Shown here: positions 1 to 64,000 of the stretch, one piece after another
Position numbering within the stretch: position 1 is the first letter of the stretch
Layout: every line of letters starts with the position of its first letter
Assembly: GCA_964545895.1 (NCBI GenBank)
Contig: CAZJHS010000001.1
Location: 33,167-97,166 of the forward strand
Direction of reading: 5' to 3'
DNA length: 64,000 nucleotides
Origin: an uncultured Chitinophaga sp.
GTDB taxonomy: Bacteria > Bacteroidota > Bacteroidia > UKL13-3
The notes under the pieces: model-generated
Seen by the model: only the letters and a program-made list of their open reading frames with translations
Told to the model about the DNA's origin: nothing
The model's database searches: none
Position numbers and translations under genes: made by a program

Positions 1-2535
1 ATTACTGTTGATGAATTGTATGACGCACTTGCTAAAGGAAACAGCAACACAGGTGGTGCTTATATTGAAAAAGATAACAAGGCTTATACCATTAGAGGCA
101 TTGGTTTAGCCAAAAACCTTGATGATATAGCTAACACGGTAATTGAAACGCGAAATGGTGTTCCTATTTTGGTGAAAGAAGTTGCCGATGTTGAGTTTGG
201 ACATGCATTAAGATACGGTGCATTAACCATGAATGGCGAAGGCGATGTGGTTGGTGGATCGATATTAATGATGAAAGGTGCAAATGGTAATCAGGTTATT
301 GAAGATGTAAAAAAACGCATGGCCGAAATTCAGGAAGTTTTACCTGAAGGATTAATAATTGAGCCATTTGTTGACCGTTCTAAACTAGTAAATGCCGCTA
401 TTAAAACAGTAGCCACCAATTTAATTGAAGGTGCAATTATTGTATTTGTTGTTATCCTTTTGTTGTTAGGAAACCTACGTGCCGGCTTGTTGGCAGCATC
501 TGTTATTCCACTCTCTATGTTGTTTGCATTTATTATCATGAATTACACCGGTGTGGTTGGTAATATTATGAGTTTAGGTGCAATTGATTTTGGGTTACTA
601 GTAGACCCGGCAATTATTGTGGTAGAAAGCGTAGTGTTGTTTTTAGCAGTAGCCATGAGTAAACGACTACATGAAAATCCTAATGCTAAAATGACCTACA
701 ATGACAGGCAGGATGTGGTTGTAGAATCAACCATTACCATAAAAAAATCTGTAGTTTTTGGAGGGTTAATTATTTTAATTGTATACTTCCCTATTTTAAC
801 CTTACAAGGTGTAGAAGGTAAGATGTTCAGCCCAATGGCCAAAACCGTGGGATATGCCATTATTGGTGCACTTATTTTATCATTAACCTATGTACCCATG
901 ATGAGTGCTTTGGTATTACGACCTTCAAAATCAATACATCATGATGATATCGGAGCTAAAATTGTAAACTTCTTTTTAAAAGGTATCAACCCACTTTTCG
1001 AAACTTGCTTAAAACACAAAAAAGCAGTGATTGCATTTGCTGGTGTAGTTCTTTTTGCTGGATACATTGGCTTCTCAAACATTGGTGGTGAGTTTATTCC
1101 TAAGTTACAAGAAGGTGATATTTTAATTGACATGAATTTGCCCATTGGTACTCCGCTTACCGAGTCGATATCTCAAAGTAATAACATACAAAAGTTTTTG
1201 AAGGAACAATACCCAGACGAAATAGAAAGGTTGGTTTCTAAAATTGGCACTTCCGAAATTAAAGTAGATCCATTACCACTGGAATCTCAAGAAATTTATG
1301 TGGTTTTAAGAGATAAAAAGTATTGGACTAAAACCAAGCAGCAAGAAGAACTGGCGGCTATGTTTAATGAATCCATGAAACAGTTTCCGGGTATTATTTT
1401 GTCTATTCAACAACCTATTGAGAGTCGTGTAAACGATATGATGAGTGGTGCAAGAACTGACGTTGTGGTTCAGCTTTACGGACCCAATTTGGATACATTG
1501 GTTAAGAAAGGGAACGAAATTATTCAGTTGGTAAAAACAGTACCTGGTGCAGTTGATGTGCAAGAGAATAAAGTATTTGGCTTACCACAAATTAACATTG
1601 AGTACGATAGAAAAGCCATGGCCTTGTACGGTGTAAAAGTGGAGCAAGTAAACCGTGCTATTCAAACCGCATTTGGAGGAGCAACCGCAGGCGTAATTTA
1701 CGAAAATGACAAACGATTTGATTTAACATTAAGGCTTGTTGGCGAAGAGCGTATTAAACGCGAAAACATTGATAACTTAATGATTGAAGCCGACAACGGA
1801 CAACCTGTTCCTTTAAAAGAGTTGGCTACCATACAAGAAGATGTTGGGCCATCAGAAATTGGACACGAAGGATTGCAACGCAGGGTTAACCTAGGCTTTA
1901 ACGTGCGCGAACGAGATTTGGAAAGTGTAGTTAATGATGTAATTAAATTGGTTGATACTAAAGTTGTACTGCCCGATAATTACAAAGTAACTTATGGTGG
2001 AGAGTTTGAAAACTTTAGTAGAGCCAAAGGTACATTGGCAATTGTAGTTCCTATTTCGTTGCTTATTATTTTAGGACTATTGTACTTAACATTTGGTAAT
2101 TTTAAAGACAGTTTACTTATCTATTCAGTGGTTCCTTTATCGGCAGTTGGTGGTGTATTATCACTACTTGTTCGCGACATGAACTTTAGTATTTCTGCGG
2201 GAGTTGGATTTATTGCTTTATTTGGTGTAGCCGTGTTAAATGGTATTTTATTGGTTAGTCATTTTAACCACTTGGGAACTATTGGAGTTGATGATTTAAA
2301 CCAACGTGTAAAGCAAGGATTGCAAGAACGCATCAGACCAGTTTTAATGACATCATTAGTTGCTGCATTGGGTTTTATGCCAATGGCATTATCAAGCAGT
2401 GTTGGCGCTGAGGTGCAAAAACCATTGGCTACAGTTGTAATTGGTGGTTTAATTATTTCAACCGCACTTACCCTATTTGTGTTACCGGTGCTTTACACCT
2501 TATTCACCAAAAAAGTTACTAAAACAAATAACTAA
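1..2535 (+). CDS. CzcA/CusA-family heavy-metal RND efflux pump, inner-membrane component. The 5' end is cut by the window edge: the reading frame is open from nt 1 (ITVDELYDAL...).
   Basis: Length, hydrophobic-segment pattern and motifs (e.g. GAIDFGLLVDPAIIVVESV, MTSLVAALGFMPMALSSSVGAEVQKPLATVVIGGLI) are typical of the HME-RND CzcA/CusA family. Followed at 5-nt spacing by an OMP and an MFP gene. Confidence 0.85.
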   Translation: MTVDELYDALAKGNSNTGGAYIEKDNKAYTIRGIGLAKNLDDIANTVIETRNGVPILVKEVADVEFGHALRYGALTMNGEGDVVGGSILMMKGANGNQVIEDVKKRMAEIQEVLPEGLIIEPFVDRSKLVNAAIKTVATNLIEGAIIVFVVILLLLGNLRAGLLAASVIPLSMLFAFIIMNYTGVVGNIMSLGAIDFGLLVDPAIIVVESVVLFLAVAMSKRLHENPNAKMTYNDRQDVVVESTITIKKSVVFGGLIILIVYFPILTLQGVEGKMFSPMAKTVGYAIIGALILSLTYVPMMSALVLRPSKSIHHDDIGAKIVNFFLKGINPLFETCLKHKKAVIAFAGVVLFAGYIGFSNIGGEFIPKLQEGDILIDMNLPIGTPLTESISQSNNIQKFLKEQYPDEIERLVSKIGTSEIKVDPLPLESQEIYVVLRDKKYWTKTKQQEELAAMFNESMKQFPGIILSIQQPIESRVNDMMSGARTDVVVQLYGPNLDTLVKKGNEIIQLVKTVPGAVDVQENKVFGLPQINIEYDRKAMALYGVKVEQVNRAIQTAFGGATAGVIYENDKRFDLTLRLVGEERIKRENIDNLMIEADNGQPVPLKELATIQEDVGPSEIGHEGLQRRVNLGFNVRERDLESVVNDVIKLVDTKVVLPDNYKVTYGGEFENFSRAKGTLAIVVPISLLIILGLLYLTFGNFKDSLLIYSVVPLSAVGGVLSLLVRDMNFSISAGVGFIALFGVAVLNGILLVSHFNHLGTIGVDDLNQRVKQGLQERIRPVLMTSLVAALGFMPMALSSSVGAEVQKPLATVVIGGLIISTALTLFVLPVLYTLFTKKVTKTNN

Positions 2536-2540
2536 ACAGC

Positions 2541-3737
2541 ATGAGACTTATTTTATCTATACTATTTGCATTAGTTGGTATGCATACCTATGGCCAACAA
2601 AGCCTAAAAGGTTTAAGCAGACAACAAGCATTACAACTTGCACAAGAAAAAAATCCGCAAGTAAAATTAGCTATCTTAAAAAAGGAAAAGCAACAAGTAC
2701 TTAAAGCTTCGGCATTAAGTATTTCAGCGCCTGAAGTAATATTTGAAGCGCCTACTTATGATGAGTTACGTCCGGGTATTTTACAATCGTTTGATTTCCC
2801 AACAACGTATATCAGAAAGTACCAATCGCAAAACCAACAAATTGCGATAGCAGAAACAGAAAAACAAATTACATTAAACCAATTGCGCTATCAGGTTAAC
2901 AGTACGTATAACGAAATGCAATATTTACGTGAGGTATTTGCATCATACCAACAACAAGATTCATTATTAGAAGATGTAGTAGAAGTAACCAATGTAAGAT
3001 TGGAAGTTGGACAAATTTCAAACCTCGAAAAGCTGAATGCCGAATCGCAATACCGTGAAATTAAATACCAATTAGATCAGGTAAAATCTAAATTAAGAAC
3101 AGTGCGTGTGCATATGAGTTTACTTACTGGCAACCCTAATGATACCACCATTACGGCTGGCGATGAATTTAACAAAATTACACTTGGCAATAATGTGTTA
3201 AACACCGATGAAGCCTATGCTGGCAATCCGCTTACCAAGTATTACGATCAAAATAAACGTTTGCAACATTTACAACTTAAGCAAAATCAAAGTTATTGGT
3301 TGCCTGGTTTAATTGTGGGTTATTTGGATCAAGGACCAAAAAACAACTCGCCAATGCAATACCGCATGCGTTATGGTTTTACTTTTCCGTTGTGGTTCTG
3401 GACCAACTCATCGCAGGTTAAAGCTGCACGCAAAAATGTAAACATTGCCGATCAGCAAGTGGTGATAAATCAATACGATTTAAAAGGAAATTACACGCAA
3501 GCATTATCGGAGTTAAGACAGTATACTGAGGCGCTAAACTACTTTGAGCAAACGGCTTTACCTCAAGCTCAAGAAATATCAAAAACAGCCAAAGAGGGTT
3601 ACAGATTAGGGAGCATTGGCTACTATAATTACTTGCTTAACCTACAGCAAGTAATCAAAATTAGATTAGGCTATTTAGAGGCTTTAAAAAATTATAACCA
3701 AGCTGTTTTCACCATTCAATATTTAAGAGGAGAATAA
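2541..3737 (+). CDS. TolC-family outer-membrane efflux protein (OMF) of the RND system
   Basis: 398 aa with an N-terminal signal peptide (MRLILSILFALVGMHTYGQ). Coiled-coil-rich, Q/L/N-rich repeats typical of OMF. Sits between the RND pump and the MFP genes. Confidence 0.7.
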   Translation: MRLILSILFALVGMHTYGQQSLKGLSRQQALQLAQEKNPQVKLAILKKEKQQVLKASALSISAPEVIFEAPTYDELRPGILQSFDFPTTYIRKYQSQNQQIAIAETEKQITLNQLRYQVNSTYNEMQYLREVFASYQQQDSLLEDVVEVTNVRLEVGQISNLEKLNAESQYREIKYQLDQVKSKLRTVRVHMSLLTGNPNDTTITAGDEFNKITLGNNVLNTDEAYAGNPLTKYYDQNKRLQHLQLKQNQSYWLPGLIVGYLDQGPKNNSPMQYRMRYGFTFPLWFWTNSSQVKAARKNVNIADQQVVINQYDLKGNYTQALSELRQYTEALNYFEQTALPQAQEISKTAKEGYRLGSIGYYNYLLNLQQVIKIRLGYLEALKNYNQAVFTIQYLRGE

Positions 3738-3742
3738 TTAAC

Positions 3743-4909
3743 ATGAGAAAAATATATTTAGCAATAGGTTTAATTACCCTATTAGCAGCATGTGGCGATA
3801 GCAAGAAAACAACAGAAAGTGCTACCAATACTTATAAAAAAGACATCGACTCGATAACCCTTACACAACAACAACTAAAAGGTGTTAACGTAAAATTTAC
3901 ACAGTTTACTCCGCGTATTATTAAACCTATTATACATGCCAATGGCATGATAAAACTAATGCCCGAAAGTAAGGCAGAAGTTAGCTCGCACATTAGTGGT
4001 AAAGTTGAGCGCATTTTTGTGCGCGAGGGTATGTACATACAAAAAAATCAAGTACTGTTTAGCATCAGTAGTTTTGATGTATTGGAGTTGCAAAACGAAT
4101 ATGTATCGGCTAAAAACGAAACCGAGTTTCAGTTGGTAGAATTTGAAAGACAAGCTGCGCTTAAAAAACGTAACATGGGTGTTTTGGCCGATTATCAAGC
4201 CACTAAATCTAAATACCAATCGGCAATAATTAAGGAAAAAACTTTAAAACAAAAGTTAGAAATTATTGGTATCGACACCAAACTTTTCAATGATTTAAGC
4301 AATCCAAATATTCAAAAAACGTTGAACATAAAGGCGCCTTTTAGTGGTTATATCAATAAACTAAATGTTCATGCTGGATCGTTGGTGCAAACAGAAACTA
4401 TTTTGGCTGAAATTATTGACCCAACCCAATTGCAAGCCGAAGTTTATGTGTACGAAAAAGATGCAGAATTTTTGCAAGAAGGTTTACCAGTAACATTAAA
4501 TTTTGTTCAAAAAAGCATATCGCCCATAACAGGTAAGGTATTGTTTGTATCAAGAGCCTTAGATCCGGAAAACAAAACCATAACCTTGCACGTACAATTT
4601 AGTTTGCCTAAAAACGAAGATATACATGCCGACATGAACCTTAAAGCAGTTATCACGGGTTTATCAAACAACAAACCTTCTATGGCCATTCCATCAACTA
4701 CCATTTATGATGATGGTGATAACAAATACATTTTTGTTGCTATGAATCCTGAGGCTAACCAAGTAACTATGAAAAAATTTAGGGTTGAAATTTTGAATGA
4801 AGACGAAGGTTACACCGTAATCAAATCAATACAAAAACTACCCGAGAATTGCTGGGTTGCCGATAACAATGTATTGGCCGTGGAAGCAGAGCGAAAAAAA
4901 TACGAATAG
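3743..4909 (+). CDS. Efflux RND periplasmic adaptor (membrane fusion protein, HlyD/CzcB family), lipoprotein
   Basis: Lipobox LLAACG at the N-terminus. Biotinyl/lipoyl-like and beta-barrel MFP architecture. Immediately follows the OMF gene. Confidence 0.75.
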   Translation: MRKIYLAIGLITLLAACGDSKKTTESATNTYKKDIDSITLTQQQLKGVNVKFTQFTPRIIKPIIHANGMIKLMPESKAEVSSHISGKVERIFVREGMYIQKNQVLFSISSFDVLELQNEYVSAKNETEFQLVEFERQAALKKRNMGVLADYQATKSKYQSAIIKEKTLKQKLEIIGIDTKLFNDLSNPNIQKTLNIKAPFSGYINKLNVHAGSLVQTETILAEIIDPTQLQAEVYVYEKDAEFLQEGLPVTLNFVQKSISPITGKVLFVSRALDPENKTITLHVQFSLPKNEDIHADMNLKAVITGLSNNKPSMAIPSTTIYDDGDNKYIFVAMNPEANQVTMKKFRVEILNEDEGYTVIKSIQKLPENCWVADNNVLAVEAERKKYE

Positions 4910-5283
4910 CTATTTAGCCTCTGCATACTAAACATTATTAGCGGTGTTATAAAAAACATCGCCAATTAAACCAATTCGTCAATTAAATTTAAATGGATGC
5001 TATTATAGTAAGCAAGGCGCCATTTTTTTCTGTTTACAAAATTTAGCTTCGCAAAGATTTTAACATGCAATACCGTAAGCACACATTTAAACTTAAACCC
5101 AAAAGCACAAATATTACATCTGGTGTTATGGCTTTTGTGTGCTTAAGCAACTCAAAGTTTTTGGGCCTAAATTTTTATCCGGCCAATAAAGACTTTCATT
5201 CATAACCCGAAACAACAAACAAGCAATCTATTAACCGTTGTTTCGGGATATCATTACAACAACCTTTTTAACAAAAAATAATT

Positions 5284-6846
5284 ATGAATTGGCTTTTAAG
5301 TGCTAAAACCATTATTGGTATGGTTTTACTTTTCTGTTATACCATTGCTGCTGATATGCTGGAGAAGCATTTATACAGCGGTATTGTTTTTAGTTTAGTA
5401 CTTGTACTTTTTACAGTGCTTTACTTGTACAATGTTTTACAAGCAAAACATTCCATTTTGCGTAATTACCCTATTGTGGGTTATCTGCGTTATTTCTTCG
5501 AAAGTTTTAGACCAGAGCTGCGTCAATACTTTTTTGAAAGTGATTTAGATGGCAAACCATTTAATAGAAGACAACGCTCTATTGTTTATCAACGTGCAAA
5601 AAATGTGCGTCAAACTGTTCCTTTTGGTATGCAGGTAAACAGTTTAGATGAGGGTTATGAGTGGCTTGCTCATACCATGTTTCCGGTTCACATTAATAGC
5701 AGCGATTTACGTGTAACTGTTGGTGGCAAAAATTGTACACAACCATACTCGGCAAGTATTTTAAATATATCTGCTATGAGTTATGGCTCGCTGAGTAAAA
5801 CTGCCATACAATCACTTAACGAAGGTGCTAAGTTAGGTAAGTTTGCACACAACACAGGTGAGGGCGGAATCAGCTCTTACCACTTAGCAGGTGGTGGCGA
5901 TTTAATTTGGCAAATTGGCACAGGATATTTTGGTTGCCGCAACCAAGATGGAACTTTTAGTGGTGCATTGTTTAAAGAACAAGTTGCGCATCCTCACATT
6001 AAAATGGTTGAAATAAAACTATCGCAAGGTGCCAAACCTGGCCATGGTGGTATTTTACCTGCAGCCAAAAACACCCCCGAAATTGCGGCTATTCGTAAGG
6101 TACAACCCCATACCACAGTTGCTTCGCCTCCGGGCCATAGCGCATTTAGCAACATGTTTGGACTTACCTTATTTATTAAACAATTACGCGAGTTAAGCCA
6201 AGCAAAACCTATTGGTATAAAACTTTGTGTGGGAAACAAAGCCGAGTTTATTGAAATGGCTGAAACCATGAAAGCCGAACAAATATTCCCCGACTTTATT
6301 ACCATTGATGGGGCCGAAGGCGGAACAGGTGCTGCACCTTTAGAGTTCTCGGATAGTTTGGGTATGCCCTTGTATGATGCGCTTTCGTTTGTACATGATA
6401 CTTTACAAAAATTGGGTATACGCAATGAGGTGAAAATATTTGCTGCCGGAAAAATTATTACCGGAGTAGATATTATTAAGGCTTTGGCATTGGGAGCAAA
6501 CGCATGTTACAGTGCACGTGGTATGATGTTTTCTTTAGGTTGCATACAAGCGTTAAAATGCGATTCGGGTAAATGCCCAGTAGGTATTGCCACACAAGAA
6601 AAACAATTGTATCAGGGAGTTGATATTACCGATAAGCGTGTGCGTGTAAAAAACTTCCACAACAACACTTTAAAATCTACCGTTGAAGTAATGGAAGCCT
6701 GCGGTTTTGCTAATGTTAGCGATATCAAACCAGAAAAAATATTTAGAAGAATTGGCGATGGACATGTTGCTACATTTAAAGAAATTTATTTTGATAAAAA
6801 TGGGCCTTTACAAACCAAATTTAAACACGTATCAACCCTTAACTAA
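5284..6846 (+). CDS. FMN-binding glutamate-synthase-family protein (GltB domain-2-like) with an N-terminal membrane anchor
   Basis: Two N-terminal TM helices, then the motif ITIDGAEGGTGAAPLEF...GIATQE characteristic of the glutamate synthase central (FMN/Fe-S) domain family. Confidence 0.75.
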   Translation: MNWLLSAKTIIGMVLLFCYTIAADMLEKHLYSGIVFSLVLVLFTVLYLYNVLQAKHSILRNYPIVGYLRYFFESFRPELRQYFFESDLDGKPFNRRQRSIVYQRAKNVRQTVPFGMQVNSLDEGYEWLAHTMFPVHINSSDLRVTVGGKNCTQPYSASILNISAMSYGSLSKTAIQSLNEGAKLGKFAHNTGEGGISSYHLAGGGDLIWQIGTGYFGCRNQDGTFSGALFKEQVAHPHIKMVEIKLSQGAKPGHGGILPAAKNTPEIAAIRKVQPHTTVASPPGHSAFSNMFGLTLFIKQLRELSQAKPIGIKLCVGNKAEFIEMAETMKAEQIFPDFITIDGAEGGTGAAPLEFSDSLGMPLYDALSFVHDTLQKLGIRNEVKIFAAGKIITGVDIIKALALGANACYSARGMMFSLGCIQALKCDSGKCPVGIATQEKQLYQGVDITDKRVRVKNFHNNTLKSTVEVMEACGFANVSDIKPEKIFRRIGDGHVATFKEIYFDKNGPLQTKFKHVSTLN

Positions 6847-6854
6847 TATTTAAG

Positions 6855-7256
6855 ATGATGACTTTAAACGAGAAAGATTACAACCGCTTAATAGCGGCTA
6901 TTAAACAACTTCGCCTGAGTGCATTTGGCAATGCCAACATTAAAAATTTGGCTGAAAGTTTAAAAGAGGCAAAAGTTATTCCTTCGGCTAAAACACCTGA
7001 AGATTTAATTACCATGAACTCGAAAGTTTTGTTGAAACGCATGGATAACAACCAAGTTGTTGAAGTATCTGTGGTTTACCATGATGATGCCGACATAAAA
7101 TCAAAAAAGGTTTCTGTTTTTGCACCTATGGGCATGGCCATACTAGGCAAACGCGAGCAACAAATAATAAATTGCCACTTACCCAACGGATATATTTCTT
7201 ACATGGTAAGTAAATTAATTTATCAACCCGAAGCTGCTGGTGATTTGAACTTGTAA
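6855..7256 (+). CDS. GreA/GreB-family protein (Rnk-like regulator of nucleoside diphosphate kinase)
   Basis: 133 aa with a C-terminal GreA/B FKBP-like domain motif (KVSVFAPMGMAILGKREQQ). Confidence 0.6.
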   Translation: MMTLNEKDYNRLIAAIKQLRLSAFGNANIKNLAESLKEAKVIPSAKTPEDLITMNSKVLLKRMDNNQVVEVSVVYHDDADIKSKKVSVFAPMGMAILGKREQQIINCHLPNGYISYMVSKLIYQPEAAGDLNL

Positions 7257-7276
7257 ACGTAAAGTGGATTTGTAAT

Positions 7277-7320
7277 AAAACAGGCAGCTTCTATAGTAAT
7301 AGAAGCAGCCTGTTTTATTT
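7277..7320. terminator. Bidirectional Rho-independent terminator between convergent genes
   Basis: aaaacaggcagcttctatagtaatagaagcagcctgtttt forms a 14-bp stem with one mismatch and is flanked by A/T runs. Confidence 0.6.
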
Positions 7321-7328
7321 AGCTATTT

Positions 7329-8126
7329 TTACCAAACACGTAGTTTAAAATGTTCTTCAACCTGTGCTGTTCTGAAATATACTAAGCCAATGTAAAATAA
7401 ATCAACCGTTACATTTACTTGCGGATGTGCTTTAATTTCTTGCCAAGCTCTGGTCATACCTTCACTCCAATAAATATCATCAAAAACAATAACTGATTGC
7501 TCGGTTACTTTGGGTAATAGCTGATTAAAATAATCCATCGTTGCTTCGTAGGTATGATTGCCATCTATAAAAGCAAAATCAACCAAAGGCATTTGCTGCA
7601 ATAACTTTGGCAATACGTTATTAAAGTTGCCTACGTGTAATTGCACTTTATTACTTATTGCGGCTTGCTCAATATGTTGTTGGGCAATGGTTGCAATTTC
7701 GGGAGCACCTTCTATGCTGTAAAGTACACCATCATTTGGTAATGCCTTTGCTAAGTACATGGTTGTAAAACCCAATGAAGTACCAAGCTCCAAACAATTT
7801 TTGTACGAATACTTTTTTATAATTTGATGCAAGATGTAAGCCAATCGAGTAGGCTTTGCATGGGTTTTGGCAAAGTAGCTTACGGGTTTTGTGCGTTGCT
7901 TTTGTTTTGCTCCTAAAGCCCCAAAATCTAGTTGGGTTATTGGGGTATTGTTGCGTAAGGCAGCTTGCTTTATATTTTCAATTGGAGCAAGCTCGGCATT
8001 GTATTTTTTACGAGCTATGCATGAGTTGTATAACTCGAATACAAAAGGAGAGTGCAACACATCAATACGTGTTGCACTCCAATAATGTTTTATAAAATGT
8101 GAAACAAAATGCCAATTAATCATCAA
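7329..8126 (-). CDS. Class I SAM-dependent O-methyltransferase (family 3 OMT-like)
   Basis: 265 aa with MTase fold motifs (LELGTSLGFTTMYLA; VIVFDDIYWSE). Confidence 0.65.
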   Translation of the reverse strand: MMINWHFVSHFIKHYWSATRIDVLHSPFVFELYNSCIARKKYNAELAPIENIKQAALRNNTPITQLDFGALGAKQKQRTKPVSYFAKTHAKPTRLAYILHQIIKKYSYKNCLELGTSLGFTTMYLAKALPNDGVLYSIEGAPEIATIAQQHIEQAAISNKVQLHVGNFNNVLPKLLQQMPLVDFAFIDGNHTYEATMDYFNQLLPKVTEQSVIVFDDIYWSEGMTRAWQEIKAHPQVNVTVDLFYIGLVYFRTAQVEEHFKLRVW

Positions 8127-10073
8127 CTATTGTTCGTTGTTTTTTGGCGCTTGTTTTAAGAAGTCACGAATCGTTTTCAACTTTTCTTCCATTTGTTGAA
8201 TTTGACGTTGCGCACCTTTTATCTTGTCGGTAATTTGAACCACCATTGGATTATCGCTGCTGGCTTTCGCAAAGAAACCTAAGTTGTTTTCCCAAGTATC
8301 AATATCATTACGCAAACCACGAATTTTATCTAATACAAATTTCTCTTCGCGTTTAATTTTTTGCGCACCATTAGGGCCGTTTACTAAAGCTTCTAAGTGT
8401 CCTTTTTCTTTCATATCACGCAACTCTTGATTTGCCTGACGGAATTTATTAAACACTTTATCGTTTAAGTCTTGGTATTGCTTATTGATTTTTTCTTTCT
8501 CGCCCATTGGAACAAAACCTGTATTGTTCCATGCATCTTGCACGGCCTTTAAATCGGCTAAAATATTTGCACCTTCTTCGCGAGCAAGCAACTCTTCAAG
8601 TTTAGCTACCAATTGTTTTTTGGTTTCTAAGTTTTGCTTTTGCTCATCAATTTGTGAAGAGTAATGAACAGCCTTTTTCTCAAAAAACGAATCGCAAGCT
8701 GTACGGAAACGTTTCCAAATAGCATCAGAAATTTTCTCGGCCACCGGACCAACTTTTTTCCACTCATCTTGCAAACGCTTTAACTCGGCAGTTTGCTTAT
8801 TCCAATCAATAGGCATTGTAGCAATGGCTTCAGCCTTTTCGCACAAATCAGTTTTTAACTTAAGGTTAGCATCACGCTCTGATTGAAGCGCTTTAAAAAA
8901 CACATTTTTATTGGTAAAAAACTGGTTGCGGGCACTTCTAAACTCATTCCAAATTTCATCGCTAACCTTTAAAGGTACTTGGCCAATTTTACGCCAATCT
9001 TCCATTAACTGATTAACCACGGTGGTATTTTCCATCCACTCTTTTATACGTGTGCTATTAAAGTTAGCAAACTGTAAGGCTTTAGCCAATAGTTCTTTTT
9101 TAGCGGCTAAATTATCTTCGCGTTTAGCTTCTCTGTCGGCCTGTAAGGCCTTAATCATTTCAAATATTTTATCGCACTCTGCTTTAAATCTGCTCCAAAT
9201 ATCTTCGTTACTCTCTTGCGGAACAGGACCAATAGTGCGCCACTCTTCTTGGAATTTTTTCAACATAATAAGTGCTTTATTAATGTTGGTTTCCAAAGCA
9301 AGTTCTGTAACACGTTTGGTTAAATCTATTTTCTGATCTAAGTTTTTTCTACGGTCAAGTTCCTTCAATTCGTTATTAATTGACAAACGATCGTAGTATT
9401 TATCAAGCAATACGCGGTAGCTTTCCCACAAACGTTCTACGTGTTCCTTCGGAACAGTTTTAATTTGTTTCCACTCGCTTTGCAAATCCTTTAAGCGTTT
9501 AAAGCTTTCGGGCGTTTCTTCTTCATCTAACAACAGTTGAATTTCCTTCAACAAGTTTTCTTTTTTAGCCAAGTTGCCTTTGCGTTCGGCTTCTTGCTTG
9601 GCCACTACAGCAGCACGTTTATCTTTAAGCTCTTTGTAAGCATGATAAAAAGCTTCGCGTGTGCCATCTGTTTTGTAGCTAAAATCATCCTTGTTTCCTC
9701 CAGCCTCAATAAACTCGTGAAGTGCATGTGCACGTTCATCGGCTAGCAGTTGTTCAAAAATGGGTTTAATTACTTTAAAAATTTGAGATGCCTCGTTTAA
9801 GTCTTTCTCTTTTACAATGGTTTCTGCCAATGCCACTAACTCACTCTTGTTAAGTTGGGCATAATTTTGCTCTTCGGCTTGCAATGCCGCAGCCGCTTCT
9901 AGTTCGTTATCGCCATGTGTAACATCTGCTGTGTCTACGTTTTCAGCAGCCAATGCATTCATTTCCGCCTCAGTTGGCTGTACTGCAGGCGTGGTCGGGG
10001 TAGTTTCAACCAAGTTGGTTGTTTCGTTTGTGTTTAGTTCTTCTGTCATGTCCTTAGTTTTAAGGGAAGCCAA
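8127..10073 (-). CDS. DUF349 domain-containing protein
   Basis: About six repeats of the DUF349 signature (EWKxIGPVP...IWxRFR), for example EWRTIGPVPQESNEDIWSRFKAECD and EWKKVGPVAEKISDAIWKRFRTACD. Abuts the MTase gene with a 0-nt gap. Confidence 0.8.
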   Translation of the reverse strand: MASLKTKDMTEELNTNETTNLVETTPTTPAVQPTEAEMNALAAENVDTADVTHGDNELEAAAALQAEEQNYAQLNKSELVALAETIVKEKDLNEASQIFKVIKPIFEQLLADERAHALHEFIEAGGNKDDFSYKTDGTREAFYHAYKELKDKRAAVVAKQEAERKGNLAKKENLLKEIQLLLDEEETPESFKRLKDLQSEWKQIKTVPKEHVERLWESYRVLLDKYYDRLSINNELKELDRRKNLDQKIDLTKRVTELALETNINKALIMLKKFQEEWRTIGPVPQESNEDIWSRFKAECDKIFEMIKALQADREAKREDNLAAKKELLAKALQFANFNSTRIKEWMENTTVVNQLMEDWRKIGQVPLKVSDEIWNEFRSARNQFFTNKNVFFKALQSERDANLKLKTDLCEKAEAIATMPIDWNKQTAELKRLQDEWKKVGPVAEKISDAIWKRFRTACDSFFEKKAVHYSSQIDEQKQNLETKKQLVAKLEELLAREEGANILADLKAVQDAWNNTGFVPMGEKEKINKQYQDLNDKVFNKFRQANQELRDMKEKGHLEALVNGPNGAQKIKREEKFVLDKIRGLRNDIDTWENNLGFFAKASSDNPMVVQITDKIKGAQRQIQQMEEKLKTIRDFLKQAPKNNEQ

Positions 10074-10189
10074 AGGTAAAATTTTTTGTTAAAAAAGCGC
10101 TGTATTTTACATCAATAGCAGCACATAATAAAGCCTTGTTTACCAAGTATTTCAGAATATATGTTGTAATTTTTGATGACGTATTAAAT

Positions 10190-10221
10190 GCAAAAAGGCT
10201 CCGAATTAAATTCGGAGCCTT
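10190..10221 (-). terminator. Rho-independent terminator 3' of tRNA-Leu (minus strand)
   Basis: aaggctccgaattaaattcggagcctt hairpin, followed on the minus strand by TTTTTG. Confidence 0.6.
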
Positions 10222-10228
10222 TAAAAAG

Positions 10229-10308
10229 TACCCAGAGCCGGAATCGAACCGGCATGATTTCTCGCTAGTGTTTGAGACTAGTGCGTCTACCAGTTCCGCC
10301 ATCTGGGC
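10229..10308 (-). tRNA. tRNA-Leu (anticodon CAA), class II with a long variable arm
   Basis: The reverse complement reads GCCCAGATGGCGGAACTGGTAGACGC-A-CTAGT-CTCAAAC-ACTAG-CGAGAAATCATG-CCGGTTCGATTCCGG-CTCTGGGTA. It has a 7-bp acceptor stem, a GTTCGATTC T-loop and a CAA anticodon in the 7-nt loop. The 80-aa ORF in the track at 10060..10302 is spurious. Confidence 0.85.
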
Positions 10309-10341
10309 ATTTTAGTAACAGTCTGTTACTATAGCGGGGTG

Positions 10342-10370
10342 CAAATATAATCAAACTTTGTTTTGTGCAA
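10342..10370 (-). promoter_or_regulatory. Bacteroidetes-type promoter (TTG-N18-TAtaTTTG) for tRNA-Leu
   Basis: The minus strand reads TTGcacaaaacaaagtttgatTATATTTG, ending ~34 nt upstream of the tRNA 5' end. This matches the Bacteroidetes sigma-A consensus of -33 TTG and -7 TAnnTTTG. Confidence 0.5.
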
Positions 10371-10490
10371 AAAGTTTTAGCTATCAATTTATAAATCCCT
10401 AATTTTCAAGCCCAATTAATCCTTTTATCGGGCATCAATCCGAATAAATTTTAGCTACCCAATTTATTAAAGTATACTTGTTAGCTCTAT

Positions 10491-11513
10491 ATGAATAGAA
10501 ATTTAACAGACGGCATCAACCTAATATCAAAGCTAAACAACAAACGAATTTGGAATTACACCAAATTATTGGCTTCGTATTTTATGGCTAAGGTTACTAA
10601 AAAAGCTTGGATTGTGGCTGCGCCTGTTTCGTTAGAGATTGAACCAACTACCAGTTGTAATTTACGTTGCCCACAATGCCCAAGTGGTTTGCGCGAGTTT
10701 ACCCGAAACACAGGCATGTTAGATTTAACTTTGTATAAAAAGATAATTGACGAAGTGCATGAGGAGTTGGTATGGCTCATATTATATTTTCAGGGTGAGC
10801 CTTTTTTAAACACGCAATTTTTAGATTTTGTACGCTACGCTGCCAGTAAAAATATTTACACAGTAACTAGTAGCAATGCTCATTATTTTACCGATGAGGT
10901 GGCTAAAGCCACCATTGAGAGCGGGCTTGATAGGTTAATTATTTCTATTGATGGTACCACGCAAGAAACATACAGCAAGTACCGTATTGGTGGTAATTTA
11001 GAAAAAGTAATTGCAGGTACTGAGCGATTAATTTATTGGAAAAAGAAACTGAACAGTAAAACACCTCATATTATTTGGCAGTTTATTGCATTTAATCATA
11101 ACGAGCACCAATTGCCCGAGATAAAAAAGCTTGCTAAAAAAATTGGGGTTGATGAATTGGGGATTAAAACGGCTCAAATTTATGATTACCAAAACAGCGA
11201 AAATTTTATTCCTAAAAACGAAGATTTAAGTAGGTATAAAAAAATGGCCGATGGTACCTATCAAATAAAAAACAAATTACTTGACCATTGTTGGCGAATG
11301 TGGCGAGGCAGTGTAATTACTTGGGATGGCTTGGTGGTGCCTTGTTGTTTTGATAAAGATGCAAAGCACCAATTTGGCGATGTTAGTATTGATGGATTTA
11401 CCAAGGTGTGGCACAATCCTGCGTATCAAAATTTTAGAAAAGCTATTTTAAAAAGCCGAAAAGAAATTGATATCTGTAACAATTGTACAGAAGGTACTAA
11501 AGTTTGGGACTAA
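10491..11513 (+). CDS. Radical SAM protein with a C-terminal SPASM/twitch-like Cys-rich domain
   Basis: CNLRCPQC (CxxxCxxC) radical-SAM cluster motif near the N-terminus. Second Cys cluster in the C-terminus (VVPCCFDKDAKHQFGD...ICNNCTEG). Confidence 0.75.
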   Translation: MNRNLTDGINLISKLNNKRIWNYTKLLASYFMAKVTKKAWIVAAPVSLEIEPTTSCNLRCPQCPSGLREFTRNTGMLDLTLYKKIIDEVHEELVWLILYFQGEPFLNTQFLDFVRYAASKNIYTVTSSNAHYFTDEVAKATIESGLDRLIISIDGTTQETYSKYRIGGNLEKVIAGTERLIYWKKKLNSKTPHIIWQFIAFNHNEHQLPEIKKLAKKIGVDELGIKTAQIYDYQNSENFIPKNEDLSRYKKMADGTYQIKNKLLDHCWRMWRGSVITWDGLVVPCCFDKDAKHQFGDVSIDGFTKVWHNPAYQNFRKAILKSRKEIDICNNCTEGTKVWD

Positions 11514-11587
11514 ATTATAAATAAACAAAATGGCCCCGGCTATTACACCGAGGCCACTTGCAAAAAGTTGTATTAAATAAAGCCTAA

Positions 11588-13024
11588 CTACACTAGGTTT
11601 ATTTTTATGCGTTTGCCTATTTCTTCAATATCAGATTTAAACTTCTTATCTGTTTCAATTAAATCGTTAACTGTTTGGCAAGCATGAATTACAGTTGAGT
11701 GATCGCGACCACCAAAGTGCATACCAATTGTTTTAAGCGAAGCTTTGGTTAAGTCTTTAGCATAAAACATTGAGATTTGACGTGCTTGAACGATTTCGCG
11801 CTTACGTGTTTTTGATTTAACCAAATCAACAGGAATGCTGAAGTAATCGCACACCAATTTTTGAATAAACTCGATAGAAATTTCGCGTGAAGAATTTTTA
11901 ACAAAGTTTTTCAAGATTTGCTTAGCCAACTCCAAGGTAACTTCTTTACGGTTTAACGAAGCTTGTGCTAATAAAGAAACCAATGCACCGCGTAATTCGC
12001 GAATATTATTATTGATGTTATGGGCTACATACTCAACCACATCGCGGCTAAGTGTAATACCATCATTATACATCATATGTTCCAAAATTGCCAAGCGAGT
12101 TTCAAAATCAGGTTGTTGCAAATCGCACGATAAGCCCCATTTGAAACGAGATAACAAGCGCTCGTCCATGCCTTTTAAATCTTTAGGTGCACGGTCGCTG
12201 GTTAATATAATTTGCTTGCCTTGTTGGTGCAAGTGATTAAAAATAGTAAAGAAGATTTCTTGCGTTTTTTGCTTGTTCTCTAAAAACTGAACATCATCTA
12301 CTATTAATACATCAACATTCTGGTAAAAGTTAGAAAAGTCTTGGCTGCTATTATTACGAACCGACTCTACATATTGATTAGTGAATTTTTCTACTGGTAC
12401 ATACAATACAACTTTGTTTTTGCTGTTTTGCTTAATCATGTTACCAATAGCTTGTACCAAGTGGGTTTTACCCAAACCTGTTTCACTAAAAATCATTAAA
12501 GGATTAAATGATGTACCACCGGGCTTATTAGCCACAGCAAAACCAGCCGAACGAGCTAATCTATTGCAGTCGCCTTCAATAAAGGTGTCAAAATTTTGAT
12601 TAACATTTAAGTTACTATCAATATTTACCTTTTTAAGTCCGGGTATAATAAACGGATTTTTGATATTGCTGCTTAAGTTAAGCGGCATACCCATGTTTTG
12701 ATTATCCGATTTATGATTGTTGCTACCCGGTAGGTTAACTACATATGGGTTAGCATTATTGCTGCTATTTTCAACAATAATATTGTATTCCAATCTGGAA
12801 CCTGGACCTAATTCTTGCTTGAGGGTTTTCTTTAATAAAGTAACATAGTGTTCTTCTAACCATTCATAGAAAAACTGACTCGGAACTTGTATCGTTAAAA
12901 TTTTATTATCTAGCTTAACCGGTTTAATCGGTTCAAACCAAGTTTTAAAACTTTGTGGGGATACATTGTCCTGAATTAGCTTCAAACAGTTATTCCAAAC
13001 ACTCTCGGCAGTTTTTTCAATCAT
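11588..13024 (-). CDS. dnaA: Chromosomal replication initiator protein DnaA
   Basis: Walker A ETGLGKTHL. AAA+ sensor motifs. C-terminal DNA-binding domain signature (IVQARQISMFYAKDLTKASLKTIGMHFGGRDHSTVIHAC). Confidence 0.95.
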   Translation of the reverse strand: MIEKTAESVWNNCLKLIQDNVSPQSFKTWFEPIKPVKLDNKILTIQVPSQFFYEWLEEHYVTLLKKTLKQELGPGSRLEYNIIVENSSNNANPYVVNLPGSNNHKSDNQNMGMPLNLSSNIKNPFIIPGLKKVNIDSNLNVNQNFDTFIEGDCNRLARSAGFAVANKPGGTSFNPLMIFSETGLGKTHLVQAIGNMIKQNSKNKVVLYVPVEKFTNQYVESVRNNSSQDFSNFYQNVDVLIVDDVQFLENKQKTQEIFFTIFNHLHQQGKQIILTSDRAPKDLKGMDERLLSRFKWGLSCDLQQPDFETRLAILEHMMYNDGITLSRDVVEYVAHNINNNIRELRGALVSLLAQASLNRKEVTLELAKQILKNFVKNSSREISIEFIQKLVCDYFSIPVDLVKSKTRKREIVQARQISMFYAKDLTKASLKTIGMHFGGRDHSTVIHACQTVNDLIETDKKFKSDIEEIGKRIKINLV

Positions 13025-13253
13025 ATTTAATACTCTTTTCGTTTGTGAAATTGAAGTATTTATTGTGAATAAAAAAATTTTTTTTGAGCAATTTTTTGTT
13101 TGGAAATATCACATTAAACGTAACTGTTTGTTATTGTTGTTTCTTGGGGTGAATTATAAATTTTTAATGCGACAAAAAAGTTTAAAATAACTGTTTATAA
13201 CCACCCATTTTTTGTGAACAAGTTGTAGTTGTTGGTACAATTATCAACGTTTA

Positions 13254-14204
13254 CTAACACGCATTAACGTTTATGTATAGATTTTGGGCAACACCTTTAT
13301 TTACAAGGTTTTTCACAGAATCGAAATACAGCTCAATTTTACCTAACTGCAGCCCAGCCCAACCTACTTGGTTAATAATCACCTCTTTGTTCTCCTTATT
13401 TTTTAGGGTTACTGGTTTAGGTAAAAAAGTATGAGTATGACCACCAATAATTAAATCAATATTTGCTGATTTTTGAGCTAAAATACGGTCGCTTATTTTA
13501 TCATTTGTGTACTCATATCCTAAATGCGACAAACAAATTACAAAATCGCAGTTTTTATTCGTTTTTAAATCGTGTGCAAGATTACTTGCTATACTAATTG
13601 GGTCGTTATATTTAATACCTGCATACAAATCGTTTGGTACCAAACCCATTAAATCAATTCCAACTCCAATAACCCCAATATTTACTCCACCTTTATTAAA
13701 TATGCGGTAAGGTTTTACTTTATCTTTTAAAGCTGTAGCCGAAAAATCGTAGTTGCAATTAATAATATCAAACGTAGCTAATGGAAGCTGCTTTATTATA
13801 CCATCAATCCCTTTATCAAAGTCGTGATTACCTAGTGTTACAGCATCGTAACCCATTTGGCTCATTAAACGATACTCCAGTTCGCCATCAAAAAAGTTAA
13901 AGTAAGGTGTACCCTGAAACATGTCACCGGCATCAAGCAAAAGCACTTGTTTATCTTGTGTACGTATTTTTTTAATTAATGCCGCACGTGTTGCTGCACC
14001 ACCCATGCCAGCAAATTTGCCTCCATCTTTAGGAAAAGATTCGATGCGACTGTGCCAATCGTTGGTATGTAAAATAGTAACTTTAACTAAATCTTGTTGC
14101 TTAGCCAACAAATCAATTGGCAATTGATTAAGCAAAGCCAATGCACCAAGCTTAGCTCCGGTTTTTATAAACCCTCTGCGGTTAATTTTGCTTAATTCTT
14201 CCAT
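13254..14204 (-). CDS. Metallophosphoesterase, the N-terminal catalytic domain of an UshA-type 5'-nucleotidase, with a Tat signal peptide
   Basis: RRGFIKTGAKLGALAL twin-arginine signal. Calcineurin-like motifs (HTNDWH, GNHDFD, GGHTH). Confidence 0.75.
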   Translation of the reverse strand: MEELSKINRRGFIKTGAKLGALALLNQLPIDLLAKQQDLVKVTILHTNDWHSRIESFPKDGGKFAGMGGAATRAALIKKIRTQDKQVLLLDAGDMFQGTPYFNFFDGELEYRLMSQMGYDAVTLGNHDFDKGIDGIIKQLPLATFDIINCNYDFSATALKDKVKPYRIFNKGGVNIGVIGVGIDLMGLVPNDLYAGIKYNDPISIASNLAHDLKTNKNCDFVICLSHLGYEYTNDKISDRILAQKSANIDLIIGGHTHTFLPKPVTLKNKENKEVIINQVGWAGLQLGKIELYFDSVKNLVNKGVAQNLYINVNAC

Positions 14205-14919
14205 TGGTGTTGGTGTTAATGGTTTTGTTTAATCGTACAAAATCTAACATGGCATCGCGCAATTTATAGTTGGTGTTGTAGCGCACGCCACCGGCAAACA
14301 TGGTTGCACCGTCTCCCCCGTTGGCAATAAAATCGGTAGTTGCTACGGTATAGTTTTTATTTACATCAAAGGGTTGATTATTGATAACTACATTTACTGC
14401 ATTTCCATCAACCAAGTTTAAAGTTAAACCACTAACGGGTGCTCCTTTCCACTTGGCAATCCAAGCAAACAACTGTAAGCACTGTTGGCCTGTTAAGGTT
14501 ACCACTTCAATGGTATTATCAAAAGGCATTAACTCGTATATTTTACCAACTGTAATATTACCTTTTTGTATTGATGGAAGCCTAACGCCACCATTATTTA
14601 GCACACAAAAATCAACCTGTTTCGACTGATTTTTTTTTGCGTAATCAAAACAAACATCTGCTACAAAATTACCTAAACTACCATCGGGTAACTCACGCAC
14701 TAAATCTCCAGCTGCAACACCAATTACTTCATTCATTTTGGCATCTAATTGCAATTTGTATGGAGCAATAATATTGGCCATAGCGGTATCATACAACTGA
14801 AGCGAATCAGCGTGAATACGCATATTTGCGGCATTGTAATTACTTACTTTATAGGGCGTGTGGCATGCTGTTAAAGCAATCATCAACCCAAATACTGTTT
14901 TTTTAAACATGCGCTGCAA
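14182..14919 (-). CDS. 5'-nucleotidase C-terminal-domain lipoprotein
   Basis: Lipobox LTACH. 5'-NT C-domain-like sequence. Overlaps the downstream metallophosphatase gene by 23 nt, and each gene has its own signal peptide. Confidence 0.65.
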   Translation of the reverse strand: MQRMFKKTVFGLMIALTACHTPYKVSNYNAANMRIHADSLQLYDTAMANIIAPYKLQLDAKMNEVIGVAAGDLVRELPDGSLGNFVADVCFDYAKKNQSKQVDFCVLNNGGVRLPSIQKGNITVGKIYELMPFDNTIEVVTLTGQQCLQLFAWIAKWKGAPVSGLTLNLVDGNAVNVVINNQPFDVNKNYTVATTDFIANGGDGATMFAGGVRYNTNYKLRDAMLDFVRLNKTINTNTNGRIKQN

Positions 14920-14945
14920 GTAACAAATTTTGTATGATGTAAATA

Positions 14946-16502
14946 TTAAGCTCTGTACTCGCCAAAAGTTTTGCGGAACACATCTGCAACTTCGCCTAAG
15001 GTGGCATAAGCCTCAACCGATTGAATAATGGTTGGCATTACATTACTTCCATCTTTAGCATCTTGCTCTAGTTTGGTAAGTAATGCTTGTACTTCGCTTT
15101 CGTTACGGTTAGCTTTTACCTGCGCTATTTTTTCGGTTTGAATTTTACGGATGCTATCATCAACCTTAAATAATGCTGGAGCAACTTCTTCGTTAACGGT
15201 AAACTTATTTACACCAATAATAGTTTTGCTGTTATTCTCAATATCGGTTTGGTAACGATAGCTGGCATCTGCAATTTCTTTTTGCATGTAACCTTGCTCT
15301 ATAGCACTAACAGCACCACCCATTCCTTCAATTTTTTGGATGTATTTCCAAGCTTCAGCTTCTATTTGATTGGTTAGCTCCTCTACAAAATAACTTCCAC
15401 CCATTGGATCAACCGTATCTACTACTCCACTTTCGTAAGCAATAATTTGTTGTGTACGTAATGCAATACGTGCAGCATTTTCTGTAGGTAAGCTTAAAGC
15501 TTCATCAAAACCATTGGTGTGCAAACTTTGCGTACCACCCATTACCGCAGCAAGTGCTTGTAAAGTAACACGCACAATATTAGTATCAGCTTGTTGAGCC
15601 TGCAAGGTGCTGCCACCTGTTTGGGTATGAAAACGCAACATTTGTGCTTTAGGATTAGTTGCGCCTAAGTCTTTAGCAATTTTAGCCCACATTCTGCGAG
15701 CTGCTCTAAACTTAGCAATCTCTTCAAAAAAGTTGTTGTGCGCGTTAAAGAAAAACGATAAACGTTGTCCGAACACATTTATATCTAAGCCTTTTTCGAT
15801 AGCTGCTTTAGCGTATGCTTGTGCATTACTTAATGTAAATGCAATTTCTTGCACTGCTGTACTTCCGGCTTCGCGTATGTGGTAACCACTAATTGAAATG
15901 GTATTCCACTTTGGAACTTCTTTACTGCAATACTCAAAAATATCGGTAATAATACGCATGCTTGGCTTTGGCGGATAAATATATGTGCCGCGTGCAGCGT
16001 ATTCTTTTAAAATATCGTTTTGTATTGTTCCTGATATTTTTTTGATATCGGCACCTTGCTTTTTAGCTAATGCAATATACATAGCCAATAAGGTTGATGC
16101 AGTAGCGTTGATGGTCATTGAGGTAGTTATTTTTTCTAACTCAATTCCATCAAATAAAATCTCAATATCTTTAAGCGTATCAATAGCCACACCTACTTTT
16201 CCTACTTCACCTTCACTCATCATGTGTGTACTATCGTAGCCAATTTGCGTAGGCAAATCAAAAGCTACACTTAAGCCCATGGTGCCATTGGCTAATAAAT
16301 ATTTATAGCGCTTGTTACTTTCTTCGGCTGTACTAAAACCAGCATACTGACGCATAGTCCAGTGGCGGCCGCGGTACATATCGGGTTGAATTCCGCGGGT
16401 GTAAGGAAACTGTCCAGGTAAATCTTCCATTGGAATAACCTGATTGTATAATGCGTTTATCTCGATACCCGAATCGGTAAATCTTTTGTTGCTATCGCTC
16501 AT
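14946..16502 (-). CDS. Methylmalonyl-CoA mutase-family protein, substrate-binding TIM-barrel domain only (no B12-binding domain)
   Basis: 518 aa. The conserved acyl-CoA mutase N-domain is recognisable throughout (e.g. [12 protein letters not shown]). No C-terminal Rossmann cobalamin-binding domain is present. Confidence 0.7.
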
Positions 16503-16518
16503 AATGTTGTGTAGCTAA

Positions 16519-17106
16519 TTAATCAAACAATAAATGGAACTCTTTACGTAAAAACTCTAATGCCTTGTTGGTAGGAATATCATTCATCTGCATCATGGTT
16601 TCAAAAATGGCTTTACTTAAATCAAGGCCAACGGCATTAGGACCTAAGCTACTGTATGCAGTATTAATAATATTAATCATTTCTTCTTTAGCAATGCGCA
16701 CCATTTGCCATGCTTGTGGCGAAACATACACTTGCTGAGAAACATTATGATTAAACTCGCTATTGATATCGGCTATTAAAGCAATTTTTAATTGGGTAGC
16801 GCTAATGCCTGGTTGGCTAACTCTAAAAATTAAATTATTAGGGCTCATGCGCTCCATTAAAATTACAATACGCTCGTAAGCTTGTAGTTTAAGTGGGGTA
16901 ATAAGTTTACTTGTTTCTAATTTTAACTCTGTGTTTCTGCGTTGATACTCATTATCAAAAAAATTCTTGAGCATATACTGCACAATACCAAATACAACAC
17001 CCGCAGGAATAATGTACTTAAGTACCTCTAACAGCGACATGATATAATCCGTTTTTTCCATGTTTACTTTAATTAAATTAGTTTTAAGTGTGGCGAATTT
17101 AAACAC
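16519..17106 (-). CDS. Hypothetical membrane-anchored protein
   Basis: 195-aa ORF with one N-terminal TM helix (IIPAGVVFGIVQYML). No recognisable family. Confidence 0.4.
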   Translation of the reverse strand: MFKFATLKTNLIKVNMEKTDYIMSLLEVLKYIIPAGVVFGIVQYMLKNFFDNEYQRRNTELKLETSKLITPLKLQAYERIVILMERMSPNNLIFRVSQPGISATQLKIALIADINSEFNHNVSQQVYVSPQAWQMVRIAKEEMINIINTAYSSLGPNAVGLDLSKAIFETMMQMNDIPTNKALEFLRKEFHLLFD

Positions 17107-17225
17107 ATTAACGACTTATACCAAGCAGGTGTTTCTAAAATATGGCAATATGGAGTTAACCATGTGAAAAGGTGGGTAACTAATTAATTTTTAAATAAGC
17201 ACCTGTGTAAATTTGTTTTATTACC

Positions 17226-19886
17226 ATGAGAAAAGCCAAACAAAACATAATCAGTCCCATAGATAGCGAACCCAAAGATTTTGAGCGCGAAGAACCTGTG
17301 GTTGAAAAACCCAAAAAAGGAACCAAAGCGGCTGCAGAAAATAAACCGTTAAGGCTTACCTTTTTAAAAGACGAGCGCTTTTTAAAGGTTACGGGATTGG
17401 TGTTTTTGCTCACTGCGGTGTTTATGGGCTTTGCTTTTGGTTCGTTTATTTTTAGTTGGCAGTACGACCAAAACATTGCTAAAGGTTTAAGTTGGGATGT
17501 TTTTTTACAAAACGACCCTGATGCAGCAGAAAATATTTTAGGCAAGCTTGGCGCTTGGGTAGCATATACTTTTATGTACAAAGGTTTTGGCTTGGCCTCG
17601 TTTGCGTTTGTACTTATTTTTGGGTTGATAGGCATAAAACTTATTACCGATACCACTCCGCTGCCTATTATGAAAACCGTGCGATTTAGCTTTTTTGGAG
17701 TAGTATGGCTATCGGTAACACTTGGGTTTATTTTTACTGATGTTTGGCAAATATTAGGCGGTGCTTTTGGGCACTTCGGATATTTATATCTTAAAACTTT
17801 AATTGGTACTGTAGGGGCTGGTTTCTTACTTATTTTTTATTTTCTGGTATTTTTGGTGGTGGTGTTTAACATCAAATTTTATCAACCCAAACCTGCACCA
17901 GTTGAAATACCAAAAACTGAACCTGCCGAAGAGGAAACAAATCAACCCAACACAGCTTTAACCAACGCACTTAGCATAAACGAACTTTTTGCTGAAGAAG
18001 CCGGTGCTGAGCCTTTAAACCCAGATGATTTTGTATTAACGGTTAAGGAAGAAGAACAACCTGAGTTAACAGCTGAACCAATAGAAGAAGAGATTGCTCC
18101 TATAGAAGAAGCAACAATTGAAGAAGAACCTATTGCCCCAACTATAGATGAGCAACCCAAGGAAGAAGAAAACAATATTCCCATTGTACCGCTAGTTGCT
18201 GCCGGTGCTTTGGCATCAACCCTTGCAAGTGCATTAACTCCTGAGCCTACCGAGCCACCGAGTGTATTAACTACTGATAGCGGCTTAGTTTTGGAAGTGC
18301 AAGAAACGCCCGAAGAGGATGAGGAAGTAATGGAAAAGCCTGAATATGGTTCGATTGATAGCGAGTACGATCCGACCTTAGATTTTAGCAATTACCAGTT
18401 TCCAACTTTAGAGTTACTAAACGATTATGGTGGCGAAAGCAAATCGACTGTTGAAGCAGCCGAGTTGCAGATAAAAACTAAAATGATTGAAGATACCTTG
18501 AAAAATTACAACATAGGTATCAAAAAAATATCAGCAACCATTGGCCCCACTGTAACGCTATACGAAATTGTACCACAAGATGGGGTGCGTATTGCCAAAA
18601 TTAAAAATCTTGAAGATGATATTGCTTTAAGTTTAGCCGCATTAGGCATTCGTATTATTGCGCCTATTCCGGGCCGTGGTACTATTGGTATTGAGGTACC
18701 AAATGAAAAACCTGCCATGGTAAGCATGCGCAGTGCGTTAAGCAGTGCACGTTTTCAAAACTCTGATATGGACTTACCCATTGCTTTTGGTAAAACCATA
18801 CAAAACGAAGTGTTTGTGGCCGACTTAGCCAAAATGCCTCACTTACTTATGGCAGGTGCTACAGGTCAAGGTAAATCTGTTGGGTTAAATGCCATCTTAG
18901 TTTCGTTGTTGTACAAAAAACATCCATCGCAAATTAAGTTTGTATTGGTCGATCCTAAAAAAGTAGAGTTAAGCATTTATAAAACTATTGAGCGACATTT
19001 CTTAGCTAAAATTCCGGGCGATGCCGATGCGATTATTACTGATACTAAATTAGTAGTAAATACGCTTAACTCACTTTGCGTAGAGATGGATAGCCGTTAC
19101 GATTTGTTAAAAGATGCGCAAGTACGTAACTTAAAAGAATACAACGCTAAATTTATTAGCCGCAGATTGGTACCTACTGATAAAATGCCACATCGTTTCT
19201 TGCCATACATTGTGGTAGTTATTGATGAGGTAGCAGATTTAATGATGACTGCTGGTAAAGAAGTAGAAATGCCTATTGCACGTTTGGCGCAATTAGCACG
19301 TGCTATTGGTATACATTTAATATTGGCCACACAACGTCCATCTGTAAATGTAATTACCGGTATGATTAAGGCAAACTTCCCGGCACGCGTGGCTTTCCGT
19401 GTATCGCAAAAAATAGATTCACGTACCATTTTAGATGCCAATGGTGCCGACCAATTAATTGGTAAAGGAGATATGCTTTATACCGTGGGCAACGATTTGG
19501 TGCGCTTGCAATGTGCTTTTGTTGATACACCTGAAGTAGATAAAATTGCCAACTTTATTGGCAACCAACAAGGCAAAGAACCATACATGTTGCCTGAGGT
19601 TAAAAATGAAGATAATGGTGAAAACGGACCAGCCGAAATTGACCCACGTGAACGCGATAGTTTGTTTGAAGAAGCAGCACAAATTATTGTGCAACATCAG
19701 CAAGGATCAACCTCATTATTACAACGCAAATTAAATTTGGGTTACAACCGTGCAGGCCGATTAATTGACCAACTAGAACGTGCAGGAATTGTTGGACCAT
19801 TTAAAGGCAGCAAAGCCCGCGAGGTATTGGTAAGCGATATTATGCAACTTGAAGATAAGTTAGCGGATTTGAGAGATAGAGGTTGA
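17226..19886 (+). CDS. ftsK: DNA translocase FtsK/SpoIIIE
   Basis: N-terminal TM helices, a Pro/Glu-rich linker, a motor domain with Walker A GATGQGKSV, and a C-terminal winged-helix gamma domain (STSLLQRKLNLGYNRAGRLIDQLE). Confidence 0.9.
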   Translation: MRKAKQNIISPIDSEPKDFEREEPVVEKPKKGTKAAAENKPLRLTFLKDERFLKVTGLVFLLTAVFMGFAFGSFIFSWQYDQNIAKGLSWDVFLQNDPDAAENILGKLGAWVAYTFMYKGFGLASFAFVLIFGLIGIKLITDTTPLPIMKTVRFSFFGVVWLSVTLGFIFTDVWQILGGAFGHFGYLYLKTLIGTVGAGFLLIFYFLVFLVVVFNIKFYQPKPAPVEIPKTEPAEEETNQPNTALTNALSINELFAEEAGAEPLNPDDFVLTVKEEEQPELTAEPIEEEIAPIEEATIEEEPIAPTIDEQPKEEENNIPIVPLVAAGALASTLASALTPEPTEPPSVLTTDSGLVLEVQETPEEDEEVMEKPEYGSIDSEYDPTLDFSNYQFPTLELLNDYGGESKSTVEAAELQIKTKMIEDTLKNYNIGIKKISATIGPTVTLYEIVPQDGVRIAKIKNLEDDIALSLAALGIRIIAPIPGRGTIGIEVPNEKPAMVSMRSALSSARFQNSDMDLPIAFGKTIQNEVFVADLAKMPHLLMAGATGQGKSVGLNAILVSLLYKKHPSQIKFVLVDPKKVELSIYKTIERHFLAKIPGDADAIITDTKLVVNTLNSLCVEMDSRYDLLKDAQVRNLKEYNAKFISRRLVPTDKMPHRFLPYIVVVIDEVADLMMTAGKEVEMPIARLAQLARAIGIHLILATQRPSVNVITGMIKANFPARVAFRVSQKIDSRTILDANGADQLIGKGDMLYTVGNDLVRLQCAFVDTPEVDKIANFIGNQQGKEPYMLPEVKNEDNGENGPAEIDPRERDSLFEEAAQIIVQHQQGSTSLLQRKLNLGYNRAGRLIDQLERAGIVGPFKGSKAREVLVSDIMQLEDKLADLRDRG

Positions 19887-19921
19887 TGAGATAATTTGTA
19901 GATGCGATAATCAGATAAATC

Positions 19922-20418
19922 AAACCTCGTAGAGGTTTGATATCGATAAACCATATCCTTCAGCTAATCCCTCAACGCCTTTAGGTGTTGCACGTTGTAT
20001 AGCTTACTTGATATGCAACCCCTAACGGGGTTGGTATGGCAAGTGTGTTTTACTATTACCAATATGCAACCTCTTCGAGGTTGTTTTACTACGAATAAAT
20101 TGCCATTAATTGTTTTCCCCTACTAAATGCTCAAAACCTCGTAGAGGTTTCATATCGGTGAACCATATCCTTCAGCTAATCCCTCAACGCCTTTAGGTGT
20201 TGCACGTTGTATAGCTTACTTGATATGCAACCCCTAACGGGGTTGGTATGGCAAGTGTGTTTTACTATTACCAATATGCAACCTCTTCGAGGTTGTTTTA
20301 CTACGAATAAATTGCCATTAATTGTTTTCCCCTACTAAATGCTCAAAACCTCGTAGAGGTTTCATATCGGTGAACCATATCCTTCAGCTAATCCCTCAAC
20401 GCCTTTAGGTGTTGCACT
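19922..20418. repeat. Tandem direct repeat of a 212-bp unit, 2.3 copies, with 3 SNPs between copies 1 and 2 and copy 3 truncated. Each unit holds three related hairpins.
   Basis: The unit starts (…aaa)acctcgtagaggttt… at 19924, 20136 and 20348. The hairpins are aaacctc-gta-gaggttt, caacccc-taa-cggggttg and caacctc-ttc-gaggttg; the third is followed by TTTT. Confidence 0.9.
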
Positions 20419-20516
20419 TAGATACGGCAAGAACGATTTGCAGCACAGGAAATTAGCTGACATACATACTAAAACAACATGGCGTCCGTTTTTCCAAGTT
20501 AATACATTATGGCAAA

Positions 20517-21041
20517 ATGAAACACCTATCATTAAAACTTTCGTTGACACTGTTTATTGCATTTACATTTATGGGTTGCCGCAGAGACGATGCACTTGCT
20601 GTGTTAACAGAAGGAAAATATCAGATGCTTTATTCAAACCCAGAAATTTTATCTGTGCACAGTAATTTTGATACAACATATTTAATGCCGTATGATCTAT
20701 TCTACTTAGCAAAAGTTTCCGAAAACAACTTTAACTTTCATAGTTTCATCTATCAATCAAACCAAGTAAAAGTTTTGCCTTGTGTACTTGGCCATGTAAC
20801 CACATTAAACACCAAAATTACATTTACTAAATTACAGCCTAATAAAGCAAATACATTAAACGACTCTTGCTTTATTGATTTACAAAACGATACGGGAAGT
20901 GTAACTATTTTAGATGCGAAATTTAACAAAGCAGGCGAAATTATCGGAAATTGTTACGCATATATCATCTTTAGAAAACCAAATTATGATTACGTACTTT
21001 ATAAATGCAAAGCCAATTTTGTAATGAAAAAATTTGATTGA
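20517..21041 (+). CDS. Hypothetical lipoprotein
   Basis: Signal peptide with lipobox (LFIAFTFMGC). No recognisable family. Confidence 0.45.
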   Translation: MKHLSLKLSLTLFIAFTFMGCRRDDALAVLTEGKYQMLYSNPEILSVHSNFDTTYLMPYDLFYLAKVSENNFNFHSFIYQSNQVKVLPCVLGHVTTLNTKITFTKLQPNKANTLNDSCFIDLQNDTGSVTILDAKFNKAGEIIGNCYAYIIFRKPNYDYVLYKCKANFVMKKFD

Positions 21042-21078
21042 GTTTAAGAGTTTCATAGGTGAAATTATAAAACAAAAA

Positions 21079-21108
21079 CGCCCCGAAAATTCATTCGGGG
21101 CGTTTTTG
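21079..21108. terminator. Bidirectional Rho-independent terminator
   Basis: aaaaacgccccgaaaattcattcggggcgtttttgttttt: a GC-rich 8-bp stem with an A-run before and a T-run after, between convergent genes. Confidence 0.8.
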
Positions 21109-21131
21109 TTTTTATATACCTTAAATTGGTT

Positions 21132-22529
21132 TTACATATGTAATGCTCTGTTTGCGGTTGCCGCTAAACAAGCTTCTTTCATCGCTTCAGTATAGGTTGG
21201 ATGCGCATGACTCATGCGACTAACATCTTCGGCACTTGCACGGAATTCCATAGCAACAACCGCTTCTGCAATCATATCAGCAGCACGTGGGCCAATCATG
21301 TGTACGCCTAATATTTCATCAGTTGTAGCATCAGCCAATACTTTTACTAAACCATCAATATCCATACTAGCACGCGCACGACCTAATGCACGTATTGGGA
21401 AAGATCCCATTTTGTATTTCACGCCATTCTTTTTCAACTCTTCTTCGGTAGCACCAACACCGGCCACTTCTGGCCAAGTATATACCACACCAGGAATTAA
21501 GTTGTAGTTAATATGAGGTTTTTGTCCGGCAATAATCTCAGCAACAAATACGCCTTCTTCTTCGGCTTTATGAGCAAGCATAGCGCCTTTCACCACATCA
21601 CCAATAGCATAAATACCTTTAGTTGCTGTTTCTAAATGTGCATCAGTTTCAATACGTCCACGCTCATCAGTTTTTAAACCTGCATTTTCTAATGCTAAGC
21701 CATCAGTGTATGGTCTGCGACCAACACTTACTAAGCAATAATCGCCTTTAAATTCTACCATTTCGCCTTTATCATTTTCGGCAGTAACTGTAACTTCATT
21801 TCCTTTTGTAGTAGCTGATTTTACTTTATGGTTAAAGTTAAACTCAAAGCCTTGCTTGCGCAACACACGTTGTAACTCTTTACCTAAAGCGCCATCCATA
21901 GTAGGAATTATACTTCCTGAGTATTCAACCACGGTTACTTTAGCACCTAAACGAGCGTATACCGAGCCTAACTCTAAGCCAATTACACCACCACCTATAA
22001 CAATTAAATGTTTTGGTACTTCAGTCATGTTTAATGCTTCAGTACTGGTAATTACGCGCTTTTTATCAATTTCAACACCAGGTAATGATGCTGGTTTAGA
22101 ACCTGTAGCAATAATTACTTTATCAGTTTCAATGGTTTCTTCTTTTTCGCCACTCACCTTAATGGTGTTTTTGGAAACAAATGAACCAATACCTTTAAAT
22201 ACATCAACTTTATTTTTTTTCATTAAAAAGTCGATGCCATCGCAGGTTTGTTTGATCACGCCATTTTTGCGTTCAATCATTTGCTTTAAGTTCACTTGAA
22301 CTTCACCTTTAATATCAATACCGTGTGTGGTAAAGGTATGTACCGCATTATGAAAATGCTCTGATGAATCTAATAATGCTTTTGAAGGAATACAACCTAC
22401 ATTTAGGCAAGTACCACCTAATGTGCTATACTTTTCGATAAGTGCAGTTTTTAAACCTAACTGTGCGCAACGTAGTGCAGCAACATAGCCACCTGGGCCC
22501 GAACCGATAATGGTTACATCGTATTTCAT
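21132..22529 (-). CDS. lpdA: Dihydrolipoyl dehydrogenase (E3 component)
   Basis: FAD motif GSGPGGYVAA. Redox-active disulfide GGTCLNVGCIPSK. C-terminal dimerisation domain with the HAHPT motif. Confidence 0.95.
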   Translation of the reverse strand: MKYDVTIIGSGPGGYVAALRCAQLGLKTALIEKYSTLGGTCLNVGCIPSKALLDSSEHFHNAVHTFTTHGIDIKGEVQVNLKQMIERKNGVIKQTCDGIDFLMKKNKVDVFKGIGSFVSKNTIKVSGEKEETIETDKVIIATGSKPASLPGVEIDKKRVITSTEALNMTEVPKHLIVIGGGVIGLELGSVYARLGAKVTVVEYSGSIIPTMDGALGKELQRVLRKQGFEFNFNHKVKSATTKGNEVTVTAENDKGEMVEFKGDYCLVSVGRRPYTDGLALENAGLKTDERGRIETDAHLETATKGIYAIGDVVKGAMLAHKAEEEGVFVAEIIAGQKPHINYNLIPGVVYTWPEVAGVGATEEELKKNGVKYKMGSFPIRALGRARASMDIDGLVKVLADATTDEILGVHMIGPRAADMIAEAVVAMEFRASAEDVSRMSHAHPTYTEAMKEACLAATANRALHM

Positions 22530-22626
22530 ACTTATTTATTATTTAAAAGCGGTGCGAATATAAGCATCTTAGCCAAACGTTTACTGTTTTATGTCAGGTT
22601 AAATATTGCTAGCTTGGTATAGCCTG

Positions 22627-23238
22627 CTAATACATGGGTTTGTATTTTTCGCCTGCCTCAACTGCAATAGGTAAATGGTTTTGTTTTGGAGGAATTGGGC
22701 AACTATAATCTGGGTTATAAGCACAGTAAGGGTTGTAGGCCAAGTTAAAATCAACCCAAATTACTGAGGCATTTAAATTAGCTTTTACATCAAGTAATCG
22801 GCCACCTTCGTAGGTTAATTTACCATTGGTTAAATCGGTAAATGGCACCATAAGTTCCACAGTATCTCTTGGGTTTACCCCCTCGTGCAAATAAGCCATC
22901 AATTGCATGGCTTTACCATTAATTTCAAAACTAAGAGTACCTACGGGTAAGTAATTGTATGTTTTGTTTTGGGTATGAGGCATTGCAAACCAATTGGCTG
23001 CTGTATTACGGGTAAATTTGGCTTGCACCAAATAACCTTTATTTACCTCAAAATAAGGTAATCCTTTAAAGTTTTGAAGCTGTTGAGGAGTTAATGGAGA
23101 AACAGATTTATCTAAAAAGTTATAGGTTATTTTACCGCGATGCTGCAAAATGGTTTGGGTATAAAGGGCATCAGAATTTTGGCCACAGGCGCATAATAAT
23201 ATCAACCCAACTACCCAAACGTAAGCTACAAACTTCAT
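22627..23238 (-). CDS. DUF1684-domain lipoprotein
   Basis: Lipobox LLCACG. Conserved DUF1684 C-terminal motif LAYNPYCAYNPDYSCPIPP. Confidence 0.65.
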   Translation of the reverse strand: MKFVAYVWVVGLILLCACGQNSDALYTQTILQHRGKITYNFLDKSVSPLTPQQLQNFKGLPYFEVNKGYLVQAKFTRNTAANWFAMPHTQNKTYNYLPVGTLSFEINGKAMQLMAYLHEGVNPRDTVELMVPFTDLTNGKLTYEGGRLLDVKANLNASVIWVDFNLAYNPYCAYNPDYSCPIPPKQNHLPIAVEAGEKYKPMY

Positions 23239-24158
23239 TACTCAATTACATCAATTTCTTGTACGTGCAAAATGTTTAAATCAGGCACATCTTCGTGTAC
23301 AAAAACTAATAGTTTAGCGTTTTTAGGATTCACTTTTATAAGGCTACTGATATCCATTTTATAGGCATATTGTTTCTCGAAAACACGGCCCGCACCAATC
23401 GTTAAAGTTTGATCAGTAGCAACAGCATCACCCGTTGCGAATGTGATAATATCGCGTAAAAGATGCATGTGCACATAATTAGGATTAAACTTTACTTCAA
23501 AGGTTTGTTTGTCTTCGTACTCTTGCACATCAATAATACTATCTTCAATTAACGCAATTGATATGTATTGCTTTTTTGTAACCGCTTGTGTGTAGGTTAA
23601 TTTTACACTAATAACCCCTTCTTTAGTAGCTTGATTAAACTCGTTGGTTAACTCAATATTTACCGGAGTTGGTATGGCTAATTCTTCGTTAGTTTTGGTA
23701 GCCCAATCTTGGCGACCTAAAACACGCTCAGATTTTCCAGCAAAAAAACGTCTGTTAATAAACCCACGCGGCAATGAGCCAGGTATACCTGCTATTTGTA
23801 AAATATTGGTAGCGTCTGCTGTTCTAAAATCGTATTTACTTTTGTAACCTTCTTTATCAATTGGCTCCACAAAGTTTTTAAGCGCTGCTAAATCAGTATG
23901 CAAAACTGCTGCAAATACTCGGTGCTGGTTAGCATCCATAATATCTTTGGCAATTACAGCTGCGTCAGGACAGTTAACACACTGCACACCCGAAACATCT
24001 TCAATTAATACATTTTTATTTTGCGCAGCAGGTACTGTGGCTACCACATAAGTAGTATCGCGCAACTGCTTACTTTCTTCAAAATTTATTGCCGGAGGAA
24101 CTTCTTTACAAGCAGCAAATACAATCGCTACTGCCATTAATGAGAATATATTTTTCAT
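23238..24158 (-). CDS. Putative Omp28-related outer-membrane lipoprotein with a CxxC motif
   Basis: Lipobox FAACK. CVNCP motif. Similarity to the Omp28 family is recalled from memory, not verified. Confidence 0.4.
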   Translation of the reverse strand: MKNIFSLMAVAIVFAACKEVPPAINFEESKQLRDTTYVVATVPAAQNKNVLIEDVSGVQCVNCPDAAVIAKDIMDANQHRVFAAVLHTDLAALKNFVEPIDKEGYKSKYDFRTADATNILQIAGIPGSLPRGFINRRFFAGKSERVLGRQDWATKTNEELAIPTPVNIELTNEFNQATKEGVISVKLTYTQAVTKKQYISIALIEDSIIDVQEYEDKQTFEVKFNPNYVHMHLLRDIITFATGDAVATDQTLTIGAGRVFEKQYAYKMDISSLIKVNPKNAKLLVFVHEDVPDLNILHVQEIDVIE

Positions 24159-24168
24159 ACTTCTGCGT

Positions 24169-25869
24169 TTAGAAATTAGTTGTTAAAGTTAAGCGTGCGC
24201 CACTAAATGCAGGTTCAACCCTACAAACACCACCAGTACAGTTTACACCTGCTACTTGTTTTAACCAAGCAGCGGTAATACGTGTAGTTTTATACGTGTA
24301 GGCCGCAAAAAAATTGTAGTAATGTACAAATTTAAACTTTTGTCCCGACTTAGGTTCATTAAGCGCGCCATGCTTTGTATTTACCATATCGGCAATAGAA
24401 AAACTCCAGTATGGAGCCACATTATACTCTATTAATACATTAGCTAAATTACCTAAATCTTGTTTAGTCATCAGGTATTGCGCTTCCATGCGCACACTGC
24501 GGGTTGAGTTAAATTTGTATGTAACCTCGCCAAATGGAGTAAATGCATGCACGTATGGTGCGTTTGCCTTTTTCTCTAATATGGTTTGATTGTACCCAAT
24601 TACTTGCATACCTGCCATTACTTTTAACTTAGGCGTAAATTTATGCGTTACATCTAAGTAATATTCTCTGAAGAAAATATTAGCTGAATCGTTATATAAA
24701 TTAGCAATTTTTCCGCCTGCTAAGTCAACACCTTTTAAGTTTGTAACCATAGAGGTATTAAAGTTAAAATTAGTTTTTTTGTTAGGCTTGTAAGTTACTT
24801 CAACCTGAAAAGTATTTTCTCCTAACTCTTGCACCACGGCATTGTAACGTGCTAACAATCGATATGTATTTTGGCGTGTTAAGGCTGGTAAATAATTAAC
24901 CAAGGCTTGATTTGAAGGATAAGGACTTGTTTCTAAAGGTGAAGTACGGAATTGGAAATTTTTGATTCTGCGATATTGCCCAGTAATTCCAAATCCTTTG
25001 GTTGAGTATGATAATGAAGTATAATAAATATCGCCACGGCCCTTAAACAATATTAAGTTTTGCGCCATAATTGCCTCTGGTGTTTTATGTGCATACTCCA
25101 AATACCACGATATTTTTTTGTACCTAACTGTGCTATAAAAATTACTAGCAAAAGCATTATAGGTTGGTACAAAACGATTTTCAATAGCATAACTATTAAT
25201 GGTTGATGCGATGCTATTCATGGTAGTTTGATCGATGGTACGATTAACCAAAGAGCCTCCCAAATCAAGAGTAACTTTATCTTTAAAATTAATGCGGTGT
25301 TCTAAATTAACGCCTTTTACAATTTGCTCACGTCTATCAAACCTAAATTTTTGCTGACCAGTAAATGCCTTAAGTTTAGTATTATCAGAAACGGTGTAAA
25401 TTACACGTGCACCAAGTATTGAATAATCGATACCGATATTACGATCCTCGTAACCTCTGTATACCAATCCAGTTCCAAATTGATCGTAAAAATTACCAAC
25501 GGTAATGTTAAACTTATCAATGTCTTTACTTACCTGCCAAAATCCAACACCCGAACCAGAGTATGCCACAAAGGGATCAAACAAAGGCGTGTTATTAAAC
25601 ACATCGTAACGCATGCTAAAATTAATGCCTTTGTATTTATAGTTTAAAAACAACCATGCATCAGCCGATGAAAGTTCGCGTTCGTATTGCGTTGTATTTG
25701 CGCCAATGGCACTATCCTTTACATATGCATTAAAGTTAGATTGAAAATTTCCGGAGAATTGTCCCTTATCTTCGGTATTAGTAGATGATGGAGTTGTATC
25801 TTGAGCCCAAGCTCCAGTTACAGCCAAAAACAACATGCACGTGCCTAAAAACTTTTTCATTAAAAACAA
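24169..25869 (-). CDS. Putative outer-membrane beta-barrel protein
   Basis: Signal peptide. Alternating amphipathic beta-strand pattern rich in Y/F/N/T. The sequence ends with aromatic-x-F (TTNF). First gene of a three-gene string with the Omp28-like and DUF1684 genes. Confidence 0.5.
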   Translation of the reverse strand: MFLMKKFLGTCMLFLAVTGAWAQDTTPSSTNTEDKGQFSGNFQSNFNAYVKDSAIGANTTQYERELSSADAWLFLNYKYKGINFSMRYDVFNNTPLFDPFVAYSGSGVGFWQVSKDIDKFNITVGNFYDQFGTGLVYRGYEDRNIGIDYSILGARVIYTVSDNTKLKAFTGQQKFRFDRREQIVKGVNLEHRINFKDKVTLDLGGSLVNRTIDQTTMNSIASTINSYAIENRFVPTYNAFASNFYSTVRYKKISWYLEYAHKTPEAIMAQNLILFKGRGDIYYTSLSYSTKGFGITGQYRRIKNFQFRTSPLETSPYPSNQALVNYLPALTRQNTYRLLARYNAVVQELGENTFQVEVTYKPNKKTNFNFNTSMVTNLKGVDLAGGKIANLYNDSANIFFREYYLDVTHKFTPKLKVMAGMQVIGYNQTILEKKANAPYVHAFTPFGEVTYKFNSTRSVRMEAQYLMTKQDLGNLANVLIEYNVAPYWSFSIADMVNTKHGALNEPKSGQKFKFVHYYNFFAAYTYKTTRITAAWLKQVAGVNCTGGVCRVEPAFSGARLTLTTNF

Positions 25870-25987
25870 ATTGGATATGGCGGCTAAAATAGCATTTTTT
25901 TTGCTTGAACAAAGGAAGGTAACACAATAGCTGACGTAAATTAGCCATAAGCTGTAATTTAAAACTAACGGGTACAGCTATAATTGT

Positions 25988-25995
25988 TATATTTG
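25988..25995 (+). promoter_or_regulatory. -7 element TAtaTTTG upstream of ssrA
   Basis: Matches the Bacteroidetes -7 consensus TAnnTTTG. It lies 18 nt upstream of the mature tmRNA 5' end, consistent with a processed precursor. Confidence 0.4.
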
Positions 25996-26012
25996 CTGCA
26001 CTTAACTAACAT

Positions 26013-26383
26013 GGGGCTGACCGGAATTGACGGGGTGAGCATCTGGCGGGTAAGCACGTAGCGCATTGAGCTGTTGGCGCTTAAATATCAATACTCAAAC
26101 AATTATTTGGCGAAAATAACTTCGCTATGGCTGCCTAATCAGGAAGATTACGCATCATGCCATTGTCTCGCAGGTGTTAGCTTAACCGCGCTTGTATCAG
26201 AGGCATCATTAGGAAAAGCCTTTTGGCCAACCGCCTTTGTTGGTTAATTGAACTTAATGGGCTACGGAATTTTTTGGCAGGTTTGGCGGCCTGAACTTTC
26301 TCGACAATTAACGCTTTACTAAACGTGTAGAAAGCTTGACCATTCCACCTCCGGACCAGGGTTCGAATCCCTGCAGCTCCACC
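26013..26383 (+). ncRNA. ssrA: Transfer-messenger RNA (tmRNA, SsrA)
   Basis: 5' end GGGGCTGAccggAATTGACGGGG. 3' end GGACCAGGGTTCGAATCCCTGCAGCTCCACC (T-arm plus acceptor stem). The internal tag reading frame ggc gaa aat aac ttc gct atg gct gcc TAA gives GENNFAMAA*. The 87-aa ORF at 26177..26440(-) is antisense to the tmRNA and spurious. Confidence 0.92.
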
Positions 26384-26384
26384 T

Positions 26385-26432
26385 TCGCCCTCCGAATCCC
26401 GATACTTGCTTCGGGAGAAGGAGGGCAAAAAA
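26385..26432 (+). terminator. Rho-independent terminator of ssrA
   Basis: cgccctccgaatcccgatacttgcttcgggagaaggagggcaaaaaa hairpin. A second weaker hairpin (cccaactaaa…tttagctggg + TTTTTT) follows. Confidence 0.6.
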
Positions 26433-26648
26433 CTACCCAACTAAATAAATTTTAGCTGGGTAATTTTTTGCCTAAAAATACCATATATAAAAAACAAAAT
26501 AAAACATAGTACCAATTTATGTAATATAGTTATTGTTATTTGGAAAATAGTGCAAATTAGTAAGAGGATATTTGTAATTAGTATTTCCCATGTATTTAAA
26601 GCATTTAAGACCAATATGCTATGGGTTATAATAATTAACTAGTAACAG

Positions 26649-28640
26649 ATGACTCCACTTAAATTAAAATCGCATAAAATAAAAGTTACTTACTTCACAG
26701 ATCCTGTTTGCTCTACTTGCTGGGTTATAGAACCATACATAAACAAACTACTTACCGAGTACAGATCGCATGTAGAGGTGAGCTTTAAAATGGGCGGATT
26801 ACTGCCTAATTGGGTAGATTATAAGCCTATTATAAATAACATGCCTAAGGCTGAGTACTTAAATAAACTATGGGCCGACCAAAGCAAAAAATATGGCGTA
26901 AATCTAGATGGAAGCATTTGGTTAACCAATCCAATTCAAAGTTCATATCCTGCTTCAATTGCTTACTATGCAGCTAAAAATCAAAGCAAACAAAAGGCGA
27001 GTGATTTTTTGAGAACAATCAGGCAAATGGTGTTTATGGAAAATAAAGACATTAGCCAACAACGTCATTTAATTACTGCTGCTATTAATAACAAAATTAA
27101 TTTAGAGCAATTTTTACAAGACATAGACAACGGAAGTGCGCACAATCAATTTAAGGATGATTTGATTGAGAAAGAACGTTGGAATATTACCAGTTTTCCT
27201 TCTCTTATTTTTTGCAACGAAGATGGTGAACATGAAATCGGAATACCATCGAACAGCCACAATAACTTTGATGATTTGTACACCAATTGGGAGAATATCA
27301 TAAAAAAACTAACTGCCAATCAAGCCATAAAACAAGTTGGACCGGTTACAATTATCAATCTACTAAAAAAACACAAACGTATGAGCTTAAGCGAAATAAA
27401 AACGCTTACTGGCCACTCGATTCCGTTTATTATTAAAGAGCTACAACAAGGACTAAACGAAGGTGCCATTATAGAAGAACAACATAAGTATGCGCCTTAC
27501 TATTGCTATAACGATACTCCGTTTAGAATTAAGAAAAACAAATTTAGCATAAACAAAGCCTGCATACTTGGCGGAGGAATTTGCGGAAATTACCTGGCTA
27601 ATTTCTTAAAAAAGAACAATGTTGAGTCGGCTATTTATGAAAAGCTAGCACCAAAAGATTCGAGGGGATTTGGTTTCTTACTTTTAAAAAATGGAATTGA
27701 TGCATTGGATGCAATTGGACTAAAAAACAAATTGCTACTTAAAGCAAATGCCATAAATACATTTAAAGCTATAACACCAGATGGTGGTTTAATTTATACT
27801 AAAGGATTAGAAGATTGTTTAGCAATTGGGCGTGAAGATTTTTTAGGCATACTTACCGAAGACTTAGATCCTACACAAACTAATTACAACAAAACATTTG
27901 AAGCACTTAGTTTTAATGCACAACAAGAAATTACGGGTGTGCGTTTTAACGATGGTAGCCACATTGAATCTGAAATATATTTTGCATCAGACGGCATACG
28001 CTCTGCGGTACGCACCCAATTATTTCCGCAAAACAAATTTACACCACTTAGCGAGCGTGAAATTGTTGGAATGGTTGACTTGCCTGAACTTGATTTGAAA
28101 CAAGACGAGTTTATAAAAATTGTAGATGTTGCTGCTGGTAAATCCACTGGATTAATTCCGTTAAATAATGGAAAGTACATTTGGTTTATTCAATTTAACC
28201 AAGATACCCACCCAATAAACGATAATACACCAGAAGCACTAAAACAATATGCCGAAAACACGATTGAAAATTATCCAGACTGGTTTAATTTAGTAATTAA
28301 AGAAAGTGATTTTAACCAAGCATTTTTATGGACCGCTCATCGTATGGATATTTTACCTGCGTTTCATAAAAGCAAAGTTGTTTTAGCAGGCGATGCAGCA
28401 CATCCATTACTTGCTTTAACCAGCCAAGGTGCAAACTCTGCGCTTGAGGATGCGGCATTTTTGCTTATGCTACTAGCTAATCAACAACCTAACGAAACAA
28501 TTGAAGATGTATTTACTTCTTATTATGAATTGCGCAAAAAAGTAATACAACATTACATTGACGAAGGCGATTTGCTGCTACAAAACTTTTTAAATTTACC
28601 TTCCGATAAAAACTATAAAATCCCCCTATCACTACATTAA
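26649..28640 (+). CDS. Three-part fusion protein: N-terminal DsbA-like thioredoxin-fold domain (CxxC), a central winged-helix-like region, and a C-terminal FAD-dependent aromatic-ring monooxygenase (UbiH/salicylate hydroxylase-like)
   Basis: N-terminus: VTYFTDPVCSTCWVIEP (DsbA/FrnE-type CxxC). C-terminus: ILGGGICGNYLANFL (GxGxxG FAD motif), FASDGIRSAVR and LAGDAAHPLLALTSQGANSALEDA (class A flavin monooxygenase fingerprints). Confidence 0.7.
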   Translation: MTPLKLKSHKIKVTYFTDPVCSTCWVIEPYINKLLTEYRSHVEVSFKMGGLLPNWVDYKPIINNMPKAEYLNKLWADQSKKYGVNLDGSIWLTNPIQSSYPASIAYYAAKNQSKQKASDFLRTIRQMVFMENKDISQQRHLITAAINNKINLEQFLQDIDNGSAHNQFKDDLIEKERWNITSFPSLIFCNEDGEHEIGIPSNSHNNFDDLYTNWENIIKKLTANQAIKQVGPVTIINLLKKHKRMSLSEIKTLTGHSIPFIIKELQQGLNEGAIIEEQHKYAPYYCYNDTPFRIKKNKFSINKACILGGGICGNYLANFLKKNNVESAIYEKLAPKDSRGFGFLLLKNGIDALDAIGLKNKLLLKANAINTFKAITPDGGLIYTKGLEDCLAIGREDFLGILTEDLDPTQTNYNKTFEALSFNAQQEITGVRFNDGSHIESEIYFASDGIRSAVRTQLFPQNKFTPLSEREIVGMVDLPELDLKQDEFIKIVDVAAGKSTGLIPLNNGKYIWFIQFNQDTHPINDNTPEALKQYAENTIENYPDWFNLVIKESDFNQAFLWTAHRMDILPAFHKSKVVLAGDAAHPLLALTSQGANSALEDAAFLLMLLANQQPNETIEDVFTSYYELRKKVIQHYIDEGDLLLQNFLNLPSDKNYKIPLSLH

Positions 28641-28642
28641 TT

Positions 28643-29824
28643 ATGAGTAACTTTTCAAACCAAGCAGTAAATATTACTAGCCTACGTAAAAAAGCATACA
28701 ACTACCGTTGGGCAACGTTAGAAGAAGATGTAATTCCACTAACAGCAGCAGATCCCGACTTTCCGGTTGCCAAAGAAGTTATTGAAGCTATTAACAGCTA
28801 TTGTGCTGATGGCTATTTTTCATACTGTCCGCCACAAGGCTTACCACAATTTAAAGAAGCTATTGCTAATTGGTATCAAACCCAATATCAGGCACAAGCA
28901 AATGCCGCCCATATTTTACCAGTTAACAGTGCTGCACATGGTTTATTTATTGTGGCCAAAGCATTGGTACAACCTCATCAAAATATCATTATTCCTAACC
29001 CTGTTGATTTCCTTTTTCGCAAATCAATTGAAGCAGCAGGAGCGCAAGTAAAAACCTGCCCTGTTAATAAAATTACAGGCGAGTTTGATATGGAAGAATT
29101 AGCGTCTAAAATAGATAGCAACACTGAGGCCATATTTATATGCAATCCTAACAATCCATTAGGTATGGCTTATAGTGCCGCACATTTAAACCAAATTATT
29201 ACATTAGCCCAAAAGCATAATTTGCATGTGGTATCAGATGAAATATGGGCTGACATCACATTTGATTTTCCAACAACCAGCCTATTATCTCAAAACTTAA
29301 TAAGCTATGATAAAAAAATTATGATAGCTGGATTATCAAAAAACTTTGGACTTGCCGGATTAAGAATTGGATACATTGTATGTACTAACCAACAACAGTT
29401 TGATAGCATTTATGAATCATCGCAGCATGCCAGTACGGCATTTGGCATTTCGGGCGTATCGCAAGCAGCAGGCACAGCGGCATTAAATCATGCACAATAT
29501 TGGCTAACCGATTTTAAAGCACACCTTGCTAAAATGCGCCAACTTACGTTGCAATTTGTTAACCAAGCCAAGTTTTTAAACCCAGTTAATCCCAATGCTA
29601 CTTACCTGGCTTTTCCAACGGTAACTAACACAAAACTAACTGCCGAAGAAGTGGTAACACTCATTCATCAAAAAGGTAGAGTGGCGCTTGTTCCTGGCGG
29701 TACTTCTTGGTTCGAATCTCAATCTGAGGGACATTTGCGCATTTGCTATGCCACATCCGAATCTATTTTAAGTTTGGCATTTGAACGTATACAAAAAATA
29801 CAACATCAAATTTTAGCTGATTAA
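28643..29824 (+). CDS. PLP-dependent aminotransferase class I/II (MalY/PatB-like C-S lyase family)
   Basis: 393 aa. The PLP-lysine region IAGLSKNFGLAGLRIGY is typical of fold-type I aminotransferases and C-S lyases. Confidence 0.75.
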   Translation: MSNFSNQAVNITSLRKKAYNYRWATLEEDVIPLTAADPDFPVAKEVIEAINSYCADGYFSYCPPQGLPQFKEAIANWYQTQYQAQANAAHILPVNSAAHGLFIVAKALVQPHQNIIIPNPVDFLFRKSIEAAGAQVKTCPVNKITGEFDMEELASKIDSNTEAIFICNPNNPLGMAYSAAHLNQIITLAQKHNLHVVSDEIWADITFDFPTTSLLSQNLISYDKKIMIAGLSKNFGLAGLRIGYIVCTNQQQFDSIYESSQHASTAFGISGVSQAAGTAALNHAQYWLTDFKAHLAKMRQLTLQFVNQAKFLNPVNPNATYLAFPTVTNTKLTAEEVVTLIHQKGRVALVPGGTSWFESQSEGHLRICYATSESILSLAFERIQKIQHQILAD

Positions 29825-29931
29825 ATAGGGATACTGCTTGATATTGCCTTGCAAAATGAGGGCGGGTATTATTTGTTGAAAACAATCAACCTGCAATACC
29901 GTTATTCGTGTACAATAAATTTGCATTTGGC

Positions 29932-30726
29932 ATGACCCAATACGAAGAGCTTTTAGCACACATATACCAAACAGGAACTTTTAAAAGTGATAGAACAGGA
30001 ACAGGAACCAAAAGTATTTTTGGAGCCCAAATTCGCTTTAATTTAGCAGAAGGATTTCCATTAGTAACCACCAAAAAAGTTCATTTAAAATCTATTATCC
30101 ACGAGTTATTGTGGTTTATAAAAGGCGAAACCAATACCAAATATTTAAAAGATAACGGAGTTAGTATTTGGGATGAGTGGGCTTCGCCCGAAGGCGAACT
30201 TGGCCCAGTTTATGGCTACCAATGGCGCAGTTGGCCTGCAGCTAATGGTAAACATATTGACCAATTGATGGAAGTAATTGAAACCATCAAAAAAAATCCC
30301 GACTCGCGCAGAATGATTGTAAGTGCATGGAATGTGGCTGATTTACCTCAAATGGCACTTATGCCTTGCCATGCATTTTTTCAGTTTTATGTAGCAGATG
30401 GTAAATTAAGCTGCCAACTTTATCAACGCAGTGCCGATATGTTTTTAGGTGTGCCGTTTAATATTGCCTCATACGCTTTGTTAACACATATGATTGCCCA
30501 AGTATGCAATTTACAAGTGGGCGATTTTATACACACGTTTGGCGATGCTCACATATACAGCAATCACTTTGAGCAAGTTGAATTACAACTAACGCGTGAG
30601 GCTCGCCCATACCCTACACTGCGCATCAACCCTAATGTAACCAACATTTTAGATTTTGTGTACGATGATTTTACTGTAGAAAACTATAACCCACACCCTG
30701 CTATTAAAGCTCCGGTAGCGGTTTAG
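29932..30726 (+). CDS. thyA: Thymidylate synthase
   Basis: MTQYEELL… start. dUMP-binding and catalytic motifs ([19 protein letters not shown]; active-site Cys in [14 protein letters not shown]). The upstream in-frame ATG at 29908 is less likely. Confidence 0.93.
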
Positions 30727-30754
30727 TGTTTTACCTTTTATTGATGCTATTATT

Positions 30755-31729
30755 TTGAAAACCTACAAAGAACTTTATGCATTGGTTGAGCAACAAATTG
30801 CCCAACTTAAATACACCCAACAACCAGTTGAACTCTATCAACCAATTGAGTATATGATGGCCTTGGGCGGAAAACGCCTTAGGCCAGTATTAACACTGAT
30901 GGCAGCTAATATTTTTACAACCGAAATTGGGCAAGCTATGCCTGCTGCTTTGGCTGTTGAAATGTTTCATAATTTTAGTTTGGTGCATGATGATATTATG
31001 GACAAAGCCGACATTAGACGCGGCCAACCTACCGTGCATAAAAAATGGAACGAAACCATTGCAATTCTATCAGGTGATTTGATGATGATTAAGGCTATTG
31101 ATTTATTGTGCGAAAGCAAACATCAAAACTTAGCCGAGTTAATTAAATTGTTTAATACCACCGCTGCCGAGGTATGCGAAGGCCAGCAATGGGATATGAA
31201 CTTTGAAACAATAGACCACGTTTCGGAAGAAGAATATTTAAACATGATTACGCTTAAAACTGCTGTATTGATTGGTTGCAGTTTAAAACTTGGTGCTATG
31301 GTTTCGGGTGCATCTCATGCCGATGCCGAACACCTGTATCAATTTGGTAAAAACATTGGCATTGCGTTTCAGATACAAGATGATATTTTAGATAGTTTTG
31401 GCGAAGGTGATAAAGTTGGTAAAAAAATTGGAGGCGATATTTTAGCCAATAAAAAAACATTGCTTTTAATTGAAGCTAAACAATTAGCAACAGGCCAACT
31501 TAAAACTGATTTAAACAATTGGTTGTTAGCTACCGAGTATAATCCAGATGAAAAAATAAACGCCATATTAGCTATTTACAATGCTTGCCAAGTGCGCCAA
31601 AAAGCCGAGCAACTTAAAGAGCAATACTTACAATTGGCATTTAAACATTTGGCCCAAGTAAGTGCACCAACCGAAAATACTACACCGCTTAAGCAAACAG
31701 CCATTGATTTAATGGAGCGCATGAGCTAA
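30755..31729 (+). CDS. Polyprenyl diphosphate synthase (trans-isoprenyl diphosphate synthase family)
   Basis: First Asp-rich motif LVHDDIMD. Second Asp-rich motif FQIQDDILD. Confidence 0.88.
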   Translation: MKTYKELYALVEQQIAQLKYTQQPVELYQPIEYMMALGGKRLRPVLTLMAANIFTTEIGQAMPAALAVEMFHNFSLVHDDIMDKADIRRGQPTVHKKWNETIAILSGDLMMIKAIDLLCESKHQNLAELIKLFNTTAAEVCEGQQWDMNFETIDHVSEEEYLNMITLKTAVLIGCSLKLGAMVSGASHADAEHLYQFGKNIGIAFQIQDDILDSFGEGDKVGKKIGGDILANKKTLLLIEAKQLATGQLKTDLNNWLLATEYNPDEKINAILAIYNACQVRQKAEQLKEQYLQLAFKHLAQVSAPTENTTPLKQTAIDLMERMS

Positions 31730-31733
31730 CACA

Positions 31734-32507
31734 TTGCTTTTGCCATCACACACTAACACATATTTCAATTTATTTACTTCGCCAATTTCGGCCATTGCAA
31801 TACCTAGTTCGTTGCATTTAATGTTAGGCAATAGCGCCCCGCACGAGTTGTGTGTACTTGCAGCTCATGAGTTGCAAAATTATTTACAAACCCAACAACA
31901 ATGGGAACATAATTTTGGTTTAGCAACTTCGCAAACAGGCAGTATTATAGGCAAAATGTTTGGTGTTTTGGTGGTGCAAAACAGCCAAAATCAAATAGGT
32001 TATTTGGCTGCATTTTCTGGTAAATTGGCAGGTGCAAATCATCACCCCAAATTTGTGCCCCCCGTATTCGACTTGTTAACCGAGGATAGTTTTTTGCACC
32101 AAGGCATGCAAAAACTTACTACACTTATTGATGAAATTAACCAACTTGAAAGTGATAACCCCAAAAATCAAAGCCGCATTAAACAACTTAAAGCTGAGCG
32201 CAAACAACACTCCATCAACTTACAACAGCGAATATTTACGCACTACAACTTCATCAACCAAAAACAAGTAAGCAAAAACATATTGGATATTTTTAAAACG
32301 GCTGAATATAAAAATCCTCCTGCTGGTGCGGGTGAGTGTGCCGGGCCTAAACTACTTCAATATGCCTTTCAATATCAACTAAAACCATTAGCGTTAGCCG
32401 AGTTTTGGTGGGGCCAATCTCCTAAATCAACCACATGGAAACACGGCCATTTTTATGCGTGCTGTAAAGAAAAATGCGAACCCATTTTGGCCCACATGTT
32501 ATCGTAA
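31734..32507 (+). CDS. Hypothetical protein with a conserved Cys-containing motif
   Basis: 257-aa ORF. C-terminal region PAGAGECAGPKLLQYA…HGHFYACCKEKCEPIL suggests metal binding. Family not confidently recognised, and the true start is uncertain. Confidence 0.4.
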   Translation: MLLPSHTNTYFNLFTSPISAIAIPSSLHLMLGNSAPHELCVLAAHELQNYLQTQQQWEHNFGLATSQTGSIIGKMFGVLVVQNSQNQIGYLAAFSGKLAGANHHPKFVPPVFDLLTEDSFLHQGMQKLTTLIDEINQLESDNPKNQSRIKQLKAERKQHSINLQQRIFTHYNFINQKQVSKNILDIFKTAEYKNPPAGAGECAGPKLLQYAFQYQLKPLALAEFWWGQSPKSTTWKHGHFYACCKEKCEPILAHMLS

Positions 32508-32681
32508 AAAATTGTTCGGGTTACTTTTACCATTTGTTAATTCTATTTTAACATTTTAGTTAACAAATCTTAAATTTTAAGATTTTTAAAAATTTAACGC
32601 TCAAGCGTATAGGGTAGCACCTATTGTTCGTCACTTTTTTATTTGGGTTGAAGGACTATACTCGCGGCAAAATTCTGAAAA

Positions 32682-34484
32682 GTGAAAAAAATCAAAACAA
32701 GTGCTGTTTTAATAGCTTCAATAATAAGTTTAACAGCTATTGCACAAACAGATACGGTTGCATTAAGTGATGTAAAAATCACCACAAACCGATTGCAAAA
32801 CACAACTCGTACCATTAATCAAAGTACTGCTACTTTAACCCGTGCAGATTTAAAAAAGCTATCAGGCAGCACAGCAGCAGATTGGCTAGGTACTGTTACC
32901 GGAATTGACATTCGTCAACGCGGGCCTTTGGGTGTACAAACAGATATGGGCATCAGAGGAGGCTCATCAGACCAAAGTTTAATGCTTATAAATGGACTTA
33001 AATTAAGCGATCCACAAACAGGGCATCACCAATTTAACTTGCCACTAACAAGCGATGCTATTCAACAAATTGATGTGACTAAAACATCGGCATCGCGCAT
33101 GTATGGTATAAATGCACTTACAGGTGCGGTAAATTTTATTACCAAAGTACCCGATTCAAACCAAGTTTATTTAAGCGAGTTTGTTGGCGATTTCGGTTTA
33201 TACAGTGCACAAATTGGTGCGGCTATGCATGCAAAAAATGTAGGAACACATGTGGCTTACTCGCGCAGCGTAAGTAGTGGTTATACTAATAACACCGATT
33301 TTAAAATTGACAACTTGTTTTACCAAACCTCGGTAAAGGGTAAAAAATCTGACTTTACTGTTTTTGGTGGTTATACCAACAGACGATTTGGTGCAAGAGG
33401 ATTTTATGTAGTAAACTCTAACGAGTACGAAAGTATTCAAACTACGTTTGCTGGCACATCATACCAGACCAAAATTGGCCGATTAGTTTTAAAAGCACAA
33501 GGCTATTACAGGTACAATCAAGATCATTATGTATATATAAGATCCAATCCTGCCATTTACCAAAACCGCCATTTTTCGCATACTGCTGGTGCCGAGTTGC
33601 ATGCAACATATGCATCAAAACTCGGTGAAACAGGAGTTGGCTTTGATGCTCGCTATGAAGAATTAAATAGCAATAATTTAGGCAAACGCCAACGCGATAT
33701 ACTAGGTGCATTTATTGAACATCGTGTAAAATTAATGCGTAAAAAACTTACCATTACTCCGGGTATGTATGCCAATAAAATTGCTGATAACTTTAGTTTC
33801 TTTCCGGGCATTGATGCAGGTTATACCATTAACAAATACTTTATGTTATTTGCAGGTAGCAGCAAAGCCATGCGCTTGCCTACCTACACCGATTTATACT
33901 ACCGCGGACCAAGCAATATTGGTAATGCCAATTTAAAACCCGAAGAAGCTATATCAACAGAGGGTGGTGTAAAGTTTTGGGGTAAAAACTTATTTGCAAG
34001 TATTGCTGCTTTTAATCGCACATCAACCAATTTAATTGATTGGGCTAAAAATGGATCGAGCACCACTTGGCAGCCACTTAATGTAAACCATGTTACGTTT
34101 AATGGTATTGAAACCAACATACAAGCTTCGTTTAAAAACATTTTACAACAAATAAGAGTTGGCTATACTTATATTAATGCAAATATTTATCAATCAGAAA
34201 ACTACCTAAGTCGATATGCCTTAAGTAATATTAGACACCATGCCACAGGAGTGGTTAACTTAAGTTATCACAAAAACATAACTCACAGCATAACAGTGCG
34301 CCATGTAAACAGAGAGCTATTAGCTGATTACACCTTATTTGACAGCAAGTTGACTTACCAACTTAAGCCTTTTAATTTTTATGTTGATGTAAGTAATCTT
34401 TTTAATAAAAAATACACTGAAGCTGGATATGCAACTATGCCAGGGCGTTGGTTTAAAATTGGTTTCGATTATAAGTTGCAATAG
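32682..34484 (+). CDS. TonB-dependent outer-membrane receptor (small, BtuB-sized)
   Basis: Signal peptide. Plug domain with GxxIRGG (DMGIRGG). 22-strand barrel-like C-terminal region with terminal aromatic residues. Confidence 0.8.
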   Translation: MKKIKTSAVLIASIISLTAIAQTDTVALSDVKITTNRLQNTTRTINQSTATLTRADLKKLSGSTAADWLGTVTGIDIRQRGPLGVQTDMGIRGGSSDQSLMLINGLKLSDPQTGHHQFNLPLTSDAIQQIDVTKTSASRMYGINALTGAVNFITKVPDSNQVYLSEFVGDFGLYSAQIGAAMHAKNVGTHVAYSRSVSSGYTNNTDFKIDNLFYQTSVKGKKSDFTVFGGYTNRRFGARGFYVVNSNEYESIQTTFAGTSYQTKIGRLVLKAQGYYRYNQDHYVYIRSNPAIYQNRHFSHTAGAELHATYASKLGETGVGFDARYEELNSNNLGKRQRDILGAFIEHRVKLMRKKLTITPGMYANKIADNFSFFPGIDAGYTINKYFMLFAGSSKAMRLPTYTDLYYRGPSNIGNANLKPEEAISTEGGVKFWGKNLFASIAAFNRTSTNLIDWAKNGSSTTWQPLNVNHVTFNGIETNIQASFKNILQQIRVGYTYINANIYQSENYLSRYALSNIRHHATGVVNLSYHKNITHSITVRHVNRELLADYTLFDSKLTYQLKPFNFYVDVSNLFNKKYTEAGYATMPGRWFKIGFDYKLQ

Positions 34485-34568
34485 ATTTTTAACTTTAAGT
34501 AGCTAAAATCAATACAAATATTATTTTTGCTTGATTTTAGAATTAACAATAAGATAAACTAAAGATAT

Positions 34569-35798
34569 ATGGCAGAAGTAATACGCATGCCCAAGATGAG
34601 TGATACGATGACCGAAGGTGTTATTGTATCGTGGTTAAAGCAAGTGGGCGATGATATTAAACCAGGTGATATTTTGGCGGAAGTTGAAACCGACAAAGCC
34701 ACGATGGAATTAGAAAACTATGTTAAAGGCACTTTGTTGCACATAGGAATTCCGGCTGGTGGTAGTGTTCCTGTTGATGCATTAATTGCTATTGTAGGAC
34801 AAAAAGGCGATGATATTACAGCATTACTAAGCGGTGCATCTGCCTCTGCTGCTCCTGCAGCAAAAGCCGAAGAGGTAAAAACAGAAACAGTAAGCACACC
34901 AGTGGTACAAGCTCCTGCTGCTAACTCATCAACCGACTCACGCGTAAAAGCATCGCCATTAGCTAAAAAAATTGCTGACGAAAAAGGTATTGATATTAAT
35001 AGCATTAGCGGCAGTGGTGATGGTGGACGCATTGTAAAACGCGATGTAGAAACATACACTCCCGCAAGTAAAGGTGCTTCAAAATCAACGGTGGTATTGC
35101 CAACTGTGGTAGGCCAAGAAAGTTTTGATGAAGTTCCTGTATCGCAAATGCGCAAAGTAATTGCACGCAGATTAAGCGAAAGCAAACACACTGCACCTCA
35201 CTTTTACTTAACCATGAGCATAAACATGGATAAAGTAATTGAAGCGCGTAAAGCCATGTTGGAATACAGCCCAGTAAAAATATCTGTTAATGATATTATT
35301 ATTAAAGCAGTAGCTGGTGCATTACGTAAAAATCCTGCGGCTAACTCAAGCTGGTTGGGCGATAAAATTAGATACAACCACCATATTAATATTGGTGTGG
35401 CTGTAGCTATTGAAGATGGCTTAATTGTACCAGTAGTAAAATTTGCCGATAGCAAAAGCTTATCGCACATTAGTGCCGAGGTAAAAGAACTTGCCGATAA
35501 AGCTAAAAACAAAAAATTACAACCAAGCGAGTTTGAAGGAAACACCTTTACCATATCAAACTTAGGTATGTTTGGTATTGATGAGTTTACCGCAATTATT
35601 AATCCACCAGATGCTTGTATTTTAGCCGTTGGTGCAGCAAAAGAAACTGTAATTGTAGAAAACGGACAAATGAAAATTGGTCAGGTTATGAAAGTTACCT
35701 TAAGCTGCGATCATCGTGTGGTGGATGGAGCTGTAGGTTCTGCATTCTTAAAAACATTAAAAGAGTTGTTGGAAAACCCAGTTAAATTATTGGTTTAA
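34569..35798 (+). CDS. 2-oxoacid dehydrogenase E2 component (dihydrolipoamide acyltransferase)
   Basis: Lipoyl domain EVETDKATME. Ala/Pro-rich linker. Peripheral subunit-binding domain. Catalytic domain with DHRVVDG. Confidence 0.9.
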   Translation: MAEVIRMPKMSDTMTEGVIVSWLKQVGDDIKPGDILAEVETDKATMELENYVKGTLLHIGIPAGGSVPVDALIAIVGQKGDDITALLSGASASAAPAAKAEEVKTETVSTPVVQAPAANSSTDSRVKASPLAKKIADEKGIDINSISGSGDGGRIVKRDVETYTPASKGASKSTVVLPTVVGQESFDEVPVSQMRKVIARRLSESKHTAPHFYLTMSINMDKVIEARKAMLEYSPVKISVNDIIIKAVAGALRKNPAANSSWLGDKIRYNHHINIGVAVAIEDGLIVPVVKFADSKSLSHISAEVKELADKAKNKKLQPSEFEGNTFTISNLGMFGIDEFTAIINPPDACILAVGAAKETVIVENGQMKIGQVMKVTLSCDHRVVDGAVGSAFLKTLKELLENPVKLLV

Positions 35799-35822
35799 CA
35801 ACTTGCTTAAGCACATATTTAA

Positions 35823-35855
35823 AAGCCGATTCATACCATTGAATCGGCTTTTTTC
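35823..35855 (+). terminator. Rho-independent terminator after the E2 gene
   Basis: aagccgattcataccattgaatcggctttttt. Confidence 0.7.
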
Positions 35856-35973
35856 ATGTCCCTACTTCAACCCCAAAAGTATTTTAAGCGCATCGGTAAC
35901 TTTTGTTACATATTTTTAACACACAACTACTTACCTTTACATATCAAAAAAAATACCCTTAACAATAAACGAT

Positions 35974-36177
35974 ATGAAAAAAAACATGGGCACTGCCGAT
36001 CGATTAATTAGATTAATTGTTGCAGCCGTAATTTTGGGATTAAGTTTTACGCACGTTATTACTGGTATGCTAGCAACTATACTTGTGGTGCTAGCAGCAG
36101 TTTTTGCATTAACCAGTATGGTTAGCTTTTGTCCGTTATATACCTTAGTTGGTATAAATACGTGCAAAACCAAGTAG
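35974..36177 (+). CDS. DUF2892 (YgaP-like) small inner-membrane protein
   Basis: 67 aa, MGTADRLIRLIVAAVILGL… with two TM helices and a conserved Cys (SFCPLY). Confidence 0.6.
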   Translation: MKKNMGTADRLIRLIVAAVILGLSFTHVITGMLATILVVLAAVFALTSMVSFCPLYTLVGINTCKTK

Positions 36178-36418
36178 CAAACTAAAATTGTACTAAAAGC
36201 AAAGCCACTCCAACTTGGGTGGCTTTATTTTTTATAAACCACGCAAAATCAAGTTGTAGGAAAAAAGTTTTGCATTCTAATTTTTATTTTTACCTTGCAC
36301 TCGGAAATTCTTCCATCGCTCAGGCACAATCTGCCCAACAAAAAAACTTCAACGTTATTTTAGGTAAACCGTGCAGAGCAAAACTTTCATTCAAAAAATT
36401 TAAAATCAATTTTTTTAT

Positions 36419-38065
36419 TTGATGCACAATAAGTCAACCTTATCCGATATGCTTATTTCGGAATTACGTGAAGTAGCTACCTCGCTAAATATTGCTGGTG
36501 CCGACACGCAAACCAAAACAGAACTAATAAGCGGAATATTAAAACAACAAGAGTTAGCAGGTGGTGTAAAAAAATCAACCAAAGCTAACACCGAGGCAAC
36601 TGATGCTACGCCCGCAAAAAAAGTAGCTCGCCCAAGACGCAAAAAAACAGAAGAGCCGGTAGTAAGTGAAGAGCAAATGCTCGATACTTCATCAGATAGT
36701 TTGTTAGAAGATATTGACTTTAACAAAGAAGGTGTAGTTACGGAAGTGAAGATAGAAGCTCCGCAACAAGAAGCTCAACCTAACATTACAGAAACTACCC
36801 AAGCACCCGAAAACGAAGTACCGGTTGTACAGCAAAATCAACCCAACCAACCCCAACATAATAACGGGCCTAATTGGAAAGACAAACGCAACAACGAACG
36901 TAACGAACGCAATGAGCGTATACAACAACAACAAGCTTTATTACAAGAGCTAGAAGGTATTGTAAGCAGCGAAGGTGTTTTAGAAACCATGCAAGATGGA
37001 TATGGTTTTTTACGCTCAAGCGACTACAACTACATGCCATCGCCTGATGATATTTATGTATCGCCATCGCAAATAAAACTATTAGGATTAAAAACGGGTG
37101 ATACCGTAAGAGGTAGCATTCGTCCTCCAAAAGAAGGCGAAAAATACTTTGCATTAATAAAGGTAGAAAACGTTAACGGACGCACATCGGCCGAAATTAG
37201 AGACCGTGTAGCGTTTGAACATTTAACACCTCTTTTCCCTGATGAAAAATTAAACCTATCAAACAACTCAGCTTCATACTCAACCCGTATTATTGATTTG
37301 ATTGCGCCTATTGGTAAAGGCCAACGTGGTTTAATTGTTGCACAACCTAAGACAGGTAAAACCATTTTGTTAAAAGATATTGCTAATGCAATTGCCAAAA
37401 ATCATCCAGAGATTTACCTGATAATTTTACTAATTGATGAGCGCCCAGAAGAGGTTACAGACATGCAACGCAGCGTTCGCGCAGAGGTTGTAGCCAGTAC
37501 CTTTGATGAGCCTGCCGAAAAACATGTTAAGCTTGCTAATATTGTTTTAGAAAAAGCTAAACGTATGACTGAGTGCGGACATGATGTGGTAATTTTATTA
37601 GACTCGATTACACGTATGGCTCGTGCATTTAATACAGCACAACCAGCATCGGGTAAAATTTTATCGGGTGGTGTTGATGCCAATGCATTGCACAAACCAA
37701 AACGCTTTTTTGGTGCCGCACGTAAAATTGAAAATGGTGGCTCGCTTACCATTATTGCAACTGCTTTAACAGAAACAGGAAGCAAAATGGACGAGGTTAT
37801 TTTTGAAGAATTTAAAGGAACTGGTAACATGGAACTTCAATTGGATAGACGTTTGGCCAACAAACGTATTTACCCAGCTATTGATATTGTTGCAAGTAGT
37901 ACCAGACGCGAAGATTTGTTGTTAGACAAAGCCACATTGCAACGCGTATGGATTTTACGTAACCATATTGCAGATATGAATGCGGAGGAAGCGATGAACG
38001 TAATGATTAAAAACATGAAGAACACCAACAGCAATGAAGAGTTCTTAGCCTCGATGAATGGATAA
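36419..38065 (+). CDS. rho: Transcription termination factor Rho with a Bacteroidetes-type N-terminal insertion domain
   Basis: RNA-binding OB domain. A Q/N-rich insertion ([35 protein letters not shown]). RecA-like ATPase with Walker [18 protein letters not shown]. Confidence 0.93.
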
Positions 38066-38162
38066 TTTTAGCTTATCATACGGTAAACTAAAAATAACTT
38101 TACAGGCACGTACATTAACTTAAATTTGCGCCCATTATTAAACAAAATTAAAACGATATATT

Positions 38163-38807
38163 ATGACAATGTTAGTAGGTAAAAAAGCTCCTGTATTTAA
38201 AGCTTCAGCTGTGGTAAACGGTGGCGAGTTTGTAGAGGACTTTTCGTTAGAACAATTTATTGGCAACAAGCATGTGGTATTTTTCTTTTACCCACTTGAT
38301 TTTACATTTGTTTGCCCAACAGAAATTATCGCTTTTCAACGCAGATTAGCTGAGTTTGAAGAACGCGGTGTTGCTGTAGTAGGCTGCTCTATAGATTCTA
38401 AATTTAGCCATTGGGCTTGGTTAAATACCCCACAAAACGATGGTGGTATCCAAGGTGTAAAATTCCCTTTGGTAGCAGATGTAAACAAAACTATTGCACT
38501 TAACTATGGTGTATTAGCTGGTTACTACAACTACGATGATAATGGTGATATGATTTGGATTGGCAACCAAGGCGAAGATAGCGTTGCTTACCGCGGTTTA
38601 TTTTTAATTGATAAAAACGGTATTGTGCGTCACCAAGTTGTTAATGATTTACCATTAGGCCGTAGCGTTGATGAAACCTTACGCATGGTTGATGCATTAC
38701 AATACTTTGAACAAAATGGTGAGGTTTGCCCTGCTGATTGGAACAAAGGTAAAGATGGCTTAAAAGATAATGCAGAAGGTATCGCATCATACTTAGCTTC
38801 ACACTAA
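38163..38807 (+). CDS. Typical 2-Cys peroxiredoxin (AhpC/Prx1 family)
   Basis: Peroxidatic Cys motif FTFVCPTEI. Resolving Cys in GEVCPA near the C-terminus. Confidence 0.9.
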   Translation: MTMLVGKKAPVFKASAVVNGGEFVEDFSLEQFIGNKHVVFFFYPLDFTFVCPTEIIAFQRRLAEFEERGVAVVGCSIDSKFSHWAWLNTPQNDGGIQGVKFPLVADVNKTIALNYGVLAGYYNYDDNGDMIWIGNQGEDSVAYRGLFLIDKNGIVRHQVVNDLPLGRSVDETLRMVDALQYFEQNGEVCPADWNKGKDGLKDNAEGIASYLASH

Positions 38808-38829
38808 GCAATAATTAAACTTAACTATA

Positions 38830-38868
38830 AAAGCCGTCCCGAACTTGTTTCGGGGCGGCTTTATTTTT
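38830..38868. terminator. Bidirectional Rho-independent terminator
   Basis: aaagccgtcccgaacttgtttcggggcggctttatttttg, between convergent peroxiredoxin and ccp genes. Confidence 0.7.
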
Positions 38869-38943
38869 GTAATTTATTCATCAACAAAAAAGGTTGCCAC
38901 CGTATAAATGATGGCAACCTTTTAGGTATTGAACAATAAATGT

Positions 38944-40059
38944 TTAGTTAAAATCTGGTAAACTAGTTTTAGCTGTACTTGCAGGTAAAACAGGTAACTT
39001 AGCAGCTTCGGCAGACAACTCACCAGTTAATGCATTTAAAAATGCTTCAATGTTGGTTAATTCCTCTTCGGTAAATTTCTTATCCAATTGCAACTCGCCC
39101 ATAATGGCAATAGCATCTTTTAAGTTCCACACGCTACCATCATGAAAATACGGATAAGTATGTGCTACGTTACGTAAACTTGGCACTTTAAAAAAGTACT
39201 TATCTCCCTCCTCTTTAGTCACCTCTTTTCTCCCTTCATCATGCTTTTTACTTCCAGTTAAAGTCCAGTAATCTTTTTTCACCCCAAACTTTTGAAACAT
39301 ATTACCACCTACAGTTGCACCCATGTGGCAAGTAACACATCCTGCATTAATAAAAGTTTCCATACCTTTTTTCTCAACATTGGTTAATGCATTGGCATCA
39401 CCACCTAAATAAGTATCAAAACGAGATGGAGTTAATAACGTGCGTTCAAACACACCAATAGCATTGGCAATGTTATCATAGGTTACAGGATTTGCATCGC
39501 CCGGAAAAGCCGCCTTAAACCAATCTTGGTATGCAGGAATTGATGCAATACGATTTACAGCAAACTCCTCATGTGGGGTAGCCATTTCAACAGGATTCAA
39601 AATCGGACCTTTGGCTTGTGCTTCCACATCAGCCGCACGGCCATCCCAAAATTGTGTGGTATGCAACGCTGCATTTAAACTTGTTGGCGAGTTACGGCCA
39701 CCAAATTGCCATTTATGACCAGGTGAAGTTGGCAAATTATCAACCCCATAACTTGCCAAATTATGACAGCTATTGCAGCTAATAACTCCACTTTTACTCA
39801 GGCGCGCATCAAAATACAATGCTTTACCTAATGCTATTTTTTCGGCATTGGGTAAGTTTTTAGCATTAATAGCCGAATCGGGCAAAATGCCAAAATAATC
39901 GTTGCCTTGCTTAATCAATTTCTGATCAGCTTCGGGCAAACTACTTAAATCAACCTTACCATCTTTACTATCGGTAGGGTTACTTTGGTTGTTACAAGCA
40001 ATTAAGCCGTAACCCATAGCAGCAAAGGCTAACGCTGCAATTAGTTGTGTTTTTTTCAT
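38944..40059 (-). CDS. Di-haem cytochrome c peroxidase
   Basis: Two CxxCH haem-binding motifs (CNSCHNL, CVTCHMG). Lipoprotein-type signal (LIAC). Confidence 0.88.
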   Translation of the reverse strand: MKKTQLIAALAFAAMGYGLIACNNQSNPTDSKDGKVDLSSLPEADQKLIKQGNDYFGILPDSAINAKNLPNAEKIALGKALYFDARLSKSGVISCNSCHNLASYGVDNLPTSPGHKWQFGGRNSPTSLNAALHTTQFWDGRAADVEAQAKGPILNPVEMATPHEEFAVNRIASIPAYQDWFKAAFPGDANPVTYDNIANAIGVFERTLLTPSRFDTYLGGDANALTNVEKKGMETFINAGCVTCHMGATVGGNMFQKFGVKKDYWTLTGSKKHDEGRKEVTKEEGDKYFFKVPSLRNVAHTYPYFHDGSVWNLKDAIAIMGELQLDKKFTEEELTNIEAFLNALTGELSAEAAKLPVLPASTAKTSLPDFN

Positions 40060-40313
40060 ATTCGGTTTGTAACTATTTTTTTACGAAGTTAGGATTACCA
40101 AAGCAGTTGTCAACCCCTATAACTTTGCCTTATCCTGCAACCATTCTGTTAATTATCTGCTATTGTGTTTTAAAATAAGGGTATGCAAAAAAGGCCACTT
40201 AATTTAAGTGTTGACAAAGTGGATTAAAAGGTTACCTTCGCACCTCAATTATTTGTACTATTTTAGGATAAATAGTGCAGTTAGCATTCAACACCAAACA
40301 GTAATTTATATAA

Positions 40314-41360
40314 ATGAAATTATCTCAGTTTAAATTTAACTTTACCGAGAGCCTTATTGCTAAGTATCCGGCTGATGTTCGCCACGACAGCAAAATGATG
40401 GTACTTGACCGCAAGAAAGGTAAAATTGAACACAAAGCTTTTAGCGACATCCTGAACTATTTTGATGATAGAGATGTGATGATTAACAATAACACCAAGG
40501 TTTTTCCGGCACGTTTATACGGTAGCAAAGAAAAAACTGGTGCCAAAATTGAAGTTTTCTTGTTGCGCGAGCTAAACAAAGAAATGAAACTTTGGGATGT
40601 ATTGGTTGATCCGGCACGTAAAATCCGTGTAGGTAATAAATTATATTTTGGTGATGATACCTTAGTTGCCGAAGTGGTTGATAATACTACTTCTCGCGGA
40701 CGTACCATTCGTTTTTTGTTTGATGGTACTGATGAAGAACTTTGGAAATTAATTGAGAAATTAGGCGAAATGCCTATTCCTAAATACATGAACCGTGCGG
40801 TTGAAAAATTGGATAAAGACCGTTTTCAAACCATTTTTGCTAAACACATTGGTGCTGTTTCGCCACCAAGCGCTGGCTTACACTTTACCAAAGAGTTAAT
40901 GATGCGCATGGAAATTAAAGGAGTAAACTTTACTGAGGTTACTGTACACAATGGCTTAGGAGCTTTTCGTGCTGTGGAGGTTGAAGATTTAACCAAACAC
41001 AAAATGGATAGCGAGTTTTTTGATATCCCTACCGATACATCAAAAATTGTAAACAAAGCATTAGACGAAAAACAAAAGATTTGCGCAGTTGGTTCATCGG
41101 TTATGCGTGCTATCGAGTCTTCAGTTTCATCAACAGGCAGATTAAACGTAAACAGTGGTTGGACAGATAAATTCCTTTTCCCTCCGCATGATTTTAAAAT
41201 AGCCAATTGCATGATTACTAATTTCCATCCACCAGAATCAACCCTATTAATGCTAAGTGCAGCATTTGCAGGTTACGATGAATTGATGGAAGCTTACCAA
41301 GAAGCCATTAAAAAGAAATACAAGTTTATGGCCTACGGTGATGCATTATTAATCATCTAA
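40314..41360 (+). CDS. queA: S-adenosylmethionine:tRNA ribosyltransferase-isomerase
   Basis: [20 protein letters not shown]… is the conserved QueA N-terminus. Length 348 aa. Confidence 0.9.
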
Positions 41361-41443
41361 TTTAAGATATAAAATAACAAAAAAGTCTCGCATTGTTGCG
41401 AGACTTTTTTGATTTAGCGCAATTCCGTTATTTTAGTACAATC

Positions 41444-41779
41444 ATGGAATCAACCTTACATCATTTTGAGCAATTGGATATCAGAACTGGTACCATTAAA
41501 GAAGCACGTGTGTTTGAAAAGGCACGCAAGCCAGCCTATCAATTACTCATTGATTTTGGAGCAGAAATTGGCCTTAAAAAATCATCAGCCCAAATTACCG
41601 AATTGTACCAGCCACAAAACTTAGTGGGCATGCAGGTAATTGCGTTGGTTAATTTACCTCCAAGGCAAATTGCCAATTTTATTAGCGAGTGTTTGGTGCT
41701 AGGAGCGGTTAACACGGATGGAAGTGTGGTGTTACTTCAACCCCAACAAGCGGTAGCCAACGGATTGAAAATTGCTTGA
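41444..41779 (+). CDS. tRNA-binding protein (CsaA/Trbp111-like OB-fold, MetRS C-terminal-domain type)
   Basis: MESTLHHFEQLDIRTGTIKEARVFEKARKPAYQLLIDFG… matches the tRNA-binding EMAP/CsaA domain. The start is taken at the internal Met, not the upstream in-frame ATG at 41393. Confidence 0.7.
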   Translation: MESTLHHFEQLDIRTGTIKEARVFEKARKPAYQLLIDFGAEIGLKKSSAQITELYQPQNLVGMQVIALVNLPPRQIANFISECLVLGAVNTDGSVVLLQPQQAVANGLKIA

Positions 41780-41873
41780 GGAAAACTGACTATTGTAGAA
41801 TGAAGGTTGGAAAACTAAAGACCATAAACCACTCAACCAATAACAAATCAACCCCAAATTATTACCTTGCAGC

Positions 41874-42875
41874 ATGCCTAAAAATAAAAACGCATTTATA
41901 CGTTACCGCATAATTGATGGGGCTTTACGCAACAAACACAAGCGTTACCCATCTAAACAAGATTTAATAGAAGCTTGCCAAGGATTGGGCAGTGTAAGTG
42001 CGCGCACTATTGATAGCGATATTTATGATATGAAATTTGATGAGGAGTTAGCTTATCAAGCACCCATTGAATACGACCGTAAATTGCGCGGCTATTATTA
42101 CACCGACCCTAACTACAGCATTAATAATTTACCTTTAAAACAAGAAGACTTATATGCGTTGGAGTTTGCTTGCTCTTTGCTTAAACAATTTGAAGGCATT
42201 GGCCCAATACAGCAGTTTATGCAATCGGTTGAGAAAATTGAAGACTACGTAAACCTGCGCAGTGTTTATGGCAATGATGATTTTTTGCAAATTATTGAAA
42301 CTGAAAAAAGCCTAAGCCAAAAAGGTAACGAATATTTAAGTCCGCTTTTATTAAGCATTAAAGAGCAACAAGCGGTAATGATGCATTACCAAGGCTTTGG
42401 ACATACCGAAATTAAGCACTACCAGCTACATCCGTATGTTTTAAAGGAATACCGCAACCGTTGGTACGTAACAGGCATGTTGGTTGATAAAAACAGAATT
42501 CAAACTTTTGCATTGGAGCGCATCAAACAAATATTACCTACTACTACCAACTTTACCCGCGATACAAATTTTAAACCGGCAGAGTATTTTAAACACTCCT
42601 TTGGTATATCGGTTCACGATTACGAATCACAATTAATTACCTTGAGTTTTAGTCCTACCGAGGCACCATACATTAAAAGCCAACCTTTGCATCAAACCCA
42701 ACAAATAGTAGTTGATAATGAAACGGAATTTAAAATTACGTTAGATGTTATCCCATCATATGAATTAAAATCGCAGATATTAAGTTATGGCGATAAGGTA
42801 AAGGTGGTTTCGCCCCAAGAGTTAAAAACCGAATTGGCACAAACTTTAAAACTTGCCTTAAAAAACTACCAATAA
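41874..42875 (+). CDS. WYL-domain transcriptional regulator (N-terminal wHTH + WYL + C-terminal WCX-like)
   Basis: N-terminal HTH region. WYL signature YQLHPYVLKEYRNRWYVTGMLVDKNRIQTFALERIKQI. Confidence 0.75.
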   Translation: MPKNKNAFIRYRIIDGALRNKHKRYPSKQDLIEACQGLGSVSARTIDSDIYDMKFDEELAYQAPIEYDRKLRGYYYTDPNYSINNLPLKQEDLYALEFACSLLKQFEGIGPIQQFMQSVEKIEDYVNLRSVYGNDDFLQIIETEKSLSQKGNEYLSPLLLSIKEQQAVMMHYQGFGHTEIKHYQLHPYVLKEYRNRWYVTGMLVDKNRIQTFALERIKQILPTTTNFTRDTNFKPAEYFKHSFGISVHDYESQLITLSFSPTEAPYIKSQPLHQTQQIVVDNETEFKITLDVIPSYELKSQILSYGDKVKVVSPQELKTELAQTLKLALKNYQ

Positions 42876-42991
42876 CCAACATTAACCCAAGGTTATTTTT
42901 ACTGATATATTCCATGTTTTAGAAGAATACTTAAAAATTTGCGGTAATACCACATATTTTCCTATTTTTGCACGGCAAATAATAGAAGGTA

Positions 42992-44473
42992 TTGTTTGCT
43001 ATGATAAACGACAAAGCTAAGTTTTACGGTGAAGGATTAACGTTTGATGACGTGTTGTTGCTTCCCGCCTTTTCTGAAGTTCTCCCTCGTGAGGTTAATA
43101 CTTCAACCCAATTAACAAAAAACATACGTATTAATGTGCCCATTATTTCGGCAGCAATGGATACTGTTACCGAATATAGCTTGGCTATTGCCATGGCACA
43201 ATCGGGCGGTATAGGCATGTTGCACAAAAACATGAGCATTGAGCGCCAAGCCGAAGAGGTACGCAAGGTAAAACGTAGCGAAAGCGGAATGATTATGGAC
43301 CCTGTAACTTTACCTGTTACAGCAACCTTAAAAGAAGCTCATAAAATAATGAGCGAAAATAAAATTGGTGGTATTCCTATTGTTGACGACAACTTTAAGT
43401 TGATGGGTATTTTAACCAACCGCGATTTAAGGTTTGAAAAACAATTGAGTAAAAAAGTTACTGAGGTAATGACTAAAGACAATTTAGTTACAGCACCGCA
43501 AGGAACTGATTTCAAAAAAGCCGAATCAATTTTACAGAAATATAAAATTGAGAAATTACCGGTAGTAGATAAAAAAGGCAAATTAATTGGCCTAATTACT
43601 TACCGCGATATTTTAAAAGTAAAAGATAACCCTAACGCTTGTAAAGATAAACACGGCCGTTTAATGGTTGGTGCAGCAGTAGGTGTTACCCCCGAAACAC
43701 AAGATCGTATTGCAGCATTAGTAAAAGCTGGGGTTGATGTTATTACTATTGATACTGCACATGGCCATAGTGCTTTTGTATTAAACGAAATTAAACGTTT
43801 ACGCAAAATGTTCCCTGCGCTTGATATTATTGCAGGTAACGTTGCCACTGGCGATGGAGCAAAAGCATTGGTTAAAGCTGGTGTTGATGCCGTTAAAGTA
43901 GGTGTTGGTCCGGGTTCTATTTGTACCACACGTATTATTGCTGGTATTGGTATGCCACAGTTATCGGCTATTTATGATGCAGCCAAGGCTATTAAAACCA
44001 GTGGTGTGCCTATTATTGCCGATGGTGGTATACGTTATAGTGGTGATATTGTAAAAGCATTAGCCGCAGGTGCAAGTACGGTAATGAGTGGTGGTATTTT
44101 TGCTGGAACTGAAGAGTCGCCAGGAGAAACCATCATATTTGAAGGACGTAAGTTTAAATCGTATCGTGGTATGGGTAGTATTGAGGCCATGAAAGAAGGC
44201 AGCAAAGACCGTTATTTCCAAGATGCAGAAGAAGAAATTGCCAAGCTAGTACCAGAAGGTATTGTGGGCATGGTAGCTTACAAAGGCAGCTTAAAAGACG
44301 TGGTTTACCAATTTACTGGTGGTTTGCGTGCTGGTATGGGTTATGTAGGTGCTAAAAACATTACCGAATTACAAAAAGCTAAGTTTGTAAAAATAACTGG
44401 TGCTGGTGCTAAAGAAAGCCACGCTCATGATATTACCATTACCAAAGAAGCTCCTAACTACAGTAAAAAATAA
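42992..44473 (+). CDS. guaB: IMP dehydrogenase
   Basis: [11 protein letters not shown]-terminus. Tandem CBS insert. Catalytic loop [11 protein letters not shown]. Motif GGIRYSGD. Confidence 0.95.
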
Positions 44474-44492
44474 TTAATCTATAACTCTTCGA

Positions 44493-44521
44493 AGGCCGTC
44501 CAAATTGGATGGCCTTTTTTG
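44493..44521 (+). terminator. Rho-independent terminator after guaB
   Basis: aaggccgtccaaattggatggcctttttt. Confidence 0.75.
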
Positions 44522-44733
44522 TTTAGTGCCCTATGTAGTTCAAAAAAACTTTGGATTGATATAGCATAAAAACAGCACTGAAAGTGCGAAATACTGATGC
44601 GAGATGGTGAAACCTCTCGCAATTTGAGAATAATTTAAAGTACATGCAATCATATTAAACTAACTATGTAAATAGTTTACGTAATTAGGTTTCATCCGTC
44701 TTTTTTTATTTTATATCTTACCTCGCAAATACA

Positions 44734-47700
44734 ATGCGAAGCGAAGGCATAACTTTGAACCCGATTATGAGCACAGATTACAACCAATTATTTCAACAAG
44801 AGTTTACCAAACTTAACCCCGAGCAACAAGCTGCCGTAACTACCACTGAAGGTCCGGTGTTGGTTATTGCTGGCCCAGGCACTGGTAAAACACAAATTTT
44901 GGCTGCACGTATTGCCAACATCATTAGCGTTGCCGATAATAAGGCTGAAGATGTATTGTGTTTAACTTATACCGATGCTGGCGCTATTGCCATGCGTAAA
45001 CGTTTATTGCAGTTTATTGGTCCTGATGCTTACAAGGTTGAGGTGCAAACTTTCCATGCGTTTTGTAACATGGTTATTCAAGAAAACTTGGACCATTTTG
45101 GTTTGCGTGGATTGGATGCCATAAGCGAATTAGAACAAATAGAATTTGTACATCAAATTATAGATGGTTTTCCTAAAAATCATCCACTAAAAAGATATAC
45201 GGGTGATGTGTATTACGAAACCAAAAAATTATTGGGTTTGTATGAGCAAATGAAACGCGAAAACTGGACGGCTGCATACCTACACCAACAAGTTGATTTG
45301 TATTTAGAAGACATTAAAACGCGTGACGAATACATCTACAAAAAAACAACCAAATACGGCAATGCAGGCGAGCTAAAACAAAAAGTGTATGATGCAGAAG
45401 CAAACAGAATGGTGCAATTAAAAGCAGCTGCCGATACGTTTGACACTTATCAAAACTTATTAAAAAAACACGGCCGTTACGATTTTGCCGATATGATTTT
45501 ATGGGTGATTGATGCGTTTAAGCAAAAGCCTGATATGTTAAGTCAGTACCAAGAAAAGTATCAATATTTTTTGGTGGATGAATACCAAGATACAAGTGGT
45601 GCACAAAACGAAGTGTTGCAACTTTTAATACAATATTGGGATAGCCCCAATGTGTTTTGTGTAGGCGATGATGATCAATCTATATACAGATTTCAAGGTG
45701 CTAACGTGGAGAATATTCAACACTTTAAAAAGGTGTATCAACCACAAGGATTAACAGAAATTTCGTTGGTAGAAAACTACCGCAGTACCCAATACATTTT
45801 AGATGCAGCAAAAGCGTTAATCAGCAACAATAAAGTTAGGCTCGACCCTAACAAAACTTTAGTTGCTAAAAATGCTGCGCTCGCTAACTTAACCATCAAA
45901 CCAACCCTACTGGAGTATTATAACTTGGCGCATGAAGCAGTTGGTATTGCACAACAAATTGAACGCTTAAAACAACAAGGAACTAAGCTTAGCGAGATAG
46001 CCGTAATTTACCGCAAACATGCGCAAGCGGAAGATATTATTAAATACCTTCAAGCAAAAAATGTTGGCGTTAATACCAAAAAGAAAGTTGACATTTTGCA
46101 TGAGCCTTTAATAAAAAAAATTGTACAAATGTTGCGTTATGTATCAGCCGAAAACCATAAAGCTAATACAGGCGAAGCTTTTATTTATGAGTTGTTGCAT
46201 TTCGATTTCTTTAAAATTCCGCCCATTGAAATTGCACGTATATCGGTAAATGTTTCGAGCAAAAATTTTAGCGAACGTAAAACTACTTGGCGCGAAGAAA
46301 TTCGTAATGCTATCAGAAAAAAACCTACCGATTTATTTACGCAAGAATTGCAACAAGGCAAAGAATTGGCTTATGCATCAAAAATTATTGAAGGTTGGAT
46401 ACGTGATGGAATAAACTTAACCACGCAACAATTAATTGAACGTATTATAAACGAAAGTGGTTTATTGGCGCAATGTTTAACCGGGGCTGATAAACGCTGG
46501 AACATGCAACTGTTGCATACCTTTTTTGACTTTGTAAAAAGCGAGTGCAGCCGTAAACCCAAAACTACAGTTAAGCAATTGCTAGAAACCATTGATTTGA
46601 TGATGAGCCAGAAAGTGGCATTATCAACTCAACTTATTGCCTTTGCTGAGGATGGGGTAAATTTCCTTACAGCACATTCATCAAAAGGATTAGAGTTTGA
46701 ACATGTGTTTATGATGGGTTGCACCACTAAAGCTTGGGAAAAATCGGCCAATAACTTTGATTTTAAATTACCTGACAACATATTTACTGATGCAGAAAAT
46801 GTTTCGGGTGAAGACGAAGATGCTGAAAGTCGAAGGTTATTTTATGTAGGCATGACCCGTGCAAAACGCGAGTTACACATAAGCTACGCTAAGTTTGATA
46901 ACAACGGAAAAGATTTAGAAAAAAGCCGATTTGTAGCCGAGCTAGAAACGCATGCACAGTTACAAACGCAGTTTGTTTCGTTAGCAGATGAAGCGTTGGT
47001 TGACTTTACCTTGCATGTGTTGCAAAGTGTAAAAGCGCAAGCACCAGCAAGTTTATTTGATAACGAATTTGTAGATGAATTGCTGCAGAAATACTCGTTA
47101 AGTGTTACACATTTAAACAACTATTTAAAATGCCCTACTGCATTTTATTTTAACAATTTAATTCGTGTACCTGCCCCATTAAGTGCAGCCATGACATTTG
47201 GTAGTGCTGTGCATTATGCACTTGAAATGTTGTTTAGAAACATGAATGCCAACCCCGAAAAAACATTTGGTTCGGTTGACGAATTTATGAAAGACTTTAA
47301 ATGGTACATGCGAAGATTTGAAGATGCATTTACCGAAACCGAATACAAGCGCAGGATAGAATATGGCGATGAAATTTTGCCTAAGTTTTATGATAAATAC
47401 ATTGGTCAGTGGAATAAAATTACCAGCATTGAGCGCAGCTACCGTAATGTGGTAATGGATGGTGTGCCCTTAAATGGTAAGTTAGATAAAATTGAATTTG
47501 ATGGCAACAATGTAAATGTGGTTGATTATAAAACTGGTCAGTTTGAACGTGCCAAAACGAAATTTGGCCCGCCCAATTTAGAGCGAGTTGAGAAGGCAAA
47601 AGCAGAAGATAAAGACATTAAATTTGAGGATGAATTTGGGGGTGATTATTGGCGTCAGGCGGTGTTTTATAAAATATTAATTGATGCTGATAAAAACACA

Positions 47701-47970
47701 ACTTGGCAAATGCAAAGTGCCGAGTTTGATTTTGTAGAACCCGATAAAGCCACCAACGAATACATTAAGCAACGTGTACTTATTACCAATGATGATGTAG
47801 AAATAGTTAAACAACAAATTACATCAACCTATACCAAAATAAAGGCCAAGGAATTTAGCCAAGGCTGTGGTAAAGATGAGTGTACTTGGTGCGATTTTGT
47901 GAGCACTTACTACAGCACTAATAATAGTACATTACCCTTAACTGAGCTAAAATTGGAAGATGAACTTTAA
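44734..47970 (+). CDS. Single-chain UvrD/PcrA-family SF1 helicase fused to a C-terminal Cas4/AddB-type PD-(D/E)XK nuclease with a 4-Cys (Fe-S) signature
   Basis: Helicase motifs: Walker A AGPGTGKTQIL; motif II FLVDEYQDTS; motif VI-like VGMTRAKREL. Nuclease: VVDYKTG (D-x-K). Cys pattern LKCP… …CGKDECTWCDF (C…C-x4-C-x2-C), as in Cas4/AddB iron-staple nucleases. Confidence 0.8.
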   Translation: MRSEGITLNPIMSTDYNQLFQQEFTKLNPEQQAAVTTTEGPVLVIAGPGTGKTQILAARIANIISVADNKAEDVLCLTYTDAGAIAMRKRLLQFIGPDAYKVEVQTFHAFCNMVIQENLDHFGLRGLDAISELEQIEFVHQIIDGFPKNHPLKRYTGDVYYETKKLLGLYEQMKRENWTAAYLHQQVDLYLEDIKTRDEYIYKKTTKYGNAGELKQKVYDAEANRMVQLKAAADTFDTYQNLLKKHGRYDFADMILWVIDAFKQKPDMLSQYQEKYQYFLVDEYQDTSGAQNEVLQLLIQYWDSPNVFCVGDDDQSIYRFQGANVENIQHFKKVYQPQGLTEISLVENYRSTQYILDAAKALISNNKVRLDPNKTLVAKNAALANLTIKPTLLEYYNLAHEAVGIAQQIERLKQQGTKLSEIAVIYRKHAQAEDIIKYLQAKNVGVNTKKKVDILHEPLIKKIVQMLRYVSAENHKANTGEAFIYELLHFDFFKIPPIEIARISVNVSSKNFSERKTTWREEIRNAIRKKPTDLFTQELQQGKELAYASKIIEGWIRDGINLTTQQLIERIINESGLLAQCLTGADKRWNMQLLHTFFDFVKSECSRKPKTTVKQLLETIDLMMSQKVALSTQLIAFAEDGVNFLTAHSSKGLEFEHVFMMGCTTKAWEKSANNFDFKLPDNIFTDAENVSGEDEDAESRRLFYVGMTRAKRELHISYAKFDNNGKDLEKSRFVAELETHAQLQTQFVSLADEALVDFTLHVLQSVKAQAPASLFDNEFVDELLQKYSLSVTHLNNYLKCPTAFYFNNLIRVPAPLSAAMTFGSAVHYALEMLFRNMNANPEKTFGSVDEFMKDFKWYMRRFEDAFTETEYKRRIEYGDEILPKFYDKYIGQWNKITSIERSYRNVVMDGVPLNGKLDKIEFDGNNVNVVDYKTGQFERAKTKFGPPNLERVEKAKAEDKDIKFEDEFGGDYWRQAVFYKILIDADKNTTWQMQSAEFDFVEPDKATNEYIKQRVLITNDDVEIVKQQITSTYTKIKAKEFSQGCGKDECTWCDFVSTYYSTNNSTLPLTELKLEDEL

Positions 47971-48341
47971 GCCAAAAAATCGCTAAAGTCTCTTTCTAAC
48001 TCCACAAACAAATCAATAAAGGTGGCCATATCATTTCGTAATCTGATATGGATGCGCGATACTTTATCTCGTAATTCGGGAGATGGAGTTAATTGCAAAC
48101 GCTGAATGTCGTTTTCGTGTTGCTTCACATCATGACGTAAAATGTCGATGACTTCGCGTTGCCTAATAAATCTGTTTTGAAAACGCTCAACCATAGCGGC
48201 AAACGATTTGGTGTAAAATGTGGGGATGAAATCTGCTAATTGCGCTTGCATCTTAGCTAATTCGGCTTTGTAAAAATCAATTTCGCGAAGCCATTTTGCA
48301 TACTCAACATCATGAGCTGCTTTTACTGCTGGTGCTGCCAT
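47967..48341 (-). CDS. Hypothetical coiled-coil protein
   Basis: 124-aa ORF that converges on, and overlaps by 4 nt, the helicase-nuclease gene. No recognisable family. Confidence 0.4.
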   Translation of the reverse strand: MAAPAVKAAHDVEYAKWLREIDFYKAELAKMQAQLADFIPTFYTKSFAAMVERFQNRFIRQREVIDILRHDVKQHENDIQRLQLTPSPELRDKVSRIHIRLRNDMATFIDLFVELERDFSDFLA

Positions 48342-48527
48342 ACGATTTTATTTTTTGATTGGGAGAGTGAAGATAAAAACGTAACTTATTAAAAACAAGC
48401 AATCTGTGTTAAATTTTATGTTTTGGTGGATAAAGTTAAGCCCCTGATTGGCTGTAAATTGACAAATATCCTGTGCATGGGCGCCTAATTCTTATATTTT
48501 TGCGCCACTTAATAAAAAACATCACAC

Positions 48528-49922
48528 ATGGAATTTAGAATAGAACATGACACCATGGGCGAGGTAAAAGTACCTGCCGACAAGTATTGGGGCGCTCAAA
48601 CAGAACGTTCACGCAATAACTTTAAAATTGGTCCTGAGGCTAGCATGCCTAAAGAGGTTATTCATGCTTTTGCTTATTTAAAGAAAGCTGCAGCACATGC
48701 CAATTGCGATTTAGGCGTTTTATCTGCCGAAAAACGCGATTTAATTAGCCAAGTGTGTGATGAAATTTTAACAGGTGCACTTGATGCCGAGTTTCCATTA
48801 GTAATTTGGCAAACAGGTAGCGGAACTCAAAGCAACATGAATGCCAACGAGGTTATTGCTTACCGCGCACATGTTTTAACTGGAGGTAAATTAACTGACG
48901 ACACTAAAGTTCTTCACCCAAATGATGATGTAAACAAATCACAATCATCAAACGATACCTACCCTACTGCTATGCATATTGCAGCATACAAAATGGTGGT
49001 AGAAACTACCATTCCAGGTATATTGAAGTTACGCAATACACTTGCTAAAAAAGCCGAAGCTTTTAAAGATATTGTTAAAACTGGTCGTACACACTTTATG
49101 GATGCTACACCATTAACATTAGGACAAGAGTTTGGTGGCTACGTGCAGCAATTAGATAATGGCATACGTGCATTAAACAATGCATTAGAAATGGTAAAAG
49201 AATTAGCTTTAGGTGGTACTGCAGTTGGTACAGGCTTAAACGCACCAAAAGGATACGATGTTTTAGTAGCTAAAAAAATTGCTGAATTTACTGGTCATCC
49301 ATTTGTTACTGCACCAAATAAATTTGAAGCATTAGCAGCACACGATGCCATGGTTGAATTGAGTGGTGCATTAAAACGTGTAGCAGTTAGTGCCATGAAA
49401 ATTGCTAATGATATTCGTATGTTATCATCAGGCCCACGCAGTGGTATTGGCGAAATTGTAATTCCTGATAACGAACCAGGTTCATCAATTATGCCAGGTA
49501 AAGTTAACCCAACACAACCAGAAGCTATGACTATGGTAGCTGCGCAAGTTATGGGTAATGATGTGGCTGTAACTATTGGTGGTAGCAATGGTCATTTTGA
49601 ATTAAACGTATTTAAGCCATTAATTGCTGCTAATGTTTTGCAAAGTGCACGTTTAATTGGTGATGCTTGTGTTAGCTTTAACGATAAATGTGCTGAAGGT
49701 ATTGAGCCAAATAATGATATTATTAAACGCCATTTAGAAAATAGCTTAATGCTTGTTACTGCTTTAAATCCACACATTGGATACGAAAAAGCAGCTAAAA
49801 TTGCTAAAACTGCACATAAAGAAAACAAAACTTTACGTGAAGCAGCCATTGAGTTAGGTTACTTAACCAACGAGCAATTTGATGCTTGGGTAAGACCAGA
49901 AAACATGGTTGGAAATTTGTAA
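48528..49922 (+). CDS. fumC: Class II fumarate hydratase
   Basis: Signature [13 protein letters not shown] (the fumarate lyase SS-loop). Length 464 aa. Confidence 0.95.
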
Positions 49923-49954
49923 TTCGTCTGATTTATTTCAACTTAGATGATAAA

Positions 49955-49988
49955 CGCGGGCTGCCTTTGGGCAGCCCGCGTTATTTTT
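49955..49988 (+). terminator. Rho-independent terminator after fumC
   Basis: cgcgggctgcctttgggcagcccgcgttattttt. Confidence 0.8.
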
Positions 49989-49995
49989 AGTATAC

Positions 49996-50646
49996 TTGCC
50001 CTACATGGAAATGCTTGAACCCATTTGGAAAGGACTTATTACCGGATTGTTGTTTACCCTAACATTCGGTACCGTGTTTTTTTCGCTTATACAAACCAGT
50101 ATTAAGCGCGGACATGCTAAGGCTTTATTTATTGCCGTTGGCGTATTGTGTAGCGATGCTTTTTACATTGCAGTTTCTTTATTGGGTACTACGTTTATTG
50201 CCGATGAAATGCATAAATACGATATGCATATTCGCATTATCGGATTTTCGTTTTTAGCATTTTTGGGCATTCGCTCCATCATAAAAAAAGAAAAAGATCA
50301 TACTGATGATGCTGCTCCAACAGAGCGCAAAGATGTATTGTATATACTAAAAGGTATTATGCTTAACAGCATCAATCCTATGGTACTAATAAGTTGGATG
50401 GGGGTTACTACTTATGTAAAATCAACAAGTTTATTTAACAGCAACCAAACACTATTTTATTTTACCATTGTATTAAGTACCATGTTTGCAACTATGTTTG
50501 GTATTGTATACTCAGCCGGAAAATTGCGCAAAGTACTATCAGCACAAAACCTTCATAGGTTAAATGTATTTAGTGGCGCAATATTTTTAGTGTTTTCGTT
50601 GGTAATTATTTACCCAGTTTTAATCAAGTGGCTTGGGTTGATGTAA
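49996..50646 (+). CDS. LysE/RhtB-family amino-acid exporter
   Basis: About 210 aa with six TM segments. N-terminal LITGLLFTLTFGTVFFSLIQ is typical of the LysE family. Confidence 0.65.
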   Translation: MPYMEMLEPIWKGLITGLLFTLTFGTVFFSLIQTSIKRGHAKALFIAVGVLCSDAFYIAVSLLGTTFIADEMHKYDMHIRIIGFSFLAFLGIRSIIKKEKDHTDDAAPTERKDVLYILKGIMLNSINPMVLISWMGVTTYVKSTSLFNSNQTLFYFTIVLSTMFATMFGIVYSAGKLRKVLSAQNLHRLNVFSGAIFLVFSLVIIYPVLIKWLGLM

Positions 50647-50658
50647 ACCCTTTACAAC

Positions 50659-51243
50659 CTACTTACTCCAACGTAACGTTTTTATCATGTGCATTACATC
50701 CTTTTTTAAATGCACTAACACAGGAGCTACACTATCGGGGTTTGTTTGTGTGTTAAAATAAAGTGCACCACGCATGTAATTATGTACGCTATCGGTTACA
50801 TAAAACTGAAAGTTTGTAGCTGTATTTCCACTTAGCTCATACACCATTCCGCTTAAGTTTTCATTTTCAATGTAGGTCTCAAAAATTTCATCGGCTTTTA
50901 TGGTGTGCTTATAAACTAAGGTACGCGCATCTTCTGCTAAACGCTGCAAATCTTGTGACGATTTTACTTGATCAAAACTTAAATGTAAAGTGGCATTATA
51001 AGGTTGGTAGTACACATTGTACCAGCATTTATTTTGAGCCATGCTAAAGTCGGGCAATACGGTTGCATAGTCTGGTATTTCAAAACTAAAACCGCAGTTA
51101 TTATGGTGGGTTTGATACTTAGTTTGGGTAAACTCAAACCGCTGAAATCCCCTTGGTTTAGGAGTATACTCTTGACTGCATGCAGTAACAAATACTGCCG
51201 TAAATATCAAAAATAAAAAATTATAGGGTGTTGCTTTCTGCAT
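50659..51243 (-). CDS. gldD: Gliding-motility lipoprotein GldD
   Basis: About 190-aa lipoprotein (lipobox VTACS) immediately downstream of a CBS/CorC-domain gldE-like gene, itself downstream of ssb and mutY. This mutY-ssb-gldE-gldD arrangement is the one recalled for Flavobacterium johnsoniae. Assignment rests on synteny and size, not on a verified alignment. Confidence 0.55.
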   Translation of the reverse strand: MQKATPYNFLFLIFTAVFVTACSQEYTPKPRGFQRFEFTQTKYQTHHNNCGFSFEIPDYATVLPDFSMAQNKCWYNVYYQPYNATLHLSFDQVKSSQDLQRLAEDARTLVYKHTIKADEIFETYIENENLSGMVYELSGNTATNFQFYVTDSVHNYMRGALYFNTQTNPDSVAPVLVHLKKDVMHMIKTLRWSK

Positions 51244-52582
51244 TTAATAATTCAACTTTAACACGTTTAATTCTGCGCTTATCGGCCGCTTCAATCACAA
51301 ATTTAAAATCCTTGTAAATTATCTCGTCACCTTGTTTAGGCATCTCCTCTTCTAGCTCCAATAACATACCTCCAATGGTATCTGCTTCTTTACGTATATC
51401 TTCAAAAATATCAGTATCAATTTCCATAAACCTACACATATCGTTTATCAGCATTTTAGCTTCAAACACATAAGTAGTTTCGTTTAAGCGCGAGTAAACG
51501 GTTTCGTCCTCATCAAACTCATCATTAATCTCGCCAAAAATTTCTTCCAAAATATCCTCCATGGTAACAATACCTTGTGTACCTCCAAACTCATCAACCA
51601 CAAAAGCCAAATGCACGCGTTTACTCTGAAAATCTTTTAGCAAATCGTCAATCTTTTTACTCTCGGGTACAAAGTATGGCTTGCGCACTAAAGTTAACCA
51701 ATTAAAGTCATCCTCTTTGTGCATGTGTGGCAGCAAATCTTTAATGTAAAGAATACCATTTATGTTATCCAAGTTTTCTGAATAAACGGGTACGCGTGAG
51801 TAGCCCCAATCGCTAATTTTTAATAATAACTGCTTAAATGGCAAATCAGATTTGATGGCTGATATATCAGGACGTTGACGCATAATTTGCTTCACGTTAA
51901 TATTCCCAAAGTTTACAATAGATTTAAGAATAATTTTTTCCTCTTTTGGGGTATCAGCTTCGTTAGTTATATCAATGGCATGTGTTAACTCATCAACCGA
52001 TAATACGTGGCCTTTTTTAGTTACACGTTTATCAATTATTGATGTTGATTTTACCAATACATACACAAAAGGTTTAAGCAATTTATTTAGTGTATACATA
52101 GGAAACGCTACAAAGCGCGCCACCTTAACATTATTTTGCGATGCATATATTTTGGGCATTACCTCGCCAAAAAGCACCAATAAAAAGGTAACTAAAACTA
52201 CCTCAATTAAAAAACCAACAAATGGAGCTTCGCTAAAATTAAATAAAATATCAACTGCTACGGTTGATACCATAACAATAGCAATATTTACAAAGGTGTT
52301 TGATATGAGAATTGTGGCTAATAAATGCTTGGGATGCGACAGCAAATAGCTAATGTATTGGGCCGTTCTTGATTCATCGCTATCCGTTAGTTCATCTATT
52401 TGCAATTTAGATAAACTAAAAAATGCATTTTCTGAACTAGATATAATTGCTGAACTAATAATAAATAATACAATTACACCCAAACAGATAAATACGGTTA
52501 CCCACTCAGCTGGGGCTAAAGCGGTGTTAAACACGGCTAACATTAAATTGACCGGAGGCTCTGATGCTAAACTACTTTCCAA
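51221..52582 (-). CDS. gldE: GldE (DUF21/CNNM transmembrane domain + tandem CBS + CorC_HlyC transporter-associated domain)
   Basis: N-terminal four-TM DUF21 domain, a CBS pair, and a C-terminal CorC/HlyC domain (…EDIRKEADTIGGMLLELEEEMPKQGDEI…). Lies between ssb and gldD. Confidence 0.6.
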   Translation of the reverse strand: MESSLASEPPVNLMLAVFNTALAPAEWVTVFICLGVIVLFIISSAIISSSENAFFSLSKLQIDELTDSDESRTAQYISYLLSHPKHLLATILISNTFVNIAIVMVSTVAVDILFNFSEAPFVGFLIEVVLVTFLLVLFGEVMPKIYASQNNVKVARFVAFPMYTLNKLLKPFVYVLVKSTSIIDKRVTKKGHVLSVDELTHAIDITNEADTPKEEKIILKSIVNFGNINVKQIMRQRPDISAIKSDLPFKQLLLKISDWGYSRVPVYSENLDNINGILYIKDLLPHMHKEDDFNWLTLVRKPYFVPESKKIDDLLKDFQSKRVHLAFVVDEFGGTQGIVTMEDILEEIFGEINDEFDEDETVYSRLNETTYVFEAKMLINDMCRFMEIDTDIFEDIRKEADTIGGMLLELEEEMPKQGDEIIYKDFKFVIEAADKRRIKRVKVELLNAESNTL

Positions 52583-52610
52583 AGTTTTATTTTTAAGTTA
52601 CAAATTGGTA

Positions 52611-53069
52611 TTAAAACGGTAAATCGTCAATACCATTGGCATTGTTTGCGGCAGTAGATGTAGCTTGTGGACCTTCTGTTTCTGCAGATGGTTGTCCATT
52701 TTGCACACCTTCTGTATTATTAGGGTTACTGCGCGAACCCAACAAAGTTAAATTATTCGCTCTAATTTTTATGCCACTGCGGTCAACTCCCTGTTGGTCA
52801 GTCCATTTTTCTGTTCTTATTTTACCTTCAATGTAAACAGTTGATCCTTTGTGCAAGTATTTATGGGCAATATCGGCCAAGTTATCCCAAAGCTCTACCC
52901 TATGCCATTCGGTATCAGTTCTGCGTTCACCAGTTCTGCTATCTGTATAGGTTTCGCTGGTTGCTACACTTATGGTTAAAACTCTACGGGTATTGTTTTG
53001 TCCTAATACACGAGGTTGCTCGGGGTCGCGACCTAAATTGCCAATTAAAATTACTTTGTTTACACTCAT
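52611..53069 (-). CDS. ssb: Single-stranded DNA-binding protein
   Basis: OB-fold N-terminus MSVNKVILIGNLGRDPE. Gly/Gln/Asn-rich linker. Acidic C-terminal tip DDLPF. Confidence 0.95.
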   Translation of the reverse strand: MSVNKVILIGNLGRDPEQPRVLGQNNTRRVLTISVATSETYTDSRTGERRTDTEWHRVELWDNLADIAHKYLHKGSTVYIEGKIRTEKWTDQQGVDRSGIKIRANNLTLLGSRSNPNNTEGVQNGQPSAETEGPQATSTAANNANGIDDLPF

Positions 53070-53108
53070 TGTTAAGTAGTTTGAATTTATTAAATAGAAT
53101 AGTTGTTG

Positions 53109-54164
53109 TTAAGGCAATATAGTATTTATGAAACGCTCCAACAAGCGTGGCACTGCAAAATCATGTAATTTAGTAACTGCCACCTTTAAAAAGCCTTGTT
53201 CTGCATTGGGTTTAATGTTTTTTCCACCAGCTATCCAAAATGTGGCATATATGGTTTGATGCGTTAGTTGGTGCTTGGTTTGAAATCCGATAGCAAGCTG
53301 AGTAGGCGTTGTATCAAACTTATTGGCTAACTCTGGATGAGCCAATAATTCATCAGCATAAAGCACAGGTTGGCTGGTTTCAATTAAAGGAAACTCGAAC
53401 AAATTATTCCAAATACCCTCGTTACTGCGTTGGCGTATGTAGGTGTTACCCAATTTGTCTTCCACAAAAATATAATTTAAAAACCTATCAATTGGCTTAC
53501 GCTTAGCCGATTTAACGGGATACTGATACACCTCGTTATTTTTATATGCCATGCACTGCAAACGCAACACACAAGTCTCACATTGGGCCTGTTTAGGTTT
53601 ACAAACTGTGGCACCAAGTTCCATGATAGCTTGGTTGTGCGTGGCTGCATCCTTCAAATACAGTACTTCATGGGCTAACTCGCTAAATATTTTTTTGCCT
53701 TGCGTACTATCAATTGGTGTATCAATAGCAAACACCCGCGAAAGCACACGGTATACATTGCCATCAACCACAGCAACAGGCTCATTAAAAGCAAAAGAGG
53801 CAATTGCAGCAGCTGTGTATGGACCTATTCCCTTCAGTTTTATTAATTCTGCATATGTATTGGGAAATTCGCCTTGTAGTTCTTGATGTATAATTCGCGC
53901 TGTTTTTAACATATTGGCTGCCCTATTATAATAACCTAAGCCTTGCCAAAGTTTCATTACCTCATCATCATTGGCTAAAGCCAAATCAACCACAGTAGGA
54001 TATTTATCAGTAAATTTTTGGTAGTAAGGTAAGCCTTGTTCCACACGTGTTTGCTGAAGAATAACCTCCGACAGCCAGATGTGATAGGGATTTTGTGTGT
54101 TACGCCACGGCAAATCCCGCTTATTTTTTTTGTACCAATTTATAATGGATGCTAGTGCTGTCAT
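53109..54164 (-). CDS. mutY: A/G-specific adenine DNA glycosylase
   Basis: HhH-GPD domain (LKGIGPYTAAAIASFAF). 4Fe-4S cluster loop CKPKQAQCETCVLRLQC. C-terminal NUDIX-like domain. Confidence 0.9.
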   Translation of the reverse strand: MTALASIINWYKKNKRDLPWRNTQNPYHIWLSEVILQQTRVEQGLPYYQKFTDKYPTVVDLALANDDEVMKLWQGLGYYNRAANMLKTARIIHQELQGEFPNTYAELIKLKGIGPYTAAAIASFAFNEPVAVVDGNVYRVLSRVFAIDTPIDSTQGKKIFSELAHEVLYLKDAATHNQAIMELGATVCKPKQAQCETCVLRLQCMAYKNNEVYQYPVKSAKRKPIDRFLNYIFVEDKLGNTYIRQRSNEGIWNNLFEFPLIETSQPVLYADELLAHPELANKFDTTPTQLAIGFQTKHQLTHQTIYATFWIAGGKNIKPNAEQGFLKVAVTKLHDFAVPRLLERFINTILP

Positions 54165-54320
54165 AAGTTTTTGCCCAAGCGAAAATAGTACTCTGATAAT
54201 TTTTTACATCTTTTAGTGCATTTTGTTTTGAAATTCATACATTTGCAACCCGCTTAAAATTAAGTAGGAACAACACAAACATTTGACTTTAAAGTTATTA
54301 ATAGTTAAAAACCGTAGAAA

Positions 54321-54641
54321 ATGACAAAAGCAGAAGTAATTGCAGAAATCGCAACAAAAACAGGAATTGAGAAAGCACAAGTTCAAGAAGCAGTTGAGTC
54401 TTTCTTTAAAGTAGTAAGAACCTCGATGACAGAAGGAAAAAATGTTTATTTCCGCGGTTTCGGTAGCTTCGTAATTAAAAAGAGAGCTAAGAAAATTGCT
54501 CGTAACATCAGCAAAAACACTGCAATGGTGATTGATGAGCATTTTATCCCAAGTTTTAAACCAGCTAAAACTTTTGTAGACAAAGTTAAAAAAAGCGAAA
54601 CGGTTAAAACTAAAGCAGCTAAATTAGCAGCTAAAGCTTAA
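54321..54641 (+). CDS. HU-family DNA-binding protein with a lysine/alanine-rich C-terminal extension
   Basis: MTKAEVIAEIATKTGI…FRGFGSF… is the HU/IHF fold. The tail KTKAAKLAAKA is typical of Bacteroidetes HU. Confidence 0.88.
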   Translation: MTKAEVIAEIATKTGIEKAQVQEAVESFFKVVRTSMTEGKNVYFRGFGSFVIKKRAKKIARNISKNTAMVIDEHFIPSFKPAKTFVDKVKKSETVKTKAAKLAAKA

Positions 54642-55459
54642 TGAAAATTACCAGCAAACAAATTTTACTTGTTTCTATTGCGGCAGCTGTTGTAATAACA
54701 CTGTTTGTAATGGGCTACAAAACTCCTTTTGCATCTAACAGTGCAAAAGGAGTTGCTGTAGTTAGCAAGCAATTTGATGCTGACGCATTTTTATCTGAAC
54801 AAAAAAGTAAACTAACTCCTGCACAACAAGAGTTGGTTAAAACACTTGAAAGTGATAAAAATAACAAAGAAAATTTAGTGAAGTTAGCCAACCTTTGGGA
54901 TTCGTTAAATGTTACGTATGGTGGTGCTTATTATACTTATAAGCTTGCCGAACTTGAACAAAACGAAATAACTTGGTTTGCTGCCGGAAGTAAATTTTAC
55001 AACGTTGCCAACTTTAGTAGTGATAGCCTTATGGGTACCACTGCTATTCAAAAAGCAAAAGAAGCTTACACCAAAGTAATTGAGTTAAATCCTAAAAACC
55101 TTCAAGCTAAAAATGCCTTGGCGGTTTGTATTATACAAGGAGATAATGACGTGATGAAAGGCGTAGGCATGCTAAAAGAAGTAGTAGCAACGGATTCGAA
55201 CAATGTTCAAGCTATTTTCACCCTTGGAATGCTCTCTATTCAGAGCAACCAATTTGATAAAGCACAAGAGCGTTTCGAAAAATTAATAAAAATAGAGCCA
55301 TTTAATGCCGAATATTACTTTTATTTGGCGGAAGTTTATGCAAAAGGTGGAAATACCCAAAAGGCAATTAAAACCTACGAAACTTGCAAAACCCTCGTTA
55401 AAGACAAAGAGGCTAAAAAGGAAATAGAAACAATTATTAACAAACTAAATAAGCTGTAA
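54641..55459 (+). CDS. Tetratricopeptide-repeat protein
   Basis: Signal peptide or TM anchor. Several TPR-like helical repeats (AEYYFYLAEVYAKGGNTQKAIKTYE). The start overlaps the HU stop by 1 nt (TAATG). Confidence 0.6.
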   Translation: MKITSKQILLVSIAAAVVITLFVMGYKTPFASNSAKGVAVVSKQFDADAFLSEQKSKLTPAQQELVKTLESDKNNKENLVKLANLWDSLNVTYGGAYYTYKLAELEQNEITWFAAGSKFYNVANFSSDSLMGTTAIQKAKEAYTKVIELNPKNLQAKNALAVCIIQGDNDVMKGVGMLKEVVATDSNNVQAIFTLGMLSIQSNQFDKAQERFEKLIKIEPFNAEYYFYLAEVYAKGGNTQKAIKTYETCKTLVKDKEAKKEIETIINKLNKL

Positions 55460-55461
55460 TT

Positions 55462-55551
55462 ATGCCAAGCGGAAAAAAAAGAAAAAGACATAAGATCGCT
55501 ACGCACAAACGTAAAAAGAGACTTCGTAAAAACAGACATAAGAAAAAGTAA
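55462..55551 (+). CDS. Tiny, extremely basic protein MPSGKKRKRHKIATHKRKKRLRKNRHKKK (29 aa), a candidate ribosomal protein bS22 (AURKAIP1/COX24-family). Absent from the ORF track.
   Basis: ATG 3 nt after the TPR stop. 29 codons, 20 of them K/R/H. It resembles the small basic proteins annotated as AURKAIP1/COX24-domain or bS22 in Bacteroidetes and Actinobacteria. Family assignment is from memory. Confidence 0.55.
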   Translation: MPSGKKRKRHKIATHKRKKRLRKNRHKKK

Positions 55552-55661
55552 TTTTTCTTAATGCTGCTATACATATCTTTTTTGAGTTAGAAAAGATCTT
55601 ACAAAGTAAACCGTTCACCATTGGGCGGTTTGCTGTTTTTTAAAACACACGTGTTGATATT

Positions 55662-57221
55662 GTGAACTACGAACTGGTAATTAATAGTCATCAGAACGGT
55701 GGGGTTGATATTGCTTTACTTAAAGACAAAAAGCTGATTGAACTGCACCATGAAAAAGCTGACAGCAATTTTGCGGTAGGAGATGTATACTTAGGTACAG
55801 TTAATAAACTGATGCCTGGGCTTAATGCTGCATTTATTGATGTTGGCCATGAGAAAGATGCCTTTTTACATTATTTAGATTTAGGTCCGCAAGTAAAATC
55901 GCAACTTAAGCACATTAAGTTACTGCGAAGTAATCCACACACCAGTGCATGGCCTGCACTAAACCAAAATGAACCCGACATTGAAAAAACGGGAAAAATC
56001 AATCAGGTGCTTCAACGCTTGCAACAAGTTGTTGTGCAAGTTACCAAAGAGCCCATCTCAAACAAAGGCCCACGTTTAACATCACAGCTTTCTTTAGCTG
56101 GCAGGTACGTGGTATTGATGCCTTTTGATCAGGTAGTATCTGTTTCCAAAAAAATTGTAAAAACCGAAGAGCGTATCAGACTTAAAAAACTGGTGCAAAG
56201 TATTAAGCCCGAAAACTTTGGTGTTATTGTGCGCACTGTTGCCGAAAACCAAAGTGTTGAAGAGCTTGAAAACGACTTAAAGGATTTACTAAAACGTTGG
56301 GAGCATCTGTGTACTCAACTAAAAACTGCCGTTCCTGGTCAGAAAATTTTGGGTGAAAGCGAGCGTACGCTTACGCTAGTGCGCGATTTGTTAAACGATG
56401 ATTTTACTGGAATTTACGTTAACGACAATTATTTACTAAATGCCATTAAAGGCTATGTAGCCAAAAAAGCTCCCGAGTTGGAGAAAATTGTGAAACTACA
56501 TACTGGCAAACAAACAATTTTTGATTTTTACGGAGTTGATAAACAAATTCGTAGTGCGTTTGGTAAAGAAGTAAACTTTATGGGTGGCTCTTATTTAATT
56601 ATAGAACACACCGAAGCTCTTCATGTAATTGATGTAAACAGTGGAAGCATTGCTGGCAAAGAAATTAACCAAGACGAAAATGCACTTAAAGTAAACCTAG
56701 AGGCTGCTGCTGAAATTGCACGCCAATTGCGTTTGCGCGATATGGGTGGCATTATTGTGGTTGATTTTATTGATCAAAAAACTGCTGGAAACAAGCGTTT
56801 GGTTTACGAACGTTTGAAAGATGAAATGAAAGCTGACAGGGCCAAGCACAAAATTTTACCTATGAGTCCGTTTGGCTTGGTACAAATTACGCGTCAGCGT
56901 GTGCGCCCCGAAATGAATGTGGTAAATACCGAAAAATGCCCTACTTGCGATGGCACAGGCGAAATTACCAATAGCATTGTAGTGGTTGATGAAATTGAAA
57001 ATAAGCTGAAGTATTTTGTAGAGAACATGAACATGAAAGGTAGCATTACCATCGAAGTTCATCCTTACATTTATGCTTATTTTACCAAAGGTTTCTTCAA
57101 CTCTATTCGTTTTAAATGGTTATTTAAATACAAACGTTGGATTAAAGTTAATCCGGTAAACTCGTTACACTTTGGCCAATACCGCTTTTTAAATGCGCAG
57201 GCCGAAGAAATCTCTATCTAA
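55662..57221 (+). CDS. Rne/Rng-family ribonuclease (RNase G/E catalytic domain), GTG start
   Basis: S1 domain. DNase-I-like catalytic motifs (…ALHVIDVNSG…; DMGGIIVVDFID). Zn-link CPTCDGTG. Confidence 0.88.
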   Translation: MNYELVINSHQNGGVDIALLKDKKLIELHHEKADSNFAVGDVYLGTVNKLMPGLNAAFIDVGHEKDAFLHYLDLGPQVKSQLKHIKLLRSNPHTSAWPALNQNEPDIEKTGKINQVLQRLQQVVVQVTKEPISNKGPRLTSQLSLAGRYVVLMPFDQVVSVSKKIVKTEERIRLKKLVQSIKPENFGVIVRTVAENQSVEELENDLKDLLKRWEHLCTQLKTAVPGQKILGESERTLTLVRDLLNDDFTGIYVNDNYLLNAIKGYVAKKAPELEKIVKLHTGKQTIFDFYGVDKQIRSAFGKEVNFMGGSYLIIEHTEALHVIDVNSGSIAGKEINQDENALKVNLEAAAEIARQLRLRDMGGIIVVDFIDQKTAGNKRLVYERLKDEMKADRAKHKILPMSPFGLVQITRQRVRPEMNVVNTEKCPTCDGTGEITNSIVVVDEIENKLKYFVENMNMKGSITIEVHPYIYAYFTKGFFNSIRFKWLFKYKRWIKVNPVNSLHFGQYRFLNAQAEEISI

Positions 57222-57310
57222 TTCTGTTATCTTTTATTGGAAAAAATAAGGTTGTGCTTTGTGCGCAGGCCCAATTTTTGTACTAAAGCGTACCGCAAAG
57301 GCAAAAAAAT

Positions 57311-57352
57311 AAGCCGGCACTGGTAATCAGTATCAATGCCGGCTTGTGATTT
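57311..57352 (+). terminator. Terminator-like hairpin after the RNase gene
   Basis: aagccggcactggtaatcagtatcaatgccggctt followed by gtgatttt. Confidence 0.5.
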
Positions 57353-57538
57353 TATATCAATGAAAAAAGTATTGTACGTGTATAATAATAAAAACAGTGC
57401 CAACTTTAAATATCACCCAATATATTTTATAACGCACTAATTTACAGTATATTTAATTACACTAGTTTAGCACATACATAGCAAGTGCATATTTTTAAAT
57501 ACACTTGTAGTACATTTTTAGACACCCATTTTGTACAC

Positions 57539-57865
57539 ATGACTATACAAGAAGCACAAAACACCGTTGACCAATGGATTAAAACCACAGGCGTTCGTTA
57601 TTTTAACGAGTTAACCAATACTGCCATGCTAATGGAAGAAGTGGGCGAAGTGGCCCGCATTATGGCCCGACAATATGGTGAACAAAGTTTTAAAGCCAGC
57701 GATAAAGAAGTAAACTTAGCTGATGAAATGGCCGATGTACTTTTTGTATTGATTTGCTTGGCTAACCAAACAGGCATTAACTTAACCGAAGCGCTAGAAA
57801 AAAACCTAGACAAAAAAACCAAACGCGATGCTACCCGCCACAAGGAAAATGATAAGTTGAAATAA
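57539..57865 (+). CDS. MazG-like nucleotide pyrophosphohydrolase (all-alpha NTP-PPase)
   Basis: EVGEVARIMAR…ADEMADVLFVLICLAN is the MazG EExxE/D motif region. The start is taken at the internal Met (MTIQEAQ…). Confidence 0.75.
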   Translation: MTIQEAQNTVDQWIKTTGVRYFNELTNTAMLMEEVGEVARIMARQYGEQSFKASDKEVNLADEMADVLFVLICLANQTGINLTEALEKNLDKKTKRDATRHKENDKLK

Positions 57866-57922
57866 AGAGCTAAAAGATTTAGACACCTGTCATGGGTAAC
57901 ATCAAGTAAAAAGGTAATTCAA

Positions 57923-58444
57923 TTATTCAAAATATTGTTTCATTACTGGTAAGAGGTGTGCTTCAAAGTTGTTTATAATTTCTTTCTGTATCCTTTTTCT
58001 ATCTTTAGGCTGCATTGCACACAATTCATATTGGCTAATCAATTTGATTGTTGAACCCATCCGAATATAAACCTGCTTTATGGCAAAACCACCATCATAC
58101 AATCCAATTTTGTAAACGGTTTGCTTGTCTCGTAAAATCAAATACCAATAGTGTAAGCATACACAAGGCTTATTCTCTAGGCAAATAGGAGAATCTATTT
58201 CTTCATAAACAAAAATGACTTGTTGATTATTCAAATATTCGGAAATTTCATTAGTAGTTAATTTAAATTCTGCGTGTTCCTTACCAAACTTTGTCATTGC
58301 CTGATAATATTTTGAAGAATCACTCCAATTCTGTTGAGGAAAATACCCTTTTGAAGAAACAGTACTATGCCCCCAACCGAACGAACAAGCACAACCTTGT
58401 AAAAATATCATCAGGCAAAGTCCATATAAAATTCGCATTAGCAT
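57923..58444 (-). CDS. Hypothetical lipoprotein immediately downstream of the RHS toxin gene; candidate cognate immunity protein
   Basis: Signal peptide plus lipobox (MLMRILYGLCLMIFLQGCA). The start is taken at Met17 of the 189-aa ORF so it does not overlap the RHS stop (58455). No recognisable family. Confidence 0.45.
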   Translation of the reverse strand: MLMRILYGLCLMIFLQGCACSFGWGHSTVSSKGYFPQQNWSDSSKYYQAMTKFGKEHAEFKLTTNEISEYLNNQQVIFVYEEIDSPICLENKPCVCLHYWYLILRDKQTVYKIGLYDGGFAIKQVYIRMGSTIKLISQYELCAMQPKDRKRIQKEIINNFEAHLLPVMKQYFE

Positions 58445-58454
58445 ATTTATTAAA

Positions 58455-61400
58455 CTAATGTATTGACCAACCATAAAGAGTTTTTTGAGCATTAATTACT
58501 CCTATCAGACTACCAGTAAGCAATTCGAATGGACTGTTATGTTTCAACCCTAAATATAAAGTTCTACTCATAAGTCTAAGATCTGCACCCATAGTCTTAT
58601 AGGATCCTAATAAATATTTGGCACCCACACTAATCCCTTTACCTAGATATTCTGCATCATGTAAATATCCAGCATATTCTTTCCAACTCCATCCGTCAAC
58701 CATACCCATATAATCATCCCATCCAGCACCGCCTCGTAGATTTGGATTCCACCAGCGTGGATTTTTCCCTAAATAACTCGGATAACTCCGATTTACATTA
58801 CCCTTTATCGAGGCATTATCAACTTTAGCATTTGGGTTTTTAGAGGTCCATTTATCCATATATGCTTTACATTTAGCGGCTAATTTATCTTCCCAATGTG
58901 TGAATTTATCAACTACGTTCGCAATGTCACCCAAATTTCCTAAAGCCCCTAATGTATATCCAAAGTTTTCTAGTCCACTGTTTTTACTCCAATTCCAAAT
59001 ACCATTCCACCCACTTGTACTACTATAGCTGGCCATACCCAAACTAAAGTTAACACCAGTTTGCCCACCAGTATATATATTAGTTCCTACACTATTAACA
59101 AAAGAACCTGCAAAAATAGCAGCAGTGTTTGCACCTAACATACCTGAAGTTGCAACAGTACTTGCGGCAGCAACACTTGTTGCTCCCACAGCAGCTCCTG
59201 CTCCCATATAACCCCATGTTTTACCACTACTATAGTCCCATTGAAATGGATTAGCAGTACCATTTGCCATTGCACCTCCTTGCCATGCTCCAATATCAGC
59301 ACCGATTGCACTTGGCAACAATGCTAATGAAGCTCCAGCGGTAAATGGAGCTGCTATTAAAACAGCTGCTGTAAAAATAAAATCGCCACTAGGGTCAGTA
59401 TATTTAAGTGGGTTATTCCAGCAATAGCTATATCTATTAAAACTTTGGGTATTATCAGGAGCTTGTATATAATTATCGGGGCTAAGTATACGGCCCATAA
59501 CGGGGTCGTAAATACGGCCATTCATGTTTATTAAACTAAACTCTACTAAATGCTCGTGAAAAGTATAACCTCTATCGGTAATATTTACAGCCGAAAATGG
59601 ATTTAATTGGTAATCCCAGGTAATAGGATCGCGCGGGCGGCCCCAAGCATCGTAGCTTCTGGTTTCAATTATAGTACCTGCTTGGTTGGTTATGGCCATT
59701 ATGCTCCCTTGGTAATCATTGTGTAAATATACAATTTCTTGTCCTTCGGCAGTTTTTTTATGTATGGCAAATGCCTCTCCCTCTGCATATAAGTAGGTTA
59801 GCTCTACTCCTGCCTTAATTTCCATACTCGCACTATTAATGTAACGCTTGGTGTAGGTGGTTAATCCGTTCTCCTTTTTTACCGCACAAATTCTTTCATC
59901 ATCAAGGCCGTAATGCAACTTATATTCTAAATTGGCTTGTACAATTAATGCCAATTTACCTATACTATTATAGGTGTAATTGTGGTCGTCTAAGCTACCT
60001 TGTGGCACTCTGTAAGGGCTTATAGTTTCATCAAACGTGTGTTTTGTTACAGCATTTAATTTATTGTTGTGATAAGTAAACTCTTGTAAGCCACCATTGC
60101 TGTTTGAGGTGATGTTACCGTTGTTTGCATATCCATAAGACTTTGAATCGAAAACTACAGCTGGGTTGCCAAGGTGTGAGCTTGTTACTTCTGTCAAGCG
60201 ATCAAGGTTATCATAATTAAATGTTTCATGATTATTAACATCAGGAAAAAATCTAGTATTTAAATTCCCTGTTAAATATTCGAAATCGTATTGCACATTA
60301 AGCGCTTTAGTAGTCGTTCCTTTTATTGATTCAATTGAAGTTAATAATTCATCATCATTATAACTTGTAGTGGTTTCAAAACCGTTGCCATACGTAAATT
60401 GGTTGGTTACTCCAGCTGCTGTGGTACTGTTTTTTTCCCAAAGTAAGTTATTATCCCCATCGGTAATTGCGATTACATCAGTGCCGAACCCGTATGAATA
60501 AGACAATGCAATGTTGGGATAACTAACGCTTTGCAATCTTAAGTTTGCATCATACAAATAACCAGTGTTATAGTTGATACTATTCCCCACAACCTCACTC
60601 ACACTTTTTAACGCCCCATGAGTGGTGTAGTATTCGTACTCCTTTTTATGTGTAATTGTACCATCTACTTTTAGTTCTTCGTAGTTTAATTTGCCATTTG
60701 CTGCCGTTCCATTACTATTTATATAATTGTAATTATACTCCTTAGCCATGCCAAATTTCTTTATCACTCGGCCTAAGTCATCGTAATGAAAATTAAACTC
60801 ATTACCATTAGCATCCTTTTGGGCTAATAACTCGCCAAAGGCATTATAGTCATAAAGTGTCTCACCAAAATTAGGGTCGTTTAACTTAATCTTGTTTAAC
60901 TGATCGTTGTAATTTATGGTAATAACTGAGCCGTTTGAGGCGGTTTCAATTGGCTTTAAATGTGCTCCATATTTATACGTAATTGTACCTCCATTATCAG
61001 TTACCTGCACCACATTCCCCATGGCATCAAGTGTGGTTTGCTTTTGTTTATTTAAACCGTAATTCTCTGTTTTAACTAAACCATTGTATGCTACTCGATA
61101 GGTCTCTATGCTGTTTTGATATTTGGTTTTTATTAGCCTATTGTAATCATCATATTGATGCCAATTCCATTTAACTCCAGATGGTTGTTGGGCATCATAA
61201 ACATTAGACTCTTTTATTAATCGTCCATCAGCATCATAAACCCATTCTTGTAGGTGTATTTTACCGCCAAATCCTTTTGTTTCTTGCTTTATTTTTAGTC
61301 CTCTTGCATCTAAATAAGTAACAGCTTCCTCACCTAAGTTGGTTTGAGAGGTAACCTTACTATGAGTACCCGTTGGTGTATTGTTAGTTAAAACATTTGT

Positions 61401-64000
61401 TGACTGCTTGTAATTACCACCAGGGTAATTTGTTTTATAAGGCACACCCCAACTATTATACAATGTAGTTATTACTTGTCCATCATAATCTGTTGTACTT
61501 GTTAAATTACCATAAATTAGTTCGTAAGAGACTTGTTTAGTATGGCCAAGTGCGTTGGTAATAACTGTAGGGAACTTACCATTATCATATGTAATGGTCT
61601 GTTTTCTAAATACATTAGGAGTGGTATTATTTGCACTATCAAGGGCTGTAGAAAACACATTACCGTATTTATCATACTCGGTAATCTCTTTAACATAGTA
61701 GTGTAAGCTGTATTTATAACGTTCTTTTGCAACAACCAACCCTTTAGCATTATAGCTATATTCAACTTCATCTAAGTGAGGTTGAGTAATGTTTTTGTGA
61801 GTATTGGTGGTGCGTGACTTAATTAAAGAAGCTGGTAACCAAGTACCATATTTTCCGTATAAGTTATCTATTGATGTGGTGTGTAATACAGCGCTATTGC
61901 CTGTATTACCCCAAGTTGTTGCCGAATGAATTAAATTACCATTTATGTCATACTCCGCGCATGTAATTTTTACTACACCAGTTTGATAATTTGTTTCAGT
62001 TGAATAGCTGTTGTAACTAAATACTGTTTTATTTAATGTGGTATGCACTTGGCTGTAGTCTAACTCTGTTTTACTTATTAAATCTTGAACTGTTGAGAAA
62101 GGAGATAATTTATCAGTACAATGATTATAAGCCCTAGCTATTTTTAAATCTAACTTATACGGCAACTCTACATTCTGTTCAAAGTTGTTTATTACAGTAT
62201 TATTTTTACCTGTTTGTAAGCTCTTGATTATGGCAGTTTCTTTAAAACCCATTAGGCCTCTACCGTGAGTAAAATAGAGTAAGTTTTTGTAGAAATACTC
62301 ATTAGTAACATCAGGAAAACCAGTTGTTTTATAGCTCATTTTCTTTACCAAATAAATTGGTAGGCTAACAGCATAGGCCATACTCATTTTATCAGGGTTT
62401 ACTGTTTTAGAATAAGTTGTGCTATTTGTTAATTTGTCATACTCAAAGCCGAAACTATGAACTGCGGTATACTGAACAAGAGAGACTCGCTTAGATTTAA
62501 GTGGAATTTTCTCTAGCATATATGATTGATTCATTAATATGATTGTATTTGCACCTTGCAAAATATCAGCCTTTCCATCGCCATCAAAATCGCTAACTAA
62601 GTTGTAATTATCAGAATATCTGTTACCATTAGTTGTCGTATTCGTTGTGCCTAAATACTGCTTATTAAAACCAAATCCTGTCGAGTAATAAATATTTACA
62701 CTATTACCAACATGTAGATCTGCTGGAGTAGTAGCATGATTATGTCGTTCTATAATGTCTGTTTTTCCATCTCCATTAAAATCACCTAAATCAAAATTAA
62801 GTGAACTAAATGCTGTATGATCATAAGTGCCACAATAGTTAATATTAAAATTATGTAAAAACCATAAATTAGTTGCATTGTATTCAACAAAGTTTTGCCC
62901 TGTTGAATATGCAATTCGCCATGAATTATTAACAAAATAAAGCAAATCAGTTTTGCTATCGCCATTAAAATCAGCCAATCGTATATATTTATGGTACAGG
63001 GTAGGAAATTGGAGGGTACCATCTCCATATATATGTTGCATACCAGTAAGTGTACTATTGGTTTCAATTATTTCTGTTTGGTCTGTATTTTTCTTCACAA
63101 ACATAAAATCTAGCTTTCCATTGCCATTGAAATCCATTGGATAAAAATCAATATTATCCAACATTCCATAATCAAGGTATCTGCTTGGTATAGACGAATT
63201 AAATCTGCGTGTACTTAAATACAAATGAAATGCGGTTCTATTCTCTGGTATAACTTCTGTTTTTGATGCAGCATTACAACTACCTTTCAAATCACGCTTT
63301 CCTTGCGTTTCTCGTTCAATTAAATCAAGTAAACCATCTCCGTCTACATCAGCCAACATTGGCATAATCATAAGTAATTTATTAAACTGATCTGTTGAGC
63401 TTACATGAAGACTTTGTGGATTTGCAAGAACTCTTTGAGGATAAATATTTTCAATTACCGCATAGTCTAGTTTTGTTGTAAATTTAGACTGAACCAAATG
63501 ATACTTAAATGTCATTTGATTTAAATAGTACTTTGTAAACTCAGAACAAATATAGCCCCCATCGTCATATGTGCTAGTCTGACTTATATTATCTAAGACT
63601 TGAAAAACAACATCATCATCTCCATCAGCATCAGCATCGCCTACCATAACTGAAGTTATATTATCGAATGGCAAATTATACTGCATAAGTAAAATAGGAG
63701 CCCCAGTTGGATTAATCCTGTAAGCTCTAAGTTTATTCCCCTTACCAAGTATTTTATTCTCGTATGGATTTAATACCCCGTCAATAGCTATTAAGTCTTT
63801 TTTTCCATCTCCATCCAGATCACCTGTTAATCTGAGATATTCTAAAGAGGTGTAAACGTTAATATTGTTTCGCTGAATAGATTCATCAGCTGTCCAATTA
63901 ATCGTAACGGGAACCAAAGACTCATTTGCTCCATTGCTCTCCTGCACTTGAGTTAAATAGGTATTTACATCATCATTAGTATAGGTAAACACATATTCTC
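58455..64000 (-). CDS. RHS/YD-repeat polymorphic toxin; the N-terminus lies beyond the window. Integrin-like FG-GAP/VCBS Ca-binding repeats, a long YD-repeat shell, a DPSGD autoproteolysis motif, and an unrecognised ~308-aa C-terminal toxin domain.
   Basis: N-proximal repeats DxDGDGKxDL (DLDGDGKKDLIAID, DFNGDGKTDII, DFDGDGKADIL). Many YD repeats (YDANLRLQSVSY, YDAQQPSGVKW, YNAFGELLAQKDANGNEFNFHYDDLGR). RHS core terminus …NPLKYTDPSGDF at ~59383-59397. The tail begins with a Gly/Ala-zipper hydrophobic stretch. Confidence 0.85.
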   Translation of the reverse strand, partial: EYVFTYTNDDVNTYLTQVQESNGANESLVPVTINWTADESIQRNNINVYTSLEYLRLTGDLDGDGKKDLIAIDGVLNPYENKILGKGNKLRAYRINPTGAPILLMQYNLPFDNITSVMVGDADADGDDDVVFQVLDNISQTSTYDDGGYICSEFTKYYLNQMTFKYHLVQSKFTTKLDYAVIENIYPQRVLANPQSLHVSSTDQFNKLLMIMPMLADVDGDGLLDLIERETQGKRDLKGSCNAASKTEVIPENRTAFHLYLSTRRFNSSIPSRYLDYGMLDNIDFYPMDFNGNGKLDFMFVKKNTDQTEIIETNSTLTGMQHIYGDGTLQFPTLYHKYIRLADFNGDSKTDLLYFVNNSWRIAYSTGQNFVEYNATNLWFLHNFNINYCGTYDHTAFSSLNFDLGDFNGDGKTDIIERHNHATTPADLHVGNSVNIYYSTGFGFNKQYLGTTNTTTNGNRYSDNYNLVSDFDGDGKADILQGANTIILMNQSYMLEKIPLKSKRVSLVQYTAVHSFGFEYDKLTNSTTYSKTVNPDKMSMAYAVSLPIYLVKKMSYKTTGFPDVTNEYFYKNLLYFTHGRGLMGFKETAIIKSLQTGKNNTVINNFEQNVELPYKLDLKIARAYNHCTDKLSPFSTVQDLISKTELDYSQVHTTLNKTVFSYNSYSTETNYQTGVVKITCAEYDINGNLIHSATTWGNTGNSAVLHTTSIDNLYGKYGTWLPASLIKSRTTNTHKNITQPHLDEVEYSYNAKGLVVAKERYKYSLHYYVKEITEYDKYGNVFSTALDSANNTTPNVFRKQTITYDNGKFPTVITNALGHTKQVSYELIYGNLTSTTDYDGQVITTLYNSWGVPYKTNYPGGNYKQSTNVLTNNTPTGTHSKVTSQTNLGEEAVTYLDARGLKIKQETKGFGGKIHLQEWVYDADGRLIKESNVYDAQQPSGVKWNWHQYDDYNRLIKTKYQNSIETYRVAYNGLVKTENYGLNKQKQTTLDAMGNVVQVTDNGGTITYKYGAHLKPIETASNGSVITINYNDQLNKIKLNDPNFGETLYDYNAFGELLAQKDANGNEFNFHYDDLGRVIKKFGMAKEYNYNYINSNGTAANGKLNYEELKVDGTITHKKEYEYYTTHGALKSVSEVVGNSINYNTGYLYDANLRLQSVSYPNIALSYSYGFGTDVIAITDGDNNLLWEKNSTTAAGVTNQFTYGNGFETTTSYNDDELLTSIESIKGTTTKALNVQYDFEYLTGNLNTRFFPDVNNHETFNYDNLDRLTEVTSSHLGNPAVVFDSKSYGYANNGNITSNSNGGLQEFTYHNNKLNAVTKHTFDETISPYRVPQGSLDDHNYTYNSIGKLALIVQANLEYKLHYGLDDERICAVKKENGLTTYTKRYINSASMEIKAGVELTYLYAEGEAFAIHKKTAEGQEIVYLHNDYQGSIMAITNQAGTIIETRSYDAWGRPRDPITWDYQLNPFSAVNITDRGYTFHEHLVEFSLINMNGRIYDPVMGRILSPDNYIQAPDNTQSFNRYSYCWNNPLKYTDPSGDFIFTAAVLIAAPFTAGASLALLPSAIGADIGAWQGGAMANGTANPFQWDYSSGKTWGYMGAGAAVGATSVAAASTVATSGMLGANTAAIFAGSFVNSVGTNIYTGGQTGVNFSLGMASYSSTSGWNGIWNWSKNSGLENFGYTLGALGNLGDIANVVDKFTHWEDKLAAKCKAYMDKWTSKNPNAKVDNASIKGNVNRSYPSYLGKNPRWWNPNLRGGAGWDDYMGMVDGWSWKEYAGYLHDAEYLGKGISVGAKYLLGSYKTMGADLRLMSRTLYLGLKHNSPFELLTGSLIGVINAQKTLYGWSIH

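Follow-up and report, generated by a model that had tools for sequence, protein, structure and literature searches.

What fills the non-coding spacer downstream of ftsK in this genome? In the window, by which we mean the whole 64-kb stretch of DNA that was analysed, the 630-nt gap between ftsK and the next open reading frame is mostly occupied by a tandem array with a period of 212 bp. A preliminary description of the array had left it between an amplified small-RNA gene, a MITE or REP-like element, a set of protein-binding sites and a site of FtsK-linked recombination. Our analysis indicates that the array is probably a BIME-like cluster of REP-like hairpins of single-stranded DNA (ssDNA), amplified locally, and that the family to which these hairpins belong flanks IS200-like Y1 genes elsewhere.

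TRF, run on the 64-kb window, reported 2.3 copies of the 212-bp period with 98% matches, no indels and a score of 971, and no other array in the window scored above 46. The repeat comparison showed 99% identity between 19922-20133 and 20134-20345. These results confirm the 212-bp repeat, its copy number and the 630-nt gap that had been described, except that the array starts at 19922 and not at 19924. A 72-nt segment is present in three in-register copies, which start at 19922, 20134 and 20346; no difference separates copies 2 and 3, and copy 1 deviates at three positions, exactly those that had been quoted as SNPs. The core AACCYC-N3-GRGGTT was found five times in the window, every time within the array, where 0.14 occurrences would be expected. 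Many k-mer contigs were seen to break within the 212-bp repeat.

The spacer after ftsK contains 10 hairpins, whose stems are 7 bp long and whose loops measure 3-4 nt. Each hairpin is part of a module, which consists of a 5' tag (YTAC-N1-2-RATATG) followed by the 7-bp stem with its loop, and throughout the 64 kb such tag-plus-hairpin modules are confined to the array (Table 1). The unit is made of four modules arranged as <- <- -> ->, with a spacing of 51 nt between hairpins that point the same way. In full, two minus-strand modules (<-a <-b) are separated by 21 nt from two plus-strand modules (c-> d->), after which a spacer of about 50 nt leads to the next <-a; this last spacer is the TTTT run after module d (20084-20087) together with the linker that follows it. 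On the strand that carries the tag, module a is TTCACCGATATG followed by AAACCTC-TAC-GAGGTTT (minus strand), module b is CTATACAACGTG followed by CAACACC-TAAA-GGCGTTG (minus strand, one mismatch), module c is CTTACTTGATATG followed by CAACCCC-TAAC-GGGGTTG (plus strand), and module d is ATTACCAATATG followed by CAACCTC-TTC-GAGGTTG and then TTTT (plus strand). Module a is about 88% complementary to module d, and module b about 85% to module c. The three SNPs that set the first copy apart lie in its module a, a1. The preliminary description had counted three hairpins per unit; these are real, but the imperfect hairpin b makes a fourth. It had also pointed out an internal sub-repeat, atatgcaacc, which is present. 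Because all four hairpins are tagged and oriented <- <- -> ->, this sub-repeat belongs to the tagged module and is not just a local duplication.

Table 1. Features of the array and of the two genes that flank it, in window positions.
Feature	Positions	Strand	Description	Basis or remark
ftsK	17226-19886	+	context, outside the element	
Whole array	19922-20417	.	2.3 copies of the 212-bp unit, (a1 b)(c d a2 b)(c d a2 b)	TRF and repeat comparison
Module a1	19922-19952	-	hairpin AAACCTC-GTA-GAGGTTT (19922-19938; stem extendable to 19919-19941) and diverged tag, GATATCGATAAACC on the plus strand	
Module b, copy 1	19973-20004	-	imperfect hairpin CAACGCC-TTTA-GGTGTTG (19973-19990; one G·T), tag CTATACAACGTG on the minus strand	
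Module c, copy 1	20003-20033	+	tag CTTACTTGATATG and hairpin CAACCCC-TAAC-GGGGTTG (20016-20033)	
Module d, copy 1	20054-20087	+	tag TATTACCAATATG and hairpin CAACCTC-TTC-GAGGTTG (20067-20083), then TTTT	
Linker	20088-20133	.	A+T-rich, from module d to the next a, no hairpin	
Module a2	20134-20164	-	hairpin AAACCTC-GTA-GAGGTTT (20134-20150), tag GGTTCACCGATATG on the minus strand	
Module b, copy 2	20185-20216	-	hairpin at 20185-20202	
Module c, copy 2	20215-20245	+		
Module d, copy 2	20266-20299	+	with TTTT	
Module a2, copy 3	20346-20376	-	identical to copy 2	
Module b, copy 3	20397-20417	-	hairpin entire (20397-20414); repeat stops at 20417 within the tag region	
174-aa gene	20517-21041	+	lipoprotein-like, no Pfam match; context only	homolog follows ftsK in L215, spacer there without the element

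Modules of this kind are dispersed in other genomes. A scan with the exact motif ATATGCAACCYC-N3-4-GRGGTTG, with one genome per species, selected at least 118 loci, mostly from Bacteroidales/Bacteroidota MAGs. Many of these loci hold several modules with recurrent tags (CTACAGATATG, CTACCGATATG and CTATTGATATG), and several loci were found per genome in RGIG3361 and HAN063. The four-module layout <- <- -> -> is present in L034, L052, L106, L068 and L017/22/58/61, and the layout -> -> <- <- in L054, L085, L062 and the L023 group. Certain hairpin 'species' (CAACCCC, CAACCTC, AAACCTC, AACGCC, AATCCCC and AATGTCC) recur in distant genomes, and members of the family adjoin unrelated genes. The preliminary description had considered that the unit might be unique to this spot; this holds for about 73 kb of the source genome, in which no second module cluster was found, but modules do occur in other Bacteroidota genomes. 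Many of the motif matches in rumen Bacteroidales are a separate and unrelated MITE of about 240 nt bounded by TIRs, which was left out of the argument. The known Bacteroidetes REPs (tables for subclasses 2.6 and 2.4, PMC6006769) were considered as an identity for the modules and rejected, since their sequences are unrelated. A literature search with the tag and hairpin strings returned only primers in unrelated papers and no paper describing either.

The family is associated with Y1 transposase genes. In L104, a module begins 4 nt past the stop codon of a gene whose product, a protein of 152 aa, shows the motifs HIH, SWQ and YIENQENHH. With this protein, tblastn found Y1 homologs in 8 of the 118 motif loci listed; in 7 of these, no more than 350 nt separate homolog and motif. 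The module-adjacent proteins, all from other genomes, match PF01797 (Y1_Tnp) with E values of 1e-25 to 4e-30 and score 71-78 bits against NF033573 (IS200/IS605, cut-off 55), but only 24.8 bits against NF047646 (RayT), which is below the cut-off of 80. Proteins associated with modules are 146-153 aa long and carry the motifs HxH, W(Q) and YI.NQ..HH. Judged by these motifs and by length, they match Y1 subclass 1.2 as defined by Quentin et al. 2018, which is found mainly in Bacteroidetes and Cyanobacteria, is low-copy (a mean of 1.7 copies, with divergent paralogs of 36% identity) and not IS-like, and is listed without REPs (PMC6006769). The group named 'RAYT-like IS200 Group 3' by Bertels et al. 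2017, which has no duplicates and abundant flanking 16-mers (PMC5581495), may be the same enzyme group.

The association was also seen in a set of loci that is independent of the motif, namely 80 metagenome loci chosen solely because they encode a relative of the L104 protein. Perfect hairpins in these loci occurred at 4.7 per kb within 300 nt of the Y1 gene versus 1.2-1.8 per kb elsewhere, a density 3-4 times higher near the gene. In the 16-nt flanks of the hairpins, CTACC was counted 105 times near the gene and 6 times for hairpins more than 800 nt away, and TCTAC, TACCA/TACCG, ATATT and GATAT were enriched near Y1 genes as well. The aligned family tag is TTTCTA(C/T)C(A/G)ATAT(T/G), ending 7-9 nt before the stem; its short form is TTTCTACC(A/G)ATAT, and the canonical module is TTTCTACCAATAT+hairpin. 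Of the CTACC[AG]ATAT tags, 84% preceded a perfect hairpin with a stem of 5 bp or more, as compared with 1.6% in shuffles, and at least one tagged module was present within 400 nt of the Y1 gene in 69 of the 80 loci. The modules have preferred orientations, 72:15 upstream and 54:33 downstream of the gene, giving the arrangement <- <- gene -> ->, and neighbouring modules of the same orientation had a spacing of 48-54 nt in 64 of 83 cases. Family stems end in CCC, and the loops are TAC (52), TAAC (27), TGAC (23), TAAA (10) and others. Stem sequences vary between loci while pairing is kept, showing that it is pairing, not sequence, that is conserved.

The modules of the window are members of this family in sequence, spacing and loops. 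Their tags lie 7-8 nt from the stem, modules a and d carry the tag core ACC(A/G)ATATG, and each of the loops TAC, TAAC, TAAA and TTC also occurs in the family, in the same orientation. The spacing of 51 nt falls in the family peak of 48-54 nt, and the paired inverted layout is shared too. A sequence of module a that was absent from every search pattern, ATGAAACCTCTACGAGGTTT, was found over 20 of 20 nt in Y1-adjacent hairpins of L136 and L141 and over 19 nt in L142, where a 20-mer match by chance would be expected at about 5e-7 in the approximately 0.57 Mb that was covered on both strands. This module-a hairpin lies 11-12 nt past the Y1 stop codon in L136 and L141, and on the other side of the Y1 gene L141 and L142 have a hairpin, ACGCC-GTA-GGCGT, that resembles module b. 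The tags of the window are degenerate (TTAC, TCAC, TTAC and CTAT, none with the canonical CTAC). The family PWM gave them no more than modest scores, 3.2 for module d and -2.0 for module a, with the 95th percentile of the background at 0.05, but this PWM is dominated by its forced CTA[CT] anchor and under-scores TTAC and TCAC tags, and is weak evidence either way. The modules lack the canonical REP guide, GTAG/GTGG placed 0-2 nt from the stem. Because there is neither GT[AG]G at the stem foot nor an enzyme of RayT type, we call these elements REP-like and do not file them as REPs.

We propose that the GC-rich 7-bp hairpins would form in ssDNA, and that a Y1 enzyme, the product of a gene in another part of the genome, would recognise tag and hairpin on ssDNA at the replication fork. 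By cutting and rejoining there, the enzyme could seed modules in intergenic spacers. These enzyme steps are modelled on the established biochemistry of E. coli TnpA(REP)/REP and IS608 TnpA (PMC3333891, PMC8266576, PMC6006769). The window and about 9 kb of further flank (about 73 kb of the source genome) contain no Y1 gene, and the cognate gene would presumably reside in another part of that genome. Of the readings in the preliminary description, that of a MITE/REP-like element is supported by the membership of the modules in a dispersed tag-plus-hairpin family, which flanks Y1 genes elsewhere, and that of protein-binding sites would survive only in the sense that the modules are presumed substrates of the Y1 enzyme.

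The main alternative differs from this explanation chiefly in whether the enzyme is a domesticated, single-copy one. It holds that the array is a MITE-type, internally deleted derivative of an autonomous transposon of the form <- <- Y1 gene -> -> with inverted hairpin ends, the non-autonomous unit being a b / c d with its inner gap of 21 nt. In agreement with such an origin, <- <- -> -> units that have no gene show a short inner gap at precisely the place that the gene takes in gene-bearing loci, the innermost hairpins of L148, L189 and L206 abut the start and stop codons as mutually inverted copies, and NCBIfam places the proteins in the IS200/IS605 transposases, not in RayT. However, the layout -> -> <- <- is equally common in solitary clusters (L054, L085, L062), the ends of IS200/IS605 elements are not inverted repeats, and the subclass, low-copy and with divergent paralogs as cited above, is described as not IS-like. 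In addition, no target-site duplication is visible at the ends of the array. We consider such a derivation unlikely.

Returning to the REP-like cluster, its 212-bp periodicity would be a secondary, local event. Among same-species contigs, defined as those encoding the identical 174-aa protein, L001 and L002 have 1.3 copies in a gap of 418 nt and L004 has 2.3 copies in a gap of 630 nt. The shorter form is a1-b-c-d-a2-b, and the longer form contains b-c-d-a2 (equivalently c-d-a2-b) in addition. Within a strain (L004, L002), all copies share a G-to-A change in the linker. A copy-number polymorphism of 1.3 versus 2.3 is suggested by these contigs, where collapse of the 212-bp repeat in short-read assemblies could also yield 1.3; the copy number of the array is assembly-sensitive. 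The basic cluster a1-b-c-d-a2-b holds a 72-nt direct repeat (a-b), and unequal crossing-over or replication slippage between the 72-nt repeats could have duplicated b-c-d-a2, as in the amplification of BIMEs in E. coli. The outcome would be the 2.3-copy form, with copies 2 and 3 identical, and unequal exchange between the a-b repeats would explain why a1 alone differs. As a by-product, if there is any, the 3' hairpins might stabilise or terminate the ftsK transcript or alter expression of the downstream gene.

Orthologous loci were fetched through FtsK homologs of 81-87% identity, and the element was absent from the ftsK-downstream spacers of L129, L130, L132-L134 and L215-L217. L129 has a gap of 58 nt after ftsK with a plain terminator hairpin, and L130-L134, L216 and L217 have other content there. 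In L215, ftsK is followed by a homologous lipoprotein gene (54% identity), and the spacer of 218 nt between them contains no module and has no blastn similarity to the spacer of the window. The element was therefore gained in the lineage of the window or lost everywhere else, and its restriction to one lineage speaks against both a conserved sRNA and a site linked to FtsK.

This result bears on the possibility that the array is a tandemly duplicated sRNA gene, or a cis-acting RNA in the 3' UTR of ftsK, made of the hairpins and ending at hairpin d with its U-tract. The unit does fold better than shuffles (z = -5.2 and -5.7), TTTT comes directly after hairpin d, and the G·T in hairpin b would be a G·U pair in plus-strand RNA. 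The z-scores are alike on both strands, however, as expected of DNA palindromes, and the modules with their tags lie in both orientations, for which an RNA has no need. The module family, moreover, tracks a DNA transposase gene. Rfam gave no match in the array region at the gathering score, and even at E <= 10 only the mir-282 and CRISPR-DR31 models appeared, far below threshold; at the gathering score, no Rfam family covered the modules of 18 + 3 related loci. A tRNA/tmRNA scan of the region found none. A promoter/terminator scan called no terminator and no sigma-70-like promoter within the units, and hairpin d with its TTTT did not pass as a terminator. The preliminary description had itself named the lack of the element at orthologous loci of relatives as an outcome against its proposal, and such a lack is what we found. 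Taken together, these data make an amplified sRNA gene very improbable.

Two further readings concern the repeat as such. The array is not a CRISPR, as had been stated before, because the hairpins differ in sequence and lie both ways and the 'spacers' repeat with the unit. A coding repeat, with 43-aa ORFs at 19995-20126 and 20207-20338, was rejected by family spacing and a frame test: module spacings in the family leave remainders of 0, 1 and 2 (mod 3) in 32, 23 and 28 cases, with no preference, and the ATG frame is open through to the next module in 16 of 33 cases.

It is very improbable that the array is a neutral, recent duplication of a spacer with terminator-like hairpins, in which the likeness to Y1-linked hairpins would be coincidental. 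A single cluster in about 73 kb, the degenerate tags and the near-identity of the copies, which makes the duplication recent, would all fit with this. Coincidence, however, does not readily account for four modules that share the tag core, the tag-to-stem distance, the oriented loops and the 51-nt spacing of the family, nor for the identity, over 20 of 20 nt, between module a and hairpins beside Y1 genes in loci that were selected independently, nor for the four-module layout shared by distant genomes. The suggested FtsK-linked recombination role is not supported either. That the array is a set of sites bound by a protein tied to FtsK that acts in chromosome organisation or recombination (Xer/dif-like or KOPS-like) can practically be dismissed, for it is favoured by position only (the array adjoins ftsK and lies about 6 kb from dnaA), whereas the element is missing from the ftsK flanks of relatives, family members adjoin unrelated genes, and compensating stem changes point to structure, not duplex sequence, being recognised.

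The locus itself is an ordinary repeat-element cluster, and a story of a new sRNA next to ftsK gives way to a repeat-element explanation. The significance comes mostly from the family-level finding and little from the array of the window. The link of the family to subclass 1.2, the long conserved tag and the fixed spacing appear to make up a new variant of the REP/Y1 theme, and the link may itself be new, given that the published survey states 'no REPs' for the subclass. Somewhat more tentatively, the array could be part of an undescribed phylum-wide REP system, in which CTACC(A/G)ATAT hairpins in pairs at about 51 nt would be serviced by Y1 subclass 1.2; we hold this to be possible, at slightly less than even chances. 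If so, it would represent an old partnership of enzyme and hairpin, maintained vertically or horizontally. To our knowledge, nearly everything established about REP/RAYT biology comes from Proteobacteria. The tag-plus-hairpin/Y1 family of Bacteroidota would be a second tractable system in which HUH enzymes domesticate or disperse ssDNA hairpins, and its defined 10-nt tag and fixed spacing would make it testable with oligonucleotides. Annotators would gain a simple signature for intergenic repeats of Bacteroidota MAGs that break short-read assemblies.

Among known systems, the REP/BIME (REPIN) elements of E. coli and Pseudomonas with their RAYT/TnpA(REP) enzymes resemble the array in being short, extragenic, GC-rich hairpins with a conserved 5' tag, in forming clusters of alternating orientation with variable tandem copies (1.3 versus 2.3 here, possibly through assembly collapse), and in keeping pairing while stem sequences vary. 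REPs are imperfect intergenic palindromes of 20-40 nt. The family also flanks a single Y1 HUH gene in inverted orientation, much as in a REPtron. The differences are in the tag, which is a CTACC(A/G)ATAT of about 10 nt placed 7-9 nt off the stem, in contrast to GTAG/GTGG at 0-2 nt in REPs; in the pairing of modules at a fixed spacing of about 51 nt; and in the enzyme, which scores as an IS200/IS605 TnpA and under the RayT cut-off. The tag and the hairpin sequences recur in conserved form in Bacteroidota that are very distant from one another, whereas Proteobacterial REPs are fast-evolving and species-specific, and REPs have many dispersed copies where we found one cluster in about 73 kb of genome.

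The ends of IS200/IS605 elements and the PATE-type MITEs share with the modules a Y1_Tnp enzyme, subterminal hairpins that are recognised, here presumably, as ssDNA, the lack of a target-site duplication and a conserved short motif some nucleotides 5' of the hairpin. In IS608, TTAC lies upstream of the left-end hairpin, and TTAC is found in tags of the window as well. In IS200/IS605 elements, however, the left and right hairpins lie on the same strand and are bounded by the cleavage motifs of the element, whereas the flanks here are inverted with two hairpins per side, and the subclass concerned here is, according to the survey, low-copy and not IS-like (PMC6006769). Finally, the module-associated proteins resemble Y1 subclass 1.2 of Quentin et al. 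in their length of 146-153 aa and in the motifs HxH, W(Q) and YI.NQ..HH; the difference is that the survey lists 'no' REP for this subclass, whereas 69 of the 80 loci analysed here have tagged hairpins beside the gene.

The array locus probably lies near the replication origin, because dnaA is located upstream of ftsK in the window, some 4 kb from the start of that gene. A tRNA-Leu gene and the tmRNA gene are also found near the array (see table).

Comparison of orthologous ftsK loci from close relatives showed that the region directly 3' of ftsK is a variable hotspot. This flank carries a ParD/ParE toxin-antitoxin pair in L134 and L215, a Gp49/HTH pair in L217, and PAP2 with other genes in L216, and in L129 AhpC/Rho directly follows ftsK. 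Among these five loci, only L215 has the gene order seen after ftsK in the window. Three relatives (L132, L215, and L217) carry a separate repeat of about 90 nt immediately behind the stop codon of ftsK; it is distinct from the array and absent from the window. Its pattern is GGGCGTGCC…GGTCGGG(C/T)T.TTC…ATCCCTCACGCGG, and an Rfam search with it gave no match.

Genes near the array in the window, and the ~90-nt repeat of relatives
Feature	Sequence	Position	Strand
dnaA	window	about 11.6-13.0 kb	-
tRNA-Leu(CAA) gene	window	10228-10308	-
tmRNA gene (tag GENNFAMAA)	window	26013-26384	+
~90-nt repeat	L132	6690-6800	
~90-nt repeat	L215	5720-5810	
~90-nt repeat	L217	5670-5700	

Several assemblies are broken exactly at, or within, the 212-bp repeat. 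The L128 contig ends 13 nt past the ftsK stop codon, and the contigs of five other loci (L003 and L005-L008) all begin at the site that corresponds to position 20388 of the window. Therefore, copy numbers of the ftsK 3' spacer repeat taken from short-read assemblies should not be trusted without long reads.

The motif scan also touched a MITE of about 240 nt in rumen Bacteroidales MAGs (L036, L076, L065, L099, L125, L110, L013, and L080). It is bounded on both sides by inverted repeats, TTGTTGTCCGCTAAA(T/A)T, contains the internal sequence ATATGCAACCTCTCCGAGGTTG, and occurs at many loci in several genomes with 84-94% identity.

At six further loci (L040, L044, L096, L111, L070, and L083), a long GC-rich hairpin (CCCGGGG…CCCCGGG) is followed by CTAC-NN-ATATG and then by the CAACCCC hairpin. 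The hosts of this composite are Sumerlaeia, Bacteroidales, Acidobacteria, Verrucomicrobia, and other MAGs, which suggests that related families of tagged hairpins exist outside Bacteroidota.

Follow-up and report, generated by a model that had tools for sequence, protein, structure and literature searches.

The window, as we call the whole stretch of 64,000 nucleotides analysed here, ends in 5.5 kb that form the 3' part of a TcB/TcC-like gene for an RHS polymorphic toxin (58455..64000, minus strand); the gene runs past the window edge. It is followed on the same strand by a gene for a small lipoprotein (57923..58492), the putative cognate immunity protein. The giant reading frame of the toxin gene (58455..63992, minus strand) was already recognized in an earlier note and indeed comprises 1845 amino acids, being open up to the edge; its stop codon lies at 58455-58457. 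On contig L001, which is 99.95% identical over 16 kb, the full gene encodes 2118 amino acids, and only there, beyond the window edge, a Sec signal peptide (MKQLSIKLLLSILLTSSLYA) and an SpvB domain are visible. Inside the window FG-GAP/integrin-like beta-propeller repeats (62751..63821, minus strand; amino acids 58-414 of the in-window translation) are matched by Pfam FG-GAP_3 (E 9.5e-16, four stretches) and FG-GAP (E 1.6e-9). The YD/RHS-repeat shell (59655..62750, minus strand, with approximate bounds given by the interval from propeller to core) is matched by Pfam RHS_repeat PF05593 at amino acids 1049-1077 (E 6e-13) and by TIGR01643 (E 2.5e-7), and the product from L001 also shows a TEN_YD-shell match. 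The Rhs repeat-associated core, i.e. the aspartyl autoprotease plug, covers amino acids 1447-1536 (59385..59654, minus strand; NCBIfam TIGR03696 with 47.6 bits, the cut-off being 32.5) and ends in ...YTDPSGD. The terminal DPSGD motif (59382..59396, minus strand) was found where the core end had been placed before, and the context of an arginine and two aspartates, GRIYDP...SPDNY...DPSGD, is present in the sequence. Cleavage is predicted just after DPSGD from the position of the corresponding site in the mosquito protein SGS1, which is cut at 2733/2734 (PMC9935623).

With FG-GAP_3, RHS_repeat and Rhs_assc_core all matched, the canonical polymorphic toxin layout proposed earlier is borne out. 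Judged by the order of signal peptide, SpvB domain, propeller, YD shell and Rhs core, the protein is an RHS polymorphic toxin of the TcdB/TcaC class. Like the TcB/TcC-type toxins of this export class (Zhang et al. 2012, PMC3482391) it combines these parts with a variable C-terminal toxin and an immunity gene, and orphan cassettes occur in related loci. It differs from them by a hydrophobic module inserted between core and variable toxin, by a conserved small gene with YD motif and T9SS-CTD located just upstream of the RHS gene outside the window, and by the lack of a TcA partner, since no TcA-like gene was seen in the available sequence. We found no machinery that would secrete or deliver the RHS protein. 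The locus had also been called the most accessory-looking one in the window, but its composition is not unusual (GC 0.33-0.38 versus 0.335-0.40 in the rest of the window).

The last 308 amino acids of the RHS protein were matched by no Pfam or NCBIfam family, so this region is unrecognised by curated families as was supposed, and a sequence search of the PDB returned weak matches to mosquito SGS1 and SGS4 alone (E 0.012 and 0.11). In the earlier note they were taken as one pore-forming module. Comparison with related proteins, however, divides them into two modules (residues 1-153 and 154-308), and the glycine-zipper half turned out to be common to RHS proteins with unrelated tails. This Gly/Ala-rich hydrophobic pre-toxin module (58923..59381, minus strand), which includes the ANGTANPFQWDYSSGKTW loop, begins at the residue right behind DPSGD and contains 35% alanine plus glycine and only 6 charged residues among 153. 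It recurs at 50-69% identity in about 50 RHS proteins from Bacteroidota, which combine it with at least four unrelated tails; 36 matches cover residues 1 to ~153 alone, their tails belonging to unrelated families. It is present at 53 genome loci, nearly all from Bacteroidota. Among 45 genome loci the tails are of the His...Cys (37), PLA2-like (4), HExxH (3) or other (1) type. In an orphan cassette (P0003) only the last 66 amino acids of the module are shared with the upstream RHS protein (88% identity) and then this tail type follows; by this pattern the switch point is a recombination junction, and the tail is the true polymorphic and exchangeable toxin tip. Assignment to the glycine-zipper pore-forming toxins was considered and rejected, as the window sequence gave no match to a curated glycine-zipper family and the downstream genes follow the tail and not the module; among 63 module homologues a single one matches Pfam Gly-zipper_YMGG (E 0.017).

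A profile of 28 modules found only SGS4 (9on3_A, E 9.5e-7) and SGS1 (8fjp_A, E 4.2e-6) in the PDB, and on these profile matches the module is homologous to the helices that SGS1 of mosquitoes packs within its Rhs shell. In this protein the core and the cleavage site are followed by hydrophobic helices, which lie inside the shell, and then by a separate toxin domain, and the segment behind the Rhs cleavage site of SGS1/SGS4 was described as "daisy-chained, putative transmembrane helices" (PMC9935623). Both in the SGS proteins (PDB 8fjp, 9on3) and at our locus a Gly-rich multi-helix segment with the pattern ANxxxNPxKWD(Y/W)xSxxTW stands directly behind the autoprotease site and a separate C-terminal toxin domain comes next, the similarity spanning SGS residues ~2735-2926. 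SGS1, however, has about three repeats of the unit and a Tox-SGS end, whereas at our locus a single clear unit precedes a PLA2-like tail, and the SGS proteins are eukaryotic while the locus represents a bacterial toxin–immunity system. Glycine-zipper segments are also known from the delivered toxins Tde1 (PMC10240207) and EsxX (PMC12744356), where a Gly-rich hydrophobic segment on the toxin, or constituting it, is implicated in membrane insertion or translocation. This likeness is a descriptive one, and in contrast to these toxins a conserved module of 153 amino acids is placed here between Rhs core and enzymatic tail.

The polymorphic tail (residues 154-308 of the C-terminal region; 58458..58922, minus strand) consists of a divergent PLA2-like domain with C-terminal amphipathic helices. 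Its Trp/Tyr-rich composition was correctly noticed before (8 tryptophans and 11 tyrosines in 155 residues), but the domain is less undescribed than had been thought, because it appears as a remote homologue of PF08398 in which the His-Asp pair is kept. A candidate Ca2+-binding loop, YLGKNP (58758..58775, minus strand), contains the nearly invariant Y50, G52 and P55 (tail numbering), with the second glycine of the classical YxGxG not conserved. The candidate catalytic His-Asp-x-x-Tyr is represented by HDAEY (58647..58661, minus strand), with H88 and D89 invariant in 48 sequences. On the following helix a second aspartate, Asp114 (58581..58583, minus strand), is nearly invariant; in the same alignment Y92 and D114 are conserved to at least 90%, and we infer that D114 is equivalent to the PLA2 aspartate.

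The link to phospholipases was obtained in steps. Among 1.8 billion proteins the tail profile finds 113 at E<1e-3, and 32 of 107 relatives found with it match PF08398 (Phospholip_A2_4) at E<0.01. A consensus drawn from the wider family of 48 aligned sequences reaches 28.3 bits and exceeds the PF08398 gathering cut-off of 23.9, and in the PDB all 28 matches of the corresponding profile are parvovirus VP1 with its YLGP...HD..YD site (best E 0.015). When the seven closest tails were compared by hhalign with nine PF08398-positive relatives, a profile–profile homology with 97.5% probability (E 7.9e-12, 103 columns) and aligned motifs resulted through these bacterial intermediates, most intermediate sequences falling just below the PF08398 cut-off. 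The window tail itself has no Pfam match at E<=1, and none is obtained with a consensus of the ten sequences closest to it, which means that the PLA2 link rests on the intermediate sequences. An AlphaFold2 model of the tail reached a pLDDT of 89.9, and Foldseek returned no significant match of the tail to viral models. With respect to a known toxin fold, named in the earlier note as evidence against its reading, sequence profiles come near to one but the fold search does not. On this profile evidence the tail is a remote and very divergent homologue of the parvovirus-type PLA2-like domain PF08398. The order Y-x-G-(P)-x-N-P, P-x-x-x-x-D-x-A-A-x-x-H-D-x-x-Y-D and a later A-D is common to the tail and the VP1u PLA2 of parvoviruses. 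The differences are that the window tail lies under all Pfam thresholds, that it has a 27-amino-acid insertion with a beta-hairpin between loop and HD, and that it possesses an extra N-terminal helix pair besides the C-terminal amphipathic helices.

Two other lipolytic types were compared. Tox-PLA2 domains (1kp4 or Streptomyces type) are defined by DxC[ST] and CxxHxxxYxN motifs and disulfide cysteines (PMC3482391). The tail resembles them as a PLA2-superfamily toxin domain that ends an RHS protein, with lipid hydrolysis being putative here, but assignment to this type was rejected since the 308 amino acids contain one cysteine and no CxxH. A Tle-type lipase was rejected as well, because HxKxxxxD is absent and a lone GISVG is not conserved among relatives. 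Russell et al. reportedly described in 2013 such T6SS lipase effectors together with periplasmic or lipoprotein immunity (Tle/Tli). Common to Tle/Tli and the present locus is a proposed phospholipid-degrading periplasmic effector with adjacently encoded exported or lipid-anchored immunity, whereas T6SS context and conserved GxSxG or HxKxxxxD motifs are lacking here, and carrier and fold are different.

The lipoprotein comprises 189 amino acids, or 173 if read from the ATG at 58444, and in the longer reading its ORF overlaps with the toxin stop codon. The lipobox cysteine (FLQGC) is invariant. It was correctly said to have no recognisable family, as neither Pfam nor NCBIfam gave a match, and its own family is very small, with five matches among 5.8 billion proteins. 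In five loci a member stands behind a complete tail of the present type and in three more behind a 3' remnant, and none was found in any other context. Wide conservation in genomes lacking RHS genes, which would speak against a role in immunity, is clearly not seen. Orphan copies occur behind toxin remnants beside housekeeping genes, and in related loci orphan toxin–immunity cassettes form arrays. Orphan immunity genes behind toxin remnants are a hallmark of polymorphic toxin systems. Downstream of other tail types unrelated genes are found, and downstream of more distant PLA2-like tails mostly unrelated lipoproteins come next. Thus the lipoprotein co-varies with the tail type, and the earlier proposal of an adjacent immunity gene has held up; strong comparative evidence argues for the lipoprotein as the cognate immunity protein of the tail. 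Immunity genes track the tail and not the glycine-zipper half.

We therefore consider it probable that the product of the locus is a polymorphic RHS toxin of TcB/TcC-like build with hydrophobic module and PLA2-like tail, accompanied by a lipoprotein for immunity, and the tail is probably lipolytic rather than pore-forming. In the proposed mechanism the Rhs core would cleave itself after DPSGD, which would leave the C-terminal region loose inside the cocoon. Exit through the outer membrane of the producer may need the small upstream YD-motif/T9SS-CTD protein. Once the toxin has reached a neighbouring cell of the Bacteroidota, its hydrophobic module would insert into a membrane, on whose periplasmic face it would hold or thread the PLA2-like domain; there this domain could hydrolyse phospholipids in a Ca2+-dependent manner. 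The periplasm-facing lipoprotein would bind the tail and in this way protect the producer and its kin.

A reading in which the tail is homologous to PLA2 without being a phospholipase, acting as a non-catalytic lipid or membrane binder or as an enzyme on another substrate and killing by a different route, is unlikely. It would fit the atypical Ca2+ loop with YLGKNP instead of YxGxG, the position of the window tail below every Pfam threshold, the outcome of the Foldseek search and the replacement of Tyr92 by His and of Asp114 by Asn in two relatives. On the other hand, an invariant His-Asp in 48 diverse sequences together with nearly invariant Y50, G52, Y92 and D114 is the pattern expected if catalysis is retained, and lipoprotein or otherwise exported immunity candidates suit a periplasmic or membrane target. 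We regard as rather improbable that the glycine-zipper region itself is the toxin, forming pores or depolarising the membrane, with the hydrophilic half being accessory or for targeting and the lipoprotein blocking the pore former. This disagrees with a module that is so similar across unrelated tails while each tail type has other genes downstream, and with orphan cassettes that retain just the last ~66 amino acids of the module. Moreover, the tails bear invariant residues of catalytic type (HD here, H...C and HExxH elsewhere), and the single glycine-zipper match among the homologues argues in the same direction.

The architecture of SpvB, propeller and RHS shell is also that of insecticidal TcB/TcC proteins, the hydrophobic module is common to mosquito SGS proteins and parvovirus PLA2 domains work on eukaryotic membranes; an anti-eukaryotic factor of Tc-toxin or SGS type, with the lipoprotein as an unrelated neighbour or an accessory protein (chaperone or release), could be imagined from this. 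It is very improbable in view of a lipoprotein family confined to positions behind this tail type, including the orphans behind remnants, of the arrays of orphan toxin–immunity cassettes and of the lack of a TcA-like gene in the available sequence.

As RHS toxin–immunity pairs are common, the bacterial toxin–immunity locus taken as one unit is no surprise. However, a toxin tip that is missed by every curated library can be assigned, through its relatives, to the parvovirus-type PLA2-like superfamily. The RHS toxins of Bacteroidota would thereby gain a class that targets lipids and is paired with a lipoprotein for immunity. The hydrophobic segment of SGS proteins was reported to be without similarity to the C-terminal regions of Tc toxins or teneurins, and what was earlier known from mosquito SGS alone is now seen as a large bacterial family located between core and swappable toxins; this offers a testable idea of the role of the SGS helices and a bacterial model for it. 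More tentatively, the Gly/Ala module may be a general and self-contained device for membrane insertion or translocation that is stored in the RHS cocoon, is common to Bacteroidota RHS toxins and, via ancient gene transfer, mosquito SGS, and brings interchangeable enzymatic tails (PLA2-like, His/Cys, HExxH) into the target membrane or across it, the whole cocoon being exported on the dedicated upstream YD-hairpin/T9SS-CTD adaptor. If true, device and adaptor would give RHS toxins a delivery route that is new, none being established for this class in the phylum. The upstream YD-motif/T9SS-CTD gene suggests a possible surface route for Sec-exported RHS cocoons that have no T9SS signal of their own.

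The RHS gene (58455..63992, minus strand) encodes 1845 aa inside the window and its frame remains open up to the window edge. A metagenome contig (L001, JGI 3300036956) with 99.95% identity to window 47923-64000 reaches past this edge and contains the full-length gene of 2118 aa, including an SpvB domain and an N-terminal Sec-type signal peptide (MKQLSIKLLLSILLTSSLYA/Q). Within the window Pfam detects FG-GAP_3 (E 9.5e-16), FG-GAP and RHS_repeat (E 6e-13) in this ORF, and the Rhs-associated core covers aa 1447-1536 (NCBIfam, 47.6 bits vs. a cut-off of 32.5) and ends at 59382-59396 (minus strand) with ...NNPLKYTDPSGD. The combination of signal peptide, SpvB, integrin-like propeller and RHS defines the ‘TcdB/TcaC’ class of polymorphic toxins (Zhang et al. 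2012, PMC3482391), and the window's gene is a member of it; polymorphic RHS toxin–immunity pairs are an already known kind of system. Neither Pfam nor NCBIfam contains a family for the 308 aa that follow the core, and the sole matches among PDB sequences, those to the mosquito salivary gland surface proteins SGS1 and SGS4, are weak (E 0.012 and 0.11) but led to the SGS relationship described here. The sequence content reported in the earlier note, i.e. the RHS ORF, the end of its core and a tip and downstream ORF of no recognisable family, is borne out by these searches. The base composition of the toxin locus is ordinary and displays no anomaly, and the rest of the window contains neither another RHS core or module nor another tail or lipoprotein copy.

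The C-terminal 308 aa, previously taken as one single module, consist of two. Among 5.8 billion proteins this query has 62 matches; the named ones come from Bacteroidota and are annotated as ‘RHS repeat-associated’ or hypothetical. Upon re-alignment 36 of the 62 cover only residues 1 to ~153 with 50-69% identity and diverge completely beyond this point. The remainders cluster into at least four unrelated tail families of ~150 aa each, and a Pfam scan of all 63 C-terminal-region homologues assigned neither the module nor any of the tails to a family. Type A is a large family marked by a conserved His...Cys pattern (GHS...SCVxHTxRAL), type B is the window's own family (the query and six others), type C (P0011, P0015 and P0054) is related to type B, and type D is a small family with HExxH. 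The module profile detects 53 loci in 185,579 species genomes, nearly all from Bacteroidota; two loci, L027 and L033, which are labelled as Desulfitobacteriaceae and Clostridia MAGs, are probably mis-binned contigs carrying the Bacteroidota-type module. Complete tails are present at 45 genome loci (37 of type A, four of type C, three with HExxH and one of another type).

How these parts are exchanged can be seen at locus L003, where a 2210-aa RHS gene with module and type-A tail is followed by a 134-aa gene, an orphan cassette (P0003) and a homologue of the window's lipoprotein. The first 66 aa of P0003 are 88% identical to the module end of the upstream RHS protein and its remainder is a type-B tail with 58% identity to that of the window. 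Therefore, the exchangeable unit comprises the tail together with its downstream gene, and the Gly-rich module is part of the constant portion of the protein.

Several observations concern the other tips. Type-A tails (P0007-P0053; e.g., the last ~150 aa of L003:937-7569, L015, L031 and L058) show the conserved His...Cys(...His) pattern GHS...[NS]C[VS]xxxxxAL...HP, match no Pfam family and look like permuted enzymes of the papain, NlpC/P60 or LRAT type. The HExxH tails (P0036, P0044; L016, L030, L053) contain a zinc-metallopeptidase-like motif, follow the same module and have their own downstream genes of ~175-190 aa. In L005 an orphan cassette (7681-9090) adjoins the type-C cassette P0054, with which it has a 91-aa N-terminal Rhs-core stub in common (77% identity); its tip is Ntox23 without the Gly-rich module, so the module is not obligatory in this genome. 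L035:1-17905 holds a tandem of three RHS genes, complete or nearly so, that have the same module. In L009 (ENA ERZ27257342 k141_549601) several ORFs (2-466, 470-931 and 2043-2603) have in-frame TGA codons and translation of the gene call with table 11 does not give the database protein; here TGA probably codes for an amino acid.

The module (residues 1-153) contains 35% Ala+Gly and only six charged residues, with many small-xxx-small motifs and two or three transmembrane-like stretches; its loop ANGTxNPxKWDYSSGKTW is nearly invariant. When 28 modules are combined into a profile, just two entries match among all PDB sequences, namely SGS4 (9on3_A, residues 2739-2876, E 9.5e-7) and SGS1 (8fjp_A, residues 2735-2926, E 4.2e-6). 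The SGS proteins possess two or three tandem copies of a module-like unit (G..G..AN..WNPxKWD[WY]xSxxTW) whereas a single clear one is present in the bacterial module. In the cryo-EM structure of SGS1 the matching region starts directly after the Rhs autoprotease site 2733/2734, forms ‘daisy-chained helices’ that are almost wholly buried in the Rhs shell and are predicted to turn transmembrane, and is followed by a separate toxin domain, Tox-SGS; its authors reported no sequence similarity to C-terminal regions of Tc toxins or teneurins (PMC9935623). The parts of the window's protein are arranged in the same order as in SGS1. We infer that, once the protein has cleaved itself, the cocoon holds the module until release, when the module would insert into a membrane. 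A widespread Bacteroidota pre-toxin hydrophobic module, homologous to the SGS helices, is new.

The tail (residues 154-308, numbered here on its own) can be placed by its distant relatives. In ten tails of types B and C the residues P55, H88, D89, L117 and Y150 are invariant and Y50, G52 and Y86 nearly so. Their profile finds 113 proteins at E<1e-3 in 1.84 billion cluster representatives, and the distant ones read ...WYGxYLGPxNP...PPxxxLDYAAxxHDxxYD...GAL..N....AD..L, a pattern resembling the Ca2+ loop and HDxxY signature of the parvovirus VP1u phospholipase A2. Matches to this family (PF08398, Phospholip_A2_4) at E<0.01 occur in 32 of the 107 new proteins (best 6e-6). Among twenty relatives scanned singly every PF08398 match stays under the Pfam cut-off (best P0081, 23.7 vs. 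23.9 bits). An HMM consensus built from 48 aligned sequences, the window's tail among them, exceeds the cut-off with 28.3 bits (E 2.2e-6); one built from just the ten closest tails obtains no Pfam score. All 28 PDB sequence matches of this 48-sequence profile at E<=10 are parvovirus or AAV VP1 proteins (best E 0.015), aligned over YLGPxN...PxNxxDxAAxxHDxAYD. Since the seven closest tails give a profile that barely reaches classical PF08398-like sequences (P0081, E 0.074 in a 1.8-billion-sequence library), and none of its best remote matches hits Pfam individually, a profile–profile comparison was needed to close the link. With hhalign the seven type-B tails align to nine relatives (PF08398 at E<0.1) over 103 columns with 97.5% probability and E 7.9e-12, pairing Y-x-G/NP, HD and the later AD. 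All 48 aligned sequences have H88 and D89, and conservation reaches 90% or more at Y50, G52, P55, Y92, G100, D114 and K147. The AlphaFold2 model of the tail (pLDDT 89.9, pTM 0.85) comprises two N-terminal helices, a loop with a β-hairpin, the HD helix, the D114 helix and a long C-terminal helix; a Foldseek search with it against viral models gave nothing significant.

Homology of the tail to the PLA2-like superfamily is thus well supported by profile comparison, and catalytic activity is plausible. Identity with the Cys-rich Tox-PLA2 of the 1kp4 type, a domain previously recorded from RHS toxins, was rejected because its motifs are missing, and a serine-lipase reading of GISVG (window 58635-58649) proved to be a chance match as this Ser is not conserved in any relative. 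HExxH, HKD and any conserved serine-lipase motif are likewise missing from the tail. We found no paper on bacterial toxins of the PF08398 type; what is new is the placement of this unannotated family of tips in the parvovirus-type PLA2-like superfamily, together with its putative private family of lipoprotein immunity proteins.

This lipoprotein is encoded downstream of the toxin (57923..58492, minus strand) and has no family in Pfam, NCBIfam or PDB sequences. A single-sequence search returned itself and one homologue with 58% identity, and a five-member profile finds five proteins in 5.8 billion, all with an invariant lipobox Cys and a conserved C-terminus FExxhhPxhKxYF. This is clearly not the wide conservation in RHS-less genomes that, according to the earlier note, would speak against an immunity function. 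Members either follow a complete type-B tail immediately, in many cases overlapping its stop codon (window, L003, L006, L007, L067/L068), or come after a short 3' tail remnant or a truncated toxin gene with a module fragment only (L004, L063-65, L066), and these two groups take in every member that could be placed genomically. At L063:2282-2665 (also L064 and L065) an orphan lipoprotein gene beside CrcB, PAP2 and RNase P genes, with a Y1 transposase in L063, is preceded solely by a remnant encoding the last toxin-tail residues, ...NIQKLPHGWLIKHP. Downstream of the toxin–lipoprotein pair a second 3' toxin-tail remnant occurs in L067:1326-1592 and L068:995-1161, and L067 also has the start of a second lipoprotein gene; immunity genes with toxin stubs form a tandem array here. 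Behind type-A tails lie unrelated genes of ~140 aa and behind type-C PLA2-like tails those of unrelated lipoprotein-like proteins (...YSC, ...TGC, ...NSC), at one locus that of a protein of 361 aa with hydrophobic N-terminus. Judged by gene neighbourhoods, the distribution of the lipoprotein is the classical signature of cognate immunity, orphan immunity genes included, and an exported, lipid-anchored antidote fits a toxin that acts on a membrane from its periplasmic side.

The most likely reading, which we consider probable, is that the RHS cocoon would be exported by Sec and cleave itself after DPSGD, its cargo being the hydrophobic membrane-insertion module joined to a Ca2+-dependent PLA2-like enzyme. 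In the target cell the module may anchor or thread the enzyme at the membrane, where phospholipids would be hydrolysed, and the periplasmic lipoprotein would protect kin cells. Alternatively, the tail could be a PLA2 relative that is non-catalytic or acts on another substrate; with the HD pair invariant in the 48 aligned sequences we regard this as rather unlikely. That the glycine-zipper half is itself a pore former, in line with the earlier note, is disfavoured and appears unlikely, as it is the tail that immunity genes and recombination junctions follow. If the protein were a Tc-like toxin directed against eukaryotes, with a neighbouring gene unrelated to it, it would share its architecture with the ‘TcdB/TcaC’ class and its module with mosquito proteins; next to the strict association of lipoprotein and type-B tail this seems very improbable.

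On its other side the lipoprotein gene has a convergent MazG-like neighbour. A GldD lipoprotein gene (window ~50659-51243, minus strand; Pfam GldD_lipo on the identical contig) assigns the organism to the gliding, T9SS-bearing Bacteroidota. Just past the right edge of the window, L001:3199-3678 encodes a protein of 159 aa in which a signal peptide and a T9SS C-terminal domain accompany a lone YD-repeat motif (YTYDAAGNRITR). Homologues immediately precede the RHS gene in L003 (515-922) and in at least 13 of the genome loci; such ORFs are present in L012, L031, L034 (Flavobacterium polysaccharolyticum), L035 (twice), L039, L043, L044, L045, L049, L050, L051 and L052. Their products of ~135-230 aa combine a signal peptide with one YD motif (Y.YDAAGNRI.R), which a linker joins to a T9SS type-A C-terminal domain (YPNPT...). 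As the RHS protein lacks a T9SS signal of its own, the small protein may be a secretion or anchoring adaptor, and we suggest that it might dock on the RHS shell and couple RHS to the T9SS. No paper was found that links T9SS to RHS proteins or describes such an adaptor, and this conserved partner gene is a new side observation. In L035 two of the three tandem RHS genes are preceded by a YD/T9SS-CTD gene of their own.
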